Of a stretch of DNA of 64,000 nucleotides, positions 1 to 64,000 are shown in pieces. The notes under the pieces were generated by a model, which did not search any database, was not told the DNA's origin, and saw only the letters and a list, made by a program, of their open reading frames with translations. The translations under genes were made by a program, and so were the position numbers. The first letter of the stretch is position 1; every line of letters starts with the position of its first letter. The DNA is from Streptosporangiaceae bacterium (GTDB taxonomy: Bacteria > Actinomycetota > Actinomycetes > Streptosporangiales > Streptosporangiaceae), in assembly GCA_035765195.1 (NCBI GenBank), contig DASTYC010000026.1, positions 170,684 to 234,683 of the forward strand. Reading direction: 5' to 3'.

Positions 1-951
1 ACCCTGGCCGCGGGGCTGGCGCACGAGCTGAACAATCCGGCGGCGGCGGTGGTGCGCGCGGCGGGCGAACTGCGCGGGGCGGTTCAGGAGCTGGCCGAGC
101 GGGCCGCCGGGTGGTGCTCGCTGCCCTCGCCGCGGGAACGTTGCCTGCTGCAGCGCGCCCGCGACCTGCTGCCGGACCTGTCCGGCACGCTGCCGGCGCG
201 CGGTCCGCGAGACGAGCTCGCGGCAGCCGATGCCGCCGACCTGGTCATCGACTGGCTGGCCGGCCGCGGCGTCTCCCGAGCGGCGGAGTTCGGCGTCACC
301 CTGGTCGACCACGGGTTCGACCTGGACACGCTGACCGAGCTGAGCGAGGGGATGGGCGATGAGATGCTGGACCGCTCGATCGGCTGCCTAAGCTACTGCC
401 TGCTGACCAACACCCTGGTCGAGGAGGTGTCGCAGGCCGGCCGGCGGATCGAGGCGCTGATCAGGGACGCCAAGGCGTACACCAACCTGGACCGCGCCCC
501 CGAACGCGATGTCGATCTGCGCGAAGGGCTCGACGCAACGCTGACCATGCAGGGCCCGAAGCTGGCCGGCATCCGCGTCCATCGCGACTACGCGGACCTG
601 CCGACGATCGTCGCCTACCCCAGCGAGCTCAACCAGGTCTGGACGAACCTGATCGAGAACGCCGTGGACGCCATGGGCGATCGCGGCGAGCTGCGGATCG
701 CGGCGTGGCCGGAAGCCGACCACGTCGTGGTCGAGATCCGCGACAGCGGCCCGGGCATTCCGCCGGAGCGATTGTCGCTGCTCTTCCAGCCCTTCTACAC
801 GACCAAGGACGTCGGCAGGGGCACCGGGCTCGGCCTGCACCTCAGCCACGACATCGTCACCCACCGGCACCACGGCTCGATCGAGGTCGCGTCGATTCCG
901 GGCGACACGCGCTTCAGGGTGCGGTTGCCGGTGAACGATTGCCAGGCGTGA
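1..951 (+). CDS. sensor histidine kinase, C-terminal part (5' end lies outside window)
   Basis: Frame +1 is open from nt 1. An H-box-like AHELNNP sits at nt 19-39. HATPase_c G-box motifs (DSGPGIP, GRGTGLGL) lie near the C-terminus, and the stop is at 951. Confidence 0.8.
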   Translation, partial: TLAAGLAHELNNPAAAVVRAAGELRGAVQELAERAAGWCSLPSPRERCLLQRARDLLPDLSGTLPARGPRDELAAADAADLVIDWLAGRGVSRAAEFGVTLVDHGFDLDTLTELSEGMGDEMLDRSIGCLSYCLLTNTLVEEVSQAGRRIEALIRDAKAYTNLDRAPERDVDLREGLDATLTMQGPKLAGIRVHRDYADLPTIVAYPSELNQVWTNLIENAVDAMGDRGELRIAAWPEADHVVVEIRDSGPGIPPERLSLLFQPFYTTKDVGRGTGLGLHLSHDIVTHRHHGSIEVASIPGDTRFRVRLPVNDCQA

Positions 952-1837
952 GCCCGAACAGCCGCGCGGCGTTGTCCTTCAAGATCAATGGACGTACCGA
1001 CGGCTTGATGTCGATCTTTTCGAAATCCGCGAGCCACCGGTCCGGAGTGATCATCGGGAAGTCGGAGCCGAACAACATCTTGTCCTTGAGCAGCGTGTTG
1101 GCGTACTGCACGAGCTGCGGCGGGAAGTACTTCGGCGACCATCCGGACAGGTCGATGTAGACCTGCGGCTTGTGCAGCGCCACCGACAGCGCCTCGTCCT
1201 GCCAGGGGAACGACGGGTGGGCGAGGATGATCGGCATGTCGGGGAAGTCGACAGCCACGTCGTCGATGTACATGGGGTTGGCGTACTTCAGCCGGATGCC
1301 GCCGCCGCCACGCGTGCCCGCGCCCACCCCCGTGTGCCCCGTGTGGAACAGGGCGATCAGCCGGTGCTCGGCGATGACCTCGTACAACGGATAGGCCGCC
1401 CGGTCGTTCGGATAAAAGCCCTGCGCGCTGGGGTGCAGCTTGAACCCCCGGACGCCGTGGCCGGTGATGAGCTCGCGCGCCATCTTGACGCCCTCGGCGC
1501 CCCGCGCGGGATCGATGCTGGCGAACGGGATGAGCACGTCGGCGTTCTCGGCGGCGAGCTCGGCCACCTCTTCGTTGGTCGGTGCGGGGCTGCGCCTCGA
1601 GTCCCGGTTCTTGTCGCCCATGATGTCGACACCGAACACGACTGCCGCCATTTTCCGCTGACGGTAGTAGTCGGCAATGTCACGAGTTGTGTGGGCCGTG
1701 ACATCGGTCGCCCGGAAGTACTCGGCCATGTCCTGGAGAACCTGGCCCGCCACGGCGGTCCCCTTGACTGAGGCGTGCACATGAACATGCACGTCGATCG
1801 CGGTGATCGCATCAAGATCCACTGACGTCCCCTGCAC
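914..1837 (-). CDS. amidohydrolase family (TIM-barrel metal-dependent hydrolase) protein
   Basis: 307-aa ORF with an N-terminal HxH-type motif (DVHVHVH) and amidohydrolase-2-like overall pattern. It overlaps the kinase 3' end convergently. Confidence 0.7.
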   Translation of the reverse strand: MQGTSVDLDAITAIDVHVHVHASVKGTAVAGQVLQDMAEYFRATDVTAHTTRDIADYYRQRKMAAVVFGVDIMGDKNRDSRRSPAPTNEEVAELAAENADVLIPFASIDPARGAEGVKMARELITGHGVRGFKLHPSAQGFYPNDRAAYPLYEVIAEHRLIALFHTGHTGVGAGTRGGGGIRLKYANPMYIDDVAVDFPDMPIILAHPSFPWQDEALSVALHKPQVYIDLSGWSPKYFPPQLVQYANTLLKDKMLFGSDFPMITPDRWLADFEKIDIKPSVRPLILKDNAARLFGLTPGNRSPATAP

Positions 1838-1971
1838 CCGTCCTCCATACCCGGCCCAACATCCGGACCTGAAGCCGCCGCCCTGCGAAGGGACGCTCCG
1901 ACAACCTAAACGCTAGACATTTTCGTGACGCTCGTCATGAAAATGCAAATCTCCCAGCTGACAGGGTCTGC

Positions 1972-2664
1972 CTACCCCGCCGGCGCGGGGGCCGGACGGC
2001 GGCCACCGACGTGCGGAGGGACCGGGATTCCGGCGCGGAGCCTGGGGTCGGAGACCGGGTCGCCGAAGACCTGCCGCACCGGCAGCACGCCGGCCCAGAC
2101 GTCGAGCGCGTAGTCCTCTTCCTCGTCGCTCGGCGGGCCCTGGCGCGTCTTCACCGACGCCTCCGTCAGCGGGATCGCCACGACGGTCGTGGCGGCGAGT
2201 TCCTTGCGAGCGGGCGGGCGCGCGACCTCCCAGTGCCCGGGTGCGATCCGTTCGGAGATCGCGCGCAGCGCGTCGAGCTTCTCCCGCGGTTCGTCGACCG
2301 GCCTGGACGTGCCGTAGATGACGGCGCTGCGATAGTTGATCGAGTTGTGGAAGACCGACCGGGCCAGCACGATCCCGTCCAGATGGGTGACGGTGACGCA
2401 GACCTCGGCCCCCACTGCGGCCCGCAGGGCGCGGTTGGCCGTCGAGCCGTGGACGAACAGCGTGTCGCCGATCCGGCCGTACCCGGTCGGGATGACGGCG
2501 GGGGCGCCGTCGACGATCACGCCGAGATGGCAGATCAGCCCGGCGTCGAGAACCTCGTAGAGAGCCGATCGATCGAGCCGGGCGCGGTCGCGCAGCCGGC
2601 CCAGCCGCGTGCGCGCGGTCGAAGAAAGCGGTGTCGTCTGCATGACGCGTACGCTAAAGGCCAC
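1972..2664 (-). CDS. pyridoxamine 5'-phosphate oxidase-like / PPOX-class FMN- or F420-binding protein
   Basis: 230-aa ORF with a split-barrel PNPOx-like sequence pattern (LICHLGVIVDGAPAVIPTGYGR...FVHGS). The start may be the internal Met at about 2643. Confidence 0.6.
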   Translation of the reverse strand: MAFSVRVMQTTPLSSTARTRLGRLRDRARLDRSALYEVLDAGLICHLGVIVDGAPAVIPTGYGRIGDTLFVHGSTANRALRAAVGAEVCVTVTHLDGIVLARSVFHNSINYRSAVIYGTSRPVDEPREKLDALRAISERIAPGHWEVARPPARKELAATTVVAIPLTEASVKTRQGPPSDEEEDYALDVWAGVLPVRQVFGDPVSDPRLRAGIPVPPHVGGRRPAPAPAG

Positions 2665-2718
2665 GTGGACCCGCCGGTAAGTGCCGAGCCGCGCCGTGAT
2701 CGGTGAGGGCGTCGTTCC

Positions 2719-3291
2719 TCACGCCGAGCGCGGACCCCGCGGCGTGACGCCGGCGGCGGCGAGCGCGACCGCCAGCCGCCGCAGCCCGCTGTAGATCCCC
2801 GATCGCGCCGCGCCCTCCGGGATGGCCAGTTCGGTCGCCACCTCACGGAAGCTGAGCCCGTGCAGGTACGCGAGCATGATCGCGTTGCGCTGGTCGGCGG
2901 GCAGACCGAGCAGCACGTCGCGCACCGTCTTCGCGGCCGGCGGACCGGTCGGCGGCGTCCCCTCGACCGGCTCCCAGTCGAGCGCGGACCGCACCGCCTG
3001 ATGCCGCCCCACCTGGCGCAACCGATCGATCGCGCGGGTCCTGGCCAGCTCGCAGAGCAACACGCGCAGCGGTCCGCGATCCGGATCGAACTCCCCCGGC
3101 CGTTCCCACAGCCGCAGGAAGACGTGTTCTGTGATCTCTTCGGCCGCCCGCTCGTCGCCGGTGGCCCGCACCGCGATGCCATAGACGTACGGGGCGAACT
3201 CGTCGTAGGCCGCCGCGAGAGCCTCGTCGTCACCGGCCCGGAGCCGGCGGTGCAACAGCCGCTCCCACGCGTGATCGTGCGGGACCCTCAT
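2719..3291 (-). CDS. ECF-type RNA polymerase sigma-70 factor
   Basis: Sigma-70 region 2 and region 4 patterns (FAPYVYGIAVRATGD, AIMLAYLHGLSFREVATELAIPEGAARS). The ATG lies 2 nt after the upstream anti-sigma stop. Confidence 0.85.
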   Translation of the reverse strand: MRVPHDHAWERLLHRRLRAGDDEALAAAYDEFAPYVYGIAVRATGDERAAEEITEHVFLRLWERPGEFDPDRGPLRVLLCELARTRAIDRLRQVGRHQAVRSALDWEPVEGTPPTGPPAAKTVRDVLLGLPADQRNAIMLAYLHGLSFREVATELAIPEGAARSGIYSGLRRLAVALAAAGVTPRGPRSA

Positions 3292-3292
3292 G

Positions 3293-4309
3293 TCAATCAC
3301 CACACCCAAGGCTCGCGATCGCACGCAGCACGGTCAGCGTGCTGTCCGGATCACCGTCGGCGATCGCCACGAACTCCTCCGGTGCCCGCCGCCCGGCCAG
3401 CAGGCGGCAGAACTCCACCACGTCACAGGTGATGGTCACCTCCGGCGGGACCGCCGGGTCGCGCCCCGGCGGCAGCTCCCACGTGCCGCCGCCCGCGCCG
3501 TGCAAGATCAGCCGTACCGGCCGGTCCGCGCCGCCGGCGGCGGCCGCGGCGAGGGCCGTGGGCAACAGCCGCACGCCCAGCTCCGCGATGAGGCGGACGT
3601 GCTCGGCTGGCGGCGGCCGCGACGGCAGGTCCAGCACGGCGCGCACGTCGTCGGCGTGGATCCAGGTCTCGAACGCGCGCTGGACCAGGCCGTCGCGCAG
3701 CGGCCGCACGGCCTGGTGGCGACCGGCCAGCCGGACCGGGCGGTCGAGCCGGTCGGCCGGGTCGGCCGGAACCCTCTCGAGCACCATGGCGGCGCGCTCC
3801 CGCCACACCCGCCGGACGTGCTGGTCGTGCCGGTCATGCCGGTCGGGCCGGTCGGGTCGGTCGGGTCGGTTGTCGTCCGCCGGCCGGACCAGCCCGAGGT
3901 CCGCGGCGACCATCTGGTCGTTGGCGCTCAGATGCGCGATCAGCGCGCGGACGTTTCCGTGCCGGGGGACGGCCGCCCGCCAATCCCGCGGGCTCAGCCC
4001 GCCGAGCAGCGCGTCGAGGGCCGCCACCTGGGTGGCGTACGCGAGCGCCTGCGGCGAGCCGGCCGAGCCCTTCCGCCCGCCGACACGGGCGGCCCGGGCG
4101 GCGGCCAGAACGGCGTCGCGCAGCCGGGCCGGCGGGCGCACCGGCTGGGCGGTGCCCAGCCAGTCCACGGCGCCCCGCAGCATGGCCGCCTCGGCCGCGC
4201 AGGCGGCGCAGCCGTTGAGCGTGGTGAGGGCGCGGCCGGCCGCGGCGGAGGTCGCGGCGAGCGCCCAGGCCGCCTGCGCCTCGGGATCGTGCTCGTGCTC
4301 TCGATCCAT
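3293..4309 (-). CDS. putative anti-sigma factor (ZAS-like HxxxCxxC N-terminus) fused to a mycothiol-dependent maleylpyruvate isomerase (MDMPI)-like domain
   Basis: Strong RBS GGAGGAGCC before the ATG at 4309. The N-terminus carries a His plus CAAC motif. The gene is immediately upstream of and translationally coupled to the sigma factor, and it contains a (DRP)n repeat. Confidence 0.7.
   Translation of the reverse strand: MDREHEHDPEAQAAWALAATSAAAGRALTTLNGCAACAAEAAMLRGAVDWLGTAQPVRPPARLRDAVLAAARAARVGGRKGSAGSPQALAYATQVAALDALLGGLSPRDWRAAVPRHGNVRALIAHLSANDQMVAADLGLVRPADDNRPDRPDRPDRHDRHDQHVRRVWRERAAMVLERVPADPADRLDRPVRLAGRHQAVRPLRDGLVQRAFETWIHADDVRAVLDLPSRPPPAEHVRLIAELGVRLLPTALAAAAAGGADRPVRLILHGAGGGTWELPPGRDPAVPPEVTITCDVVEFCRLLAGRRAPEEFVAIADGDPDSTLTVLRAIASLGCGD
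3838..3878. repeat. imperfect hexanucleotide (GGTCGG/CCGACC)n microsatellite inside the anti-sigma CDS, encoding DRPDRPDRPDRHDRHD
   Basis: Read directly from the sequence ccggtcgggccggtcgggtcggtcgggtcggttgtcg. The unit length of 6 preserves the reading frame. Confidence 0.7.
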
Positions 4310-4440
4310 GGCTCCTCCGGGAGTCGATGAGGAGATGGAGCCGAGATGGTTCGCCGTCCGGCGGCCGTCGGATCGCCGCCGGACGGCGATGTTATGAACC
4401 CGTTACCACGCTCACGTACGTGCCGTCCCGCCGGTGCGGA

Positions 4441-5643
<1,203 letters not shown>

Positions 5644-5664
5644 GGTCGCTTTCCTCCCGGGGTG

Positions 5665-6810
5665 TCAGGCGCGCTGTTTGGCTCGGGTGCCGGTTCGCTT
5701 GGCGGCGGCGCGGCCGGTGGCACCGGCGGCGCCGGCGCCGTTGCCGTCGGCGGACGACGGCGGTTGTCGTGGCGGCGCGGGGGCCTGCTCGGACGCGAGC
5801 TCCTTCCGTACCTGCTCGGTACCGGCCACCATGGCCCGCAGCTTCGCCCGCGCGACATCGGCGGGCAGATGCCGCAGCCCGCAGTCGGGGTTGATCACCA
5901 GCCGTTCGGCCGGCACGTACTCCAGCGCCCGCCGGATGCGCCGGGCGACCAGCTCCGGAGTTTCCACCTCGGCGCTCTTGACGTCGATCACACCGAGGCC
6001 GAGCGACCGGTCCCACTCGAAGGCACGGAACAGCCGCAGGTCGTCCAGGCCCCGCCGGGCGAACTCGAGGACCAGCTGGTCCACCTTGGCGGACTGGACG
6101 GCGGGGAACAGGAAGTCGTAGTGCCCCTCCCACAGCGGGCGGGCGTAGCGGTTGCCGTAGCAGACGTGCAGCGCCCACGTGGCGTCGACGCCCTCGGTGA
6201 CGATGTTGACCGCCTCGACCGCGAGCTCCACGTCCTCGCGGTAGCCGGCGAGGAACGGCTCGTCGATCTGCAGCAGCTCGGCCCCGGCGGCGACGAGCGC
6301 GCGGGCCTCGGCGTTCAGCCGCAGCGCGATCGCCCGGACCAGGCCTGCCCGATCCTTGTACGCGCCGGTGTCGCTGATCCGCCGCGACAGGGAGAACGGC
6401 CCGGTGAAGGAGAACTTGATCGGGCGGTCGGTCTGGCCGCGGGTGAAGGCGAAGTCGGCGGCCAGCCCGAGGCTCGTCTCCGGGTCCTCGGGCAGCGGGC
6501 GGCTGACCTCGGCCTCGTAGTAGTCGAAGTAGTCGGTCTTGGCGTGGTGCGGCAGGTGCACGCCCGGGATGCGGGCGAGGAAGTAGTCGACGTCGTTGTC
6601 GCGGCGCAGCTCGCCGTCGGAGACGATGTCGATCCCGGCCCGCTCCTGGTCCTTGATCGCCGCCTTGATGGCGATCTCGTGGATCTCCGTGAGGTGCTGG
6701 CCGCTGATGCGCCGCTGGTAGTAGTCGGTCTTGAGCCGTTCCAGCCATTCGGGCACGGAGTACGAGCCGACGACGGTGGTCGGCAGCAGCACGTGCTTCT
6801 TTCGAGCCAT
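5665..6810 (-). CDS. short (core) cobalamin-independent methionine synthase-like homocysteine methyltransferase (MetE C-terminal domain only)
   Basis: 381 aa with Meth_synt_2-like Zn/thiol-binding ligands retained (HVCYGN, LVLEFA, INPDCGL). It lacks the folate-binding N-terminal MetE half. The stop lies 22 nt before the metK ATG. Confidence 0.8.
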   Translation of the reverse strand: MARKKHVLLPTTVVGSYSVPEWLERLKTDYYQRRISGQHLTEIHEIAIKAAIKDQERAGIDIVSDGELRRDNDVDYFLARIPGVHLPHHAKTDYFDYYEAEVSRPLPEDPETSLGLAADFAFTRGQTDRPIKFSFTGPFSLSRRISDTGAYKDRAGLVRAIALRLNAEARALVAAGAELLQIDEPFLAGYREDVELAVEAVNIVTEGVDATWALHVCYGNRYARPLWEGHYDFLFPAVQSAKVDQLVLEFARRGLDDLRLFRAFEWDRSLGLGVIDVKSAEVETPELVARRIRRALEYVPAERLVINPDCGLRHLPADVARAKLRAMVAGTEQVRKELASEQAPAPPRQPPSSADGNGAGAAGATGRAAAKRTGTRAKQRA

Positions 6811-6823
6811 GGTGTCCTCGATC

Positions 6824-8341
6824 TCAGTCCCGTGCCTGTGCGGTGAGCGTCTTGACGTTCGCGCTGGGCCGCTGCTTGAAGGGGCTGAACCGCACGTCGA
6901 ACCCGCGCCGGTTGCCGATGAGCTGCAGCAGCGGGCCGTTCACCCAGTTCACGACCGAGCCGTCGTACTTGCCCGGCCCGTAGAACCCGTTGCGGTACTG
7001 CCGCCGGTCGGTCAGGAACAGGTCATGGCACTGCAGCCTGCCGTACGGGTGGAGCAGCGGCAGCGTGTCGGCGAAGCTGCTCAGCGTGCCGTTGTTGACG
7101 TGCATGCGAAGGTCGCCCGCGGCCTCCAGGACCGGACGGAGGATCTCCCCGCTCAGCGACGGCGAGATCTGGTAGAGGTCGAGCCCGGCCATCGGCACGT
7201 AGCGCTCCTGCAGCCGCAGCGCCTCCCACACGTCCCGCCAGAACCCGACGGCCCGTTCGGGATCGGGGAAACGGTCGGGCAGCGACACGCTCAGCAGCTC
7301 CGGCCCCAGCCGCAGCAGCCGGTCGATCACCGTGCCGAGCTGGTCCAGCGCGACGCCATAGGTCTCCGCGATCTGGCGGGCGGCGGCGGCGCGCAGGTAC
7401 GCGCGGACCTCCACCTGATACATCCGGCCGTCGATGCAGGCCACCTCGTCGGACGGGAGGTTGTCGTAGAGGTTGGAGATGTAGACGAGGAACGCCTTGC
7501 CGGCGAGGAAGCCGAGCGTGTGGGCCGGGTGCACCGCGTCCAGCACCAGCGCGTTGACCCGGTCGCCGTGGTGGGCGACCGCCTTCCTGGCCCGTTCCAG
7601 CACGTGCGGCGAGTAGTCGCCCATCAGGTAGTGCAGCCGGTGGTAGTAGTCGCGGCCGCGGGCGACGTCCAGTTCGGCGAACGCGTCGAGCCAGGTGCGG
7701 GCCTGGTTGCCGTTGCCGACGCCGAGCTCGACGATGTACAGCTCCTCGGGCAGCGCCTGCCGCGCGTCCAGGTCGTCCCAGACCTTGAACAGCTCCAGGA
7801 TCAGCTCCCGTACGGCCTCCTGGTTGCGGGCGTCGCTTTCACCGCCGGGCAGCGCCTGCTCGTACTCGCGTCCGGTGGCCTTCTCCCACTGCGACAGCGC
7901 CTGCCAGTAGAGCGCGTTGAACCGCCAGATGCAGCTGTCGCGGCCGGGGACCCAGTCCTCCAGCGTGATCCGGTCGCCGTCGGCCGACTGCTCGACCCCG
8001 GGCTCGGCGGCGGTGTCGGCGACGGCGTCCGCGCCCGCGTGCCGGCCGGCCTCCTCCAGCACCTCCTTGGTGCGGGCCGCCAGATCGACGTCGGGGCAGC
8101 GGCGCAGGTCGACGGCGATCTCCAGGCCGCTGTCCTCCTGCCGGCCCGGCCACGCGCCGAGCACCGGGCGATAGTCGACGACCTCGCGGAAGTTCTTGCG
8201 GTACTGGATCCAGTCGCACACCACGCGCAGCCGCGACAGGTCGGCCGACGACGCGCCAAGGGTCTCGACGATCGGTCCGAAGACGGCGGGCGCGTCGACC
8301 GACTCGCGTAGCCGCTTCACCGCGCGTACGTCAATTCGCAT
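6824..8341 (-). CDS. hypothetical protein X: MidA/NDUFAF7-like (Methyltransf_28-type) putative SAM-dependent methyltransferase with a roughly 200-aa unique N-terminal extension
   Basis: GxGxG motif ELGVGNGNQARTW plus a downstream ISNLYDNLPSDEV motif resembling the MidA ANEFFDALP motif. An RBS GGGGAGGG precedes the ATG. The start overlaps the MTHFR stop by about 11 nt, and the stop is 13 nt before the core-metE start. Confidence 0.6.
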   Translation of the reverse strand: MRIDVRAVKRLRESVDAPAVFGPIVETLGASSADLSRLRVVCDWIQYRKNFREVVDYRPVLGAWPGRQEDSGLEIAVDLRRCPDVDLAARTKEVLEEAGRHAGADAVADTAAEPGVEQSADGDRITLEDWVPGRDSCIWRFNALYWQALSQWEKATGREYEQALPGGESDARNQEAVRELILELFKVWDDLDARQALPEELYIVELGVGNGNQARTWLDAFAELDVARGRDYYHRLHYLMGDYSPHVLERARKAVAHHGDRVNALVLDAVHPAHTLGFLAGKAFLVYISNLYDNLPSDEVACIDGRMYQVEVRAYLRAAAARQIAETYGVALDQLGTVIDRLLRLGPELLSVSLPDRFPDPERAVGFWRDVWEALRLQERYVPMAGLDLYQISPSLSGEILRPVLEAAGDLRMHVNNGTLSSFADTLPLLHPYGRLQCHDLFLTDRRQYRNGFYGPGKYDGSVVNWVNGPLLQLIGNRRGFDVRFSPFKQRPSANVKTLTAQARD

Positions 8342-9323
8342 GGTCCCTCCCCGGTCCACCGGCGTCCGCGGCGTCCGCGGCGTCCGCGGCATCCGCATCC
8401 GCGGCGCCGACGTCGCCGCGCGCGCCGACACCGGCCTCCTCCAAGATCTCCGGGATGCCGCGCTCGTACCCGATGGCCATGACGTGGACGCCCGATACCC
8501 CGGGGACCTCCCGGAGCATCTGGACGATCTCGGCGGCCAGCCGCATCCCCTCGGCCGCGACCCGGTCGGCGGGGACACCGCGCAGCCGCCGGTCGACCTC
8601 GTCGGGGATGTGCAGGCCCGGCACGTTGTTGCGCATGTGGTCGAGCGCCCGCAGCGTCCGGATCGGCCCCACGCCGGCGATGACAAAGCAGCGCTCCGTG
8701 AGGCCGAGGTCGATCACCTGCTCCATCCAGCGCGCGAAGCCCGGAACGTCGAACACGAACTGGGTCTGGACGAACTCCGCGCCCGCCGCGACCTTCTTGG
8801 CGAGTCGCTGCGCGCGGAAGCCCTCGGGCGGCGCGAAGGGGTTCTCCACCGCGCCGATGAACCAGTCGGGCGCCGGGTCCAGTTCGCGGCCGGACAGCAG
8901 TTTGCGCTCGTCCCGCATGGTCCTGGCGGTCCAGGTGAGCTGGATGCTGTCCAGATCGAAGACCGGCTTGGCCTCGGCGTGATCGCCCAGCTTGGGATGG
9001 TCGCCGGTCATCAGCAGCACATTCGGGATCCCCATGGCGGATGCGGACAGCAGGTCGGACTGCAGCGCGATGCGGTTGCGGTCGCGGCACGTCATCTGCA
9101 TGACCGGCTCGACGCCCGCGGCCATGGCGGCCAGGCTGCCCGCCCAGCTGGACAGCCGTACGTGCGAACCCTGGTTGTCGGTGATGTTCACCGCGTCCAC
9201 CCAGCCGCGCAGGATCTCGACCTTGTTCCGCACGGCGGCCAGATCCGCGCCGCGCGGCGGCCCGATCTCGGCGGTCACCGCGAAACCACCGGACTCCAGG
9301 CGTTTACGCAGCCTCGAACTCAT
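8331..9323 (-). CDS. metF: methylenetetrahydrofolate reductase (MetF-type catalytic subunit)
   Basis: 330 aa MTHFR TIM-barrel pattern (ITDNQGSHVR..., LLMTGDHP, AGAEFVQTQFVFD). The ATG overlaps the upstream MetV-like stop by 4 nt. Confidence 0.85.
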   Translation of the reverse strand: MSSRLRKRLESGGFAVTAEIGPPRGADLAAVRNKVEILRGWVDAVNITDNQGSHVRLSSWAGSLAAMAAGVEPVMQMTCRDRNRIALQSDLLSASAMGIPNVLLMTGDHPKLGDHAEAKPVFDLDSIQLTWTARTMRDERKLLSGRELDPAPDWFIGAVENPFAPPEGFRAQRLAKKVAAGAEFVQTQFVFDVPGFARWMEQVIDLGLTERCFVIAGVGPIRTLRALDHMRNNVPGLHIPDEVDRRLRGVPADRVAAEGMRLAAEIVQMLREVPGVSGVHVMAIGYERGIPEILEEAGVGARGDVGAADADAADAADAADAGGPGRDHAN

Positions 9324-9994
9324 CGACGCACCTGCCCGTCGCCGTCACCGTCACCGTCGCCGGCACCATCGCCGGCACCATCGTCATGGCCTTCGTCATG
9401 GCCTTGCTCATCGCCTCGTCCCTCGCCCGACACGGGATGCAGGCCGGGCCGTACGGCGACGGCCTCGGGGGCGGTCCACAGGTCCTCATCGCGGCCCTGC
9501 CAGTAGTTGATCCACGAGCTCTGCCCCCAGACGCGCTGGTCGATGGGGCGCTGCAAGCGGTTCAGGTCGGCCGCCCGCCGCTGGCTGTCCGCGCGCTCGT
9601 AGGCCTCCAGCCACACACAGCGCAGCTCCGGGTAGACCTCGCAGGCACCGTCCGCCCCGACGCCGCCGCACGGACCGTTGCGCATCTGCTTGGGGCAGCT
9701 CATCGGACACGTGTACCCGGTGACGGGAAGCGCACACTGGCCGCACATGGAGCACCCGAACAGATCGGTCTTGACTCGCTCCTCGGCCCGCGTGAACAGC
9801 GCGCGCAGCCGCGGAAACGACTCGAGTCCGGCGGCGAGCACGCGATAGAAGGCGTTCGGCCGGAGCAGACGCTGCATGCGATACATCGAGCGGGCGGACG
9901 GCCGCGGGTGGTGCGGACGCGGCTGCTCGCGCGGTGGCGCCGCTTCGTCCCGGCCGCTTTCCCGGGTCTGGATCGCCTGCGTCACGTCAACCAC
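9320..9994 (-). CDS. MTHFR C-terminal-domain-like zinc-ribbon protein (MetV-like partner of MetF) with a His/Asp/Gly-rich repetitive tail
   Basis: Cys-rich core (CSMCGQCALPVTGYTCPMSCPKQMRNGPCGG) typical of the MetV / MTHFR_C family. GTG start with RBS GGAAAGGGG. The tail ...GHDEGHDDGAGDGAGDGDGDGDG is encoded by tandem nucleotide repeats. Confidence 0.7.
   Translation of the reverse strand: MVDVTQAIQTRESGRDEAAPPREQPRPHHPRPSARSMYRMQRLLRPNAFYRVLAAGLESFPRLRALFTRAEERVKTDLFGCSMCGQCALPVTGYTCPMSCPKQMRNGPCGGVGADGACEVYPELRCVWLEAYERADSQRRAADLNRLQRPIDQRVWGQSSWINYWQGRDEDLWTAPEAVAVRPGLHPVSGEGRGDEQGHDEGHDDGAGDGAGDGDGDGDGQVRR
9330..9420. repeat. tandem codon-level repeats encoding the acidic/His-rich MetV-like tail
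   Basis: Visible repeated units such as gtcaccgtcaccgtcgcc, ggcaccatcgccggcaccatcg and tcatggccttcgtcatggccttgctcatcgcc. Confidence 0.5.
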
Positions 9995-10042
9995 CCCTTT
10001 CCGCTTCCGGCGTTCTTTCGAGTCTTCGAGTCTTCGGCGTCT

Positions 10043-10990
10043 TCAGGCGAAGACGATCGTCTTGTTCTGGTGCACGATCACTCGGTCGTCGAGGTGCCAG
10101 GCCACCGCCCTGGCGAGGACCGCACGCTCCACATGCCGGCCCATCCGGCGCAGATCCTCGACCGACTGGCGATGATCGACTCGCACGATGTCCTGCTCGA
10201 TGATCGGCCCGGCGTCCAGTTCGGCGGTCACATAGTGGGCCGTCGCCCCGATCAGTTTCACGCCGCGTTCATGGGCGGCACGGTAGGGGTTCGCGCCCTT
10301 GAAGGCCGGCAGGAAACTGTGATGAATATTGATGATCGGATCGGTGAACTCGGTCAGGAACCCGGGTGAAAGGATCTGCATGTAGCGTGCCAGCACAACG
10401 AGGTCGACCTCGCCGGCGATCAGCTTCAGCTGCGCCTCCTCGGCCGCGGATTTGTTGTCTTTTGTCACCGGGACGTGGTGGAAGGGAATCCCCCAGGACG
10501 TGACCGAGTCTTCGAGATCGCGATGGTTGGAGATCACCATCTTGATATCGGTGTTGAGTTCATCGGAATGGACCCGCCACAGCAGCTCCTGAAGCACATG
10601 ATCCGCCTTCGAGACGAAGATCGCCATGCGCTTCAACTCCCCTGCGCGGGTCATCTTCCAGCGCATGGAAAACGCGTCCGACAGCTCCCCGAAAGCCGTC
10701 CTCATCTCGTCGAAGTGCTCGGTCAGGCCGTCCCGATGGAACTCGATGCGCACAAAGAACGTCCCCCCGAAGGGGTCGGTCGAGTACTGCTGGGATTCGA
10801 GGATGTTGGCGCCGCTCTCGTACAGGAAGCGCGAGACCGCGGCCACGATTCCCGGGCGGTCGGGGCAGGTGATCAACAGCCGCCCTATATCGCGGTAACG
10901 GTCGTCGAACGAGCGTTCCGCCCGTTGACTTCGCAAGCGTCCTGGAGACGCGACATGAGTACGCACGATTACCACTGTGGCCGACGCCAA
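10043..10990 (-). CDS. purU: formyltetrahydrofolate deformylase
   Basis: N-terminal ACT domain ([19 protein letters not shown]) plus formyltransferase domain ([24 protein letters not shown]). The exact start is uncertain (TTG/GTG candidates at 10990-10966). A 48-nt gap separates it from the MetV-like gene. Confidence 0.85.
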
Positions 10991-11237
10991 GTCCCCGAAT
11001 CATCGCCTGCAGACACAAGCCTGTCGGCCGATCTCTTGTGGTCCGGCACAAACGAACGCGGATTTTCGCAGGTGAGCGGGCGGTTCCCGGGTGTCAACCA
11101 AGGATCAGCCGTACCAGATGAGTAACAAGCCGGTTTCAGGGAACTACCAACTAGCCCTCCTGGACTTGTTGTCCAACCCGCCGCGGACGACAATCGGGGG
11201 CAAGGCGTTGGTCGCGGAGGCTCGTTGAGGAGATCGC

Positions 11238-13061
11238 GTGCGGCGTGAGCCGGACCGGGTGGGGGCACGTCAAGTGCCGATGCGCGGCCTGGGCCTATGG
11301 GGCCTGGCGGACCCGCGTCCACCTCGTGCTCCGCGACCCGCGCGTTCGTCGCGAACCATCGCCAGATGCCTTCGGCGCTTCCTCGTTTTGGGCGGGCTGC
11401 TCTTCTGCGGGTGGCTGATCAGCGGCGTGCAGTCGGCGCACGCGGCCGACGCGTCGCGGCCGTCGACCTCATCGATCCCGTCCGCTCCCTCGTCTCCCTC
11501 GTCCCGCGCTGCCGCCGACTCCGTGCGCACCGCCGCCGCGACGCAGGCGGCCGCGACGTCGCGCCGATCGTCGACTCGCCCGGCGCGCACCACATCGGTA
11601 TCCCTCGGCGACGTCGCGCGGAGCATCTCTGGGGGCGCCCGGCCGGCCGTCCGCCGCGCGCCGGCCGCCGCCGACACGGTCTCGGCCGCGGTCCGTCCGC
11701 GCGCGGGCACCCGCACGACGGCGCCGCGCAAAGCCCAGGCCGGCGGGCTCGCCGGCCTGACGCCGCCCGTTCTCACCGCTCCCTCGGCGCGCCACGCCGC
11801 GTCGTCGCACGTCGCCGCCCCCGCGTCGCACGCGTCGCCGGGCCGCGGCCTGTCTCCCGGGCTCGACCTGCCGTCGGCGGTCGGCCCCGCTTCTGTGCCC
11901 TCCCCCGTGGCATCGGCGCTCGGCCCGCCCAGTGTGCCCGGTGCCGCGCGCGTCCCCGGTTTCGATCCCGCCGCGGCGGGGCAGCCGCCGCCCGCACTCG
12001 GTCCGCTTCCGGGGCTCGGCGTTCTCGCTCGGCTTGGCGCTCTTCCCGGACTCGGCACAGGCGTGCCGCCCGCGCTCGGGCTCCTTCCCACGGCTCCCTT
12101 AGTACTCTGGCCGGGCTCGACGGCCGGTCCACCAGGGTATGGGGAGCCGTCGGCATGGGGCCCCGCCTCGGGGAGCGGTCCCGAGCGGACGCTCGGCCCA
12201 GACGCGCCCCTCGATCCGCTTGCGGTCTTCGAGGATCTTCCGGGCTTGCCCGGCCCGCTGACCGGCGTCGTCGAGTCCGTGACCGGCACCGCCCGGCAGC
12301 CGATCGGCGCCGTCGGCGCCGTGGCCGCGATGGTCACCGGCCCGGCCGGGGTCCTCACCGGTCCGCTCGGCACCCTGCTCACGGCGCCCTTGAGCACAGA
12401 GGTGCTGCGCGCCCTGACCGCGCCGTTCACGGCGGTGCTCGGTCAGCTCACCCGCTTCACCAGGCAGCTGATTCCACGAGTGATCGACCTGCTCAGGCCG
12501 GTGGCGGGTCTCCTCGAGCCGATCGGCCGGCTCACCTTGCCGGGCGCCGTGGCCGGGGCGGCACCCATCATCACAGCGCTGCTCCCGGCGGTGACCGCCC
12601 CGGTCACCTGTCAGCCGATCAGGGCGCCGACCACCGCCGGCTCCTGGCCGGCGATCGCCCCGCCGACCGGCTCTGGCCATGTCGCCACGGGGGGGTCCAT
12701 CGAACAGCAGCTCGCCAACCCGCCGGCAGCACCTGTCGACGACCGCCCGCTCGGGGCCGGGCCACGCGCCTCCTCGACCCGCGTCCTGTGCGGACAGTGG
12801 CCGCAGCCGCCACGATCCCCGGACGTACCGCACGCGCACATGAGTGGGCAGAGCAACGGCCCGTTCTCGCCGGGCGCACCGCACTTCCCCGCGTCCGGCG
12901 GCTCGACCGGAACACTGCCCACCTCGTCGCACCACGACGGCGCCAGCGACACCCCCCGCTCCTGGCAGGCACACGTCCCCGACACGTTCGTGCCGGCCAG
13001 GGTCGTCGTCACCCCCGTCGTCCGCACCGCGGCGGACGAGCCCGCTTACTCGCCCGATTGA
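11238..13061 (+). CDS. hypothetical secreted low-complexity Pro/Ala/Ser-rich protein
   Basis: Signal-peptide-like N-terminus (RRFLVLGGLLFCGWLISGVQSAHA-AD). The start may be the internal Met at 11280. Composition is extreme, and an opposite-strand shadow ORF exists, so a partly spurious ORF cannot be excluded. Confidence 0.4.
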   Translation: MRREPDRVGARQVPMRGLGLWGLADPRPPRAPRPARSSRTIARCLRRFLVLGGLLFCGWLISGVQSAHAADASRPSTSSIPSAPSSPSSRAAADSVRTAAATQAAATSRRSSTRPARTTSVSLGDVARSISGGARPAVRRAPAAADTVSAAVRPRAGTRTTAPRKAQAGGLAGLTPPVLTAPSARHAASSHVAAPASHASPGRGLSPGLDLPSAVGPASVPSPVASALGPPSVPGAARVPGFDPAAAGQPPPALGPLPGLGVLARLGALPGLGTGVPPALGLLPTAPLVLWPGSTAGPPGYGEPSAWGPASGSGPERTLGPDAPLDPLAVFEDLPGLPGPLTGVVESVTGTARQPIGAVGAVAAMVTGPAGVLTGPLGTLLTAPLSTEVLRALTAPFTAVLGQLTRFTRQLIPRVIDLLRPVAGLLEPIGRLTLPGAVAGAAPIITALLPAVTAPVTCQPIRAPTTAGSWPAIAPPTGSGHVATGGSIEQQLANPPAAPVDDRPLGAGPRASSTRVLCGQWPQPPRSPDVPHAHMSGQSNGPFSPGAPHFPASGGSTGTLPTSSHHDGASDTPRSWQAHVPDTFVPARVVVTPVVRTAADEPAYSPD

Positions 13062-13105
13062 TCGCGGTCTGCCCGCGGCCGATTGCTGGACGCTACTCCG
13101 CGTGA

Positions 13106-13118
13106 AATGAATTTCATT
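13106..13118. promoter_or_regulatory. inverted repeat AATGAA-T-TTCATT about 110 bp upstream of the first LuxR-type regulator
   Basis: Read directly from the sequence. It shares the core TGAA-T-TTCA with the repeat upstream of the lanthipeptide synthetase at 17500-17510. Confidence 0.4.
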
Positions 13119-13228
13119 CGGAGTTCGTGGCCGCTGGGCCTCTTAACACACCAGCCGCACTGAAACCCCTACGCGCCTCGAAACAGGCGTATTTCACACG
13201 CGGTGAGTGAACAGAGAGGCAAGAGACC

Positions 13229-13849
13229 TTGATCCGTACGCTAATTTGCGAAGATGTACGCCTGCTTCGCGCAGGATTGGTCGCGTTGCTTGCCAGGCCG
13301 ACCGATATAGAAGTCATCGCACAACTGCAGAGCAGTGACCTCATCGAGCCTGTGGCACGCGTGCTCCAACCCGATGTCGCCGTGATCGACATCGACATGG
13401 CAGGCAGCCACGCGACCCTCCCCCGCCTGCGCGACGCCCTCCCCGACTGCCACATCGTGGTGCTGTTCGACCGGCTGGGGCACGGCTCGGAGCTACGCGC
13501 CGCCGCCCGGTTCGCGCAGGGCGTCATCCGCAAGACCGCACCGCCCGAACTCATCCTCACGGCGCTGCGGCGCGTGGCCCGGGGCCAACGCGTCGTGGAC
13601 CCGACTCTCGATCACGAAACATCGCGGCTGGCGGGAAACCCGCTCACCCGGCGGGAGGCCGACGTGCTCCGGATCGCCGCCGAGGGATTCTCCACCGCGG
13701 AGATCGCCGACCGCCTCGGGCTCTCGCCGGGAACCGTCCGCAATCACATCTCGAGCGCCATCTCAAAGACGGGCACGCGTAACCGGCTCGACGCCATTCG
13801 GATCGCACATGAGGAGGGGTGGCTGCTACCCTCGGCTCCGCCGAGCTAA
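13229..13849 (+). CDS. NarL/FixJ (LuxR) family response regulator
   Basis: Receiver domain plus C-terminal LuxR HTH (EADVLRIAAEGFSTAEIADRLGLSPGTVRNHISSAISK). TTG start. Confidence 0.85.
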   Translation: MIRTLICEDVRLLRAGLVALLARPTDIEVIAQLQSSDLIEPVARVLQPDVAVIDIDMAGSHATLPRLRDALPDCHIVVLFDRLGHGSELRAAARFAQGVIRKTAPPELILTALRRVARGQRVVDPTLDHETSRLAGNPLTRREADVLRIAAEGFSTAEIADRLGLSPGTVRNHISSAISKTGTRNRLDAIRIAHEEGWLLPSAPPS

Positions 13850-14049
13850 ACACACACATTACGCAGGCGCCTGCCTACATCATGTCATCGCACTTCGAAT
13901 CAGTTTCGAGTTTGCGAGTCATTTGACGATCGGTGTACACACTGTGTTAAATAGAACCATAGAGACGTTAGTTGAGCGTAATCGAAGTCCTGCATGGAAG
14001 CCGTCCATCTGGGAATGGCTGGCTCGTGGCTCTGGCATACGGAGACGGG

Positions 14050-14670
14050 ATGAGTAGCGCTGCTTCGATACGCATCATGATCGCCGAACACATGCCCCTG
14101 CTCCGGGGCGGGCTGGTCGCGCTGCTCTCCCACGAGGCGGACATCGAGGTCATCGCGGAGGCGGAACGTGGCGATCAAGTCGTGCCGGTGGCCGTGACCC
14201 GGCTCCCCGACATCGCCCTGATCGACAGCAGTCTGCCGGGAACCGACGGCTACACGGCGGCCCGCCAACTGCACGAGCGGCTCCCCAGCTGCCGAACGCT
14301 GATCATGGCGTCCCACCCGCGCGCGGGCGACCTGCGGCGGGTCGTGGCGGCGCGGGCGTACGGCCTCGTGCTGCACGCGGCGCCGCCCAAGCACATGGCC
14401 AACGCGATCCGGCAGGTCGCCAAGGGGCAGCGCGTGGTCGATCCCGACCTCGCCTTCGCCGCCCTCGACGTGCCCGACACCCCGCTCACCCCGCGCGAGC
14501 TCGAGGTGCTGCGGATGGCCGCCCAGGGTGCGCCGCCGAACGACATCGCCGACGATCTCTGCCTGACCGTGGGCACGGTTCGCAACCATCTGACGCGGAT
14601 CATCAACAAGACCGGCGCGCGCAACCGGGTCGACGCGATCCGGATCGCCGGCGAGGCGGGGTGGTTGTGA
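14050..14670 (+). CDS. NarL/FixJ (LuxR) family response regulator, atypical receiver (AEH in place of the DD acidic pocket)
   Basis: Paralogue of the preceding gene with a LuxR HTH (ELEVLRMAAQGAPPNDIADDLCLTVGTVRNHLTRIINK). The N-terminus IMIAEHMPLL lacks the paired aspartates. Confidence 0.8.
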   Translation: MSSAASIRIMIAEHMPLLRGGLVALLSHEADIEVIAEAERGDQVVPVAVTRLPDIALIDSSLPGTDGYTAARQLHERLPSCRTLIMASHPRAGDLRRVVAARAYGLVLHAAPPKHMANAIRQVAKGQRVVDPDLAFAALDVPDTPLTPRELEVLRMAAQGAPPNDIADDLCLTVGTVRNHLTRIINKTGARNRVDAIRIAGEAGWL

Positions 14671-14693
14671 TCTGCCCCGCCTGATATCTCCGC

Positions 14694-17297
14694 CTATCTC
14701 GGCCGCGCGGAGTCCCGTTCCAGTAGCGGCAGCGCGACGGGGTCGTCGTGCAGCGCCGCGCCCAGCGCGAGGAGGACGCCCGCCGCGCCCGTCGCCAGGT
14801 CCATCGACAGCCGATACAGATGATCGCCGGGGAAGGCGAGATGTCCCCGGTACGACAGCGCGTGCCAGGCCAGGTTCCGTACCTGCAGCGACACATCGCG
14901 GTCGGCCCAGGCGCGGCCCGGCTGGTAGCGACCGGCCAGATAGGCGATGATCCCGGCCCGCCCGTTGAACAGCCCGGGCTGCGTCACGAACGGGAGCCGC
15001 ACCCCGCGCCTGATCGCCGCACTGGCCGCGCTGAACCGCTCGTCCACCCGGTGGGCGAGGTACTCGTCGAGGACGACGGCGATGCCGGCGGAGCCGCGGT
15101 TGAGGTAGGGCACCGTCCGCGTGCCCTCGTTGACATACAGCGTCGTCCCGTCCGGTCCGGCCACGCAGCGCCGCAGATCCTGGCCGAGCGCTTCGGCGGC
15201 GCGGTCGAGCCATCCCGGGTCGCCGCTGTCTTCGAACATCCGGATGAACAGCAAGGCGGGGCCCGATGACCCGTCGAAGAGCCCGGCGTACGGATGGCCC
15301 GCCCCGTCGGCGTCGGCCATGTCGTCCTCGGCACCGAGTCGGTCGGCGACCATGTCCGCCGCCCGCACGGCGGCGTCGTACAGGACCGGCTCGCCGACCT
15401 GACGGGCGAGGTGGCGAAGGTTCAGCGCGATCCCGGACAGCCCGCTCCCCAGGTCGAGGCCGAGTTGCTCCCACTCCCTGCCCATGCAGGCCTCGATGAT
15501 CTTCATTGCCTCGTCGCGCCGGCACAGGTGTTCCAGCACGTACGCGACGCCATGCAGGCCGTCGTAGAAGCCGAGCCGGGCGTCTTCCGGCGGGCTGAGC
15601 GCCTGCCGCGCCAGCCAGCTTTCGAACGCCGGGTAGCGGCCGGCGCCGGTCGCGTCGAGCGCGTAGAGCACGCCCGCCGCCCCGTAGGCGATGTTGAGGC
15701 CCCCAGTACGGAAATGCTCGATATCTCCGGGAAAGAGCCGGTCGGCGCGGTCCGGCGTGGCGCTGGCCAGGATCGCCGCGGTCAGTGACGCGCGGGCGCG
15801 CTCCCAGCCGGCCGCGTCGGGCACCAGCGTCGGATGTCCGCCGCCGGCCGGCCCGGGCGCGGCGGCGTCCGCCGGGTGGATCTGCGCGACCGCCTCATCG
15901 AGGAAACCGGCCGGGACGGGGAAGTGGGCGGCGATGATCTCGGCGAAGTGCGCCGCCTTGCTCCGCTGCAGCACCAGCATGCTGGTGAGGGGAAGAAACA
16001 CGGCGAGCCGCAAGCAGGCCAGGGCGTACCGGTCCCGCTCGAATCCCGTCCGGTCCTGTGGCGCGGCGAAGCCCGGGTGCGCCAGATCGGGTGCGCCGGG
16101 CTCGCCCACGTGGGCCGCGGCCTCGAAGTCGACCAGCGCGACGCTGTCGTCGGGCCGCACGATGACGTTGAACGGATGGAGGTCGCCGAACACCACACCC
16201 CGCCGGTGCACCTCCGTCACCGCCTCCTCGACCCTCCCGTACATGCGCAGCGCCCACTTGGTGTACTCGGTGGCCTGCTCCGCGCCGGCCGTCGGGTCGC
16301 TCAGCGGGTAGCGCTCGCGGAGCCGCTCATCGAGCGTCACGCCCTCGACGAAGTCCCGCACCAGGTAGGTGCGCTGCCCGACCGTGAAGTACCCCCGTAC
16401 GGCCGGCACCGCGGCGAGACCCGTGAGCGACTCCATGATCGACCGTTCGTGCGCCAGCCGCGCCACCGCGTCCGCCGCGTCCAGCGTGAGCCCCGCGTGC
16501 GGTCGCGCCTCCTTGACGACGACGGCTTCGCCGCTCCGCGTATCCCTGGCCGCGTAGACGCCGCCGCCGTTGGACAGGTGCAGCACGCGCTCCACCAGGA
16601 AGGGCGGCATCGGCGTCGTCGTGGGGAAGCGGCCGGTCTCGAGGTGGGGCTCGAGCACTGCCGGCAACCGCACCCAGGGAGGCGGTGAGAACGACTCCGT
16701 CTGCCGATCGGGCACCAGGCGTCCGTCGGGGTCCTCGATCGCGGGTTCCCAGACCCCGCGGTCGAACAGGCCATAGCGCGGCACGAAACCGCCGTACCGG
16801 ACATACAGCGGTCCGTCCGCCCAGCGCAGGCCCCCGAGCAGGTACGGCCCGGGACGGCCGCCGAGCACCCTGTCCAATTCGGTCAAGATGGTCGCCAGCC
16901 GCGCCTCGTCCTCCGGATAGATCGTGACCAGCTTGCCGCTCGACTCCCTGCAGGCGTACTTCGCGTTGCGCGTATGCAGCACATGCGGCGCACGCAGGAA
17001 CTTGAAAGAAACGAGGCGTGGGACGCAGTAGTCCCACACCTCCTGAAGGGTCTCCTCGGCGGTGTCGAGGGTGGCCGAAACGTGGATCTTCCATCCCTGC
17101 CGCGGCGGCGGCCCGTGCGGGGAACCGAGGTCGTCGCAGGGTGCCAGCGCCACCCAGTCGCCTCGCGTGATGCGGCGCCAGCCCGGCGGCGCGGGGCGGC
17201 CGGTTACCTCGTAGCCGACGCTCTCGGTCCGCGGGCCCACCGGGGAGTCGTAAAAGAGCGGGTCGGCAAGGCAATAGAGCTCATACCGCATGTGCAC
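14694..17297 (-). CDS. class III lanthipeptide synthetase (LanKC-type: N-terminal phospho-Ser/Thr lyase, central Ser/Thr kinase, C-terminal LanC-like cyclase lacking Zn ligands)
   Basis: About 865 aa. Kinase motifs (VVVKEAR, HRRGVVFGDLHPFNVIV, DFE). The LanC-like domain has GxxG repeats (GLSGIAL, GSSGPALL, GSAGIAVVL, GRAGIIAYL, ATGAAGVLLAL) but no CHG/WCxG zinc ligands. The likely start is the ATG at 17291. Confidence 0.85.
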   Translation of the reverse strand: MHMRYELYCLADPLFYDSPVGPRTESVGYEVTGRPAPPGWRRITRGDWVALAPCDDLGSPHGPPPRQGWKIHVSATLDTAEETLQEVWDYCVPRLVSFKFLRAPHVLHTRNAKYACRESSGKLVTIYPEDEARLATILTELDRVLGGRPGPYLLGGLRWADGPLYVRYGGFVPRYGLFDRGVWEPAIEDPDGRLVPDRQTESFSPPPWVRLPAVLEPHLETGRFPTTTPMPPFLVERVLHLSNGGGVYAARDTRSGEAVVVKEARPHAGLTLDAADAVARLAHERSIMESLTGLAAVPAVRGYFTVGQRTYLVRDFVEGVTLDERLRERYPLSDPTAGAEQATEYTKWALRMYGRVEEAVTEVHRRGVVFGDLHPFNVIVRPDDSVALVDFEAAAHVGEPGAPDLAHPGFAAPQDRTGFERDRYALACLRLAVFLPLTSMLVLQRSKAAHFAEIIAAHFPVPAGFLDEAVAQIHPADAAAPGPAGGGHPTLVPDAAGWERARASLTAAILASATPDRADRLFPGDIEHFRTGGLNIAYGAAGVLYALDATGAGRYPAFESWLARQALSPPEDARLGFYDGLHGVAYVLEHLCRRDEAMKIIEACMGREWEQLGLDLGSGLSGIALNLRHLARQVGEPVLYDAAVRAADMVADRLGAEDDMADADGAGHPYAGLFDGSSGPALLFIRMFEDSGDPGWLDRAAEALGQDLRRCVAGPDGTTLYVNEGTRTVPYLNRGSAGIAVVLDEYLAHRVDERFSAASAAIRRGVRLPFVTQPGLFNGRAGIIAYLAGRYQPGRAWADRDVSLQVRNLAWHALSYRGHLAFPGDHLYRLSMDLATGAAGVLLALGAALHDDPVALPLLERDSARPR

Positions 17298-17499
17298 GAC
17301 GAGTCCTTTTGTGTTGCTGCTCGCCGGAAGGGTTCACTCTGGGCGCGGGCGGGTCACCGCGAAGGCGGGAGGCTACCTCCGGCACGGGGGCTGGGTGCAA
17401 CCCGAGACTTACAAGATGCGCCAGGCGGAGCTAGTGACTGTCCTCACTAGCTGCTCATGAGTTCCTCATGATGGTTGCATGAATCGCTCACGGATATGT

Positions 17500-17510
17500 G
17501 TGAATTTCAC
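17500..17510. promoter_or_regulatory. inverted repeat GTGAA-T-TTCAC in the AT-richer region about 200 bp upstream of the lanthipeptide synthetase
   Basis: Read directly from the sequence, within the extended near-palindrome ATGTGTGAATTTCACCCAT. Confidence 0.4.
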
Positions 17511-17602
17511 CCATGACACGTGGCCGCTGACCAGGGTCGCCGCTTTTTGGGTAGATGTCATACATCGGCGGTTGAGAGCACATTAGCCGGGATCGACCCG
17601 GT

Positions 17603-18436
17603 TCAGCCGGTCGAATCGGTCGAACCGATCTGACCGATCTGACCGGCTGGATCGGACGGCTTGTTCGTGCCGCCCCCGCCGGATGAACCGGTCGCGGTCC
17701 GCGCGCCCAGATAGCTCGCGATGAGCAGTTCCCGGTCGCGGCGCAGCTCGGCGGCGGGCCGGTCGATGACGATCTTCCCGTGCGCGAGCACGTAGCCGCG
17801 GTCGGCGAACTCCAGGGCGAGCTGCACCTGCTGCTCGACCAGCAGCACCCCGCAGCCCGAGTCGAGGGCGTATCGCCGTACGACCGGGAGCAGGCCTTCG
17901 ACGATCACCGGCGCCAGGCCCAGCGTGAGCTCGTCGAGCAGCAGCAGCCGGGGCCGCCTCGCCAGCGCCCGGCCCACCGCGAGCATCTGCTGCTCGCCGC
18001 CGGACAGCAGGCCGGCTCGCCGTCCCCGCAGCTTGCGCAGCAGCGGAAAATACTCGTAGGCCAGGTCCTGGTCGAGCCGCTCGCGGGGATGCCCGAGCCG
18101 GAAATGCTCGGCGACCGTCAGCCCGAAGAAGATGCCGCGTCCCTCCGGCACGTGCGCGATCCCCCTGCGGGCCCGCGCGCTCGGCGAGACCGCAGCGAGG
18201 TCGGCGCCGTCAAACGTGATCCGTCCGGCCATCGGGCGCACGATGCCGGAGATCGTCCGCAGCGTCGTCGTCTTTCCCGCGCCGTTGGCCCCGAGCAGCG
18301 CGACCACCTCGCCCGCCCCAACGGTCAGGTCGAGCTCGCGCACGACCGGCGCATGCTCATAGCCGGCGGTCAGCCCCGCCACATCGAGCACCGTGGCGGT
18401 GGCCCGGGCGGGCGCGGCACGCTCGCTCGCGTTCAT
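17603..18436 (-). CDS. livF: branched-chain amino acid ABC transporter ATP-binding protein (LivF-like)
   Basis: Walker A GANGAGKTT and signature LSGGEQQ. The start overlaps the LivG-like stop. Confidence 0.85.
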   Translation of the reverse strand: MNASERAAPARATATVLDVAGLTAGYEHAPVVRELDLTVGAGEVVALLGANGAGKTTTLRTISGIVRPMAGRITFDGADLAAVSPSARARRGIAHVPEGRGIFFGLTVAEHFRLGHPRERLDQDLAYEYFPLLRKLRGRRAGLLSGGEQQMLAVGRALARRPRLLLLDELTLGLAPVIVEGLLPVVRRYALDSGCGVLLVEQQVQLALEFADRGYVLAHGKIVIDRPAAELRRDRELLIASYLGARTATGSSGGGGTNKPSDPAGQIGQIGSTDSTG

Positions 18437-19212
18437 CGCGCCTCCTCGACGACCTCGGCGGCGGCGCTGCCCAGGTACGCCGCCACGACGCCGGGGTCGC
18501 CGCGCACCACGTCGGGCGGGCCCTGCGCGATGACCTCGCCGAAGTTGAGCACCACCACGTGGTCGCACACCGACAGCACCAGCCCCATGTCGTGATCGAC
18601 GAGCAGCGTGGCGGTGCCGGCGTCGACCACGGCCCGCAGGTGCCGGCCCAGGTCGGCGCTCTCCGCGACGTCGAGCCCGGCCGCCGGCTCGTCCAGGCAC
18701 AGCAGCCGCGGCCGCGCGGCCAGCGCCCTGGCCACCCCGACCAGCTTGCGCTTGCCCTGGGGCAGGTCGGTGGCCAACCTGTCGGCGTCCCCTTCGAGGC
18801 CGAGCAGCGCCAGCGCGTCGTCGAGCGCCGGCGTCGCGGACGCCGACCGCGACACCGTCTCCTTGATCCCGGCCCACAGCGGCTGCCGGTGCGCGGTGGC
18901 GACGGCGAGGTTCTCGCGGACGGTCAGGTCGTCGAACAGCTCGACGCTCTGCCACGTCCGGGCGAGGCCGCGGCGGGCGCGCGCGTGCGGCGGCGCGGTG
19001 GACAGGTCCCGCCCGGCGAGCTCCACGCGTCCGCGGCAGCGCACGAACCCGCTGATCGCGTCGATGAACGTCGTCTTGCCGGCGCCGTTCGGCCCGATCA
19101 GCCCGACGAGCCTGCCGGGTCCGACCTCGAGATCGACGTCGGACAGCGCCCGGACGCCCCCGAAGGCGACCGAGATCCCGCTGGCGCGCAGCACCGCGTC
19201 CGTGGTGGTCAT
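18433..19212 (-). CDS. livG: branched-chain amino acid ABC transporter ATP-binding protein (LivG-like)
   Basis: Walker A GPNGAGKTT and LPQGKRKL signature. Confidence 0.85.
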   Translation of the reverse strand: MTTTDAVLRASGISVAFGGVRALSDVDLEVGPGRLVGLIGPNGAGKTTFIDAISGFVRCRGRVELAGRDLSTAPPHARARRGLARTWQSVELFDDLTVRENLAVATAHRQPLWAGIKETVSRSASATPALDDALALLGLEGDADRLATDLPQGKRKLVGVARALAARPRLLCLDEPAAGLDVAESADLGRHLRAVVDAGTATLLVDHDMGLVLSVCDHVVVLNFGEVIAQGPPDVVRGDPGVVAAYLGSAAAEVVEEAR

Positions 19213-21257
19213 CGCTTGACCTCCGAACCGGCCGAGCTCTCCGGAGCGTCCGCGGCGCCGCCGGTACCACCCGTTGACGCCGCGGCGTCGGTCGTGGGGC
19301 GATCCGGTCCGTCGGCGGCGCGTTTCTCGCGTTTCTCGCGCTTCTTACGCTGTCTGCGCGCGTAGCCGGCGCCGGCGACGCCTTCGGGATGGATCCGCAG
19401 GGTGAGGATCAACGCCAGGCCGCCGACGAGCAGCGCCCAGTTGCCGGAGATCCCGAACCACTTCTCCAGCGCGTGCGGGAACAGCGCCTCGGTCGAGATC
19501 ATCCCGGCGAACACCGCGCCGGAGACCATGGTGATGCCGCCGATGTAGGCGAACGCGATCAGGCCGAGGGCCATCAGCGCGCTGAAGCGGGTGGCGCTGA
19601 CCGAGCCGAAGTTGTAGCCGTACAGCACTCCGGCGATTCCCGCGATGGCCGAGCTGAGCGCGAACGCGGTGAGCTTGACGTTGCGCACGTGCACGCCGGC
19701 CGCCGCGGCCGCGCGCTCGTTGGCGCGCACCGCGATCATGCGCCGGCCGAGGTTGGTGCGGCGCAGGTTCGCCACGAACAGGCCGACGGCGACCGTCACC
19801 ACGAGAACGACGAGGCCGAAGACCGGGCTCGGCGGATTGCCGTCGACCCCCTTGAACGAGGCGGTCGGCCCCAGGTCGAGGCCGAACAGGTGCGGCGCGG
19901 GCACCGGCGAGCCGCCCGAGCCGCCGCCCCACGTGGAGTTGACGAAGATGAACTGCTCCATCGCGACCGCGGCGGCCAGCGTCACCACGGCGAGGCTGAC
20001 CCCTCTGACCCGCAGCGCCGAGACCCCGGTGACGATGCCGAGCAAGGTCGCGACCGCCACCGCCACGATCGGGCCGAGCGGGAACCCGATGCCCGCGTCG
20101 GTGATCATGTGGGAGAGCACGAAGCCGGACACGCCGGACAGCGCGAGCTGCACCAGCGACAGCTGCCCCACGTACCCCGTGATCACGATGTACGACATCA
20201 GGATGATCGCGCCGATGAGCGCGTTGGTCAGCGCCTGGCGGAAGTCGTACGGGAAGACGATGAGCGCGGCCGCGCAGGCGACCGCCGCGAGCAGCGCGGT
20301 GCGCGTCAGCCGCTCGGGCACCGGCACGACCGGCAGCCGCTTTTCGATGAGCTCGCCGCGCCCGGGCAGGCGGGCGCCGCGCCAGAACATCGCGATGACG
20401 ATGATCACAAACACCAGCAGCTGCTGCATGCCCGGCAGCGCGACCCCGTGGTCGGTCGGGAACCAGCTCTGCGTGGACGCGTAGTACATCAGCGACTGCG
20501 CGATCCCGATGAGCAACCCGGCCGCGCACGCGATGCCGAACGAGGTGAAGCGGGCGAACAGCGCCGCCGCCAGCGCCGGCACGATCTGCAGCGGCAGCGT
20601 CGTGGAGTCGAGCTGGATCAGCGGCGCGGCGAGCACGCCGAGCAGCCCGGCGACGAGGCTGGCCAGCACCGTGTTGCTCATCGACAGCAGGTTGGGCGAC
20701 AGCCCGGCCAGCATCGCCGCGCTCTCGTTCTCCGCCGCCGCCCTGGTGGCCAGCCCGAAGCGACTCCACCGGTACGCGGCGGCCAGCACCAGCGCGATGA
20801 CGACGACGAGGCCGGCCAGGATGAACCTGTTCACCGGCACGGTGGCGCCGAGCACGGCGACCGTGCTGTCCGGCAGGACCGACGGCTCGGGTTTGGCGTT
20901 CGTGCCGAACCCGAGCACCATCGCCGCCTGCGCGGTCAGCAGCACGCCGAGCGAGGCGGCCAGCTTCGCCAGCGGCGAGGCGGTGCGCAGCGGCCGGAAC
21001 GCCAGCACCTCGGTCAGCACCCCGACCAGCACGGCGACGAGCAGCGCGATCGCCATCGCCGGGGCCGACCCGAGCCGGAAGTGGAAAAAGCCGGTCTTGA
21101 GCGCCCAGAAGGCGTAGCCCGCCACCATCGCCACCGCGCCGGTGGCGAGGTTGATGATCCCCGACCCGCGATAGGTCAACACCACGCCGAGCGCGATGCC
21201 GGCGATCAGCGCCCCGGTGCCGAGACCGAGCAGCGCGAAGAGCAGAACCACGTCCAT
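19209..21257 (-). CDS. fused LivH/LivM-type branched-chain amino acid ABC permease with a basic C-terminal tail
   Basis: 682 aa, polytopic hydrophobic sequence with two permease modules. It overlaps the LivG-like start. Confidence 0.8.
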   Translation of the reverse strand: MDVVLLFALLGLGTGALIAGIALGVVLTYRGSGIINLATGAVAMVAGYAFWALKTGFFHFRLGSAPAMAIALLVAVLVGVLTEVLAFRPLRTASPLAKLAASLGVLLTAQAAMVLGFGTNAKPEPSVLPDSTVAVLGATVPVNRFILAGLVVVIALVLAAAYRWSRFGLATRAAAENESAAMLAGLSPNLLSMSNTVLASLVAGLLGVLAAPLIQLDSTTLPLQIVPALAAALFARFTSFGIACAAGLLIGIAQSLMYYASTQSWFPTDHGVALPGMQQLLVFVIIVIAMFWRGARLPGRGELIEKRLPVVPVPERLTRTALLAAVACAAALIVFPYDFRQALTNALIGAIILMSYIVITGYVGQLSLVQLALSGVSGFVLSHMITDAGIGFPLGPIVAVAVATLLGIVTGVSALRVRGVSLAVVTLAAAVAMEQFIFVNSTWGGGSGGSPVPAPHLFGLDLGPTASFKGVDGNPPSPVFGLVVLVVTVAVGLFVANLRRTNLGRRMIAVRANERAAAAAGVHVRNVKLTAFALSSAIAGIAGVLYGYNFGSVSATRFSALMALGLIAFAYIGGITMVSGAVFAGMISTEALFPHALEKWFGISGNWALLVGGLALILTLRIHPEGVAGAGYARRQRKKREKREKRAADGPDRPTTDAAASTGGTGGAADAPESSAGSEVKR

Positions 21258-21314
21258 CGGGGTCTCCGTTCACTCGCCGGTCGAGTCACCCACCGGGCCG
21301 CGTCCTCTCCCCTT

Positions 21315-22643
21315 TCACCTGGGCGGCGTCAGCCAGTTCGAGACCTGCTGGAACTTGCCTTTGCCGAGGTACTTATAGAAGGTCGTCTGGTCGTTGCAGA
21401 CCGCGGGGGCGTCGGGGTACTTGCCGCACGACACCGACGGCGCGCCCATGATCAGCGGGCCTTTGAAGGCCTTGAGCTGGGCGCTCATCGCCTCGGGCGT
21501 GATCTTGTCCGCGCCGACCTTGTTCATCAGCTTAACGGTGGTGAGCACGGAGTCCCAGCCGAGCGCCGCGTAGGGGTTGGCGGTGTCGGCGGGCTTGAGC
21601 CCGTACTTGGTGGACGTGCCGACGTAGGCCTTGGCGTCGGGCTGCGTGGCGTCGCCGGGCAGGATCTGCGCGATGCCGAACACCCAGCCCACCGGCAGGT
21701 CGCCCAGGCCCTGGGCCACCTGAGGAGACAGGCACAGCGGGTTGGAGACGACCGGCTTGTCGCTCGCGATCTGCTTGAGCGCCTTGGCGAGGTTGACGCA
21801 GCCTGCCGCGTCGGTCATCGGCACCACGACGTCGGCCTCCTGCCCGCCCGCCGCGGTGAGCGGCCCGAGCAGGTCGGTGGCGTTGGTGTCGTATCCGACC
21901 GACTTCACCTTGACCCCGGCGTCCTCGAGGCCCTTCTTCGCCGCGGCGGCCGCGCTGTTGGCGCCCGCCTGGCTGGGGAAGACGACCGCCGCGGTCTTGG
22001 CGCGCACGAAGTCACGTGCGTACGTGCCCCAGGGCGCGAGCACGTGCGTCTGGTCGCCGTAGAGGATGTAGGTGTTCTTGGCCGTCGAGTCGGCGGGCGC
22101 CGCGGAGACCCCCACCATGATCGGCTTCTTGCCGGCCACGGTGGCCTCTAGAGACTGGTTGCCGGTGACGACGGCGCCGTAGTCGATGATCGAGACCGAC
22201 TTGTCGTTGAGGAGCTGCTGGCCGCACTTTTGGCCCTCCTCCTCGGCGGAGGCGATGAAACACGTCTTCAACGTCACCGGGTGGCCGTCGACGCCGCCGA
22301 GCTCGGCGTTGACGTACTTCACCGCGGCCTGGGCACCCAGCGTGGCCTCGGGGATCTGGTTCTGCCCGCCCTGGGAGTTCACCCAGCCGATCGCGATCGG
22401 GGACTTGCCGGAGTCGGCCGCGCCGGACGTGCCGCCGACGTAGGCGAGGTAGTCGGTGATGGGGGTGTCTTGCCGCTTGACCGGGGGCTGCGCCGCCGCC
22501 GGCGGGGCGCTGCCCTGCGTGCCGCCGGAGGGCTTGGCGGAGTCGTCGCCCCCGCCGCAGCCGGCGGCGACCAGGATCGCCGCCGCCGCGACGGCCAGGG
22601 CGACCCTCGGCCGCGCGAGTTCAGCGTTCGTTCGGTACGTCAT
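21315..22643 (-). CDS. ABC transporter substrate-binding lipoprotein (LivK/LivJ family)
   Basis: Start MTYRTNAELARPRV with a lipobox LVAAGC, then periplasmic binding protein type I pattern. Confidence 0.85.
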   Translation of the reverse strand: MTYRTNAELARPRVALAVAAAAILVAAGCGGGDDSAKPSGGTQGSAPPAAAQPPVKRQDTPITDYLAYVGGTSGAADSGKSPIAIGWVNSQGGQNQIPEATLGAQAAVKYVNAELGGVDGHPVTLKTCFIASAEEEGQKCGQQLLNDKSVSIIDYGAVVTGNQSLEATVAGKKPIMVGVSAAPADSTAKNTYILYGDQTHVLAPWGTYARDFVRAKTAAVVFPSQAGANSAAAAAKKGLEDAGVKVKSVGYDTNATDLLGPLTAAGGQEADVVVPMTDAAGCVNLAKALKQIASDKPVVSNPLCLSPQVAQGLGDLPVGWVFGIAQILPGDATQPDAKAYVGTSTKYGLKPADTANPYAALGWDSVLTTVKLMNKVGADKITPEAMSAQLKAFKGPLIMGAPSVSCGKYPDAPAVCNDQTTFYKYLGKGKFQQVSNWLTPPR

Positions 22644-22951
22644 TGTTCTTGGACCTCCGCCAACAGCGGGCAGGGTGTGCCCGGCCACGAGTCCGCACGG
22701 TCCGCGATGGCCGATCGCGCCCCGCGGCGGGTCACCCGCCGCACCGGCCGCGGGGCCGGGCGGCGGGCGGACACGCGAAAATCCGCATGCGTCGCGGCGG
22801 GACGTCCCGGCCGCGAACCACCCTTCGCCGGCACGTCCCGATACGTGACAAATGTTAAGTCGCTCGTACCTGTATTCATGATGGATATGTGCATCCGCGG
22901 GTGTCCGCACGAGGCGGCGACACCGGCTTGATCGCTATTGCTGGCGGAATG

Positions 22952-24073
22952 CTATCCCCAGACTTCCTGCGCGGTCTCGACGATGAGCTGAAGCTTCGCC
23001 ATCTGGTCGTCGTAGGTCAGCTTGTTGCCCTCCACGGTGGAGGAGAAGCCGCACTGCGGCGACAGGCACAGCTGCTCGATGTCGACGAACCGGGCGGCGT
23101 CCTCGATGCGGCGCTTGAGGTCGTCCTTGCTCTCGAGCTCGCCGCGCTTGGTGGTCACCAGGCCGAGCACGACCTGCTTGCCCTTCGGCACGAACCGCAG
23201 CGGCTCGAAGCCGCCGGAGCGCTCGTCGTCCCACTCGCAGAAGAAGCCGTCGACGGCCAGTTCGCCGAACAGCGCCTCGGCCACGAAGTCGTAGCCGCCG
23301 GCGGCCACCCACGACGACTGGAAGTTGCCGCGGCACATGTGCGTGGTGACGGCCAGGTCGGCGGGCTTGCCGGCCAGCGCCGCGTTGATCTCCTTGATGT
23401 AGCGCAGGTGGAGGTGGTCGGCGTCGTTGCCGCGCTCGGCCATCAGCCGGCGCTGGTCGGGGTCGTTGAGGTAGGCCAGGCTCGTGTCGTCGAACTGGAG
23501 GTACCGGCAGCCGAGGTCGTAGACCCGGCGGACCTGCTCGGCGTAGGCGGCGGCGAGGTCGCTCCAGAACTCCTCGACGTCGGGGTAGACGCTGGGATCG
23601 ATGAACGCCGCCCCGCCGCGGTAGTGGACCATGTTCGGCGACGGGATCGTGAGCTTGGGCGTGGCGGTGGTCGTCACGTCCTTCAGGAACGCGAAGTGGT
23701 CGCCGAAGATCGTGTCGTTGAGGCGGACCTTGTCGTTCACCTTGAGGGCCGCGCTCTTGAAGTCGAGGTCGCCGTCCGCGTTGTGGAAGTGGACCTCGAG
23801 CTCCTCGTCGGCGGCCGAGCTGATGCCGCCGAGCTGGTAGATGAAGTCCATGTGCCAGGTGGCGCGGCGGAACTCGCCGTCGGTGGCCGACTGCAGGCCC
23901 GCGCTCTCCTGTGCCTTCACCACCTCGCGGATCGCGTCGTCCTCGACGGCGCGGAGGTCCTCGGCCTTGATGCGGCCGGCGGCGAAGTCGTCCCGCGCCT
24001 GGTGCAGCCGCTGGGGCCGCAGCAGGCTGCCGACGTGGTCGGCGCGGAACGGCGGAGCGGTACGGGGTGCCAT
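22952..24073 (-). CDS. second short (core) MetE-like homocysteine methyltransferase paralogue
   Basis: 373 aa with Zn ligand motifs THMCRGN, FFCEWDDE and LSPQCGF. RBS AGGAGAGATAGCC before the ATG. Confidence 0.8.
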   Translation of the reverse strand: MAPRTAPPFRADHVGSLLRPQRLHQARDDFAAGRIKAEDLRAVEDDAIREVVKAQESAGLQSATDGEFRRATWHMDFIYQLGGISSAADEELEVHFHNADGDLDFKSAALKVNDKVRLNDTIFGDHFAFLKDVTTTATPKLTIPSPNMVHYRGGAAFIDPSVYPDVEEFWSDLAAAYAEQVRRVYDLGCRYLQFDDTSLAYLNDPDQRRLMAERGNDADHLHLRYIKEINAALAGKPADLAVTTHMCRGNFQSSWVAAGGYDFVAEALFGELAVDGFFCEWDDERSGGFEPLRFVPKGKQVVLGLVTTKRGELESKDDLKRRIEDAARFVDIEQLCLSPQCGFSSTVEGNKLTYDDQMAKLQLIVETAQEVWG

Positions 24074-24139
24074 GGCTATCTCTCCTATCGTGAATGTCTG
24101 ACGCTATCGGTAGTCGTCGTGGTTATCGAGATTGATCCC

Positions 24140-24161
24140 TACGTGCACGTATCTCCACGTA
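24140..24161. promoter_or_regulatory. perfect 12-bp palindrome TACGTGCACGTA followed by a third CACGTA half-site, in the leader of the second core-MetE gene
   Basis: Read directly from the sequence. It lies in a locally AT-richer intergenic region between the NifU-like gene and the MetE-like gene. Confidence 0.45.
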
Positions 24162-24173
24162 AATATCCGGTTC

Positions 24174-24398
24174 TCACGATGCCTCGACCGGGTAGGTCAG
24201 GTCGATGGAGTCCTCGGCGACGCCGAGCGCCTGGCCGAGGATGCCGCGCATCAGCGGCTTGGGCACCAGGCAGTCCTCGCACGCCTCGGGGGTCGCCGAG
24301 ATCTTGACGTCGACGCGCCCGCCGTCCTCTCGGACGTCCATCACATAGCCATCGGCCTCGAGCGACGCCTGGATCGCCTGCAGTCCTTCGGTTTTCAT
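24174..24398 (-). CDS. NifU-like (Nfu-type) Fe-S cluster scaffold domain protein
   Basis: 74 aa with a CxxC pattern (PEACEDC) and NifU C-terminal-domain-like sequence. Confidence 0.65.
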   Translation of the reverse strand: MKTEGLQAIQASLEADGYVMDVREDGGRVDVKISATPEACEDCLVPKPLMRGILGQALGVAEDSIDLTYPVEAS

Positions 24399-24450
24399 CG
24401 CCGGCTCCCTTTCGTCGTTGGCCGTACGCCGGGCTCACTTGTCGTTGGGC

Positions 24451-25572
24451 CTACCTTCCATCGTGCTCATGGACGAGGAGGCCGCGAACGTTCTTTCCGT
24501 CGAGCATGTCGCGGAAGCCGTCGTTGATCTGGTCCAGGGCGTAGCGCCGGGTGATCAGCTCACGCAGCTTGAGGTGGCCGGACCGGTAGAGGCCGATCAG
24601 CCGCGGGATCTCATAGAGCGGGTTCACCGAGCCCATCAGCGCGCCCTTGATCGTGCGCTGCGGGCCGATCAGCGGGCCGGGAGACATGTCCATGCGCATC
24701 TCCGCGAAGTTGCCCACCGAGGTGAGCATGACCACGCCGCCCTTCCCGATGATGTCCGTGGCCTGCTTGATGACCTCGCCGGTCAGCGCCCCGACCGTGA
24801 CGACGGCCTGATCGGCCAGGCGTCCGTCGGTGAGCTCGGCGACCAGTTCCTGGGCCCGCGCCGCGTCGGCAGCCGTGTGCGTCGCCCCCAACTCCAGCGC
24901 CTTCTCGCGCTTGAACTCGACGGGGTCGACCGCCACCACGTACCGCGCGCCCGCGAGACGGGCGCCCTGCACGGCGTTCATGCCGACGCCGCCGGTGCCG
25001 AAGATCACCGTCGTGTCGCCGGCCTGGACGCCGGCCGCGCGCACCGCCGAGCCCCAGCCGGTGGGCACGCCGCAGCCGAGCAGCGCGGCGAGGTCCAGCG
25101 GCATCTCGGGGTCGATCTTTACGCAGGACCACTCGCTCACCACGGCGAACTGCGAGAACGTGCCGAGGACGCACATCCCGCCGAGGTCCTCGCCGCCGGC
25201 GTGGAAGCGGAACGTTTCGTCGGACATGCAGCCGACCGAGAGGTTCAGGCCGCATTCGCACATGCCCTGACGCCCGGTCGAGCAGTAGTGGCACGTGCCG
25301 CAGACCGGGACGAAGGAGCAGACGACGTGGTCGCCCGGGGCGACCCTGGTGACGCCGGCGCCGACGTCCTCGACGATGCCGGCGCCTTCGTGCCCGCCGA
25401 CCAGAGGCGTCCTGATCGGCGCCTCGCCCGCGCGGATGTGTTCGTCGGAATGGCACAGGCCGGCCGCCACGAAGCGGATCAGGACCTCGCCGTCCTTCGG
25501 CGGATCGAGGTCGAGTTCCGCGATCTCCCAGGCAGAACCGGGCTTACGGAGGATCGCCGCCTGAGTTTTCAC
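24451..25572 (-). CDS. zinc-dependent alcohol dehydrogenase (class III / NDMA-dependent-like)
   Basis: GLCHSDEH catalytic Zn motif, structural Zn cysteines (CGTCHYCSTGRQGMC) and GTGGVG NAD(P) motif. Confidence 0.9.
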   Translation of the reverse strand: MKTQAAILRKPGSAWEIAELDLDPPKDGEVLIRFVAAGLCHSDEHIRAGEAPIRTPLVGGHEGAGIVEDVGAGVTRVAPGDHVVCSFVPVCGTCHYCSTGRQGMCECGLNLSVGCMSDETFRFHAGGEDLGGMCVLGTFSQFAVVSEWSCVKIDPEMPLDLAALLGCGVPTGWGSAVRAAGVQAGDTTVIFGTGGVGMNAVQGARLAGARYVVAVDPVEFKREKALELGATHTAADAARAQELVAELTDGRLADQAVVTVGALTGEVIKQATDIIGKGGVVMLTSVGNFAEMRMDMSPGPLIGPQRTIKGALMGSVNPLYEIPRLIGLYRSGHLKLRELITRRYALDQINDGFRDMLDGKNVRGLLVHEHDGR

Positions 25573-25677
25573 TGGCTATCAGCCTCCACGCACTCGTCGG
25601 CACCATCTCATGCGACACTACGCTTGACATGAGACCGGGGGCTAGGTGTTGATATTGAGTGACGCCTGTCGCGCATA

Positions 25678-27270
25678 ATGTCATATATTCGTCCGGCCGT
25701 GAGAGGCGAGGCCTCTTGGGCCTCACCTCCGGTGGTGGAAGTGAACTGGGACTACGTGATCGTCGGCGCCGGCTCGGCCGGCGCCGTGCTCGCCGCCAGA
25801 CTGTCCGAAGACCCAGCGGTACGCGTCCTTCTGCTCGAGGCGGGGCCGGACTTCCGCACCGCCGAGACGCCCAAGGCCTTCCAGCGCCGCAACATCGACA
25901 TGACGGTGGAGACCAACCCGGACTTCTTCTGGCCCGCGCTCAAGGCGCAGCGCAACCCGGCACAGGAGCCCATGCTCTACCTGCGCGGCCGCGGGCTCGG
26001 CGGCAGCTCCACGGTCAACGGGCTGTGCGCGATCCGCGGAATACCCGACGACTTCGACGAATGGGCGCGGCGGGGCGCCGACGGGTGGTCGTTCCAGGAC
26101 GTGCTGCCGTCCTTCATCAAGCTCGAAGACGAACACGACTTCCCCGACGCCCCCTATCACGGCACCGGCGGCCCGGTCCCGATCTACCGTGAGCCCGAGT
26201 CCGGCTGGGCCGGCACCGACACCGCCTTCCGCGACGCGGTGCTCGACCTCGGCCATCCGTGGGCCGACGACCACAACGCCCCGGACGCGACCGGCGCCTG
26301 CCCGTTCGCGATGAACATCAAGGACGGCTGGCGGGTCTCGACCAACGACGGCTACCTGGAGCCGGCCCGCGGCCGGCCCAACCTCACCATCCGCGGCGAC
26401 ACGCACGTGGACAGCATCGTCATGTCCGGCACCCGGGCCCGCGGCGTACGGCTGCTCACCGGCGAGGTCGAGGAGACCGCCGCGGACGGCGAGGTGATCG
26501 TCGCCTGCGGGGCGGCGCACTCCCCCGCGCTGTTGATGCGCTCGGGGATCGGCCCGGCCGCCGCGCTCGCCGAGCACGGCATCGACGTCGTCGCCGACCT
26601 CCCCGTGGGGCAGGGCCTGCAGGACCACGCCATGCTCCTGGTCCCGGTGCCGGTGAAGGAGGACGCCTGCCACGGCTTCGAGGATCGGGTCACCTATGTC
26701 GTCCTGCGCTACTCCTCCGGGCTCGGCGGCGCGGGCGCCAACGACATGATGCTGCTGCCCAACAACGCCGGGGGGCGGACCGTCGCCGGCAACCGCGATA
26801 CCGGCGCGGTCCGCGTGCCCGCCATGATGATCGCGCAGCAGGAGCAGGTCTTCTCGCGCGGCCAGGTCACACTCGTCTCCCGCGACCCGACCGTCGACCC
26901 GCTGATCGAACAACGCCTGCTGACCGACAAGCGCGACCTGGTCCGGATGGAAGACGCCGTCGACCGCCTCGCCGAGATCATGAACCACCGCGCGATGCGG
27001 GCGATCCTCGACGGAACGCCTGAGCTGCCCGCCAAGGAAGACCTGCCCCAGATCATCACCGACACGGTGCACCTGTGCGGGTCCTGCCGCATGGGCTCGC
27101 CGGACGACGACACGGTCGTGGTCGACCCGGACTGCCGCGTCCTCGGCATCGAAGGGCTGCGGGTGATCGACGCCTCGATCATGCCGACCATCCCGCGGGC
27201 CAACCTGCACCTGTCGGTGGTCATGATCGCCGAGCACATGGCCACCCGGATGACAAGGGGAGAATCATGA
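25678..27270 (+). CDS. GMC family oxidoreductase (choline dehydrogenase-like flavoprotein)
   Basis: N-terminal FAD motif DYVIVGAGSAGAVLAARLSED. A true start at the GTG near 25744 is possible. Confidence 0.85.
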   Translation: MSYIRPAVRGEASWASPPVVEVNWDYVIVGAGSAGAVLAARLSEDPAVRVLLLEAGPDFRTAETPKAFQRRNIDMTVETNPDFFWPALKAQRNPAQEPMLYLRGRGLGGSSTVNGLCAIRGIPDDFDEWARRGADGWSFQDVLPSFIKLEDEHDFPDAPYHGTGGPVPIYREPESGWAGTDTAFRDAVLDLGHPWADDHNAPDATGACPFAMNIKDGWRVSTNDGYLEPARGRPNLTIRGDTHVDSIVMSGTRARGVRLLTGEVEETAADGEVIVACGAAHSPALLMRSGIGPAAALAEHGIDVVADLPVGQGLQDHAMLLVPVPVKEDACHGFEDRVTYVVLRYSSGLGGAGANDMMLLPNNAGGRTVAGNRDTGAVRVPAMMIAQQEQVFSRGQVTLVSRDPTVDPLIEQRLLTDKRDLVRMEDAVDRLAEIMNHRAMRAILDGTPELPAKEDLPQIITDTVHLCGSCRMGSPDDDTVVVDPDCRVLGIEGLRVIDASIMPTIPRANLHLSVVMIAEHMATRMTRGES

Positions 27271-28742
27271 CGGCCACCGCCACACGTGACCTCGACGTCG
27301 GCGCCCTCGTCCCCGAGGGGAGGCACCACATCGGCGGTGAGTGGGTCGCGGGACGCGGCGGCGAGACGATCGACGTCATCAACCCGGCCACGCAGGACGT
27401 CCTGCTGCGCGTGCCGCGCGGCACTCCCGATGACGTCGACGTGGCCGTCCAGGCCGCTGCCGACGCGTTCCCGGCCTGGCGCGACACCAACCCGATGGAA
27501 CGGGCCGACCTGCTGCATCGCTGGGCCGAGCTGATCGGCGAGCACCAGCGGGAACTCGACCTCATCGAGCGGATGGAGGTCGGGCGGCCGTTCTGGGGTC
27601 CGTCCCGGCTGCCCCGGATGATCGTCTACCTGGCCGGCGTGGTGGACAAGATCACGGGCAAGACGCTGCCGACGGCGCGGCCCGGGCTGCTCGGCATGAC
27701 GCTGCGCGAGCCGTACGGCGTCGTGGGCAGCATCGTCCCGTGGAACTCCCCCGCCCACCTGATGGCACATGACGTGGCCCCGGCCATCGGCGCGGGCAAC
27801 ACGATCGTCGTCAAACCGGCCGAGGACGCCCCGCTCGCCTGCCTGTTCTTGGCGAAGCTGGCGGCCGAGGCCGGCATCCCGCCGGGCGTCGTCAACGTCG
27901 TGACCGGGTACGGCGGCGAGGCGGGCGCGGCGCTGCCGTCGCACCCGCAGGTGCGGCGGATGAGCTTCACCGGCTCGCCGGAGACCGGCACGAAGATCAT
28001 GGAGGCGTGCGCGAAGCACCACGTCCCGCTGCACCTCGAGCTCGGCGGCAAGTCGCCGCAGATCGTGCTCCGCGACGCCGACCTGGCCAAGGCCGTGCCC
28101 GCGATCGTGCGCAGCATCACGCTCAACACGGGCCAGGTGTGCGCGGCAGGCTCGCGGCTGCTCGCCCCGCCCGAGCTGCGCGACCAGCTCGTCGGCGCGA
28201 TCAGCGACGCGTTCGCCAAGGTGCGCATCGGCCCCTGGTACGAAGACGTGCAGATGGGGCCGTTGATCAGCGCGAAGCAGGAACAGCGGGTGCTCGGCTA
28301 CCTCGACATCGGCCGCGAGGAGGGCGCCGAGATCGTCACCGGCGGGCACAAGCTGTCCGGCGACCGGTTCGACAAGGGCTTCTTCGTGGAGCCGACGATC
28401 TTCGACCGGGTCCACCCGGAGATGCGCATCGCGCAGGAGGAGATCTTCGGCCCCGTGCTGTCCGTCATCGACTACACCGACGAGGACGAGGCGCTGGCCA
28501 TCGCCAACGGCACCAAGTACGGCCTGACCGCGTCGGTGTGGACCGGCGACATGGGCCGCGCCGTACGGTTCGCCAAGAACGTCCAGGCCGGGCACGTCTA
28601 CGTCAACACGCCGGGCGCGTTCGGCGTGATCGGCGCGCCGTGGGGCGGCATCAAGGGCAGCGGCTTCGGGCGGACCATGGGGGCGGACATCGTCGAGCAG
28701 TACACGCAGGAGAAGACGGTCGTCATCGACGGCGACGCCTAG
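27267..28742 (+). CDS. NAD(P)-dependent aldehyde dehydrogenase
   Basis: 491 aa. The ATGA overlap with the GMC gene stop gives the start. ELGGKSP and the catalytic Cys region GQVCAAGSR are present. Confidence 0.9.
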   Translation: MTATATRDLDVGALVPEGRHHIGGEWVAGRGGETIDVINPATQDVLLRVPRGTPDDVDVAVQAAADAFPAWRDTNPMERADLLHRWAELIGEHQRELDLIERMEVGRPFWGPSRLPRMIVYLAGVVDKITGKTLPTARPGLLGMTLREPYGVVGSIVPWNSPAHLMAHDVAPAIGAGNTIVVKPAEDAPLACLFLAKLAAEAGIPPGVVNVVTGYGGEAGAALPSHPQVRRMSFTGSPETGTKIMEACAKHHVPLHLELGGKSPQIVLRDADLAKAVPAIVRSITLNTGQVCAAGSRLLAPPELRDQLVGAISDAFAKVRIGPWYEDVQMGPLISAKQEQRVLGYLDIGREEGAEIVTGGHKLSGDRFDKGFFVEPTIFDRVHPEMRIAQEEIFGPVLSVIDYTDEDEALAIANGTKYGLTASVWTGDMGRAVRFAKNVQAGHVYVNTPGAFGVIGAPWGGIKGSGFGRTMGADIVEQYTQEKTVVIDGDA

Positions 28743-28764
28743 AGACGCCCAGAGAGGCCGGCCC

Positions 28765-29781
28765 ATGCTGATCGACATGCACGCGCACGTCATCCCCGGC
28801 GACTTCCCCGAGGCGGCGGAGGAGGGCTGGCCGCGGGTCGGCCCCCTCACCCCGGACGGCACCCGGCTCTTCGAGACGGGGCCGGTCCGCTACCCGGCCA
28901 AGGACGTCTGGTTCGAGGCCGAACGCCGCATCGCCGCGATGGACGCGTGCGGCGTGGACGCCGAGGTCGTCTCGCCCTTCCCGCCGCTGCTCAACTACAC
29001 GCTGCCCGCCAAGAGCGCCCGCGATCTGTGCCGCCACATCAACGAGTCGATCGCCGCGCTCCGCCACGCCGACCCGCGCCGCATCTTCGGATTCGGCACG
29101 GTGCCGCTGCAAGATCCCGACCTCGCGGCCGAAGAGCTCGCCGAGATCAAGGCGATGGGCCTGCAGGGCGTCGAGATCGGCTCCAACATCGACGGCGTCT
29201 CGCTCGGCGACGAACGCCTCCTCGGCTTCTTCTCCGAGGCGGAGCGGCTGCGGATCCCCATCTTCGTGCACGCGCTCAACCCGACGTTCGCCGAGCGGCT
29301 GCCGGCCGCCGCGTTCCCGACCTTCGGCTTCGCCACCGACATCGCGCTGGCCGCCGCCTCGATCACCACGGGCGGCACGGCGGAGAAGCTCCCGAACCTG
29401 CTCCTGGCCTTCAGCCACGGCGCGGGCGGCTTCCCCCTCATGCTCACCCGCGCCGAGTTCTTCTGGCGCGGCACGTGGGACGAGCAGCCACCGCCGGACG
29501 GCAAGCCCGCGGGCCCGAGCCACGCCGCGCTCCCCCGTTCGCCGTCGGAGTACGCCCGCCGCTTCTACTACGAGACGATGATCTTCGACCGGCGGGCGAT
29601 GCGGTACCTCGTCGACATGATCGGCCCGCAGCGCCTGCTCATCGGCACCGACTTCCCCGCCATCTCCCGCGAACAGCCGGCCGGCAAGACCATGCGCGCC
29701 CTCGACCTGCCCGCCGCCGACCTCGAGGACATCACCTGGCACAACGCCTGGCGCTTCCTGGCCATCGATCCGCCGGCCTAG
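28765..29781 (+). CDS. amidohydrolase-2 family protein (ACMSD-like decarboxylase/hydrolase)
   Basis: MLIDMHAHVIP N-terminal metal-binding motif and TIM-barrel amidohydrolase pattern. Confidence 0.8.
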   Translation: MLIDMHAHVIPGDFPEAAEEGWPRVGPLTPDGTRLFETGPVRYPAKDVWFEAERRIAAMDACGVDAEVVSPFPPLLNYTLPAKSARDLCRHINESIAALRHADPRRIFGFGTVPLQDPDLAAEELAEIKAMGLQGVEIGSNIDGVSLGDERLLGFFSEAERLRIPIFVHALNPTFAERLPAAAFPTFGFATDIALAAASITTGGTAEKLPNLLLAFSHGAGGFPLMLTRAEFFWRGTWDEQPPPDGKPAGPSHAALPRSPSEYARRFYYETMIFDRRAMRYLVDMIGPQRLLIGTDFPAISREQPAGKTMRALDLPAADLEDITWHNAWRFLAIDPPA

Positions 29782-29949
29782 GGTGCCCCCGCCGCCCGCC
29801 GACGTCGCGCGCTGACCGGCCATTCGGTCATCGAGTTGTGTCACATGACATATAAGTTCTGGCCGGATGCGGAAATAATTGGGTGCCCCGAATCATGCAT
29901 TTTTCCATTTCTTCCGGTCTCGGCCGAGCAGTGACTTCGCGATTTCCAG

Positions 29950-31203
29950 ATGTCCGATGGAGGCGGTGTGTCACTCGTCGAACGCTTCGTCATCGGCGTC
30001 GATATTCAACGGTTCAGTTCGCGGGTGGTCCGCGCGCAGATGCTGCTGCAGCGCGAATTGAACAGGATCCTCGACGCCGCCGCAGAGGAGGCGGGAATCA
30101 GCCGCTCCCGGTGGATCTGCCGGGCGGAGGGCGACGGAGAGGTGGCCGCGCTGCCCGCCGACGTGGACCTGCTCGCCGCGGTGCGGAAATTCGTGACGGA
30201 ACTCGACACGCGGCTCGCCGATCACAATGAGGACCACAGTCCGAAAACGCGGATCCGGCTGCGTGTGGCGATGCATATGGACACCCTCATCGAGGGCGAC
30301 CTCGGTTACGCCGGTGCGGCCTTCGTCGTGCTGCGGCGGTTGCTTGATTCCACTCCGGTGCGCGATGCCCTCCGGCGCGACCCCGAAGTCAACCTCGCCC
30401 AGATAATCTCCGCTTCGCTCTTCGAGAAGGTCGTCGTGCCGGAGCTCGGCGGACTGCGACCGCGGCAGTTCCAGGAGGTCTTAGTAGACCTCCCGGCAAA
30501 AGACTTCCGGCAGACCGCCTACCTTTACGTCCCCGGCGCCCACGCCGGCCGGCTCAGTCATCCGCGGGTCGCGGCCGCCCCGCGGCTCACGCCCGCGGCG
30601 CAGCCGGGCTTTCCATGGCCCGTCCCGAAGGTCGCCGCGGGGACGCCCGGCAGGCGGCCGCCGCCGGGGCCGCCGAAATCATCCGTCCACCAGCCACCGG
30701 AGTCTCCTCCTCCTTCGGTCGTCGTCAACCCGGCGGCCCGCGCGCACCTCGAGGAACTCGCCAAGAGCCTCGAAGCGGGCCACGTCGAACGTGCGGACAC
30801 GCTCACCACGGCGGCGCTGCTCGCCGCGGTGGAACGGGCGGACCGGGGCTGGTTGCGAGCCGCGGACGGACCGCGACTGCCGGCGGAACTGCTCACCGAG
30901 GTGGACCGCCTCTGGGCACGGTTCTCCGGCGACGCGTGGGGCTTTCGCGCACAGCGCGCCCGGCTCGCGCGGCGCGGGTTGTCCGGCGCCGCCGACTTCC
31001 TCAAGATCTCGCTCGCGTTCGGCTGGCGCCGATCCGAGGAGGAGATGATCCCGCGCTACGCGGAGTTCATCGCACGCGCGGATCGCGGCGCGGCGTTCTT
31101 TCCCACGTTGCGCAACCCGGAACGCGAGCACTTTCCCGAATGGCACGACGAATGGTCGGCGACGGTGCGTTCCGTGCACGCCGGGCTACGGAGCCAGGAG
31201 TGA
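29950..31203 (+). CDS. hypothetical two-domain protein: N-terminal class-III nucleotidyl-cyclase-like domain, Pro-rich linker, C-terminal GUN4-like domain
   Basis: The N-terminus matches the cyclase homology domain in three places, at the correct spacing: VIGVDIQRFS, RAEGDGEVAAL and RIRLRVAMHMDT. The C-terminus has a GUN4-like LWARFSGDAWGFRAQ...SLAFGW. An alternative GTG start at 29968 has a better RBS. Confidence 0.55.
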   Translation: MSDGGGVSLVERFVIGVDIQRFSSRVVRAQMLLQRELNRILDAAAEEAGISRSRWICRAEGDGEVAALPADVDLLAAVRKFVTELDTRLADHNEDHSPKTRIRLRVAMHMDTLIEGDLGYAGAAFVVLRRLLDSTPVRDALRRDPEVNLAQIISASLFEKVVVPELGGLRPRQFQEVLVDLPAKDFRQTAYLYVPGAHAGRLSHPRVAAAPRLTPAAQPGFPWPVPKVAAGTPGRRPPPGPPKSSVHQPPESPPPSVVVNPAARAHLEELAKSLEAGHVERADTLTTAALLAAVERADRGWLRAADGPRLPAELLTEVDRLWARFSGDAWGFRAQRARLARRGLSGAADFLKISLAFGWRRSEEEMIPRYAEFIARADRGAAFFPTLRNPEREHFPEWHDEWSATVRSVHAGLRSQE

Positions 31204-31207
31204 CGCC

Positions 31208-32794
31208 ATGTGGATCGTGATCTTCTTCTTTCTCGTGCTCCTGGCCGCGGCCGGATATCTGGGGGTCACCGGAGCGCGCGTCGTTCCGGCGGGACATGTC
31301 GGCATCGTCACCCGCCGGTACGGGCTCCGGCAACCCGACGACCGCTATACAGTGAGCTTCCGCGGCGGGGCGGGACCCCAGGCGTCGGTCCTGCGGGCGA
31401 ACACGCTGTACTGGCGGCCCCGTTACCTGTTCACGATCGAACATGTGCCGCTGACGCACGTCCCCAACGGCACGATCGGGGTGGTGGTGGCCAAGGCGGG
31501 AGCCATTCGTCCGGCCGGAAGCCCCATGGCGAAATACGTCGAGTGCGATCATTTCCGGGACGGGGCCAGGTTCTTGCGCGCGGGCGGCGAGCAGGGGCGT
31601 CAGCAGCAGGTGCTGACGAGCGGCTTCTACGAGATCAACTCGGAGCTGTTCGACGTGATCACGGTGGCGACGCCCGAGCGCGCCGCCGCGGAGGGGCTGA
31701 CCGTCCACGATCTTCAGGAGATCACGATTCCCATCGGCGAGGTCGGGGTGGTCATCACCCACATGGGAGCCCGGCCCGAACAGGACCGCATGTCGGTGGG
31801 TCGTTACGTGCCGGGCCATTCGAGCTTCCAGGAGCCGTGGCTGTTCCTTGCCGGCGACGGTCAAAAGGGCGTGCAGGCCGAGACCCTCGACGAGGGCGGT
31901 CACTATGCGATCAACCCCTGGTTCGCCCACGTCGTGCGCATCCCCACCCGGGTCCTGATCCTGGAGTGGACCAAGGACAAGAAGGCGGCCAGCAACCTGG
32001 ACATCTCGCTCGACCAGATCGTGCTCGACGTCCAAGGCCACACGGTGCGGCTGGACATGAAGCAGACCGTGCAGATCACCCCGGACGCCGCTCCCCGCCT
32101 GGTGCGCCGGTTCGGCGATCCCGGCGGCACCGGGCACTCCTTCGGACGCACGCCGGTCCAGCAGTTCGTCGAGAAGGAACTGGCCTCCACCGTCGCGTCG
32201 TACTTCCGCAAGATCTCCGCCAGGTACCGGATCCAGGAGTTCATCACCAAATACGACGAGGTCGGCGCCGAGCTCGCCGGCGAGGTGCGCCAGGCCCTGT
32301 CCGTCACGGGCGTGCGGGCCGTCAGCACATCGCTCGATGAGTTCGTGTGCGACGAGCCGCAGATCAACGCCATCCGCCGCGACATCGCGCTCCAGCAAGA
32401 GCGGGTGAAGCTGGAACAAGAGCGCCTCGCCGAGCTCAAGGCCCACCAGGTCAACGAGGCCGTCAACGCCGAGATCGAACTACAGCGGATCAACGTCGAG
32501 GAACAGCGCAGGAAGCTCGAACACCTCGAACTCCAGATGCTCGTCGATCTCCTCGGCGCCGACCACGTCCAGATGGAAAGAGTGCTCGCCCAGTGGGTGA
32601 AGGCGGACGTCCCCCAGATCATCACCGGCGCGGGCGGCGACCTCGCGGAAACGATGCTCCAGGTGATGCCCTTCGCGCAGGCCCGCGACATGCTCTTGGC
32701 CATGGCCCGCAAGCGCGAGACCGGCGTCGCGGCCGCCGAGTCCCGCGAGGCGATCGGGGAGGTGCCCGACGGTCACGACTCAGTCAACACATGA
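31208..32794 (+). CDS. flotillin-like SPFH/band-7 membrane protein
   Basis: N-terminal TM helix, SPFH domain, then a long coiled-coil (EQERLAELKAHQVNEAVNAEIELQRINVEEQRRKLE). The start is 5 nt after the upstream stop, with RBS AGGAGTGA. Confidence 0.85.
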   Translation: MWIVIFFFLVLLAAAGYLGVTGARVVPAGHVGIVTRRYGLRQPDDRYTVSFRGGAGPQASVLRANTLYWRPRYLFTIEHVPLTHVPNGTIGVVVAKAGAIRPAGSPMAKYVECDHFRDGARFLRAGGEQGRQQQVLTSGFYEINSELFDVITVATPERAAAEGLTVHDLQEITIPIGEVGVVITHMGARPEQDRMSVGRYVPGHSSFQEPWLFLAGDGQKGVQAETLDEGGHYAINPWFAHVVRIPTRVLILEWTKDKKAASNLDISLDQIVLDVQGHTVRLDMKQTVQITPDAAPRLVRRFGDPGGTGHSFGRTPVQQFVEKELASTVASYFRKISARYRIQEFITKYDEVGAELAGEVRQALSVTGVRAVSTSLDEFVCDEPQINAIRRDIALQQERVKLEQERLAELKAHQVNEAVNAEIELQRINVEEQRRKLEHLELQMLVDLLGADHVQMERVLAQWVKADVPQIITGAGGDLAETMLQVMPFAQARDMLLAMARKRETGVAAAESREAIGEVPDGHDSVNT

Positions 32795-32861
32795 CAATTC
32801 ATCTATCGCCCGTCGCCGTAGTATGAATGTTTTGTGCTGAGCTTGCGTTTGCCGCAACCGG

Positions 32862-32871
32862 TCTGATCAGA
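32862..32871. promoter_or_regulatory. 10-bp perfect palindrome TCTGATCAGA about 40 bp upstream of the PaaX-like regulator start
   Basis: Read directly from the sequence. It contains a GATTC-like PaaX half-site and may be an auto-operator. Confidence 0.3.
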
Positions 32872-32910
32872 TTCGGGCTCATGAGCGATGCGTTCGCTAC
32901 GCTCGGGGGC

Positions 32911-33936
32911 ATGTCGGGTTCCCAACCGGATTCCCCTTTCGCGGAGCCTCTCGACGCCGGCGGCCTGGATGTGTCACCCGGCGGCATGGCGCAGCGGCCG
33001 CCGCGGCTGCTGCTCACCCTGCTCGGGGACTACTGGTGGCAGCAGACCGAGCCGCTGCCGTCGGCGGCGCTGGTGGCGCTGCTCGCCGAGTTCGGCGTGA
33101 GCGACTCCGCGGCCCGCGCCGCGTTGAGCCGGCTGACCCGCAATCGGCTGCTCGTCACCTCCAAGAGCGGGCGGCGGACGTTCGTCCGGCTCAGCGATCG
33201 GGCCGCACGGATCCTCGACGAGGGGGCCCGCCGCATCTTCTCCTTCGGCAGCACGACGCGGCCGTGGGACGGGGCGTGGAGCCTCGTCGCGTTCTCGATC
33301 CCCGAGCACAACAGGTCGGCCAGAGACGCCCTGCGCAAGCAGTTGCGGTGGCTCGGTTTCGCGCCGCTGTACGACGGCGTGTGGGTCTCGCCGCGCGACC
33401 ACGCGACCGAGGTCGTGCAGCGGCTCACCGAGCTCGGCATCACGACCGCGACCGCCTTCCGCGCCACCACCGCCCCCGGCATCAGCCTCGAGGGGCTGCC
33501 CCAGCGCGCCTGGGACCTGGAGAACCTCCAGGCGAAGTACGACCACTTCATCGCCTCCGCCGCCGCGCTGCGCGACCGGATCCTCGCCGGCCAGGTCTCC
33601 CCCGTCGCCGCGCTCGTCGCCAGGACCCAGGTGATGGACGAGTGGCGCGCCTTCCCCGGCCTCGACCCCGACCTGCCGAACGAGCTGCTGCCCGCCGCCT
33701 GGCCGCGCAGCGCCGCGCGCGAGCTGTTCATCACCACCTACGACCTGCTCGGCCCGCTGGCCGCCCACCGGGTCCGGCAGATCATCGCGCGGTACGCGCC
33801 GGGGCTGGCGACCGCGGCGGCCTACCACAGTTCCGACGCGACGATCGTGCCCGACGAGCAGGCGGCCCGTCCCGGCCGCGACGCCCGGCCGCACGCCCGC
33901 GCCCGGTCGGGCGCGGCGGTGCGCAGCCCTTCGTAG
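32911..33936 (+). CDS. PaaX-family transcriptional regulator
   Basis: PaaX N-terminal winged-helix pattern (LLLTLLGDYWW...ALVALLAEFGVSDSAARAALSRL) and PaaX C-terminal domain pattern. Confidence 0.75.
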   Translation: MSGSQPDSPFAEPLDAGGLDVSPGGMAQRPPRLLLTLLGDYWWQQTEPLPSAALVALLAEFGVSDSAARAALSRLTRNRLLVTSKSGRRTFVRLSDRAARILDEGARRIFSFGSTTRPWDGAWSLVAFSIPEHNRSARDALRKQLRWLGFAPLYDGVWVSPRDHATEVVQRLTELGITTATAFRATTAPGISLEGLPQRAWDLENLQAKYDHFIASAAALRDRILAGQVSPVAALVARTQVMDEWRAFPGLDPDLPNELLPAAWPRSAARELFITTYDLLGPLAAHRVRQIIARYAPGLATAAAYHSSDATIVPDEQAARPGRDARPHARARSGAAVRSPS

Positions 33937-33967
33937 GCTCGCCGCGACCGGGCACGGGCGTCCGGAG

Positions 33968-36232
33968 TCACCTGGGGGCGATGGTGAACGACGAGGTCAG
34001 GCCGCCCTCGGAGGAGGCACCGGCGTAGACGTTGATCTGGCCGGGCTCCACCACGAACTTCCCGTCGTTGCCGTAGAAGCCGACGCTGTCGCGGTCGATC
34101 CGGAACCGCAGGGTCTGCGACGCCCCGGGGGCGAGCGTCACCCGCTGGAAGCCGACCAGCCGCTTGACCGGCTGGGCGATCGTGGCGACCGGATCGTTGA
34201 CGTACAGCTGCACGACCTCGTCGCCGGCGCGCGAGCCGGTGTTGGTGACGGTGACCGACGCGGTGACCGCGCCGTTCGGTCGCATCGTGCCCGCGCTCAG
34301 CGAGAGGTCGGACAGCCGGAACGAGGTGTAGCTGAGGCCGTGCCCGAACGGGTAGAGCGGCGAGCTGGACCCGTCCGCGTACTTCGATGTCCACTTCGAG
34401 TTCGGGTCCTCGGGGCGGCCCGTCCGGGTGTGGTTGTAATACAGCGGCACCTGACCGACGTAGCGCGGGAAGGTCACCGGCAGCTTCGCGCCCGGGTTGA
34501 CCTTGCCGAACAGCACGTCCGCCACGGCGTTGCCGGTCTGGATGCCGCCGAACCACGCTTCCAGGATGGCCGGGGACGCGTCGTGCGCCGCCGGGATGGT
34601 GAGCGGCCGGCCGTTGACCAGCACCACGACGAACGGCTTGCCCGTGGCCTTGACCGCGTCGATGAGCGCCTGCTGCCGGCCGGGCAGGTCGATGTTCTGC
34701 CGCGAGGCGGCCTCGCCGCTCTGCCCGGACGCCTCGCCCACGACCACCACGGTGACGTCCGCGTCGTCGGCGGCGTCCTTGACGTCTTCGAATCCGGGCT
34801 CGGTGGGCTCGGGGCAGTTGTTGACCGGCGTGTCGAAGCCGTCGCCGGTGATGGCGCAGCCCGGCGTGACCGTCACGTCCGCGTTCGGCACGGCGCCGCG
34901 GATACCGTCGGCGACGGTGACGACGTCGCCGCGCCGGCCGATGCCCGACCACGGGCCGAGCAGGTCGTCGGAGTCGGCGAGCGGACCGACCACCGCGATC
35001 TTCGACACGGAGGTGGACAGCGGCAGCGCGCCGTTGTCGTTCTTCAGCAGCACCATCGACCGCGCCGCGGCGGCGCGGGCGGCCGCGACGTCGGCGGGCC
35101 GCATCGTCTTACCGGGGACCGCCGCCTCGTCGACGAACGGGTGCTCGAAGATCCCGGCCTTGAACTTCACCCGGAGCACGTTGCGCACCGCGTCGTTGAC
35201 GCGGCTCATGGACACCTTGTGCTCGGCCAGTAGCTGTTTGCCGGTGGTGGCGATGTTGGTGCTGACCATCTCCATGTCGAGCCCCGCGTTCAGGGCCACG
35301 CGCGCGGCGTCGGCGCCGTCGGCGGCCACTCCGTGCGGGATCAGCTCCTGCACGGCGGTGTAGTCGCTGTCGATGAGGCCGCGGAAGCCCCATTCGCCGC
35401 GGAGGATCTCGGTGAGCAACTGGCGGCTGCCCGTCGCCGGCACCCCGCCGACCGTGTTGAACGAGGTCATGACGCCGTCGGCGCCCGCCTCGACCGCCGC
35501 CTTGTACGGCGGCAGGTAGAGGTTGCGCAGCGCGGACTCGGAGATGTCGACCTGGTTGTAGTCGCGGCCGCCCTCCGCCCCGCCGTACGCGGCGAAGTGC
35601 TTGACCTCGGCCATCACCTTGTCGGGCGCGCCGTAGTCCCTGCCCTGCGCGGCCCGGACCTTGGCGGCGGCCATCACCGCGCCCAGGTAGGGGTCCTCGC
35701 CGGAGCCCTCCGCGATGCGGCCCCACCGCGGTTCGTGGGAGACGTCCACCATCGGGGAGAAGATCTGCTTGATGCCCACGGCGGCCGACTCGCGCGCCGC
35801 CACGGTGTAGTCGGCGGTCGCCACGGCCGGGTCGAAGCTGGCGGCCTCGGCCAGCCCGATCGGGAAGGTGGTCCGGAAGCCGTGGATGGTGTCGTACCCG
35901 AACAGGATCGGGATGCGCAGCCGGGAGCCCTCCATCGCCAGCCGCTGGATCTGGTTCACCTGGGCCGCGTCGGTGACGCCGAAGACGGCGCCGACCTTGC
36001 CGGCCTTGGCCGCCTCCTGGACGTCGGTGCCGCCGCCGACCATCTGCTGCAGCTGCGCGAGCTTCTCGTCGGTCGTCATCTTGGCCAGCAGCGCGTTGAC
36101 CTTGGACTCGATGTCGGCCGCTTTGCTCGACGCGACGGCGCCGCCGCTGCCCGGGATCATGGCGGCCAGGGCGAGCGCGCAGGCGGAGACGATCACCGTC
36201 AGCGCGCGCGATCTCGCGGACCTTATATGCAT
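33968..36232 (-). CDS. secreted glycoside hydrolase family 3 beta-glucosidase (BglX-like)
   Basis: Signal peptide, GH3 N-terminal and C-terminal domain patterns (KHFAAYGGAEGGRDYN, GFRGLIDSDY) and a fibronectin-like C-terminal domain. RBS GGAAAGGGAAGCC before the second ATG. Confidence 0.9.
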   Translation of the reverse strand: MHIRSARSRALTVIVSACALALAAMIPGSGGAVASSKAADIESKVNALLAKMTTDEKLAQLQQMVGGGTDVQEAAKAGKVGAVFGVTDAAQVNQIQRLAMEGSRLRIPILFGYDTIHGFRTTFPIGLAEAASFDPAVATADYTVAARESAAVGIKQIFSPMVDVSHEPRWGRIAEGSGEDPYLGAVMAAAKVRAAQGRDYGAPDKVMAEVKHFAAYGGAEGGRDYNQVDISESALRNLYLPPYKAAVEAGADGVMTSFNTVGGVPATGSRQLLTEILRGEWGFRGLIDSDYTAVQELIPHGVAADGADAARVALNAGLDMEMVSTNIATTGKQLLAEHKVSMSRVNDAVRNVLRVKFKAGIFEHPFVDEAAVPGKTMRPADVAAARAAAARSMVLLKNDNGALPLSTSVSKIAVVGPLADSDDLLGPWSGIGRRGDVVTVADGIRGAVPNADVTVTPGCAITGDGFDTPVNNCPEPTEPGFEDVKDAADDADVTVVVVGEASGQSGEAASRQNIDLPGRQQALIDAVKATGKPFVVVLVNGRPLTIPAAHDASPAILEAWFGGIQTGNAVADVLFGKVNPGAKLPVTFPRYVGQVPLYYNHTRTGRPEDPNSKWTSKYADGSSSPLYPFGHGLSYTSFRLSDLSLSAGTMRPNGAVTASVTVTNTGSRAGDEVVQLYVNDPVATIAQPVKRLVGFQRVTLAPGASQTLRFRIDRDSVGFYGNDGKFVVEPGQINVYAGASSEGGLTSSFTIAPR

Positions 36233-36448
36233 GGCTTCCCTTTCCATGACGCATGACGAGGTCTCTCCTCCACCTGGCCGCGGCGGGGGCGGCCCCGGCC
36301 CCCGAGCCGGAGAGGATCAACAACGTACGCCCTCAGAACGGGACGTCAAGGTCATGTAGGCCGACATGCGACATCGCGGATCGGCCGGCGGCGCCGTCGA
36401 CGGAACCCGGCGGGCCGGCCGGGGCCGCGCCCCGGCCGGCCGAACGCG

Positions 36449-37261
36449 TCAGGCGCGGGACTCCTCAAGGGCACGCCGGACCAGGACGCGGGCGAGGTGC
36501 TCGCGGAAACCGGGATCGGCGTTGAGGTCGGCCGGCGGCTCGGTGCCCTCGGCCGCCTGCTGCGCCGCCTGGTCGACCGGCGCGCCGTCGGCCAGCGCTC
36601 GCTCGACCGCCCTCGCGCGCAGCGGCGTCGCGCCCATGTTGATCAGCGCGACCGCGTCGCCCTGCACGGCAACGCCGACGATCGCCCAGTCGATGGCCCG
36701 CTTGGTGAACTTCTGGAACGACCAGCCGGCCGCGGCGGGCTTGGGCACCCGGATCTCGGTCAGCAGCTCGTCGGGCTCCAGCGCGGTCTCGAACAGATCC
36801 TGGTAGAACTCCGCCGCCGGGATCTCGCGCGTGCCGCCAGGTCCGCGCGCCACCAGGGTGGCCTCCAGCGCCAGCACGACCGCGGGCAGGTCGGAGGCCG
36901 GGTCGCCGTGCGCGAGCGAGCCGCCGATCGTACCGCGGTGGCGCACCTGCGGGTCCCCCACCTGGCCTGCGGCGTGCGCGAGCAGCGGCAGCTCGCGGGT
37001 GAGCAGCGCCGAGTTCTCCAGGTCGTGGTGGCGGGTGAGCGCGCCGATCGCGACGGTGTCGCCCAGGTCGCGGATGAACGACAGCTCGCGCACGCGGCCG
37101 ATGTCCACGACCACCTCGGGCACCGCCAGGCGCATCTTCATCAGCGGCAGCAGCGAATGGCCGCCGGCGAGCAGCTTGGCCTCGTCGCCGTGCTCGCCGA
37201 CGAGCACGACGGCGTGGTCGGCCGACTCGGCCCGCCGGTAGGTGAACGTTGCCGGGATCAT
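36449..37261 (-). CDS. xanthine dehydrogenase / CO dehydrogenase family FAD-binding medium subunit
   Basis: 270 aa, FAD-binding PCMH pattern ([15 protein letters not shown]). ATGA overlap with the small subunit stop. Confidence 0.85.
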
Positions 37262-37722
37262 GCGCCCTCCTCGGCGGCGGCGAGCACGGCGCGCACGATG
37301 TTGTGGTAGCCGGTGCACCGGCACAGGTTGCCTTCCAGCCCGGTGCGCACCTGCTCCTCGGTCGGATGCGGGTTCTCCTTGAGCAGCGACACCGCGGCCA
37401 TCACCATGCCGGGCGTGCAAAAGCCGCACTGCAGGCCGTGCTCGGCCTGGAACGCCCGCTGCATCGGATGCAGTTCGCCGTCCGGGCTCGCCAGGCCCTC
37501 CACCGTCGTCACCTCGGCGCCGTCGGCCTGGGCGGCGAGCACGGTGCAGGACTTGACCGATTCGCCGTCGAGCAACACGGTGCACGCGCCACAGGAGGTG
37601 GTGTCACAGCCGATGTTGGTGGCGGTGAGATTCGCGCCGTCGCGCAGGAAGTGCACGAGCAGCGTCCGGTCCTCGACGTCCTCCTGGATCTTCTCGCCGT
37701 TGACCGTGATGGTCACCTTCAC
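37258..37722 (-). CDS. (2Fe-2S)-binding small subunit of the molybdoenzyme
   Basis: Two [2Fe-2S] Cys clusters ([11 protein letters not shown] and [10 protein letters not shown]...CRCTGY). GTG start in a GTGA overlap with the large subunit stop. Confidence 0.85.
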
Positions 37723-39992
37723 TGTCCCGCCCTCGCTTCGTTGATCGCCGTCCACACGCGCTGGGGCGTGGTCGGCATGTCGATGTGGCGTACCCCGAGA
37801 TGGGCGACGGCGTCCACGACGGCGTTCTGCACCGCCGGCGTCGCCCCGATCGTGCCGGCCTCGCCGATGCCCTTCACGCCCAGCGGGTTGAGCGGCGTGG
37901 GCGTCGCCATGTCCACCAGCTCGAAGCTCGGCAGCTCCGTCGCGGTGATGAACGGGTAGTCGACGAGCGTGCTCGTGACCGGGTTGCCGTCCGAGTCGTA
38001 GAGCACCTCCTCGAGTAGCGCCTGGGCGGCGCCCTGCGCGATGCCGCCCTGCCGCTGTCCCTCGGCGAGCACAGGGTTGAGCACCGGGCCCGCGTCGTCG
38101 ACGGTCACGTGCCGCACCAGCCGGACCTTGCCGGTCTCGACGTCGGCCTCCACGACCGCGACGTGCGCGCCGAACGGGAACGTCGACTTCGGCGAGGTGA
38201 AGTGCACGTCCGCGGCGAGCCCGTCGGGACCCGCCAGCCGGGCGAGCCGCCCCCAGTCGAGCCCGATGTCGGGAGTGCCGCGCACCCGCCACACGCCGCC
38301 GGCGACGTCGAACTCCAGGTCGGCCTTGTCCGCCTCGAGCTCATCGGCGGCGAGCTCCCTCGCCCGCTCCTTCACGTTGACCGCGGCCTGATGGACGGCG
38401 GTGCCGCCGAGCTGCAGCGACCGGGACCCGAAGGTGCCGATGCCGACGGGGATCGCGTCGGTGTCGCCGTGCCGGACCGTGATCTTGTCCATCGGGATGC
38501 CCAGCTCGTCCTGCACCAGCATCGCCCACGCGGTCGCGTGCCCCTGGCCGTGCGGCGAGCTGCCGGTCAACACGGTCACCGTGCCGTCGTCGTGCACCTC
38601 CAGCCGCGCCGTCTCGCCGATCTCCGGGACGCCACCGGTGATCTCCACGTACGTGGACAGCCCGACGCCGAGCTGGACCGGGCCGCCCTGCTCGCGGCGG
38701 CGGGCCTGCTCGGCACGCAGCTCGTCGTAGCCCGCGGCCGACAGCACGCGGTCGAGCGCGGCCGCGTACTCGCCCGTGTCGTACTCCATCCCGCCCGGCG
38801 TGGTGTAGGGGAACTTGTCCGGTGCGATGAAGTTGCGGCGGCGGACCTCGGCGGGGTCCATTCCGATCTCGGCCGCGAACATGTCCACGGCCCGCTCGAC
38901 CGCGGCCGTCGCCTCGGGCCGCCCGGCGCCGCGGTAGGCCGCGACCGGCGTGGTGTTGGTGACCACGACCTGGAAGCCGGCCTCGACGTGCGGGATGTCG
39001 TAGACGCCGCTCGCCATCGTCTGGGTCAGCGTGGCCAGCAGCGTGGCCATCCGCGGGTAGCCGCCCGCGTCCTGGATGACGCCGAGCCGGTACGCGGTGA
39101 TCCGGCCGTCCCTCGTGCCGCCGATCTTGATGGCGTGCCGTTGGCCGCGGCCGTGGGTCATGCCGACGAGGTTCTCGCTGCGCGTCTCCACCCAGCGGAC
39201 CGGGCGTCCCGTCCGCCGCGCCGCCCAGGCCACCGCGATCCCGTCGCGATCCGCGCCGATCTTGGCGCCGAACCCGCCGCCCACGTCCGGGGTGATCACT
39301 CGGACCGCGGCGGGCTCGAGGCCGAGGGCGCCGGCGATGGCGTCCCTCGCCCAGTGCGCGTTCTGGGTGCTCACCCACACCGTGAGCCGCTCGTCGGCCC
39401 ACGCGGCCGCGGCGGCCCGGGTCTCCAGCGGCGCGGGCGCGACCCGCTGGTTGACGATCGTCCGCTCCACCACGACCTCGCAGTCGGCGAAGGCGTCGTC
39501 GCCGGAACCGTCGCCCCCGCCGGAGGCGACCACGTTCGACCCGGACTCAGGGAACAGGAGCGTCTCGCCGCGCAGCGCGTCGTCGATGTCGATCACGGCG
39601 GGGAGCGGCTCGTAGTCGACGCTCACCAGCTCGGCCGCGTCCTCGCCTTGGTAGCGGCCGTCCGTCACCACCAGCGCGACCGGCTCGCCGACGTAACGGA
39701 CCGTGTCCGTGGCCAGCAGCGGCTCCGCGTTCGGGTTGTCGGGCGGCGCCGGCAGCTCGGCGGCGGCGTCCTGGCCGGTCAGCACGGCGACCACGCCCGG
39801 TTCGTCCTGGGCGGCGGAGACGTCGATGCCGGTGATCCGCGCGTGCGCGTGCGGGCTGCGCACGAACGTGGCGTACGCCGCGCCGGTCAGCAGGGGTTCG
39901 CGCAGGTCGTCGGTGTAGGTGCCGCCGGCGGTCAGCAGCCGCGGATCTTCGACCCGGACCACCCGGGTCCCCATGATGCTCACTCTGCCCAA
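37719..39992 (-). CDS. xanthine dehydrogenase family molybdopterin-binding large subunit (CoxL/XdhA-like)
   Basis: About 750 aa, Ald_Xan_dh_C and Mo-cofactor-binding domain patterns ([16 protein letters not shown]...YTDD). The start is at 39992 or at the Met at 39974. Confidence 0.85.
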
Positions 39993-40114
39993 CCTTTCCG
40001 CTCAACCTCGGGCATTCGGGGTCTCGTAGGTTTATGTGGCGTGATCAGACCACATGGATGCTTGAAACGGCAATCAATCATCGGCAATCCACCTGTTCAT
40101 AGCAGTGATCCGGG

Positions 40115-41950
40115 TCACGCCAGCGCCGCCAGCACGGAATCCAGGACGGCGAGATCGTCGTCGGGGACCCGTACCACGACGCCGTCGACGAGCGGCCTGG
40201 CCTCGGTCAGCAAACTGGCCATCAGATCGAGTCCGGTCTCCCGCGCGCCCTGCCCGGCGCGCTCCAACGCCGTCAAGGTGGCCGCGGGAATCGTCACGTC
40301 CGGCACCTCGTGGGCAAGGTAATCAGCCTCCTCGAAGCTGCGCAGCGGCGCCACGGACAGCAGCACCGGCACGTCTTCGTCGGCGAGGGCGTCCACCATA
40401 CGCCGCAGCGCGTCCAGTCCGTACACGGGCGTCGTGACAAGAAACTGGGCTCCCGCGCGCACCTTGGCCCGGCTCCGGGCGATCTCTGCCGCCACGTCCT
40501 CGGCGCCGGGGTTGATCCGCGCGCCGATGCAGAACGACGTCTTGGTCGTCAGCGGCAGCCCGTTGGAGTCGCGGCCGGAGTTGAGGGCGGCGAGCAGCGC
40601 GATCAGGCCGAGCGCGTCGACCTCCCAGACGCCGTCGACGGCCGGGTAGTCGCCGAGCACCGGCGGATTGCCCGTCTCGCAGATGACGCTGCGCATGCCC
40701 AGCGCGTGCGCGCCGAGCAGCTCCGCCTGGAGCGTCATGATCGTCTTGTCCCATGTGGTCACGGTCGCGACGCTCTCCACGCCGGCGTGCTGCTGCAGGT
40801 GCAGCGCCATGCTGACCGAGCCGAGCTGGGCCCGGGTGCTGTCCCCCGCCGTCACCGCGACCAGGGCGACGCCGCGTTCGCGCAGCGCCGCCACCGAGGT
40901 CATCGCGGCGTCGGCGACCCCGCCGACGGGCGGCGTGATCTCGGCGGCGGTGACGAAACGGCGGCGGGCCAGCCGGTCCGCGAGCCCGCCTTCGCCGATC
41001 CGCACCGGCGCCGGTGTGAGGGTGTAGGGCGCCGGCTTGGTGACCGGACGGGCGGCGGGCCCGGCGTCGGCGCCGCCCAGCTCGGCGATGCTGTCGGCGG
41101 CCACCCGGATGTGCGTCGGCGTCGTGCCGCAGCACCCGCCCACCAGGCCGGCGCCGGCCTCGGCGAAGCGGCGCAGGTAGCGGGCGAAGTAGGTGCCGTC
41201 GATGTTGAACTCGAACCGGCGGTGACCGAGCATGCGGGGCTGGCCGGCGTTCGGCTGCGCGCTCACCGGCAGCGAGGTGAACCGGATGAGGTCCTCCACC
41301 ACGCCCAGCATGCGCTGCGGGCCGATGGTGCAGTTGGTGCCGAGCATCGCGATCGGCAGCCCGCTCAGCGTCGAGGCGACCTCGTGCGCCGTCTCGCCCC
41401 CGAGCGTGCGCCCGTCCCCGGCGAAGGTCGCCTGGGCGATGATCGGGACGTCGCCGGTCGCCGCCGCGACCCGTACCGCCTCCGCCAGCTCGTCGAGGTA
41501 CCCGAACGTCTCCAGGATCAAGACGTCCACGCCCGCCTCGACGAGCACCTCGATCTGCTCCCTGAGCACGTCCGTTCGTTCGGCGGCGTCGACCCGATGC
41601 CGCTGCTGCGCGGTCACCGCCGGGGAGACCGATCCGGCGACGAAGACCGTCCGCTCGCTCTGCCGCCGCACCTCGTCGGCCAGCCGTACGCCGGCGCGGT
41701 TGATCTCCGCGACGCGGTCGCCGTACCCCTGGTCGCCGAGCCACAGCCGGTTGGCGCCGAAGGTGTTGGTCTGGATGATGTCGGCTCCCGAGCTGACGTA
41801 GCTCTCGTGCAGGGTGGCGACCAGCTTGGGATCGGAGAGGTTGAGCTCGGGCAGGGCACGGTCGAGGGTGTTGCCGGCGGCGTGCAGCATCGTGCCCATC
41901 GCCCCGTCGCCGATGAGGATGCGCGTGCCGACGACTTCGGTGAACCTCAT
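40115..41950 (-). CDS. bifunctional homocysteine S-methyltransferase / methylenetetrahydrofolate reductase (YitJ-like)
   Basis: 611 aa. The N-terminal Hcy-binding domain (ILIGDGAMGTML...GGCCGTTP) is fused to a C-terminal MTHFR domain. The stop/start overlaps the upstream PucR-family gene by 4 nt. Confidence 0.85.
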   Translation of the reverse strand: MRFTEVVGTRILIGDGAMGTMLHAAGNTLDRALPELNLSDPKLVATLHESYVSSGADIIQTNTFGANRLWLGDQGYGDRVAEINRAGVRLADEVRRQSERTVFVAGSVSPAVTAQQRHRVDAAERTDVLREQIEVLVEAGVDVLILETFGYLDELAEAVRVAAATGDVPIIAQATFAGDGRTLGGETAHEVASTLSGLPIAMLGTNCTIGPQRMLGVVEDLIRFTSLPVSAQPNAGQPRMLGHRRFEFNIDGTYFARYLRRFAEAGAGLVGGCCGTTPTHIRVAADSIAELGGADAGPAARPVTKPAPYTLTPAPVRIGEGGLADRLARRRFVTAAEITPPVGGVADAAMTSVAALRERGVALVAVTAGDSTRAQLGSVSMALHLQQHAGVESVATVTTWDKTIMTLQAELLGAHALGMRSVICETGNPPVLGDYPAVDGVWEVDALGLIALLAALNSGRDSNGLPLTTKTSFCIGARINPGAEDVAAEIARSRAKVRAGAQFLVTTPVYGLDALRRMVDALADEDVPVLLSVAPLRSFEEADYLAHEVPDVTIPAATLTALERAGQGARETGLDLMASLLTEARPLVDGVVVRVPDDDLAVLDSVLAALA

Positions 41951-43287
41951 GACTCCCCCAATGCGGTGAGGATCTCCAGCGCCACCTGCGCCATGAGGCG
42001 ATCGCGGTAGCTGTCCAGGCGCAGCCCGGTGATCTCCTCGATGCGCTTGATCCGGTAGGCCACTGTGTTGGGATGCACGTGGAGGTCCCGTGACGCCCGC
42101 TGCGGGCTGCTGTTGGCCCTGAAGTAGGCGGCGAGCGTGGTGAGGTACTCCGACCTGTGCTCGCGCTCGTGCAGGCTCAGGCTGCCCAGCACGTCGCGGG
42201 CGAACGAGCGCAGCTCGGACAGGTCGGGCACCTGCAGCAGCAGCCGGTGGATGCCGAGGTCGTCGAAGGAGGCGATGGTGCCGGCTCGGCCGAGGCGGCG
42301 CAGCGTCTCGATGGTGCGGTGCGCCTCGGCGTACGACCGCGCGATCTCCCTGGGCTCACGGCAGCCGCCGCCGATGCCGATGACGACCTTGGTGTCGGGG
42401 AACAGCTCGGCCAGCCGGTTGAGACAGACGCCGGCGAGCCGGCGCGGCGCGGCCTCGCCGGGATGCTCGGCGTCCGGTTCCGCGGCCACCACCACGACCT
42501 CGTCGTCGCGGGCCGAGATGATCGCCTCGCTCGCCCTCGTCGCGAAGAAGTGCTCGATGCTGTCGCGGGCGCGCTGGCGCAGGCCGTCGGCGTCGTCCGT
42601 GCTCCCGCCGTCGGCCGGCACCTCGAAGGCGATCACCAGCACGCAGTGCTCGCGCGCGGGGTGATAGCCCAGGTGCGCGGCCCAGCGCTCCGCCTCGCCC
42701 TCCTCGCGCCCGCGCCCGAGCAGCAGCCCTTCGACGAGGTCGTCCCGGACGCTGCGCGCCGCGGCCGCCACCACGCGTTCCCGCCCGAGGATCACGCCGG
42801 AGATCGTCGCCGCGTGCTCGGTCACCAGGAGGCTCATGTCGTCCTCGGCGTTCTTGTCCGCCGAGTCGAAGGTCAGCAGGTGGGCGGGCACGTCGTCGCC
42901 GACGAGGACGGGCGCGACGATGACCGCCGGCATGTCGCCGACGCGGGGCAGCCGCAGCGCCCGATGGCTTTGCCGCGAGGCCCGCAGTACCTGCCCGAGA
43001 CGCGGATGGACGACCTGCTCGCGCACCGTCTCGGCGGCCTCATCAGGCGTGACGCCGGGGGCGCCGGCCGCCAGCACGTCCATCATCTCGTTGACCACCG
43101 CCACGGTGGCGTCGGTGCGGTCGGCGAGCAGTTGGGCGACGCTGTCGAGGTCGGCGTTTTGCAGCGCGAGTCCGGAGAGGTGCCGATAGACGGTCACCAG
43201 CTCCCGCAGGACCTTGTTCTCGTGGCCCAGGTCTTTGGGGCCCGCCACGTTGGGGGCACGGCCACGTGCAGGCAGCCCATCCGCCAT
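41947..43287 (-). CDS. PucR/CdaR-family transcriptional regulator
   Basis: C-terminal PucR HTH (LAAYFRANSSPQRASRDLHVHPNTVAYRIKRIEEITG). Start MADGLPARG chosen by frame and context. Confidence 0.8.
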   Translation of the reverse strand: MADGLPARGRAPNVAGPKDLGHENKVLRELVTVYRHLSGLALQNADLDSVAQLLADRTDATVAVVNEMMDVLAAGAPGVTPDEAAETVREQVVHPRLGQVLRASRQSHRALRLPRVGDMPAVIVAPVLVGDDVPAHLLTFDSADKNAEDDMSLLVTEHAATISGVILGRERVVAAAARSVRDDLVEGLLLGRGREEGEAERWAAHLGYHPAREHCVLVIAFEVPADGGSTDDADGLRQRARDSIEHFFATRASEAIISARDDEVVVVAAEPDAEHPGEAAPRRLAGVCLNRLAELFPDTKVVIGIGGGCREPREIARSYAEAHRTIETLRRLGRAGTIASFDDLGIHRLLLQVPDLSELRSFARDVLGSLSLHEREHRSEYLTTLAAYFRANSSPQRASRDLHVHPNTVAYRIKRIEEITGLRLDSYRDRLMAQVALEILTALGES

Positions 43288-43314
43288 GATCGCCCATCTT
43301 ATTGCCGGATTCGG

Positions 43315-43341
43315 CCACAAACTTTGTGGATGACCACAAAG
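43315..43341. promoter_or_regulatory. perfect 7-1-7 inverted repeat CCACAAA-C-TTTGTGG plus an extra CCACAAAG half-site, 28 bp upstream of the PucR-family start (divergent promoter region)
   Basis: Read directly from the sequence. It is a candidate auto-operator. Confidence 0.5.
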
Positions 43342-43499
43342 AAGACAGATAGCACCATCAGCGTACGTCGGGCCAGGGCCCTCGCGGGGTTTGTGGCCGG
43401 ACACAGGAAGGCGGGCGGGTTGTTTGGGGCATCCGTCGTTGATGTGGGCGCGATGCCGGTGACAGCGTGCGAACAGGTTCCACCTATGGGAGAGCGAAA

Positions 43500-43754
43500 A
43501 TGGGCGCACCTGAGCCATGCCCCCACTGCGGCGCGGTCGGGGCCGGCGTACCCGAGCGGCACGGGCCGCTGGATGCGCTGTACGACGAGGTCGCGCGGAT
43601 CCGTGAGATCGCCGAGCTGCAGGCGGCCGAGCGGGAGACCATCGCGAGCCTCACCCGTGAGGTCCAGATGCTCCGCGAGACCGTGGCCCGTCTGCGCGGC
43701 ACCAACCACCCGGCCGCGGCCCGTCCTCGGCGGGTCCCGTCCCCGGCGGCCTGA
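43500..43754 (+). CDS. small hypothetical protein (84 aa) with CPHC motif and coiled-coil
   Basis: RBS GGAGAGCGAAA before the ATG. Sequence MGAPEPCPHCGAV...EIAELQAAERETIASLTREVQMLRETVARLRG. It is divergent from the PucR gene. Confidence 0.35.
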   Translation: MGAPEPCPHCGAVGAGVPERHGPLDALYDEVARIREIAELQAAERETIASLTREVQMLRETVARLRGTNHPAAARPRRVPSPAA

Positions 43755-43835
43755 TGCCCACGCGGTCACCGTTGCGTGATCATCGCGGATAGGTGAGGGT
43801 TGGCGCTGGAGGAGTCAGCCCGCTGACGAAGGGCT

Positions 43836-46772
43836 GTGCTCATGCATCGCTGGAACCGGATCCTCCTCGCCCTGGTCACCGTGGCCGCGCTCGTCTCTCC
43901 CGTCACGTTCGCGCGGCCGGCGACGGCGCAGGCGCCCGCCGGCGCCGCCACCTCGGCGGGCATGGCAGCCGGCAAGGCCCACACGGTCACCTACGACCGG
44001 TACTCGTTGATGATCGACGGACGCCGCGTGTGGCTGTGGTCGGCAGAGTTCCACTACTTCCGGCTGCCCAACCCCGACCTGTGGCGCGACCAGCTCGAAA
44101 AGCTCAAGGCCGTCGGGTTCAACGCCGTCTCGCTCTACTTCAGCTGGGCCTATCACTCCCCCGCGCCCGGGCGGTACGACTTCAGCGGCGTGCGCGACAT
44201 CGACCGGCTCCTCGACATCGCCGAGGACGTCGGCCTCTACGTGCTCGCCCGCCCCGGCCCCTACATCAACGCCGAGCTGGACTCGGGCGGCTTTCCGGCC
44301 TGGCTGGGCACCGTCCAGGGCCGCGCCCGCAGCAGCGCCGACGACTACCAGGCCGCCTGGGAGGACTGGTTCGACCACGTCAACCCCATCATCGCCCGGC
44401 ACCAGATCACCGACGGCCGCGGCTCGGTGGTGTTGTTCCAGATCGAAAACGAATACGACGCCGGCGATGCCGCGTACATGGAGGAACTGAAGGCGGCGGC
44501 GCGGGCCGACGGCATCACGGTGCCGCTGTTCCACAACGACAAGGGCCGCAACCTGCGCTGGGCGTCCGGCCCGGGCGCGCCCGACCTGTACGGCACCGAC
44601 ACCTATCCGGCGGCCTTCGACTGCAACCGCACCTCGTTCCCCGGGCTCACCGACTACCGCTTCCTGCGGCCCGGGGTCGGCGACCGGCCGTTCATCTGGG
44701 GCGAGTTCCAGGGCGGCGCGTTCGATCCGTGGGGCGGGCCCGGCTACGACGCCTGCCGCCGGCTGACCGGGCCGACGTTCGAGCGGATGTTCTACGACAA
44801 CAACATCGAGAACCAGTTCACCGTCCAGAACATCTACATGACCTACGGCGGGACCAACTGGGGCTGGCAGGCCGACCCGAACGTCGTCTACACCTCCTAT
44901 GACTACGGCGCCGCGTTCAACGAGCAGCGCGGGCTCACCGAGAAGATCCCGGTGCTCAAGCAGCAGGCGTACCTGGTGCACTCGGTGCGCGACCTGCTGA
45001 AGACCGACGACGTCGGCGAGCAGGCGGGCGTCAACCCGGCGCTGCGGGTGTGGGTCAAGCGCAACCCCGACACGAACGCGACGTTCTACTTCGTCCGGCA
45101 CGCCGGCAACGGCACGGCGGCCACCGACGACTCGACCGCGTTCACCGTCGACGTGCCCGACGGCACCTACACGGTGCCGCAGCAGTCCGGCACCGCGCTG
45201 CGGATCAACGGCAGGGACTTCAAGATCCTCACCGCCGGCTACACCATGGACCGCCAGCGGCTGGTCTACTCGACCTCGGAGATCATGACGCACACCCCGC
45301 TCGGCGGCCACGACGTGGCGCTGCTGCACGGCAGGTCCGGCGAGGCGGGCGAGACCGTGCTGCGGTACGCGAGCGAGCCGCGCGTCGACGTGCTCGCCGG
45401 GTCGGTCGCGGCGACGTGGGACGCCGCCCGCGGCGACCTGCGGCTGAACTACACCCACGACGGCCTGGCCCGGGTGCGCGTCTCCGGCGGCGGCCGCGCG
45501 CCGCTCGACCTGCTGCTCGCCGACAGCGACACGGCCTCGACGTTCTGGCGCCCGGACGGCGGCCAGGCGCTGGTCCGCGGCGCGTACCTGGTGCGCACGG
45601 CGGAGCGGCACGGCGCCACCCTCGCGCTGCGCGGCGACACCGAGCGCGCCGGCGAGATCGAGGTGTTCGCCGACCCGCGGGTGCGGCACGTCAGCTGGAA
45701 CGGCCGGCCGATCGCGACCTCCCGTACGTCCTCCGGCTCGCTGACCGGCGCGGTGCCCGGGCCCGCCCCCGTCCGCCTGCCCGCACTGACCCACTGGCGG
45801 TACGCGCAGGACGTGCCGGAGGCCGACCCGGGCTTCGACGACAGCGCGTGGACGGTCGCCGGCAACACCACGACCACCAACCCGACCAAGCCGGCCACCC
45901 TCCCGGTGCTGTACGCCGACGACTACGGAGTCCACTACGGCGACGTCTGGTACCGCGGGCACTTCACCGCGACCGGATCCGAGACGGGCGTCTCGCTCAC
46001 CGCGGGCACCGGCCGCGCCGGCGTCTGGTCGGTCTGGGTGAACGGCCGGTTCCTCGGCACGGTCAAGACCGGCAGGGCGAGCGGCGACCAGAACTCCAGC
46101 GGCGACTTCGCCTTCCCCGCCGGCCTGCTCCGGCCCGGCGCGGACAACGTGATCTCGGTGCTCGTCCGCGACATGGGCCACAACGAGAACGGCGGCAGCA
46201 ACGACAACCAGAAGCGGCCGCGCGGCCTGCTGGCCGCCACCGTCGGCGGTGCCGCGCCCGGCGCGGCGCCGCCGGTGTGGCGGATCCAGGGCGCGCCGCC
46301 CGACCCCGTGCGCGGCCCGCAAAACAGCGGCGGCCTGCACGGCGAGCGGGCCGGCTACCCGCTGCCCGGTTTCCCGGACCGGCGCTGGGCGACGGTGACG
46401 CTGCCGCGTCAGGAGACGACGCCCGGCGTCGCGTGGTACCGCACCACGGCCAGGCTCGACCTGCCGAAGGATCAGGACGTGCCGGTCGGGCTGCGGTTCA
46501 CCGACGACCCCGCGCGCCAGTACCGCGTGCTGATCTTCGTGAACGGGTGGAACGTCGGCCAGTACGTCAACGACGTGGGGCCGCAGCGCGTGTTCACCTT
46601 GCCGCAGGGCATCCTGCGCCACCGCGGCACGAACACCATCGCGCTCGCCGTGTGGTCCTACGACGGTGCGAGCGGCGGGCTCGGGCAGGTCTCGCTCGAG
46701 CCGCTGGGCAACCTCGCCACCGCCGCGCGCATCGGTGACATCGCCAGCCCCCGCTGGCGGCCGCCGCGCTGA
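43836..46772 (+). CDS. secreted glycoside hydrolase family 35 beta-galactosidase
   Basis: Signal peptide then the GH35 catalytic region (FNAVSLYFSWAYHSP..., LFQIENEYD with the catalytic Glu) plus beta-sandwich C-terminal domains. Confidence 0.9.
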   Translation: MLMHRWNRILLALVTVAALVSPVTFARPATAQAPAGAATSAGMAAGKAHTVTYDRYSLMIDGRRVWLWSAEFHYFRLPNPDLWRDQLEKLKAVGFNAVSLYFSWAYHSPAPGRYDFSGVRDIDRLLDIAEDVGLYVLARPGPYINAELDSGGFPAWLGTVQGRARSSADDYQAAWEDWFDHVNPIIARHQITDGRGSVVLFQIENEYDAGDAAYMEELKAAARADGITVPLFHNDKGRNLRWASGPGAPDLYGTDTYPAAFDCNRTSFPGLTDYRFLRPGVGDRPFIWGEFQGGAFDPWGGPGYDACRRLTGPTFERMFYDNNIENQFTVQNIYMTYGGTNWGWQADPNVVYTSYDYGAAFNEQRGLTEKIPVLKQQAYLVHSVRDLLKTDDVGEQAGVNPALRVWVKRNPDTNATFYFVRHAGNGTAATDDSTAFTVDVPDGTYTVPQQSGTALRINGRDFKILTAGYTMDRQRLVYSTSEIMTHTPLGGHDVALLHGRSGEAGETVLRYASEPRVDVLAGSVAATWDAARGDLRLNYTHDGLARVRVSGGGRAPLDLLLADSDTASTFWRPDGGQALVRGAYLVRTAERHGATLALRGDTERAGEIEVFADPRVRHVSWNGRPIATSRTSSGSLTGAVPGPAPVRLPALTHWRYAQDVPEADPGFDDSAWTVAGNTTTTNPTKPATLPVLYADDYGVHYGDVWYRGHFTATGSETGVSLTAGTGRAGVWSVWVNGRFLGTVKTGRASGDQNSSGDFAFPAGLLRPGADNVISVLVRDMGHNENGGSNDNQKRPRGLLAATVGGAAPGAAPPVWRIQGAPPDPVRGPQNSGGLHGERAGYPLPGFPDRRWATVTLPRQETTPGVAWYRTTARLDLPKDQDVPVGLRFTDDPARQYRVLIFVNGWNVGQYVNDVGPQRVFTLPQGILRHRGTNTIALAVWSYDGASGGLGQVSLEPLGNLATAARIGDIASPRWRPPR

Positions 46773-46815
46773 GCCGGGGTCTTTCACGCCGGCACCCGGA
46801 GGGTTTCACGTGTGC

Positions 46816-46845
46816 TTGACAGCCGGCCGGTGCCGCTCTGACTAT
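46816..46845 (+). promoter_or_regulatory. candidate sigma-70-like promoter TTGACA-N18-GACTAT downstream of the GH35 gene
   Basis: Read directly from the sequence. The -10 element is weak. Confidence 0.25.
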
Positions 46846-47214
46846 GGGAGCGCTCCCACCGCAGACGGCGATGGTCGTACGGGCCTCGGAGGCCCGCGCG
46901 GAAGCGAGGCGCTGGTTCAGCGAGCCCAGCGGCCCGCGTCGCGCGCTCCGAGCCGCGCTCCACCGGACGGCCATGCTCCCCCGTCGTCGCGGTGCCGCCG
47001 CTGGATCGGGGCGAGGACGGTGAGGATTCGCATGCGCGATTCGATAGCCCTGCGGCTGCGGCGGCCGGCGACCTGCACGGCAGTCGTGCTGGCGGTGGGA
47101 GCTCTCACGACCGCCCCGGCTCTTCCCGCCACCGCGTCTGGGACGCTCCGCACCACAAGCTGACCCGTGTCCCTATCATCGACGTTGTCCGGACAGGGGG
47201 TGGGAGGGGACGGT

Positions 47215-48240
47215 ATGGCGGCCACCGGCGAGTGGGTCGTTGTCGGCCTCGACAACGGCGGGACGAGCAACAACGCCACGGTGCTCGACGCCTCCGGGCG
47301 GTTCCTGGTCGACCGGCTGGTCGAGGTGCCCAGCCGCGTACGCGAAGGACCGGGCCCCGCGGTCGAGGCCCTGGTGGGGGCGCTCGACCGGGTGCTGCGC
47401 CTGACGGGCACCGACCGGACGGCCGTCCGCGCGGTGGGGCTCGACACGCCCGGTCCGGCGACGGCGGACGGCGTCATCTCGCAGAAGGGCGCCACGAACT
47501 TCTCCGAGCCGGCATGGCACGGGTTCGATGTCCGTGGCGCGCTGGAGGACCGCCTGGGTCTGCCGGTCACCTACAACAACGACGGCAACGCCGCTGCCCT
47601 CTACGCCCACCACGTACGATTCGGGGCCGCGTCCGCCGAGCGCTCGTCGGTCTCGGCGATCGTGGGCACCGGTCTGGGCGGCGGCGTGATCGAGTCGGGC
47701 CATGTCGTGCGCGGCGCCGCCGGCATGGCCGGCGAGCTGGGCCACATCCCCATCCCGATGGAGGGGCTGCTGGCAGATGGACAGCCGATGCCGATATGCA
47801 ACTGCGGCCTCGCCGGCGACGTGGAGAGCGTCGCGTCCCTGACCGGAATCGAGCGGAACCTGCTGCCGTACTGGCTGACCCGATTCGGCGACCATGAGCT
47901 CGCCCGGGCGGAGTCGATCGGCGCGGCCGCCCGGCTCGTCCGCGGTTACGGGGAGAAGGACGATCCGCTGGCGCTGAAGATCTTCGAACAGCAGGCGATG
48001 GCGCTCGGCCGGCTCTTCACCATCGCCGCCAACTTCACCGACCCGCACACCTACTTCGTCGGCGGCGGCGTGGTGGAGACGGCGCCCGCCTTCCGGGAGT
48101 GGTTCTTGGACCGCGTCAAGGAGCACACGATGCTGCGCGCCGAGCAGGAGCAGGTGGCGGGCTTCGCGCTCGTGCCCGATCTCGACATGGCGGGCGCCCG
48201 CGGTTCGGCGATCGCCGCCTTCGACGCGCTCCTGGCCTGA
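47215..48240 (+). CDS. ROK-family sugar kinase/regulator (glucokinase-like)
   Basis: N-terminal VVGLDNGGTS, ROK signature and Zn motif (GHIPIP...CNCGLAGDVES). Confidence 0.85.
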   Translation: MAATGEWVVVGLDNGGTSNNATVLDASGRFLVDRLVEVPSRVREGPGPAVEALVGALDRVLRLTGTDRTAVRAVGLDTPGPATADGVISQKGATNFSEPAWHGFDVRGALEDRLGLPVTYNNDGNAAALYAHHVRFGAASAERSSVSAIVGTGLGGGVIESGHVVRGAAGMAGELGHIPIPMEGLLADGQPMPICNCGLAGDVESVASLTGIERNLLPYWLTRFGDHELARAESIGAAARLVRGYGEKDDPLALKIFEQQAMALGRLFTIAANFTDPHTYFVGGGVVETAPAFREWFLDRVKEHTMLRAEQEQVAGFALVPDLDMAGARGSAIAAFDALLA

Positions 48241-48279
48241 GCCCGCGTGCCGGGCGCCCGCTCGCCGGTGACCGCGTGA

Positions 48280-49425
48280 TCAGGAGGTGTCGGCGGCCAC
48301 GCAGCGCGGGTTGGCGCGCAGGAGCGTGTTGGCGCCGGTTAACGACGCTCTGGACGCCGAGCCGCGCGGACCGTGCGAGGGCACCGAGAACTCGGGCATG
48401 AGCAGCGCGGCGATCGGCAGGGTGGGGGACATGACCGCGTAGGCGGCGGCCGTGCTCAGCGCCAGCGGCGAGCGGTCGCAGCGTTCGATGAGCTCGGTCA
48501 CCGCCGCCGCCTCCGCGGCCACCCGGTGCGGGCCGAGGAGCCGGGCGAGGAACTCGCGGGCGTCGTCGGCCGAGAGGGCGTCGAGTGTGATCGGGCGCGC
48601 CCCATGACTGGCCACCAGGCTGATCAGCCAGTTACGGCTGGTCACGACCACGAGGCAGCCGGCGCTTCCGGGCAGGAGGGGGCACACCTGGGCGGCGTCG
48701 CGGGCGCCGTCGAGCACGATCAGCACCCGCTTGCCCGCCAGCAGGCTGCGGTACAGCGCGGCGCGCGCCTCGAGGCCCGCGGGGATGCGGGCCGCCGGGA
48801 CGTCGAAGGCCTCGAGGAAGCCGAGGATGGCCTCGGCGGGCGACAGCGCCGCGGCGCGGTCCTGGCCGCCGCGCAGGTCCACGTAGAGCTGGCCGTCCGG
48901 GAACCGGTCGCTGACCTGGTGCGCCCAGTGGACGGCCAGGGCGGTCTTGCCGACCCCCCGCGGGCCGCAGATCACCGTCAGCGCCACCGTACGAGGGTCG
49001 TCGTCGAGCAGTGCCGACAGGGCGCGCAGCTCGCGTTCCCGGCCCGAGAAGTGGCGCGGAGCCATCGGGATCTGCCGGGGCAGCACCCGGCCGGCCGACG
49101 CCTCGGCGCAGCGGTCGGCCGGCTCGGCCCCGTCGCCCGTCACGCCCGGAACATCGCAGTTACCGCCATATCGGGTTAAATGGAGCAAATGCGCCACTTC
49201 CCCCTGATTGAGCTTGAGCGCCGCGGCGAGTAGCTGGATGGAACGGGGACGCGGCCGGCGGGTATGGCCTCGCTCGAGGTCGCTGATCGTACGGACGCTC
49301 AGCTCGGAGCGATGCGCGACCTCCTCTTGGGTCAGCCCCATCGCTCTGCGACGGCGGAGGAGGACCTCCCCCGCACCCAGGCCCCAATCGTTGGCGGAGC
49401 CGTTGCCAGAACGTGTCATGCTCAC
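48280..49425 (-). CDS. XRE-family HTH plus NB-ARC-like P-loop NTPase regulator, lacking the C-terminal TPR region typical of this family (truncated form)
   Basis: HTH (LRRRRAMGLTQEEVAHRSELSVRTISDLERG), Walker A GPRGVGKT and a GxP-like motif RSPLAL. The protein ends at 381 aa directly against the ROK gene. Confidence 0.65.
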   Translation of the reverse strand: MSMTRSGNGSANDWGLGAGEVLLRRRRAMGLTQEEVAHRSELSVRTISDLERGHTRRPRPRSIQLLAAALKLNQGEVAHLLHLTRYGGNCDVPGVTGDGAEPADRCAEASAGRVLPRQIPMAPRHFSGRERELRALSALLDDDPRTVALTVICGPRGVGKTALAVHWAHQVSDRFPDGQLYVDLRGGQDRAAALSPAEAILGFLEAFDVPAARIPAGLEARAALYRSLLAGKRVLIVLDGARDAAQVCPLLPGSAGCLVVVTSRNWLISLVASHGARPITLDALSADDAREFLARLLGPHRVAAEAAAVTELIERCDRSPLALSTAAAYAVMSPTLPIAALLMPEFSVPSHGPRGSASRASLTGANTLLRANPRCVAADTS

Positions 49426-50322
49426 TTCTGCCGCCCCATATCAATGTCCCTCGATCGATGCAGGTCAGGTCATTGATCCACATTGTGCGCGGGGTCGCGT
49501 CGCCGGTGGGATCGCTCGCCCGGAGCGCCGACGGGGATTGGCGGGCGAGTCCGGCGCGCCGTTGCGTCATCGGAATTTATTCATTTTCCGCACCTATCAG
49601 TCGCGGGATACGAATGACGGCCATCACTCCGGTATGGGCAATGACAATAGCGCGGGCTCCTTATCAGCGGGCGAAACCCAGCCGTGATCATACAAGAAGA
49701 CTACTCCGGCTGGCGACACGAATTGACTCTTGTGGTCAACGTGAGCGTTCGCCCCTGCCGCGATGCGGGGGCCCGGCCGCCCGGCCGGACGCGCGGTCCC
49801 GTGAAGGGCCGCCGCGGACCGCGGCCGAACGCCCCAAAGGCCCCGCCGGCCACGCGCGTTCTGCCGGAGTTCTTCGGGTTCCTCCGGCCCGCCTCCACCG
49901 CCGCTGATCTGCGCGACCGCGCCCCGGCGGCGCCCGCGAACCGGCATCCGCCCCGGTCATGCGAGGTCACCGGCCCTTCCGATATCGCTGGGCAACGGCG
50001 AATAACTCCGGCCGAACCACATGGACTCGCCAGGGGGTCCTCGGGAACCTGTGATCATGTCAGGGATTTTCCGGGCCGGTTTCGCGCGCACGCCCGAACG
50101 GCACGATCCCGCGGCCGCGCCGCCGTCACGGCTCGATCCGCCGCCCACGGCAACCGCCGCGGCCGGCGCGCCGCCTGGTTCGCCTTGGTCGACTCGGCCG
50201 CCATTTCCCCCTCCGCATTACCGCACGGCGACCTTTTGGGGTGCCCGGGATGCCGCCCGAATATGGCATGAGGCGGCCGCGGCCAATCGGCTGATACAAG
50301 GCACGAGGGCGGAAAAATCCCG

Positions 50323-51306
50323 ATGACCGCGCACCCGATCGACCGTCACCCTCGGGAAACCGCCACAGCCGTCAAGAATTCCCGGCGAAAAGTGGCCGGC
50401 GGACTATTCAGGCTGGCGAAGATCAAGGTATTCCAGCACTATTTCGGCCTGACGTTGGCGTGGCTGATGCTGAGCCCCGGCGCCTTGCACCGCCCGGGGA
50501 CCACCCCCGCGATGTCGCTGTTCCTGCTGGGCTCGGCGGCCATCGTGGCCTGCGCGTGTTCCGCCGACGACATCGCGGGGTTCCGCAACGGCAGCGACGC
50601 CATCAACTACAGAGCGGGCGAGCGGCTGCGGGACATCCGCGCCAAGCCGCTGCTGAGCGGCGCGGTCAGCGAGCGCCAGGCGGTGGTGTTCTCGGTGGCC
50701 GCGGGCGCGATCGCGGTTGCGGCGGGGCTCGCGGCCTTCTGGCAGCTGCGCTGGCAGGCGCCCGTCGCCGCGTACGTGCTGTACCTGGCCGGATTCATCG
50801 TCAGCGTTCAGTATTCGGCCGGACTCAAGATCAGCTATCGCCCCGGCGGCGCCGAGGTGCTGCTGTGCCTGACGACCGCCGCCGGTCTGCTCGCGCCGTT
50901 CGTCGCGGTGAACCGGGGCTGGTCGCCGCCCGCCGTCGTGGCGGCCCTGCTGCTCGGGCTGTGGCTCGTCATGGTGAGCAGCTGCTCCAACGTCAACGAC
51001 GCCGCGGGCGACCGCATGGCCGGCCGCCGGACGCTCGCCGTCGCGGCGAGCCAGACCGCGCTGACCGCGGCCATGGTGGCGTTCTTCGTCGTCTCCGTCG
51101 GGCTCGTTTTCGTGCTGACGGTCAGCGACGCGCGCTGGCCGCCGTGGACGCCGCTCGCGGTGCTGCCGGCGATCGCCGCGCACGCCCGCCAGCTGGCCGC
51201 AGGGCCGGGCCGCGGCCACTGGCTCGAAGCGCGAAGACTCGGGCTGATCGCCTACAACCTGGGCTTTCTCGGCATCGCCGCACCGGCCTACCTCGCGTTC
51301 CACTGA
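50323..51306 (+). CDS. UbiA-superfamily polytopic membrane prenyltransferase-like protein with a non-canonical first Asp-rich motif
   Basis: The DDIAGFRNGSDAINYRAGERLRDIRAKPLLSGAVS region matches the UbiA NDxxDxxxD...RPLPSG block, but the first motif is degenerate. The second motif NVNDAAGDRMAGRRT is present. Multiple TM segments. Confidence 0.7.
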   Translation: MTAHPIDRHPRETATAVKNSRRKVAGGLFRLAKIKVFQHYFGLTLAWLMLSPGALHRPGTTPAMSLFLLGSAAIVACACSADDIAGFRNGSDAINYRAGERLRDIRAKPLLSGAVSERQAVVFSVAAGAIAVAAGLAAFWQLRWQAPVAAYVLYLAGFIVSVQYSAGLKISYRPGGAEVLLCLTTAAGLLAPFVAVNRGWSPPAVVAALLLGLWLVMVSSCSNVNDAAGDRMAGRRTLAVAASQTALTAAMVAFFVVSVGLVFVLTVSDARWPPWTPLAVLPAIAAHARQLAAGPGRGHWLEARRLGLIAYNLGFLGIAAPAYLAFH

Positions 51307-51360
51307 CCACGGAGCGGCATCCCATCTCATCCCGGTCCCCGACACCTTGGACGAAACCAT

Positions 51361-52017
51361 ATGAGCGTCACCACCGAGTGGGCCCTTGACCGCACTCATC
51401 CGTTCCCGGTGCCCCGAGCGGAAGCGCACGTGTGCGCGCCGCCGCTGCCGGGGCGCCGGCTGTGCCGGCCCTGCCTGGCCCGCGGCCGCACGATCCTGCG
51501 GGCGCTTCCCCCGCTGTACGACGACTGCCTCCACGCCCTGAACCCGGTACGACGCGGCCCCATCGTGGAGAAGGTCAGCGGCACCCGGCCGGCGCACTCG
51601 CCCAACGACGCCGCGGTCGAGGCGCGGACGAAGACCCAGGCGGTGCTCGCGTCGTGGGCCCACCTGGTGTCAGACGAGCGCGGGCTGACCACGCGCGGCG
51701 GCGACGTCGGCCACCTCGCCCGGTTCCTGACCGCCCATCTCGACTGGCTGGCCGCCCATCCCGGCGCCGCCGACTTCGTGGCAGAGATCGACGAGTTGCT
51801 CCGCGGCGTCATGCGGGCCGTCGACGCCGGCCCGGCCTCCGAGAGCGAACTCGGCCCGTGCGTCGAGTCCGGATGCGATGGCGTGCTCCTCGCCCGCGGG
51901 GCGGCCGGACGTGGGGGCGGCGCGCCGCAGGTCCGCTGCGACACCGGACGGCACGCGTGGCGCCCCGACCAGTGGCTGTTGCTGCGGCGCCGCCTCGACG
52001 ACCCGGGGCGGGCATGA
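51361..52017 (+). CDS. hypothetical protein with N-terminal Cys cluster (C-x12-C-x2-C ... C)
   Basis: 218-aa ORF. Its stop overlaps (ATGA) the start of the next small HTH gene. Confidence 0.4.
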   Translation: MSVTTEWALDRTHPFPVPRAEAHVCAPPLPGRRLCRPCLARGRTILRALPPLYDDCLHALNPVRRGPIVEKVSGTRPAHSPNDAAVEARTKTQAVLASWAHLVSDERGLTTRGGDVGHLARFLTAHLDWLAAHPGAADFVAEIDELLRGVMRAVDAGPASESELGPCVESGCDGVLLARGAAGRGGGAPQVRCDTGRHAWRPDQWLLLRRRLDDPGRA

Positions 52018-52229
52018 CCGCCGGATCCGCGGGTTCCGGCGTCGCGGGCCGCCGCCCCAGGCGGCGGACGACCGTACCCACCAAGGTCGCCGCCATCGCC
52101 GTGGGCGTGCCCGAGGCGACGATCAGGCAGTGGGCCCGTCGCGGCCGCCTCACCAGGTACGGCACCCCGGGCCGGGCCGAATACGACATCGAGGAGCTCA
52201 CCTCGATAGCCGCGGAGCGCACCCTGTGA
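52014..52229 (+). CDS. small excisionase/MerR-like HTH (HTH_17-type) DNA-binding protein
   Basis: 71 aa with IAVGVPEATIRQWARRGRLTRYGTPGRAEYDIEEL, resembling the Xis-type winged helix. Confidence 0.45.
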   Translation: MTAGSAGSGVAGRRPRRRTTVPTKVAAIAVGVPEATIRQWARRGRLTRYGTPGRAEYDIEELTSIAAERTL

Positions 52230-52290
52230 CCCTGCGCGGGCCCGTGCGGAGCGGTCCCGGCCGCCGCCGTCCTCGCCGCCGGGCCCGGCC

Positions 52291-53394
52291 TCAGTTCTTC
52301 CGATAGGCGACCGCGTGCGCCATCGCGACGAGCTCGGCCCGCCAGGCCGGCTCGATCGGCGCCGCCGCCAGCGCTTGGCGGCCCGCCTCGACGAGCCGGT
52401 CGATGCGCTGCTCGATCTGGTGGGGAACGCCGGCGTCGATCAGTACCTCGCGCAGCTTCGCCGGGTCGCCGCCCGCCCCCAGGACCAGGTCGCGGACGCG
52501 CGAGTCGCGCCGCACGGCCAGGCTCAGCAGCAACGTCATCTTCCGCTGGGCGAGGTCCAGGCCGCCCGGTTTGCCGGTGTCGGCTGCGGCGCCGAAGGCG
52601 TCGATCAGGTCGTCCCGCAGCTGGAACGCCTCACCGAGCGCGTCGCCGAACGCCGCGAAGGCGGGCGCCAGCTCCGCGCGCCCGGCGAGGCCGGCGCCGA
52701 TGACCAGCGGACGATGGATCGTGTAGCGGCCGGATTTCGTGATGGCGATCCACCGGGACAGCTCCGGGTCGGCGGAGCGCTCGGCGGCGACGACCAGGTC
52801 CATGTACTGCCCGATGACCAGCTCCGCGCGCAGCTCCGTCCAGGCCGCCCGGACGGACGGATGCGCGTCCGGCAAGAGCACATCGGACATGAGCACGTCG
52901 GCGTAGATTAACGCCAGGTCGCCGGCGAGGATGGCGACGCCCTCGCCGAATCTGCGCGGCTCGCCCCACCAGCCGTGCCTGGCGTGCTCAGCGGACAGCC
53001 TCGTGTGCAAGGTCGGCGCCCCGCGGCGCCGCGCCGACGCGTCCATCACGTCGTCGTGGATCAGCGCGCAGGTGTGCAGCACCTCCAGCGCGGCGCCGGC
53101 CCCGACGACGCCGTCTGCGGCGGCCGGGTCGCCGCCCGCGGCGAGGTAGCCGGCGATGGCGAACGACGGCCGGACGCGTTTCCCGCCGGAGTCGATCAGC
53201 TCGGACAGCGCCTCGATCGGCACGCCGGCGCGCGCGTCCACCTCGCATCGCAGCGCGCGTTCGGCGGCGAGGAAGTCCCGGATGCGCCGCTCCACGCCGT
53301 CGAGCAGCCGCCGGCGCAGCCGCGCCGCGAAGGTCGCCGGCTCCGCCTCCGGCGGCACTGACAGCGGTCCGGCCGGCACGGCTTCACATCCCAC
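52291..53394 (-). CDS. polyprenyl diphosphate synthase (trans-isoprenyl diphosphate synthase family)
   Basis: FARM LIHDDVMD and SARM FQLRDDLIDAFG. Confidence 0.85.
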   Translation of the reverse strand: MGCEAVPAGPLSVPPEAEPATFAARLRRRLLDGVERRIRDFLAAERALRCEVDARAGVPIEALSELIDSGGKRVRPSFAIAGYLAAGGDPAAADGVVGAGAALEVLHTCALIHDDVMDASARRRGAPTLHTRLSAEHARHGWWGEPRRFGEGVAILAGDLALIYADVLMSDVLLPDAHPSVRAAWTELRAELVIGQYMDLVVAAERSADPELSRWIAITKSGRYTIHRPLVIGAGLAGRAELAPAFAAFGDALGEAFQLRDDLIDAFGAAADTGKPGGLDLAQRKMTLLLSLAVRRDSRVRDLVLGAGGDPAKLREVLIDAGVPHQIEQRIDRLVEAGRQALAAAPIEPAWRAELVAMAHAVAYRKN

Positions 53395-54175
53395 TGGCTG
53401 TCTCCTTCGAAGCTGGGACGGAACTCAGAACCCGCTGCCGCGCCCGGCGGCCGCGGCCCCCGCCGGCCCGGCGGCGCGGCCGCCACGGGGCCGCGCCCTC
53501 CCGCCCGTACTGCCGGTAGAGCGCCACGGTGTAGCACGCGTCCAGCGCGATCACGGTCGCCCCGAGGACCGGGATGACGACGCTGTGCGGGTAGAGCGAG
53601 ACCGACATCACGACGCCGAGGAGGGATCCGGCTCCCTTGCCCACCGCGATGTACATGGACTGGCCCGCCGTCGACCGGCGCCGGCGCAGCATCACCACGA
53701 AGGCCAAACTCATCCAGGCGTTGAGCCCGAGGCCGGTGTAGGCGCCGTAGAAGTCGTTGATCTCGATCTCCACGGCCGCGATGAAGACGGCGCCGAAGAC
53801 GGCGAGCGCGCAAAAGTATCTCCGGAACGCCGCGGCCGGCAGGTCCGGGTAATCCCGCGGCCCGTACCGCAGCACCTGCCGCGCGATGATCAGATCGAGC
53901 AGGAACCACGCGAGGTTGAACGGCCGCTGCCACGAGGCGTGGTTCACGATCAGGGCGTCGTCGAACTCCCAGCCGATGTTGAGCGCGACCGCGACCGCGG
54001 GGATGCCGACGCGCCCGGTCAGCCTGCCCTCCCGGATCGCCAGCAGGTAGGCCGCCAGCCAGCAGCCGCCCACGCTGAGGACGAGGCCCACGTAGTACCA
54101 GCCCGGCAGGTCCCGGGCGCCCTGGGTGATCGGCGCCGCCGACGCGCCGCCGAACAGAGGGGACGGCCACCACAT
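53384..54175 (-). CDS. integral membrane protein of unknown function, translationally coupled to the polyprenyl synthase
   Basis: About 6 predicted TM segments, acidic motifs GWEFDD and EIEINDFYG, and a basic disordered tail. It overlaps the downstream polyprenyl synthase start by about 11 nt. Confidence 0.5.
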   Translation of the reverse strand: MWWPSPLFGGASAAPITQGARDLPGWYYVGLVLSVGGCWLAAYLLAIREGRLTGRVGIPAVAVALNIGWEFDDALIVNHASWQRPFNLAWFLLDLIIARQVLRYGPRDYPDLPAAAFRRYFCALAVFGAVFIAAVEIEINDFYGAYTGLGLNAWMSLAFVVMLRRRRSTAGQSMYIAVGKGAGSLLGVVMSVSLYPHSVVIPVLGATVIALDACYTVALYRQYGREGAAPWRPRRRAGGGRGRRARQRVLSSVPASKETASGM

Positions 54176-54248
54176 CAGCCCGCCTTCCTTTCCGTCGCTC
54201 GCCTTCCGCGTGCCTTTCGTCGGCCGCCGCCGCGGCCGGGCCGCCTGA

Positions 54249-55865
54249 TCACGTCCATCTCCCTGTGCCGCGGCCGGCGTGGACGCCGAGCAGCCGCTCC
54301 CGCAACTCGGCCCGGCGCACCTTCCAGGTGGCGGTCCTGGGGATCTCGTCCCACGGCACGACCCGCGGCTCGGCCAGCGCGGGCAGTCCCTCGGTGGCGC
54401 GCGCCCACTCTTCCGGCTCCAGGCGGTCGTCCCGCATGCACACCACGGGGACCGGCGGGCCGTCGGGCGGCGCGAGCACGATCACCTCGGCGGCGAGGTC
54501 CAGGCGGTCGAGCAGCGTGCTCTCCACCTCGATGCAGCTCGTCCCGGGCACCATGTCCACCTCGCGGTCGACCAGCCGGAACCGCCCAAGGCCCGCGCGC
54601 TCCCCCAGATCTCCCGTGTTCCACCACGGGCCGCTGACCTTGCTCAGGTGGCGTTCGGTCTCGCCCAGATAGGTCAGGCAGCGGGTCTTGGTGCGCACCA
54701 TGATCAGTCCCGGTTCGCCACGACCCCGCGTATGTCCGGTCGCGGGATCGACGATGCGCACCCTGACCAGCGCCGGCCAGCCGATATTCGTCACATCCGG
54801 CCGCGGCCGTACCCGGTCGCGCACACTGCGCCTGGTGAAAACGTTGAAGGTGAACCCCGCGATCTCGGACTGCCCCAGCCCCCATGCCCATACCGGAAGG
54901 CGGCGGCGGGAGACGCCGAGAAACGTGCGCACGGTATGGGGATGCACCGCGTCGAACGTGCTGATGAACCGCTTCACCTGGGCGAACAGCTCGGGTTTGA
55001 GATCGGCGAGCTCGGCCCACCGCTGGAACATGTTCGGCGGCGCCTCGAGCGAGGTCGGCCGGTGGCGCGCCAGCACCTCGGCCACGTTGTCCAGGTCGGG
55101 GCGCGAGATGACGACCATGCCGCGCGGGGCGAGGGTCAGCTGGGACCGGGTCCACGACAGCCCCCGCATGTGCGCGAAGGAGATGGCGCTGGCGACCACG
55201 TCGCCGCGTTTCGAGGTCAGCAGCGGCAGCCGCAATGACTCCAGCCGGTAGGGCAGCCCGCCCAGCGCGGTGAACGCCGAGTGCACCACCAGCTTCGGCA
55301 CGCCGGTCGTCCCCGACGTGTGCGTGACGATCATCGGCTCGTCGTCGCGGCGCACCCGGACCGGCGCCGCCGCGCCGCCGCGCAGGTCGGCGAGCCGCGT
55401 CAGCCCGCTCGCCGCCGCGTCGGGCGGGCCGACGGCGATGAGCGTCACCTCGGGCGCGGCGAGCGGGACCCCGGCGGCCGCCGCGCGGGCGAGCACGCCG
55501 GTGCCGGCCACCAGCACCTTGGGGCCGGCCCGCCCGACCATCGTGCGGAGCGCCTCGATCGAGGCGAGCGGCGCCATCATGACGGGCAGCGCGCCGATCC
55601 GCGCCGCCGCCGCGGCCGTCACCACGACGTCGAAATGGTTGTCCTTGACGATGACGAGCCGATCGTCGTGCCGCAGGCCCGCCGCGTACAGGCAGTCCGA
55701 CAGGTCCCGCACCAGCGCGGCGAGCGCGGCGCCGTCGAGCGTCGTACCGGCGTCCGGCGCGACGTCGAACGGCCGGTCGAGGTGGACGACGGTCTGCCTG
55801 GTCCTGGCGGCGTGCCAGTCGAAGAGCAGGCCGATGTTGATGGGCGCGCCGGTGGGTCGCTGCAT
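54249..55865 (-). CDS. AMP-dependent synthetase/ligase (adenylate-forming enzyme)
   Basis: AMP-binding core motif THTSGTTGVPK and a downstream GWxxTGD-like motif (WWNTGDLG). The long 54249..57344 ORF is the same frame read through upstream. Start chosen at MQRPTGAPIN. Confidence 0.8.
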   Translation of the reverse strand: MQRPTGAPINIGLLFDWHAARTRQTVVHLDRPFDVAPDAGTTLDGAALAALVRDLSDCLYAAGLRHDDRLVIVKDNHFDVVVTAAAAARIGALPVMMAPLASIEALRTMVGRAGPKVLVAGTGVLARAAAAGVPLAAPEVTLIAVGPPDAAASGLTRLADLRGGAAAPVRVRRDDEPMIVTHTSGTTGVPKLVVHSAFTALGGLPYRLESLRLPLLTSKRGDVVASAISFAHMRGLSWTRSQLTLAPRGMVVISRPDLDNVAEVLARHRPTSLEAPPNMFQRWAELADLKPELFAQVKRFISTFDAVHPHTVRTFLGVSRRRLPVWAWGLGQSEIAGFTFNVFTRRSVRDRVRPRPDVTNIGWPALVRVRIVDPATGHTRGRGEPGLIMVRTKTRCLTYLGETERHLSKVSGPWWNTGDLGERAGLGRFRLVDREVDMVPGTSCIEVESTLLDRLDLAAEVIVLAPPDGPPVPVVCMRDDRLEPEEWARATEGLPALAEPRVVPWDEIPRTATWKVRRAELRERLLGVHAGRGTGRWT

Positions 55866-55936
55866 CGAAAATCCTCCATGGAATCCCCGGCCCGCGAGCC
55901 GGGGAAGGCAACCGAATGCGGGCTCTTCGGCCCGGC

Positions 55937-56692
55937 TCACCCCTCGCCGTGCACGACCGCCCGCAGCCGGGCCGTGGCCCGCGCCGGATCCCCGCTGCCG
56001 AACACCCGGCGGCCCACGCACAGCCCCGCCAGTCCGGCGCCGATCACCTTCTTGCCGGCGGCGACGAAGTCGTCCCATGGCCCGTCGGCCTCGCCGCCGG
56101 CGATCACGACCGGCACGGGCACGGCGGCGGCCAGCTCGGCGAGGTACGTCTCGCCGGGATGGGCGGTCTTGACCATGTCGGCGCCGAGTTCGGCCGCCAC
56201 GCGCGCGGCGTGCAGCACGGCCGGTCCCCGCTCCCCGGCCGCCGCCGCGCCGACGTAGCTCATGACGAGCAGCGGAACGCCGAGGCGGTCGCAGCTCGCC
56301 GCGATCCGCCCCAGATCGGCGAGCGCCGGCCGGTCCTCGGCGGGCCCCGCGCCGAGCGTGATGTGCGCCGAGACCGCGTCCGCGCCGAGCGCGAACGCCG
56401 TCTCGGGGTCGCACACCCGGGTCTTGAGCTCCGGCCTGCCGCCGAGCGCGGTGTTGCCCGACAGATGGACGACAAGGGCGGTCGTCCGCTGCACCGGCAT
56501 CTCGCGCGCCGCGGCACCGCGATGCGCCACGATCGCGTCGGCCCCGCCGTCGACGGCCGCCCGCATCGCCGCGGCCATGTTGGCGAGCCCGCCGCCCGGC
56601 CCCGTGGTGACGGAGTGATCGAGCGCGACCAGCAGGCTCCGCCCGTCCGCGCCGAGCAGCCGGCGGAGCCGGCGCTGTTTTCCGCTCACCAT
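55937..56692 (-). CDS. DhnA-type class I aldolase family protein
   Basis: About 252 aa. Pattern LVALDHSVTTGP...AIVAHRG...LVVHLSGNT...DAVSAHITLG...DMVKTAHPG is typical of the DhnA/FbaB-arch aldolase family. Confidence 0.7.
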   Translation of the reverse strand: MVSGKQRRLRRLLGADGRSLLVALDHSVTTGPGGGLANMAAAMRAAVDGGADAIVAHRGAAAREMPVQRTTALVVHLSGNTALGGRPELKTRVCDPETAFALGADAVSAHITLGAGPAEDRPALADLGRIAASCDRLGVPLLVMSYVGAAAAGERGPAVLHAARVAAELGADMVKTAHPGETYLAELAAAVPVPVVIAGGEADGPWDDFVAAGKKVIGAGLAGLCVGRRVFGSGDPARATARLRAVVHGEG

Positions 56693-57078
56693 CTCGACCT
56701 CCGTTTGATGCGTCCGGGCGTACGGCGACGAGCCCCGGCACCGAGGGCGCCGGGGCTGTGGTGTGAGGGGGCCGGGCGTCGGAGGGACGCACGCGAGGAC
56801 TACGAACGACAAACGTCCACGATGCCCCGTCGGTGAACGGGCATGGTGGACGTGCCCAAAGCGTGACACCGCGCAGGCGATCTCCGCCAGCCGCCCCCGG
56901 TGTGATGAGGATCACTGACGGCGGCGGACCGCAGGCCGACACGGGCGATGACCGATGGCCATGAGTGCTCAACGGATGGTTATCGACGTCGACGCGATCT
57001 GCCCGCCCGACCCGGTTTAGGGACAGATCACCCGCGGCAGATTCCCGTCCTAGGACGTGGCTGCCCGAGGAGCGACCC

Positions 57079-57230
57079 ATGAGCCGGGAGCGAGCCCGCC
57101 GAGTGAGCGGAGTGGCCGGCGAGCCCCTGGGCGAGCCGTCCGCGCAGCGAACGAGAAGGGTGAGCGACCCATGAGCATGCGGCAGGCGCACGGCAGGACG
57201 CCCGCTGACGCCGAGCGGGGGGCAACGTGA
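57079..57230 (+). promoter_or_regulatory. two tandem translationally chained uORFs (31 aa and 19 aa), each starting inside a 15-nt perfect direct repeat GAGCGACCCATGAGC (57070-57084 and 57162-57176), leading into the IspH-like gene
   Basis: uORF1 runs from ATG 57079 to TGA 57172-57174. Its stop overlaps uORF2's ATG at 57171. uORF2's TGA at 57228-57230 overlaps the GTG start at 57227 of the IspH-like CDS. All read directly from the sequence. Confidence 0.45.
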
Positions 57231-58549
57231 ACCGCAGCTTAACGCGCGAGTGCTTCGCGACCACCGGAGTGGCGTCCGGTGAGGTGCTGGTGGTGACCGA
57301 ATTCGCGCATCCGGAACGCGGCCCGGTCCGGTGCGCCGCCGCACCGGCCGTGGCCGGCTCGGTGCGCCGCGCCGGCGCGCGGGTGCGGTTCGGCGCCGCG
57401 GCGACCGCCGACGGCCCCGGCACCGGCGGGCCCGCCGTGCTGTTCTTCGCCTCCTACCGCGACCGCACCGGACCCGCGGTCGGTTTCGGCGCGGCGGCGG
57501 CGACCGCGGACGCCGCCGCCATGGCCGCCGCCCGTGCCGCCGTCGCGGAGTGGGCGGCGGTGCTGCGCACCCGCCGGCTGCTGCTCGCCGCCACCGACCC
57601 GGCCTGCGCCGGCGCGCGGCGGGCGCGGGAGCGCGCCGAACGCCTCCTCGGCCGAACCGGCGCCGCCGGCCCCCGTCTGTACGTCTACGGGCGGCTCACC
57701 TGGAACCCGGCGGTCGCGGCGGAACTGGAACGGCGCGGCGCGGTCTTCGTCGCCGGGCTCGACCGCGTGCCCGAGGGGGCCACGCTGCTGCTGCCCGCGC
57801 ACGGGGCGCCCCCGGACGTGCGCGCAGAGGCAGCCGCGCGGCACCTGCGGGTCATCGACGCCACCTGCCCGTTGGCCGCCGCGGCGCACGACGCGACCCG
57901 GGCGTACGCGGCGCGCGGCGACACGATCGCGGTGATCGGGGATCCGGGCCACGCGTCCGCCGCCGCGACCCGCGGCCAGGCACCGGGGCGCACCCTCCAG
58001 GTCCGCGGCGTCGCCGACGTCGCCGCGCTCGACGTCCCCGATCCGCGGCGGCTGTCGTATGTCCTGCAGCCCGGCATGCCCGTCGAGGCGGTGACTCCGA
58101 TCGTGGCGGCGCTGCGTGCCCGTTACCCCGCGCTGCGCGGGCAGCATCCCGATCAGTTCTGCTACGCCGCGTCCGACCGGCTGGCCGCGATCCGCGGCGC
58201 GAGTACGCTCAGCGACCGCACGCTGGTGCTCGGCGGCGCCGACTGCGCCGACTCGCAGCGGCTGCTGGAGGTCGCGGGCGGCGCACGGCTCGTCACCGCC
58301 GCCGGCGACCTCCGTCCCGAGTGGCTCGCCGGGGCGGCGACCGTGACGTTGACCTGCGGGCTGGGAGCCGCTCCCGGGCTGCCGGCCGAGGTCATCGCGA
58401 CGTTGTCCGGGCTCGGCCCGCTCAGTGTCGTCGAGCGGCGCGTCACCAGCGAGGTCGTCGCCGTCCCCGTCGTTCACAGCCCCGGCGGCGGCTCCGGCGG
58501 CGAGGCCGCGCGCCGCCACAGCGTGCCGGCGGCGACGTTGCCGCGATAG
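57227..58549 (+). CDS. divergent IspH/LytB-like [4Fe-4S] protein (HMBPP reductase paralogue with substituted catalytic and substrate-binding residues and Ala-rich insertions)
   Basis: Three cluster-ligand Cys in conserved contexts (ERGPVRCAAAP, IDATCPLAAAAH, DQFCYAASDRLAAI) and strong colinearity with IspH (LDRVPEGATLLLPAHGAPPDV). The HEEVEGT Glu is replaced (GHASAAAT), TT by GM, SxN by ADCADS. Confidence 0.75.
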   Translation: MNRSLTRECFATTGVASGEVLVVTEFAHPERGPVRCAAAPAVAGSVRRAGARVRFGAAATADGPGTGGPAVLFFASYRDRTGPAVGFGAAAATADAAAMAAARAAVAEWAAVLRTRRLLLAATDPACAGARRARERAERLLGRTGAAGPRLYVYGRLTWNPAVAAELERRGAVFVAGLDRVPEGATLLLPAHGAPPDVRAEAAARHLRVIDATCPLAAAAHDATRAYAARGDTIAVIGDPGHASAAATRGQAPGRTLQVRGVADVAALDVPDPRRLSYVLQPGMPVEAVTPIVAALRARYPALRGQHPDQFCYAASDRLAAIRGASTLSDRTLVLGGADCADSQRLLEVAGGARLVTAAGDLRPEWLAGAATVTLTCGLGAAPGLPAEVIATLSGLGPLSVVERRVTSEVVAVPVVHSPGGGSGGEAARRHSVPAATLPR

Positions 58550-59862
58550 GGCCGGATCCGCGCCCGCAAGGTCGCCAGGGCGGCGTCGGCCCGGCCGCAC
58601 CGCAGGTACGGATAGTCGTCGAGAAACCGGTGCCAGGTCTCGACGGCGGCCTCGAGATGGCCGTGATCGAGCTGCAGGCCGGCCAGCCGCGCCAGCGTGA
58701 TCGTCCTGGCCCGGCGTTCGGTGCGCGGCCGATGGCGCAGCGACGAGGTCAGCGCCGCGATGGCCCCGGTCCGGTCGCCGAGGGCCACGAGCATCTCGGC
58801 CCGCTGGTGGTCCAGCGCGGCGCGGTGGTACGCGCCGATCACGTCCGACGTCGAGTCCCTGCGGTCCAGGGCGCGTTCGGCCGCGCGCATGTCGGCGAGC
58901 GCCCCGCGGTCGCCCACGCCGGCCCGTGCCACGGCGAGCTGGCCGAGGAGGAAGGCCCGGGTCGCCGGCCGCGCGGCCCGCGAGCCGCCGGTCACCGCGG
59001 CCTCGGCCAGATGCAGAGCGTGGACGTGGTGACCCAGGTAGTGCGCCTGTACGCTCATCGCCCGCAGCACGACGCCGTAGGCCTGCCGGTCCTCGGCCGC
59101 GGCCGCCAGCCGCAGGGCGATCGCGTAGTAGCGCTGCGCCGCGCCGTGCATGGTGTCGTCGAAGCACATGAAGCCGCACAGGTATGTCAGGTTCGCTGCC
59201 GCGGCGAGCATCCGGCCGTGCGTGGCGGGAGCACCGGCGGGGCGCAGCCGAGGGGCGATGTCGGAGGCCAGATACGCCGCCAGTGCGGACCGCGCGTGTC
59301 CGCCCCCGAAGGCGGCGTCCGCGTCGGAGAAGAAGTTGGCGACCCAGGCGGCGGCCTCCACCTGGCCGGGCCAGTCCGACGGCCCGGTCGCGGCGGCCGC
59401 CGCTTCGACACGGCCCTGCCGCCGGGCGGCCCCTCGTGGCGGCGGCGGCAGGGCCAGCGTGTAGACGGCGCCGCGCAGCTCCGCGCGCCGCGCCGGGTCG
59501 GCGTCCGCGCTGCCCAGCTCGGCCAGCGCCCCCGCGATGTCCGCGGCGGTCGCCGCGACGGGAGCTGTGGTCCAGCGCGCGGCGCCGGAGGCCGGACTCT
59601 CGTCCGGCTCGGCGAGCCCGACGGCGCGGACGGTGATCGGGCGGCCGAGCCTGCGGGAGAACGCCTCGGCGATCAGCTCCGGTACGGGCGAGCGCGGCCT
59701 GACTCCGGCCAGCCAGTGCGCCACCGACGCGCGCGTGTAACGCAGCCGCCGGCCCGACTCGGCGCCGATGGCGTTGACGGCGCGGGCCAGTCCCTGCCCG
59801 GTCCAGCGGGCCTCGGCGAGCAGGGTGCGGAGTCGTTCGTTGGGTTCGCGCTGGGCGGCCAT
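58474..59862 (-). CDS. XRE-family transcriptional regulator with C-terminal TPR-like helical domain
   Basis: N-terminal HTH (LRTLLAEARWTGQGLARAVNAIGAESGRRLRYTRASVAHWLAG) followed by a helical repeat region. Its 3' end overlaps the IspH-like 3' end by 76 nt, convergently. Confidence 0.75.
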   Translation of the reverse strand: MAAQREPNERLRTLLAEARWTGQGLARAVNAIGAESGRRLRYTRASVAHWLAGVRPRSPVPELIAEAFSRRLGRPITVRAVGLAEPDESPASGAARWTTAPVAATAADIAGALAELGSADADPARRAELRGAVYTLALPPPPRGAARRQGRVEAAAAATGPSDWPGQVEAAAWVANFFSDADAAFGGGHARSALAAYLASDIAPRLRPAGAPATHGRMLAAAANLTYLCGFMCFDDTMHGAAQRYYAIALRLAAAAEDRQAYGVVLRAMSVQAHYLGHHVHALHLAEAAVTGGSRAARPATRAFLLGQLAVARAGVGDRGALADMRAAERALDRRDSTSDVIGAYHRAALDHQRAEMLVALGDRTGAIAALTSSLRHRPRTERRARTITLARLAGLQLDHGHLEAAVETWHRFLDDYPYLRCGRADAALATLRARIRPYRGNVAAGTLWRRAASPPEPPPGL

Positions 59863-60254
59863 GATGCTCTCCCCGACCGAAAGCCGCGAAGTCGCATGCC
59901 GCGCTACCGCGTCCGGCCGGCATCACCGGGTGGATTTCCCGGGGCCCACCGCCTGCCACCGTCCCTGGTATGAGTTTGACATCGAGCCGGAGTGTGTAAA
60001 TGGACGCGGCGTCGCCGCCTTGTGGACGCCGGCACCACCCGGGAGGCCCACCGGGCGTCTACAGCGTGTCGGTCCCTCGTTACCGCGGCCGGAGTGCTTG
60101 TGCGCCGGTTCACAAGAATGCGACACGTGTTACACGGTCAACTCCCGTGCCCCTTCCTCTCGGGCGCCTCGGCGGTGCTCACTAAGAGTGCAGGCTGACC
60201 GTGCCCGCTGAAGGGGCGGGCCCGTCCACGAGCCCCGTACGGGGGTGAGAACAC

Positions 60255-61298
60255 TTGACCACCGCCGACCACGGAACCGTCGCCGTGCCGCGCCGTACCG
60301 CGACCGAGGTGCTGGCGCGGGCCCGGACGATGGTCGACCCGGCGCTGCGCGCGGCGATCGGACGACTGCCGGACGAACTGCGCCTGATCGCCGGTTACCA
60401 CTTCGGCTGGCTCGATGAGCGCGGCCGGCCCACCACCGCGGCCGCGGGCAAGGCCGTTCGGCCGGCCTTGGTGCTGCTGTGCGCGGAGGCGGTGGGCGGC
60501 GGCGCCGGCGGCGCGCTCCCTGCGGCCGTGGCGGTCGAGCTGGTGCACAACTTCTCGCTGCTGCACGACGACGTGATGGACCGTGACAGACTGCGCCGGC
60601 ACCGGCCGAGCGTGTGGTCGATCTTCGGCACCGCGAACGCCATCCTGGTCGGCGACGCGCTGCACTCGCTGGCCTTCGAGGAGCTCGCCCGCGGCGGCGA
60701 CGACGGCACCGGAGCCCATCGGCTGAGCGGGGCGCTGCTCAGGCTGGCGCGCGGCCAGTGCGCCGACGTCGGCTTCGAACGGCGCATGGACGTCGGGCCC
60801 GTCGAATGCCTGAACATGGCCCGCGACAAGACGGGGGCGCTGCTGGCCGTCGCCTGCGCGCTCGGCGCCTGGTACGGCGGGGGCGGCGCCGAGCGGATCG
60901 ACGGGCTGTGGCGGTTCGGCATGCATCTCGGGCTGGCCTTCCAGCTCGCCGACGATCTGCTCGGCATCTGGGGCGACCCGCGGATCATCGGCAAGCCCGC
61001 CGGCGCGGACCTGCGGCGCAGGAAGAAGACGCTGCCGGTGGTCGCTGCCCTTGCCCAGCGGCATCCCGCGGCGCGCCGGCTCGCCGCGCTCTACGGAGGG
61101 GACGGGCCGCTGGACGACGGCGCCGTCGCCGCCGCGGCGCGGCTCGTCGAGGAGGCCGGCGGCCGCGCCTGGGCGCGGCGCCGGCTCGCGCGCGAACTGG
61201 CCGCGGCCGGCCGGTCGCTGGCGGCCTGCCGGCCGGGCGCAGCGCCCGCCGCGGCGCTGCTCGCCCTCACCGACCTGGTCGCCCGCCGCGGCCACTAG
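60255..61298 (+). CDS. polyprenyl diphosphate synthase (second copy)
   Basis: FARM LLHDDVMDRD and SARM FQLADDLLGIWG. TTG start after a roughly 370-nt leader. Confidence 0.85.
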   Translation: MTTADHGTVAVPRRTATEVLARARTMVDPALRAAIGRLPDELRLIAGYHFGWLDERGRPTTAAAGKAVRPALVLLCAEAVGGGAGGALPAAVAVELVHNFSLLHDDVMDRDRLRRHRPSVWSIFGTANAILVGDALHSLAFEELARGGDDGTGAHRLSGALLRLARGQCADVGFERRMDVGPVECLNMARDKTGALLAVACALGAWYGGGGAERIDGLWRFGMHLGLAFQLADDLLGIWGDPRIIGKPAGADLRRRKKTLPVVAALAQRHPAARRLAALYGGDGPLDDGAVAAAARLVEEAGGRAWARRRLARELAAAGRSLAACRPGAAPAAALLALTDLVARRGH

Positions 61299-61350
61299 GA
61301 CAGAGCGTGCGGGGCGGACGGCTCCCCACGGCTCCCCACATACTTGGGGC

Positions 61351-62823
61351 ATGGACGATGCCGCCCGCCATCTGCCCGCGCCGTGCCTCGTCGTCCTCGT
61401 CGGACCGGGCGCGTCGGGGAAGTCGACATGGGCGGCGGCGCACTTCGCGGCCGACAGCATCGTCTCCAGCGACCGGCTGCGGGCCCTGGTCGGGGCCGGC
61501 GAGGACGACATCGCCGCGAGCGACGACGCGTTCGCGCTGCTCGACCAGGTGGTCAGGCACCGGATGGGCCGCCGGCTCACCACGGTCATCGACACGCTCG
61601 GGCTCGACCCGGCGCGGCGTTCGGCGTGGCTGGCGCTGGCCAGGGAGCACGACGTGCCGTGCGTCGCGGTCGCCTTCGACACACCGGCCGAGGAGTGCCG
61701 GGCCCGCAACCGCGGCCGGGCCAAGCGCATTCCCGCCGACGCGCTGCGGACCCAGTTGCGCGCCTGGACGCGGGTCCGCGCGTCGCTGCCGGACGAGGGG
61801 TTCGCCGCCGTGATCTCGCCGGAGCCCGTACGGGTCGTGCCGGAGGCGTTCGCGGCGGCGCCACAGGCGGCCAGGCGGCAGCGCGAGCAGCCCACCCGGC
61901 TGCGCTTCGGCCTGCACCTCGCCACATATCCGTGGGGATCGTCGATGGGCGAGCGGCTCAGGGAGATCGCCGCGGCCGCCGAGGACGCGGGCTTCGACGC
62001 CATCTACGTGATGGATCATTTTCGCCAGATACCGCAGATCGGGCAGGCATGGGAGGACTTCCTCGAGTCGTACACGACGCTCGCCTACCTGGCCGCCTGC
62101 ACCGAGCGGGTCCGCCTCGGCGCGCTGGTCACCGGCGTCACGTACCGCAACGTCGCGCACCTGGGCAAGATCGTGGCCACCCTCGACGTGCTGAGCGGCG
62201 GCCGGGCGACCTGCGGGCTCGGCCTCGCCTGGTTCAAGGACGAGCACGTCGCCTACGGCTGGGACTTTCCGCCCGTCACCGCGCGCTACGCGCTGCTGGA
62301 GGACGCGCTGCGGCTGCTGCCCGTGCTGTGGGGGCCGGGCAACCGGGCGTTCGAGGGGCGGGTCCTGTCGGTCCCGGACACGACGTGCTATCCGCGCCCC
62401 CTGCAAGATCACGTGCCGATCGTCGTCGGGGGCGGCGGCGAGCGGCGCACGCTGCGGCTGGCCGCCAGGTACGCCGACGCGGCCAACGTCTTCGGCGACG
62501 CGGCCACCGTGCGGCACAAGGCGGCGGTGCTGCGCGACCACTGCGCGGAGGCGGGCCGGGAGGTCGCGCTCACCCATCTGTCGACCGCGCTGGTGGGGGC
62601 CGACGACGGACAGGTCGCCGATCTCGTCGAGCGGTTGCGGCCCCGGCGGCTCGCCGCCGCCCGCTACGCCGCGGCCGTGCACGCCGGCACCGTCGCCGAC
62701 CACGTGGGCCGCTTCCGCGAGCTCGCCGAGGCCGGCGCCGCCGAGGTCATGATCCGGCTCCCCGATCTCACCGATCCCGCTCCCCTGGAGCGGATGGCCA
62801 AGGTCATCGCCGCCTTCCGCTGA
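61351..62823 (+). CDS. fusion protein: N-terminal P-loop kinase (AAA_33 / PNK-like) domain plus C-terminal LLM-class (luciferase-like) F420/flavin-dependent oxidoreductase
   Basis: Walker A GPGASGKST, then an LLM TIM-barrel pattern (LRFGLHLATYPW...DAIYVMDHF...GLGLAWFKDEH). Confidence 0.8.
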   Translation: MDDAARHLPAPCLVVLVGPGASGKSTWAAAHFAADSIVSSDRLRALVGAGEDDIAASDDAFALLDQVVRHRMGRRLTTVIDTLGLDPARRSAWLALAREHDVPCVAVAFDTPAEECRARNRGRAKRIPADALRTQLRAWTRVRASLPDEGFAAVISPEPVRVVPEAFAAAPQAARRQREQPTRLRFGLHLATYPWGSSMGERLREIAAAAEDAGFDAIYVMDHFRQIPQIGQAWEDFLESYTTLAYLAACTERVRLGALVTGVTYRNVAHLGKIVATLDVLSGGRATCGLGLAWFKDEHVAYGWDFPPVTARYALLEDALRLLPVLWGPGNRAFEGRVLSVPDTTCYPRPLQDHVPIVVGGGGERRTLRLAARYADAANVFGDAATVRHKAAVLRDHCAEAGREVALTHLSTALVGADDGQVADLVERLRPRRLAAARYAAAVHAGTVADHVGRFRELAEAGAAEVMIRLPDLTDPAPLERMAKVIAAFR

Positions 62824-62838
62824 CCACCGGCGCGGCGG

Positions 62839-63621
62839 TCAGGCGGGCTGGCAGCGGGGGCACCAGAGCGTGGCGCGGCCGGCCACGCGGCCGCGGGACA
62901 GGCGGGTGCCGCAGCGGGGACAGGCCGCGTCCGGGTCGTCCCGGACGCCGGTCAGCCAGGTGCGGCGGGGCGGCACCCGTTCGTCTTTGACCGACTCGCG
63001 CAGCACGCGGCGCATGGCCCGGTAGAGCCGGGCCCGCTCGGCGTCGTCCAGCTCGCGGGCCGCCCGCATCGGGTTGATCTCGGCGTGCCAGCACATCTCG
63101 TCGGCCAGCAGGTTGCCGAGCCCGGCGATGACCGTCTGATCGGTGAGCGCCGACTTGAGCCGTCCCCGCCGGCCCATGACGAGTTCGTCGAACCGCTCCC
63201 GGGAGACGTCCAGGGCGTCCGGCCCCAGCTCGCCGAGGGCCCGCTCGACCTCGGCGGCGCCGGCCGCGAGCCGCACGCCCTGGAGCTTGCGCATATCGCG
63301 GTAACGCAGCTCACCGCCGCCGAACTCGAAGATGACCCGATCATGGCGATGCTCGGGCTCTCGCCCGTCGTGCCAGGACAGCGAGCCGGTCATCCCGAAA
63401 TGCAGCAGGACCGTCGGTCCGCCGTCGGTCGGCGCGATCAGCCACTTGCCGTGCCGGCGAGGCGAACCGAACCGGTGGCCGCGGACGGCACGGTCGAACC
63501 GGCGCGGGCTGGTCGCACGGACCACGCCGGCGTCGCGGACCCGCACCCGCTCGACCCGCTCGCCCTTCGCGTGCTCGGCGAGGACCCGGCGGAAGCCTTC
63601 GACATCTGGAAGTTCGGGCAT
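62839..63621 (-). CDS. Fpg/Nei family DNA glycosylase
   Basis: N-terminal catalytic MPELPDVE, H2TH region and C-terminal zinc finger CPRCGTRL...CPRCQ. Confidence 0.85.
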   Translation of the reverse strand: MPELPDVEGFRRVLAEHAKGERVERVRVRDAGVVRATSPRRFDRAVRGHRFGSPRRHGKWLIAPTDGGPTVLLHFGMTGSLSWHDGREPEHRHDRVIFEFGGGELRYRDMRKLQGVRLAAGAAEVERALGELGPDALDVSRERFDELVMGRRGRLKSALTDQTVIAGLGNLLADEMCWHAEINPMRAARELDDAERARLYRAMRRVLRESVKDERVPPRRTWLTGVRDDPDAACPRCGTRLSRGRVAGRATLWCPRCQPA

Positions 63622-63669
63622 GTCAAGCGGCATACCCCGCCGACACGGACCCGATCGTCTCGGCCGGGT

Positions 63670-64000
63670 CAGATGGCGGCGGTGCCGATCAGGCCCTCCC
63701 GGGTGACCAGGGCGGTGAGCTCGGCCTCGCTCATCCTCTCGGTGCCCGCGGGCCGGAGCGGCAGCACCATGTAGCGGCTCTCGGCGCTGGCGTCCCACAC
63801 GGTGATCTCCACCTCGGCGGGCAGGTCCAGGCCGAACTCCGCGAGCACCGCCCGCGGCTCCCGGACGACGCGTGCCCGGTAGGCCTCGCTCTTGTACCAC
63901 GACGGCGACGGGCCCAGCAGCCCGATCGGATAGCACGAGCAGAGCGTGCAGACGATGACGTTGTGCCGGGCGGCCGAGTTGGCGACGACCTTGAGGCGCT
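63670..64000 (-). CDS. nitrile hydratase alpha subunit, C-terminal part (5' end outside window)
   Basis: Metal-binding motif VCTLCSCYP translated from the minus strand, followed by a typical NHase alpha C-terminus (...[13 protein letters not shown]). Confidence 0.7.

Follow-up and report, generated by a model that had tools for sequence, protein, structure and literature searches.

The locus studied here raises the question of which of its genes belong together and what they would make. The window that we analysed is a stretch of 64,000 nucleotides, and an earlier sequence-only reading had marked 12.5 kb of it, positions 50323-62823, as one specialised isoprenoid or prenylation cluster. Genes were called by GC3 frame analysis and identified with Pfam and NCBIfam profiles, and all ten genes listed in that reading were found at the positions it had given. 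The gene identities bear out a specialised prenylation cluster for the region. As had been claimed, no canonical terpene synthase, MEP, menaquinone or carotenoid genes were found within the flagged region, and we found no synteny with a characterised quinone or lipid locus of primary metabolism. The real unit is smaller than the flagged one, covering seven genes at 50323-56692. With a probability of roughly 60% we read it as a member of an uncharacterised actinobacterial meroterpenoid family from which the ring gene has been deleted in this genome. The seven genes form two convergent operons, with a UbiA-family, an OvmZ-like and an OvmW-like gene on the plus strand and an aldolase, an AMP-ligase, a cyclase and a polyprenyl synthase (PPS1) on the minus strand.

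The statement that the region lacks a terpene synthase holds for the classical types, but a non-canonical cyclase is present. The polytopic membrane protein at 53384-54175 (minus strand) matched the Pyr4-like transmembrane cyclase family PF25129 with 55 bits across residues 26-192 (gathering cutoff 27), and the same domain was carried by 33 of 33 homologues. The AlphaFold2 model of the protein shows seven transmembrane helices (pLDDT 81.6, pTM 0.75). A Foldseek comparison of the model with the PDB returned only weak seven-helix matches (KDEL receptor, SWEET, cystinosin), with no solved Pyr4-type chain among them. Residues E70, D94, D108, D141 and D212 are invariant over 11 homologues aligned with one another, and some of them may correspond to the Glu/Asp pair that serves Pyr4 as Bronsted acid.

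The UbiA-family membrane prenyltransferase (50323-51306, plus strand; PF01040, 73 bits) matched no NCBIfam equivalog, the top match being 4-hydroxybenzoate octaprenyltransferase with 32 bits, and is predicted to prenylate an aromatic acceptor. Its orthologues in eight related loci are 58-74% identical. The polyprenyl diphosphate synthase PPS1 (52291-53394, minus strand; PF00348, 146 bits) has orthologues of 57-74% identity in seven related loci (L002, L005, L007, L008, L012, L025 and L026), and its translation gives Cys/Ala at positions -5/-4 relative to the DDVMD motif. The AMP-forming ligase (54249-55865, minus strand; PF00501, 137 bits) is far from every solved ligase (68 bits at most), the nearest being FadD, malonyl-CoA and benzoate-CoA ligases. 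Its orthologues were found in all 14 related loci with 58-85% identity, and in each family member the ligase gene immediately precedes that of the cyclase. The longest mechanical open reading frame at this locus, 54175-55911, does not follow the coding frame; the motif TSGTTGVPK lies in the true one.

The same core recurs at the 14 related loci, which are independent of one another and lie in genomes of Streptomyces, Nocardia, Amycolatopsis and Streptosporangiaceae; an intact family cluster is found, for instance, in Streptomyces sp. NBC_01725 (CP109167, 1.879-1.900 Mb). The neighbourhoods of homologues repeat the combination of DeoC, DHQS-II (type-II dehydroquinate synthase), AMP-ligase, Pyr4 cyclase, UbiA and polyprenyl synthase. 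The last three of these, which all lie inside 50323-54175 in the window, are kept together in relatives. Fusions of DHQS-II with the Pyr4 cyclase (P0160) and with the polyprenyl synthase (P0201) also occur. Most members carry an MMPL protein and a SigJ-like sigma factor, neither of which was found in the 64-kb window. Some loci have additional supply genes: a full mevalonate operon in the Nocardia locus, DXS and GcpE in L005, and canonical IspH copies in L012 and L026. The cluster family is undescribed in the literature that we searched.

What sets the window apart is the DHQS-II/GriH-like gene, the partner of the aldolase in relatives. In a tblastn matrix 13 of the 14 related loci had this gene no more than 10 kb from the cyclase, whereas three orthologue queries gave no tblastn match to DHQS-II within the 64-kb window of the 333-kb contig. 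In a blastn comparison the window is collinear with L007 apart from three indels, and positions 9176-10423 of L007 (1247 bp) align to positions 53460-53347 of the window (113 bp). The junction keeps the final codons and the stop of the lost gene, GGGTTCTGA compared to GAGTTCTGA in L007, out of frame with the cyclase. The same junction is found in the independent Logan assembly L001, which is 100% identical across 48881-57099 of the window. Here a deletion of roughly 1.1 kb removed the GriH-like gene and joined the 3' end of the cyclase to the final codons of the lost gene; the scar lies at 53347-53460. Homologues align to the cyclase only as far as residue 231-238, and its C-terminal ~25 amino acids are a novel tail produced by the deletion. 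The membrane protein had been described as coupled to a synthase and the two genes do overlap, the 3' end of the cyclase by 11 nt with the start of PPS1, but this tight coupling is what the gene deletion left behind. For annotation the lesson is that two neatly adjoining genes with translational coupling can owe this arrangement to a deletion.

With the GriH-like gene deleted, the cluster as encoded in the window cannot supply the aromatic acceptor itself. Its other genes have pairwise dN/dS values of 0.2-0.36, equal to those of relatives that retain DHQS-II. At otherwise invariant columns we counted 0-2 private changes in the aldolase, the ligase, the cyclase and UbiA (for UbiA one in 130 columns) and eight in 134 columns in PPS1, a mild acceleration. 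As these genes are intact and as constrained as in relatives, either the gene was lost recently or its loss is compensated elsewhere in the genome. It is possible, if doubtful, that the cluster is still fully productive, the acceptor coming from a second DHQS-II/GriH copy in another cluster, or UbiA accepting an acid of primary metabolism such as 4-hydroxybenzoate with the aldolase as a vestige. Unrelaxed constraint fits such a situation, as do GriH-like genes in other Streptosporangiaceae and the shifting position of DHQS-II among members (after the cyclase, after the MMPL gene or after the aldolase). Furthermore, at locus L025 UbiA, ligase, cyclase, MMPL and synthase occur with neither of the ring genes inside 10 kb, and acceptor-independent variants may therefore exist. 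However, the DHQS-II homologue accessions that were looked up all fall outside the series of this MAG (HEU51585xx), and the names displayed among the 120 top-scoring DHQS-II matches gave no pointer to it. The retention of DHQS-II near the cyclase in 13 of 14 relatives and the intact aldolase, unexpected if it were useless, also speak against a cluster that is still fully productive.

The aldolase (55937-56692, minus strand; PF01791, 103 bits) is of the DhnA/DeoC class I type, ADH-synthase/GriI-like, and together with the DHQS-II/GriH-like gene it is probably a ring-forming pair yielding 3-amino-4-hydroxybenzoate. It retains the Schiff-base lysine motif GADMVKT, and GAD(I/M)VKT and a DH motif are conserved in comparison with MJ0400. 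As an alternative we considered a pair of the archaeal ADH-synthase/DHQ-synthase-II type, whose product would be dehydroquinate or an acid derived from shikimate. The aldolase scored higher on the ADH-synthase models (PRK07226 218 bits, ADH_synth 197 bits) than on BagB/FevI (147 bits, cutoff 500), and its best PDB match was MJ0400 with 152 bits. The partner reached 271 bits on the DHQS-II family model compared to 200 on BagC/FevH (cutoff 750) and is named '3-dehydroquinate synthase II' by NCBI. Against this, all of these scores lie below the curated cutoffs, and JGI calls the same proteins 3-amino-4-hydroxybenzoic acid synthase. In actinomycetes, moreover, the GriI/GriH-type pair is known from 3,4-AHBA pathways, and we consider the archaeal type of chemistry unlikely. 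As both proteins score under the cutoffs of the GriI/GriH-type and of the archaeal models alike, the scores do not establish the ring product.

The gene identities, their co-occurrence across the family and the deletion are observations, while the following chemistry of an intact cluster is our inference throughout. The aldolase and the DHQS-II/GriH-like enzyme would form a C7N aromatic acid, most likely 3-amino-4-hydroxybenzoate. PPS1 would provide the prenyl donor and UbiA would prenylate the ring in the way that UbiA prenylates 4-hydroxybenzoate. The Pyr4-like cyclase would then protonate and cyclise the chain. Most Pyr4-type pathways have an oxygenase or epoxidase. Among the gene families common to 15 loci and in the window core we found no oxygenase, epoxidase or P450, and since the family lacks a conserved epoxidase we assume that the olefin is protonated directly. 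The AMP-ligase, which accompanies the cyclase in every case, would activate the carboxylate, and the OvmZ/OvmW-type pair would turn the operons on.

The Cys-rich protein and the Xis-like HTH protein of the sequence-only reading are both present, and by homology and gene layout they appear to be cluster-situated activators of the OvmZ/OvmW type. The putative coactivator (218 aa; 51361-52017, plus strand) has no Pfam or NCBIfam match, but in a tblastn search it was 40% identical (E 2e-18) to CDSs annotated as 'OvmZ protein' on Streptomyces plasmids, and 690 representative homologues were found. Its gene overlaps by 4 nt (ATGA), indicating translational coupling, with that of the OvmW-like HTH protein (71 aa; 52014-52229, plus strand), which has weak HTH_17/MerR_1 matches and matched a PHROG MerR-like regulator at 7.7e-7. 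This small gene is the most conserved of the cluster, 81-94% identical in relatives with a dN/dS of ~0.1. The same two-gene layout, OvmZ followed by a small HTH gene, is found within a PKS cluster at L038. Upstream of the aldolase operon we identified a candidate operator/promoter at 56811-56919, which shows 79% identity to L007 5598-5704 and is also conserved in L005 and L010. It contains the palindrome GTGATCCTCATCAC at 56902-56915, the sole perfect copy in the window. OvmZ/OvmW are interdependent activators of oviedomycin, and NapU1/NapW, EpaI/EpaH and TylU/TylW are further pairs (PMC11264864, PMC8910723). The pair in the window shares their layout within a biosynthetic cluster, a domainless protein of ~210 aa upstream of a translationally coupled HTH protein of 60-80 aa. 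It differs in that the identity to annotated OvmZ is only ~40% and that such pairs are known mostly from type II PKS clusters.

A further alternative is that the product is a lipid of the cell envelope or of respiration, such as a quinone-like, redox-active prenylated aminophenol, and hence belongs to conditional primary metabolism. The compact gene set without tailoring enzymes would suit such a role, as would the MMPL lipid exporters and the SigJ-type ECF sigma factor that are conserved in most members, the cytochrome oxidase genes adjoining L008 and the quinone prenyltransferases among the weak top matches of UbiA. However, we know of no quinone pathway that contains a terpene cyclase. Some members have dedicated MVA or MEP supply genes, and the distribution is patchy: in 185,579 species genomes a pattern scan returned 23 loci, of which only about half belong to this family. 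Finally, secondary-metabolite clusters are where OvmZ/OvmW pairs typically occur (PMC11264864). We therefore regard a lipid of this kind as improbable and retain the reading of a specialised meroterpenoid cluster.

Beyond 56692 the flagged region contains four more genes. The IspH-like gene (57227-58549, plus strand; PF02401, 159 bits), the NsdA-family TPR-like regulator (58474-59862, minus strand; NF053720, 338 bits, cutoff 75), the polyprenyl synthase 2 (60255-61298, plus strand; PF00348, 193 bits) and an AAA_33 kinase fused to an F420-dependent LLM oxidoreductase (61351-62823, plus strand; PF13671 and PF00296) are neighbours and not conserved members of the cluster. All four are missing from the Streptomyces and Nocardia members, and they come and go even in the closest relatives, so the full 12.5-kb extent did not hold. 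The regulator adjoins the cluster in L005, L007 and L010 only. Synthase 2, which is IdsB/GGPPS-like (NF041169 431 bits, cutoff 450; IdsB 326 bits), is present in L007 and L010 and absent from L005. The kinase fusion (TIGR03560 245 bits, cutoff 231) occurs in L005 with 84% identity and, like the IspH-like gene, is absent from the syntenic L007.

The role in the cluster that had been given to the IspH-like protein does not stand either. With IspH/LytB, the HMBPP reductase, it has in common the fold family and the three [4Fe-4S] cysteines (C12, C96 and C197); H74 and H124 are also kept. It lacks the catalytic residues for substrate binding and proton relay: E126 is replaced by S, T167 by P and T168 is likewise lost, S225-S226-N227 became C-A-D and S269 became G, and the H41 position is occupied by W in the MAFFT and by T in the HMMER alignment. 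It has a 110-aa N-terminal extension and scored 197 on the NCBIfam IspH model (cutoff 444), and the residue pattern is common to 119 of its 120 closest homologues. These form a widespread paralogue family whose members elsewhere lie next to PAC2 and Meth_synt_2 genes or next to NsdA-type regulators, in surroundings free of terpenoid genes. The window itself contains PucR, S-methyltransferase/MTHFR and Meth_synt_2 genes, which are typical of this non-terpenoid context. That the whole of 50323-62823 is one cluster, to whose product the divergent IspH, synthase 2 and the kinase fusion contribute, is thus very improbable given these losses in L007 and L005, the missing IspH residues and the foreign gene context, even though the genes are contiguous, other members have extra MEP/MVA genes including the canonical IspH, and regulator and synthase 2 adjoin the cluster in L007 and L010 too. 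An 'IspH' beside terpenoid genes is not necessarily an isoprenoid enzyme, which is a second lesson for annotation.

Bacterial Pyr4-like cyclases are barely explored, with a handful characterised by 2026. The cluster family would extend this set with a new aromatic unit and with a cyclisation that does not depend on an epoxide. We tentatively propose that the intact relatives make undescribed o-aminophenol meroterpenoids of the 3,4-AHBA type, prenylated by a divergent UbiA, cyclised by the Pyr4-like enzyme without prior epoxidation, exported by MMPL and switchable through OvmZ/OvmW, and that the copy in the window, under purifying selection despite the loss of its ring synthase, is a variant that has moved to another acceptor. 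The family is directly testable in cultured Streptomyces and Nocardia since it has its own activator pair, of a type that has been shown to activate silent clusters in other cases. The 3,4-AHBA products known so far include phenoxazinones and manumycins, and they are not cyclised terpenoids prenylated by UbiA. GriI/GriH (grixazone) and BagB/BagC (bagremycin/ferroverdin) belong to the two enzyme families that stand side by side in the relatives, but the scores here are far under the BagB/FevI and BagC/FevH cutoffs and the window holds the aldolase only. The gromomycin cluster, with the Pyr4-like cyclase GroF, also has a compact core, and there a non-epoxidised polyprenyl chain is cyclised by direct protonation, as we assume for the present family; it differs by its guanidine head group, Rieske oxygenases, PAP2 phosphatase and P450, and has no UbiA, aldolase or AMP-ligase (PMC12105684). 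Clusters that combine UbiA with a Pyr4-type cyclase are known for zigralone (zig), tolypodiol (TylF) and xiamycin (XiaH), mostly from Actinomycetota (PMC13307353). Compared to these the present family has no conserved P450 or epoxidase, its aromatic unit would come from the DhnA-aldolase/DHQS-II pair instead of an indole, quinolone or 4-hydroxybenzoate, an AMP-ligase stands beside the cyclase, and MMPL and SigJ-like genes are found in most members. With its ring gene deleted, the cluster in the window is a truncated variant of this known UbiA and Pyr4-type meroterpenoid logic.

High-GC DNA is full of spurious open reading frames and we therefore picked the reading frames of the window (~72% G+C) by third-position GC (GC3), followed by confirmation with Pfam and NCBIfam. 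All ten items listed by the sequence-only reading were recovered at the positions it had assigned to them and the sole correction concerns the AMP-ligase, which is encoded by 54249-55865 (-); the longest mechanical ORF (54175-55911, -) is an Arg-rich wrong frame. The cyclase and the IspH-like protein of the region are identical to HEU5158572 and HEU5158575, respectively, which a 333-kb contig of a metagenome-assembled Streptosporangiaceae genome encodes. Neither a tRNA scan nor an Rfam search at the gathering threshold gave a hit in the window, and a repeat search for island borders gave nothing beyond chance matches in GC-rich sequence and the similarity of the two polyprenyl synthases to each other. 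At 48280-49425 (-) we observed a short (381 aa) XRE-HTH and NB-ARC protein without a TPR region, whose gene has 80% nucleotide identity to a counterpart adjoining the cluster in L007, a syntenic Streptosporangiaceae relative. The next ~900 bp (49430-50320) lack a coding signal (GC3 ~0.65) and do not resemble the spacer at the corresponding place in L007.

The sequence-only reading had described a polytopic membrane protein in a cluster that lacks a classical terpene synthase. The membrane protein is present (53384-54175, -), though its identity had been missed: it is a Pyr4-like transmembrane terpene cyclase (PF25129, 55 bits; cutoff 27). From 11 homologues, AlphaFold2 gave a model with seven long helices (pLDDT 81.6), and E70, D94, D141 and D212 are invariant across the family. 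When the PDB was searched with this model by Foldseek, none of the matches was significant and none was a solved Pyr4-type structure. The cluster thus has a non-canonical cyclase, although it is indeed without a terpene synthase of the classical type. For the UbiA protein no relative was detectable among solved structures.

Two sets of loci were scored by a tblastn matrix to define the cluster family: the neighbourhoods of cyclase homologues (Streptomyces sp. NBC_01725, Nocardia sp. NPDC051321, GCA_009772515 and three metagenomic contigs) and 23 loci that a scan of species-representative genomes had yielded. The AMP-ligase lies directly upstream of the cyclase in 14 independent loci. Conserved together with this pair are a DeoC/DhnA aldolase, a UbiA prenyltransferase, a polyprenyl synthase and a type-II dehydroquinate-synthase-like protein (DHQS-II; PF01959, named 3-amino-4-hydroxybenzoate synthase by JGI and DHQ synthase II by NCBI). 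Most loci also have an MMPL transporter and an ECF sigma factor resembling SigJ. When all ORFs from the 15 loci were clustered, no other family, oxygenases included, proved to be conserved. The Nocardia locus carries a complete mevalonate operon in addition, L005 carries DXS and GcpE, and L012 and L026 carry a canonical IspH. Two predicted proteins appear to be fusions, P0160 (627 aa) of cyclase and DHQS-II and P0201 (324 aa) of polyprenyl synthase and DHQS-II; they fit a functional link of ring formation to the terpenoid steps, though overlapping ORFs miscalled as one gene could also explain them. In L008 (GCA_009772515) two paralogous Pyr4-like cyclases (7562-8359 and 10772-11542) lie either side of the MMPL gene, and the cluster adjoins cytochrome c oxidase genes. 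L025 (Streptomyces sp. NPDC058092) has UbiA, ligase, cyclase, MMPL and synthase with aldolase and DHQS-II both absent within 10 kb either side, and may be a variant using a different acceptor. Nine further loci (L015 and L017-L024; Streptomyces spp. and Streptomonospora alba) represent a separate Pyr4-like cyclase family. Their cyclases are 37-40% identical and paired with a synthase resembling PPS2, the second synthase of the window (52-55%), with a canonical IspH ~4.9 kb off except in L024; UbiA, ligase, aldolase and DHQS-II are absent from these loci.

Of the family genes, those for aldolase, ligase, cyclase, synthase (PPS1) and UbiA have orthologues in the window, as do the two small genes; DHQS-II, MMPL and the SigJ-like sigma factor were not found anywhere in its 64 kb. 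L007 is the nearest long relative (cyclase 81% identical) and is collinear with the window save for three differences. Two of them are extra DNA in the window, 1.5 kb carrying a kinase::LLM gene and 1.6 kb carrying the IspH-like gene. In the third, the DHQS-II gene of L007 (9176-10423) is missing from the window and 113 bp (53347-53460) are found in its place. The junction keeps, in a frame other than that of the cyclase, the last codons and the stop of the lost gene (GGGTTCTGA compared to GAGTTCTGA in L007), and the ribosome-binding site of the synthase comes after this remnant. The deletion junction accounts for the unique 25-residue C-terminal tail of the cyclase as well as for the 11-nt overlap of cyclase and synthase, so that the proposed coupling of the membrane protein to the synthase is better read as a scar. 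We sought the tail in the homologue P0008, which does not share it; the contig of the closest relative, L039, ends 72 bp past the cyclase and is uninformative on this point. In L010, a second Streptosporangiaceae MAG, DHQS-II directly follows the cyclase, and an independent Logan assembly has a junction identical to that of the window. With the gene in both L007 and L010, its remnant at the junction and the junction itself reproduced, we conclude that the ancestor had DHQS-II and that the lineage of the window lost it.

We compared the remaining genes with those of L007, L010 and L005. For aldolase, ligase, cyclase, synthase and UbiA, pairwise dN/dS was 0.20-0.36, which matches the range between relatives that retain DHQS-II. 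Private substitutions at otherwise invariant columns were found at 2 of 94 positions in the aldolase, 2 of 154 in the ligase, 0 of 38 in the cyclase and 1 of 130 in UbiA, with a somewhat elevated 8 of 134 in PPS1. The aldolase retains its Schiff-base lysine. Either DHQS-II was lost recently or the cluster obtains its acceptor from another source. Our direct search for DHQS-II covered the window itself only; among the homologues whose accessions were looked up (part of the matches had a name or accession) none came from the accession series of the source MAG.

Other genes had been included in the cluster that are patchy in relatives and are not part of the conserved unit, namely those for the IspH-like protein (57227-58549, +), the NsdA-family regulator, PPS2 (60255-61298, +) and kinase::LLM. 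Only Streptosporangiaceae relatives have the regulator and PPS2 beside the cluster, and only L005 has kinase::LLM there. On the 'family 2 encapsulin cargo polyprenyl transferase' model PPS2 reaches 431 bits, close to the cutoff of 450; it is directly flanked by the NsdA-type regulator and kinase::LLM, and not by an encapsulin shell gene. Relative to E. coli IspH, the IspH-like protein keeps C12, C96, C197, H74 and H124, whereas H41, E126, T167/T168, S225-N227 and S269 are replaced. It belongs to a family of IspH/LytB paralogues of ~420 aa (homologues P0035-P0153) that is widespread in actinobacteria. The three cysteines occur in all 120 closest homologues and E126 is absent in 119 of them, which also lack H41, T167 and S225-N227. 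As this pattern is common to 119 of the 120, the losses do not reflect decay. The protein has a 110-aa N-terminal extension, which recurs in all 11 divergent homologues whose full sequences we read. Databases annotate the family as HMBPP reductase, which is probably not its identity. Elsewhere (L033-L037) the paralogue usually adjoins PAC2 and a MetE-like Meth_synt_2 gene or lies head-to-head with an NsdA/SP15_N regulator, and no terpenoid genes were found near it in these contexts. At 22952-24103 (-) and 40115-43650 (-) the window encodes Meth_synt_2, homocysteine S-methyltransferase/MTHFR and a PucR-like regulator, the same set as around the paralogue in L033-L035, and this hints at a link to methionine or one-carbon metabolism.

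The Cys-rich protein (218 aa) has no Pfam or NCBIfam match. CDSs of Streptomyces plasmids that carry the annotation 'OvmZ protein' align with it at 40% identity (E 2e-18), and at one such locus, within a PKS cluster, OvmZ is followed by a 62-aa HTH gene. A tblastn search against phages gave no match and PHROG matches were to families of unknown function. OvmZ and OvmW activate the cluster in which they lie and depend on each other for this; they are widespread in actinobacterial clusters, and homologues occur in those for napyradiomycin, endophenazine and tylosin (PMC11264864, PMC8910723). In L002, L007, L012, L013 and L032 the pair is located downstream of UbiA, and in L008 the two homologues are apparently fused into one 263-aa protein. 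The HTH gene is the most conserved of the cluster (81-94% identity, dN/dS ~0.1). Upstream of the aldolase operon we found a conserved 109-bp region (56811-56919) with a perfect palindrome, GTGATCCTCATCAC, at 56902-56915, followed by a conserved GTGTCACGCTTTG. The palindrome region is kept in L005, L007 and L010 and is not found in the Streptomyces members. The palindrome might serve as an operator for either the OvmW-like or the NsdA-like regulator.

By analogy with GriI and GriH, the aldolase and DHQS-II would produce an aromatic C7N acid, for which 3-amino-4-hydroxybenzoate is the most likely candidate. Neither ring enzyme reaches any curated equivalog cutoff. UbiA would prenylate the ring ortho to the hydroxyl with the product of PPS1. 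In this synthase the -5/-4 residues ahead of the first Asp-rich motif are small, which would speak against a short product. The Pyr4-like cyclase might then close the prenyl chain by direct protonation, as has been proposed for GroF (PMC12105684), and the AMP-ligase would activate the carboxylate.

We considered the gromomycin cluster as a match and ruled it out by its differing gene content. The eustigmatophyte 'ebo' UbiA cluster consists of unrelated enzymes. Searching the literature for AHBA or GriH combined with UbiA, Pyr4 or meroterpenoid, we found no description of the cluster family, and the searchable part of the supplement to the zigralone paper contained no relevant terms. The cluster is present here in a truncated form and is undescribed in the literature searched. 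The family shares the logic of the few characterised bacterial UbiA and Pyr4 pathways, those of xiamycin, tolypodiol and zigralone (PMC13307353), but differs from them in its acceptor pathway, in having no epoxidase, in the pairing of ligase and cyclase and in its module of MMPL transporter and sigma factor.
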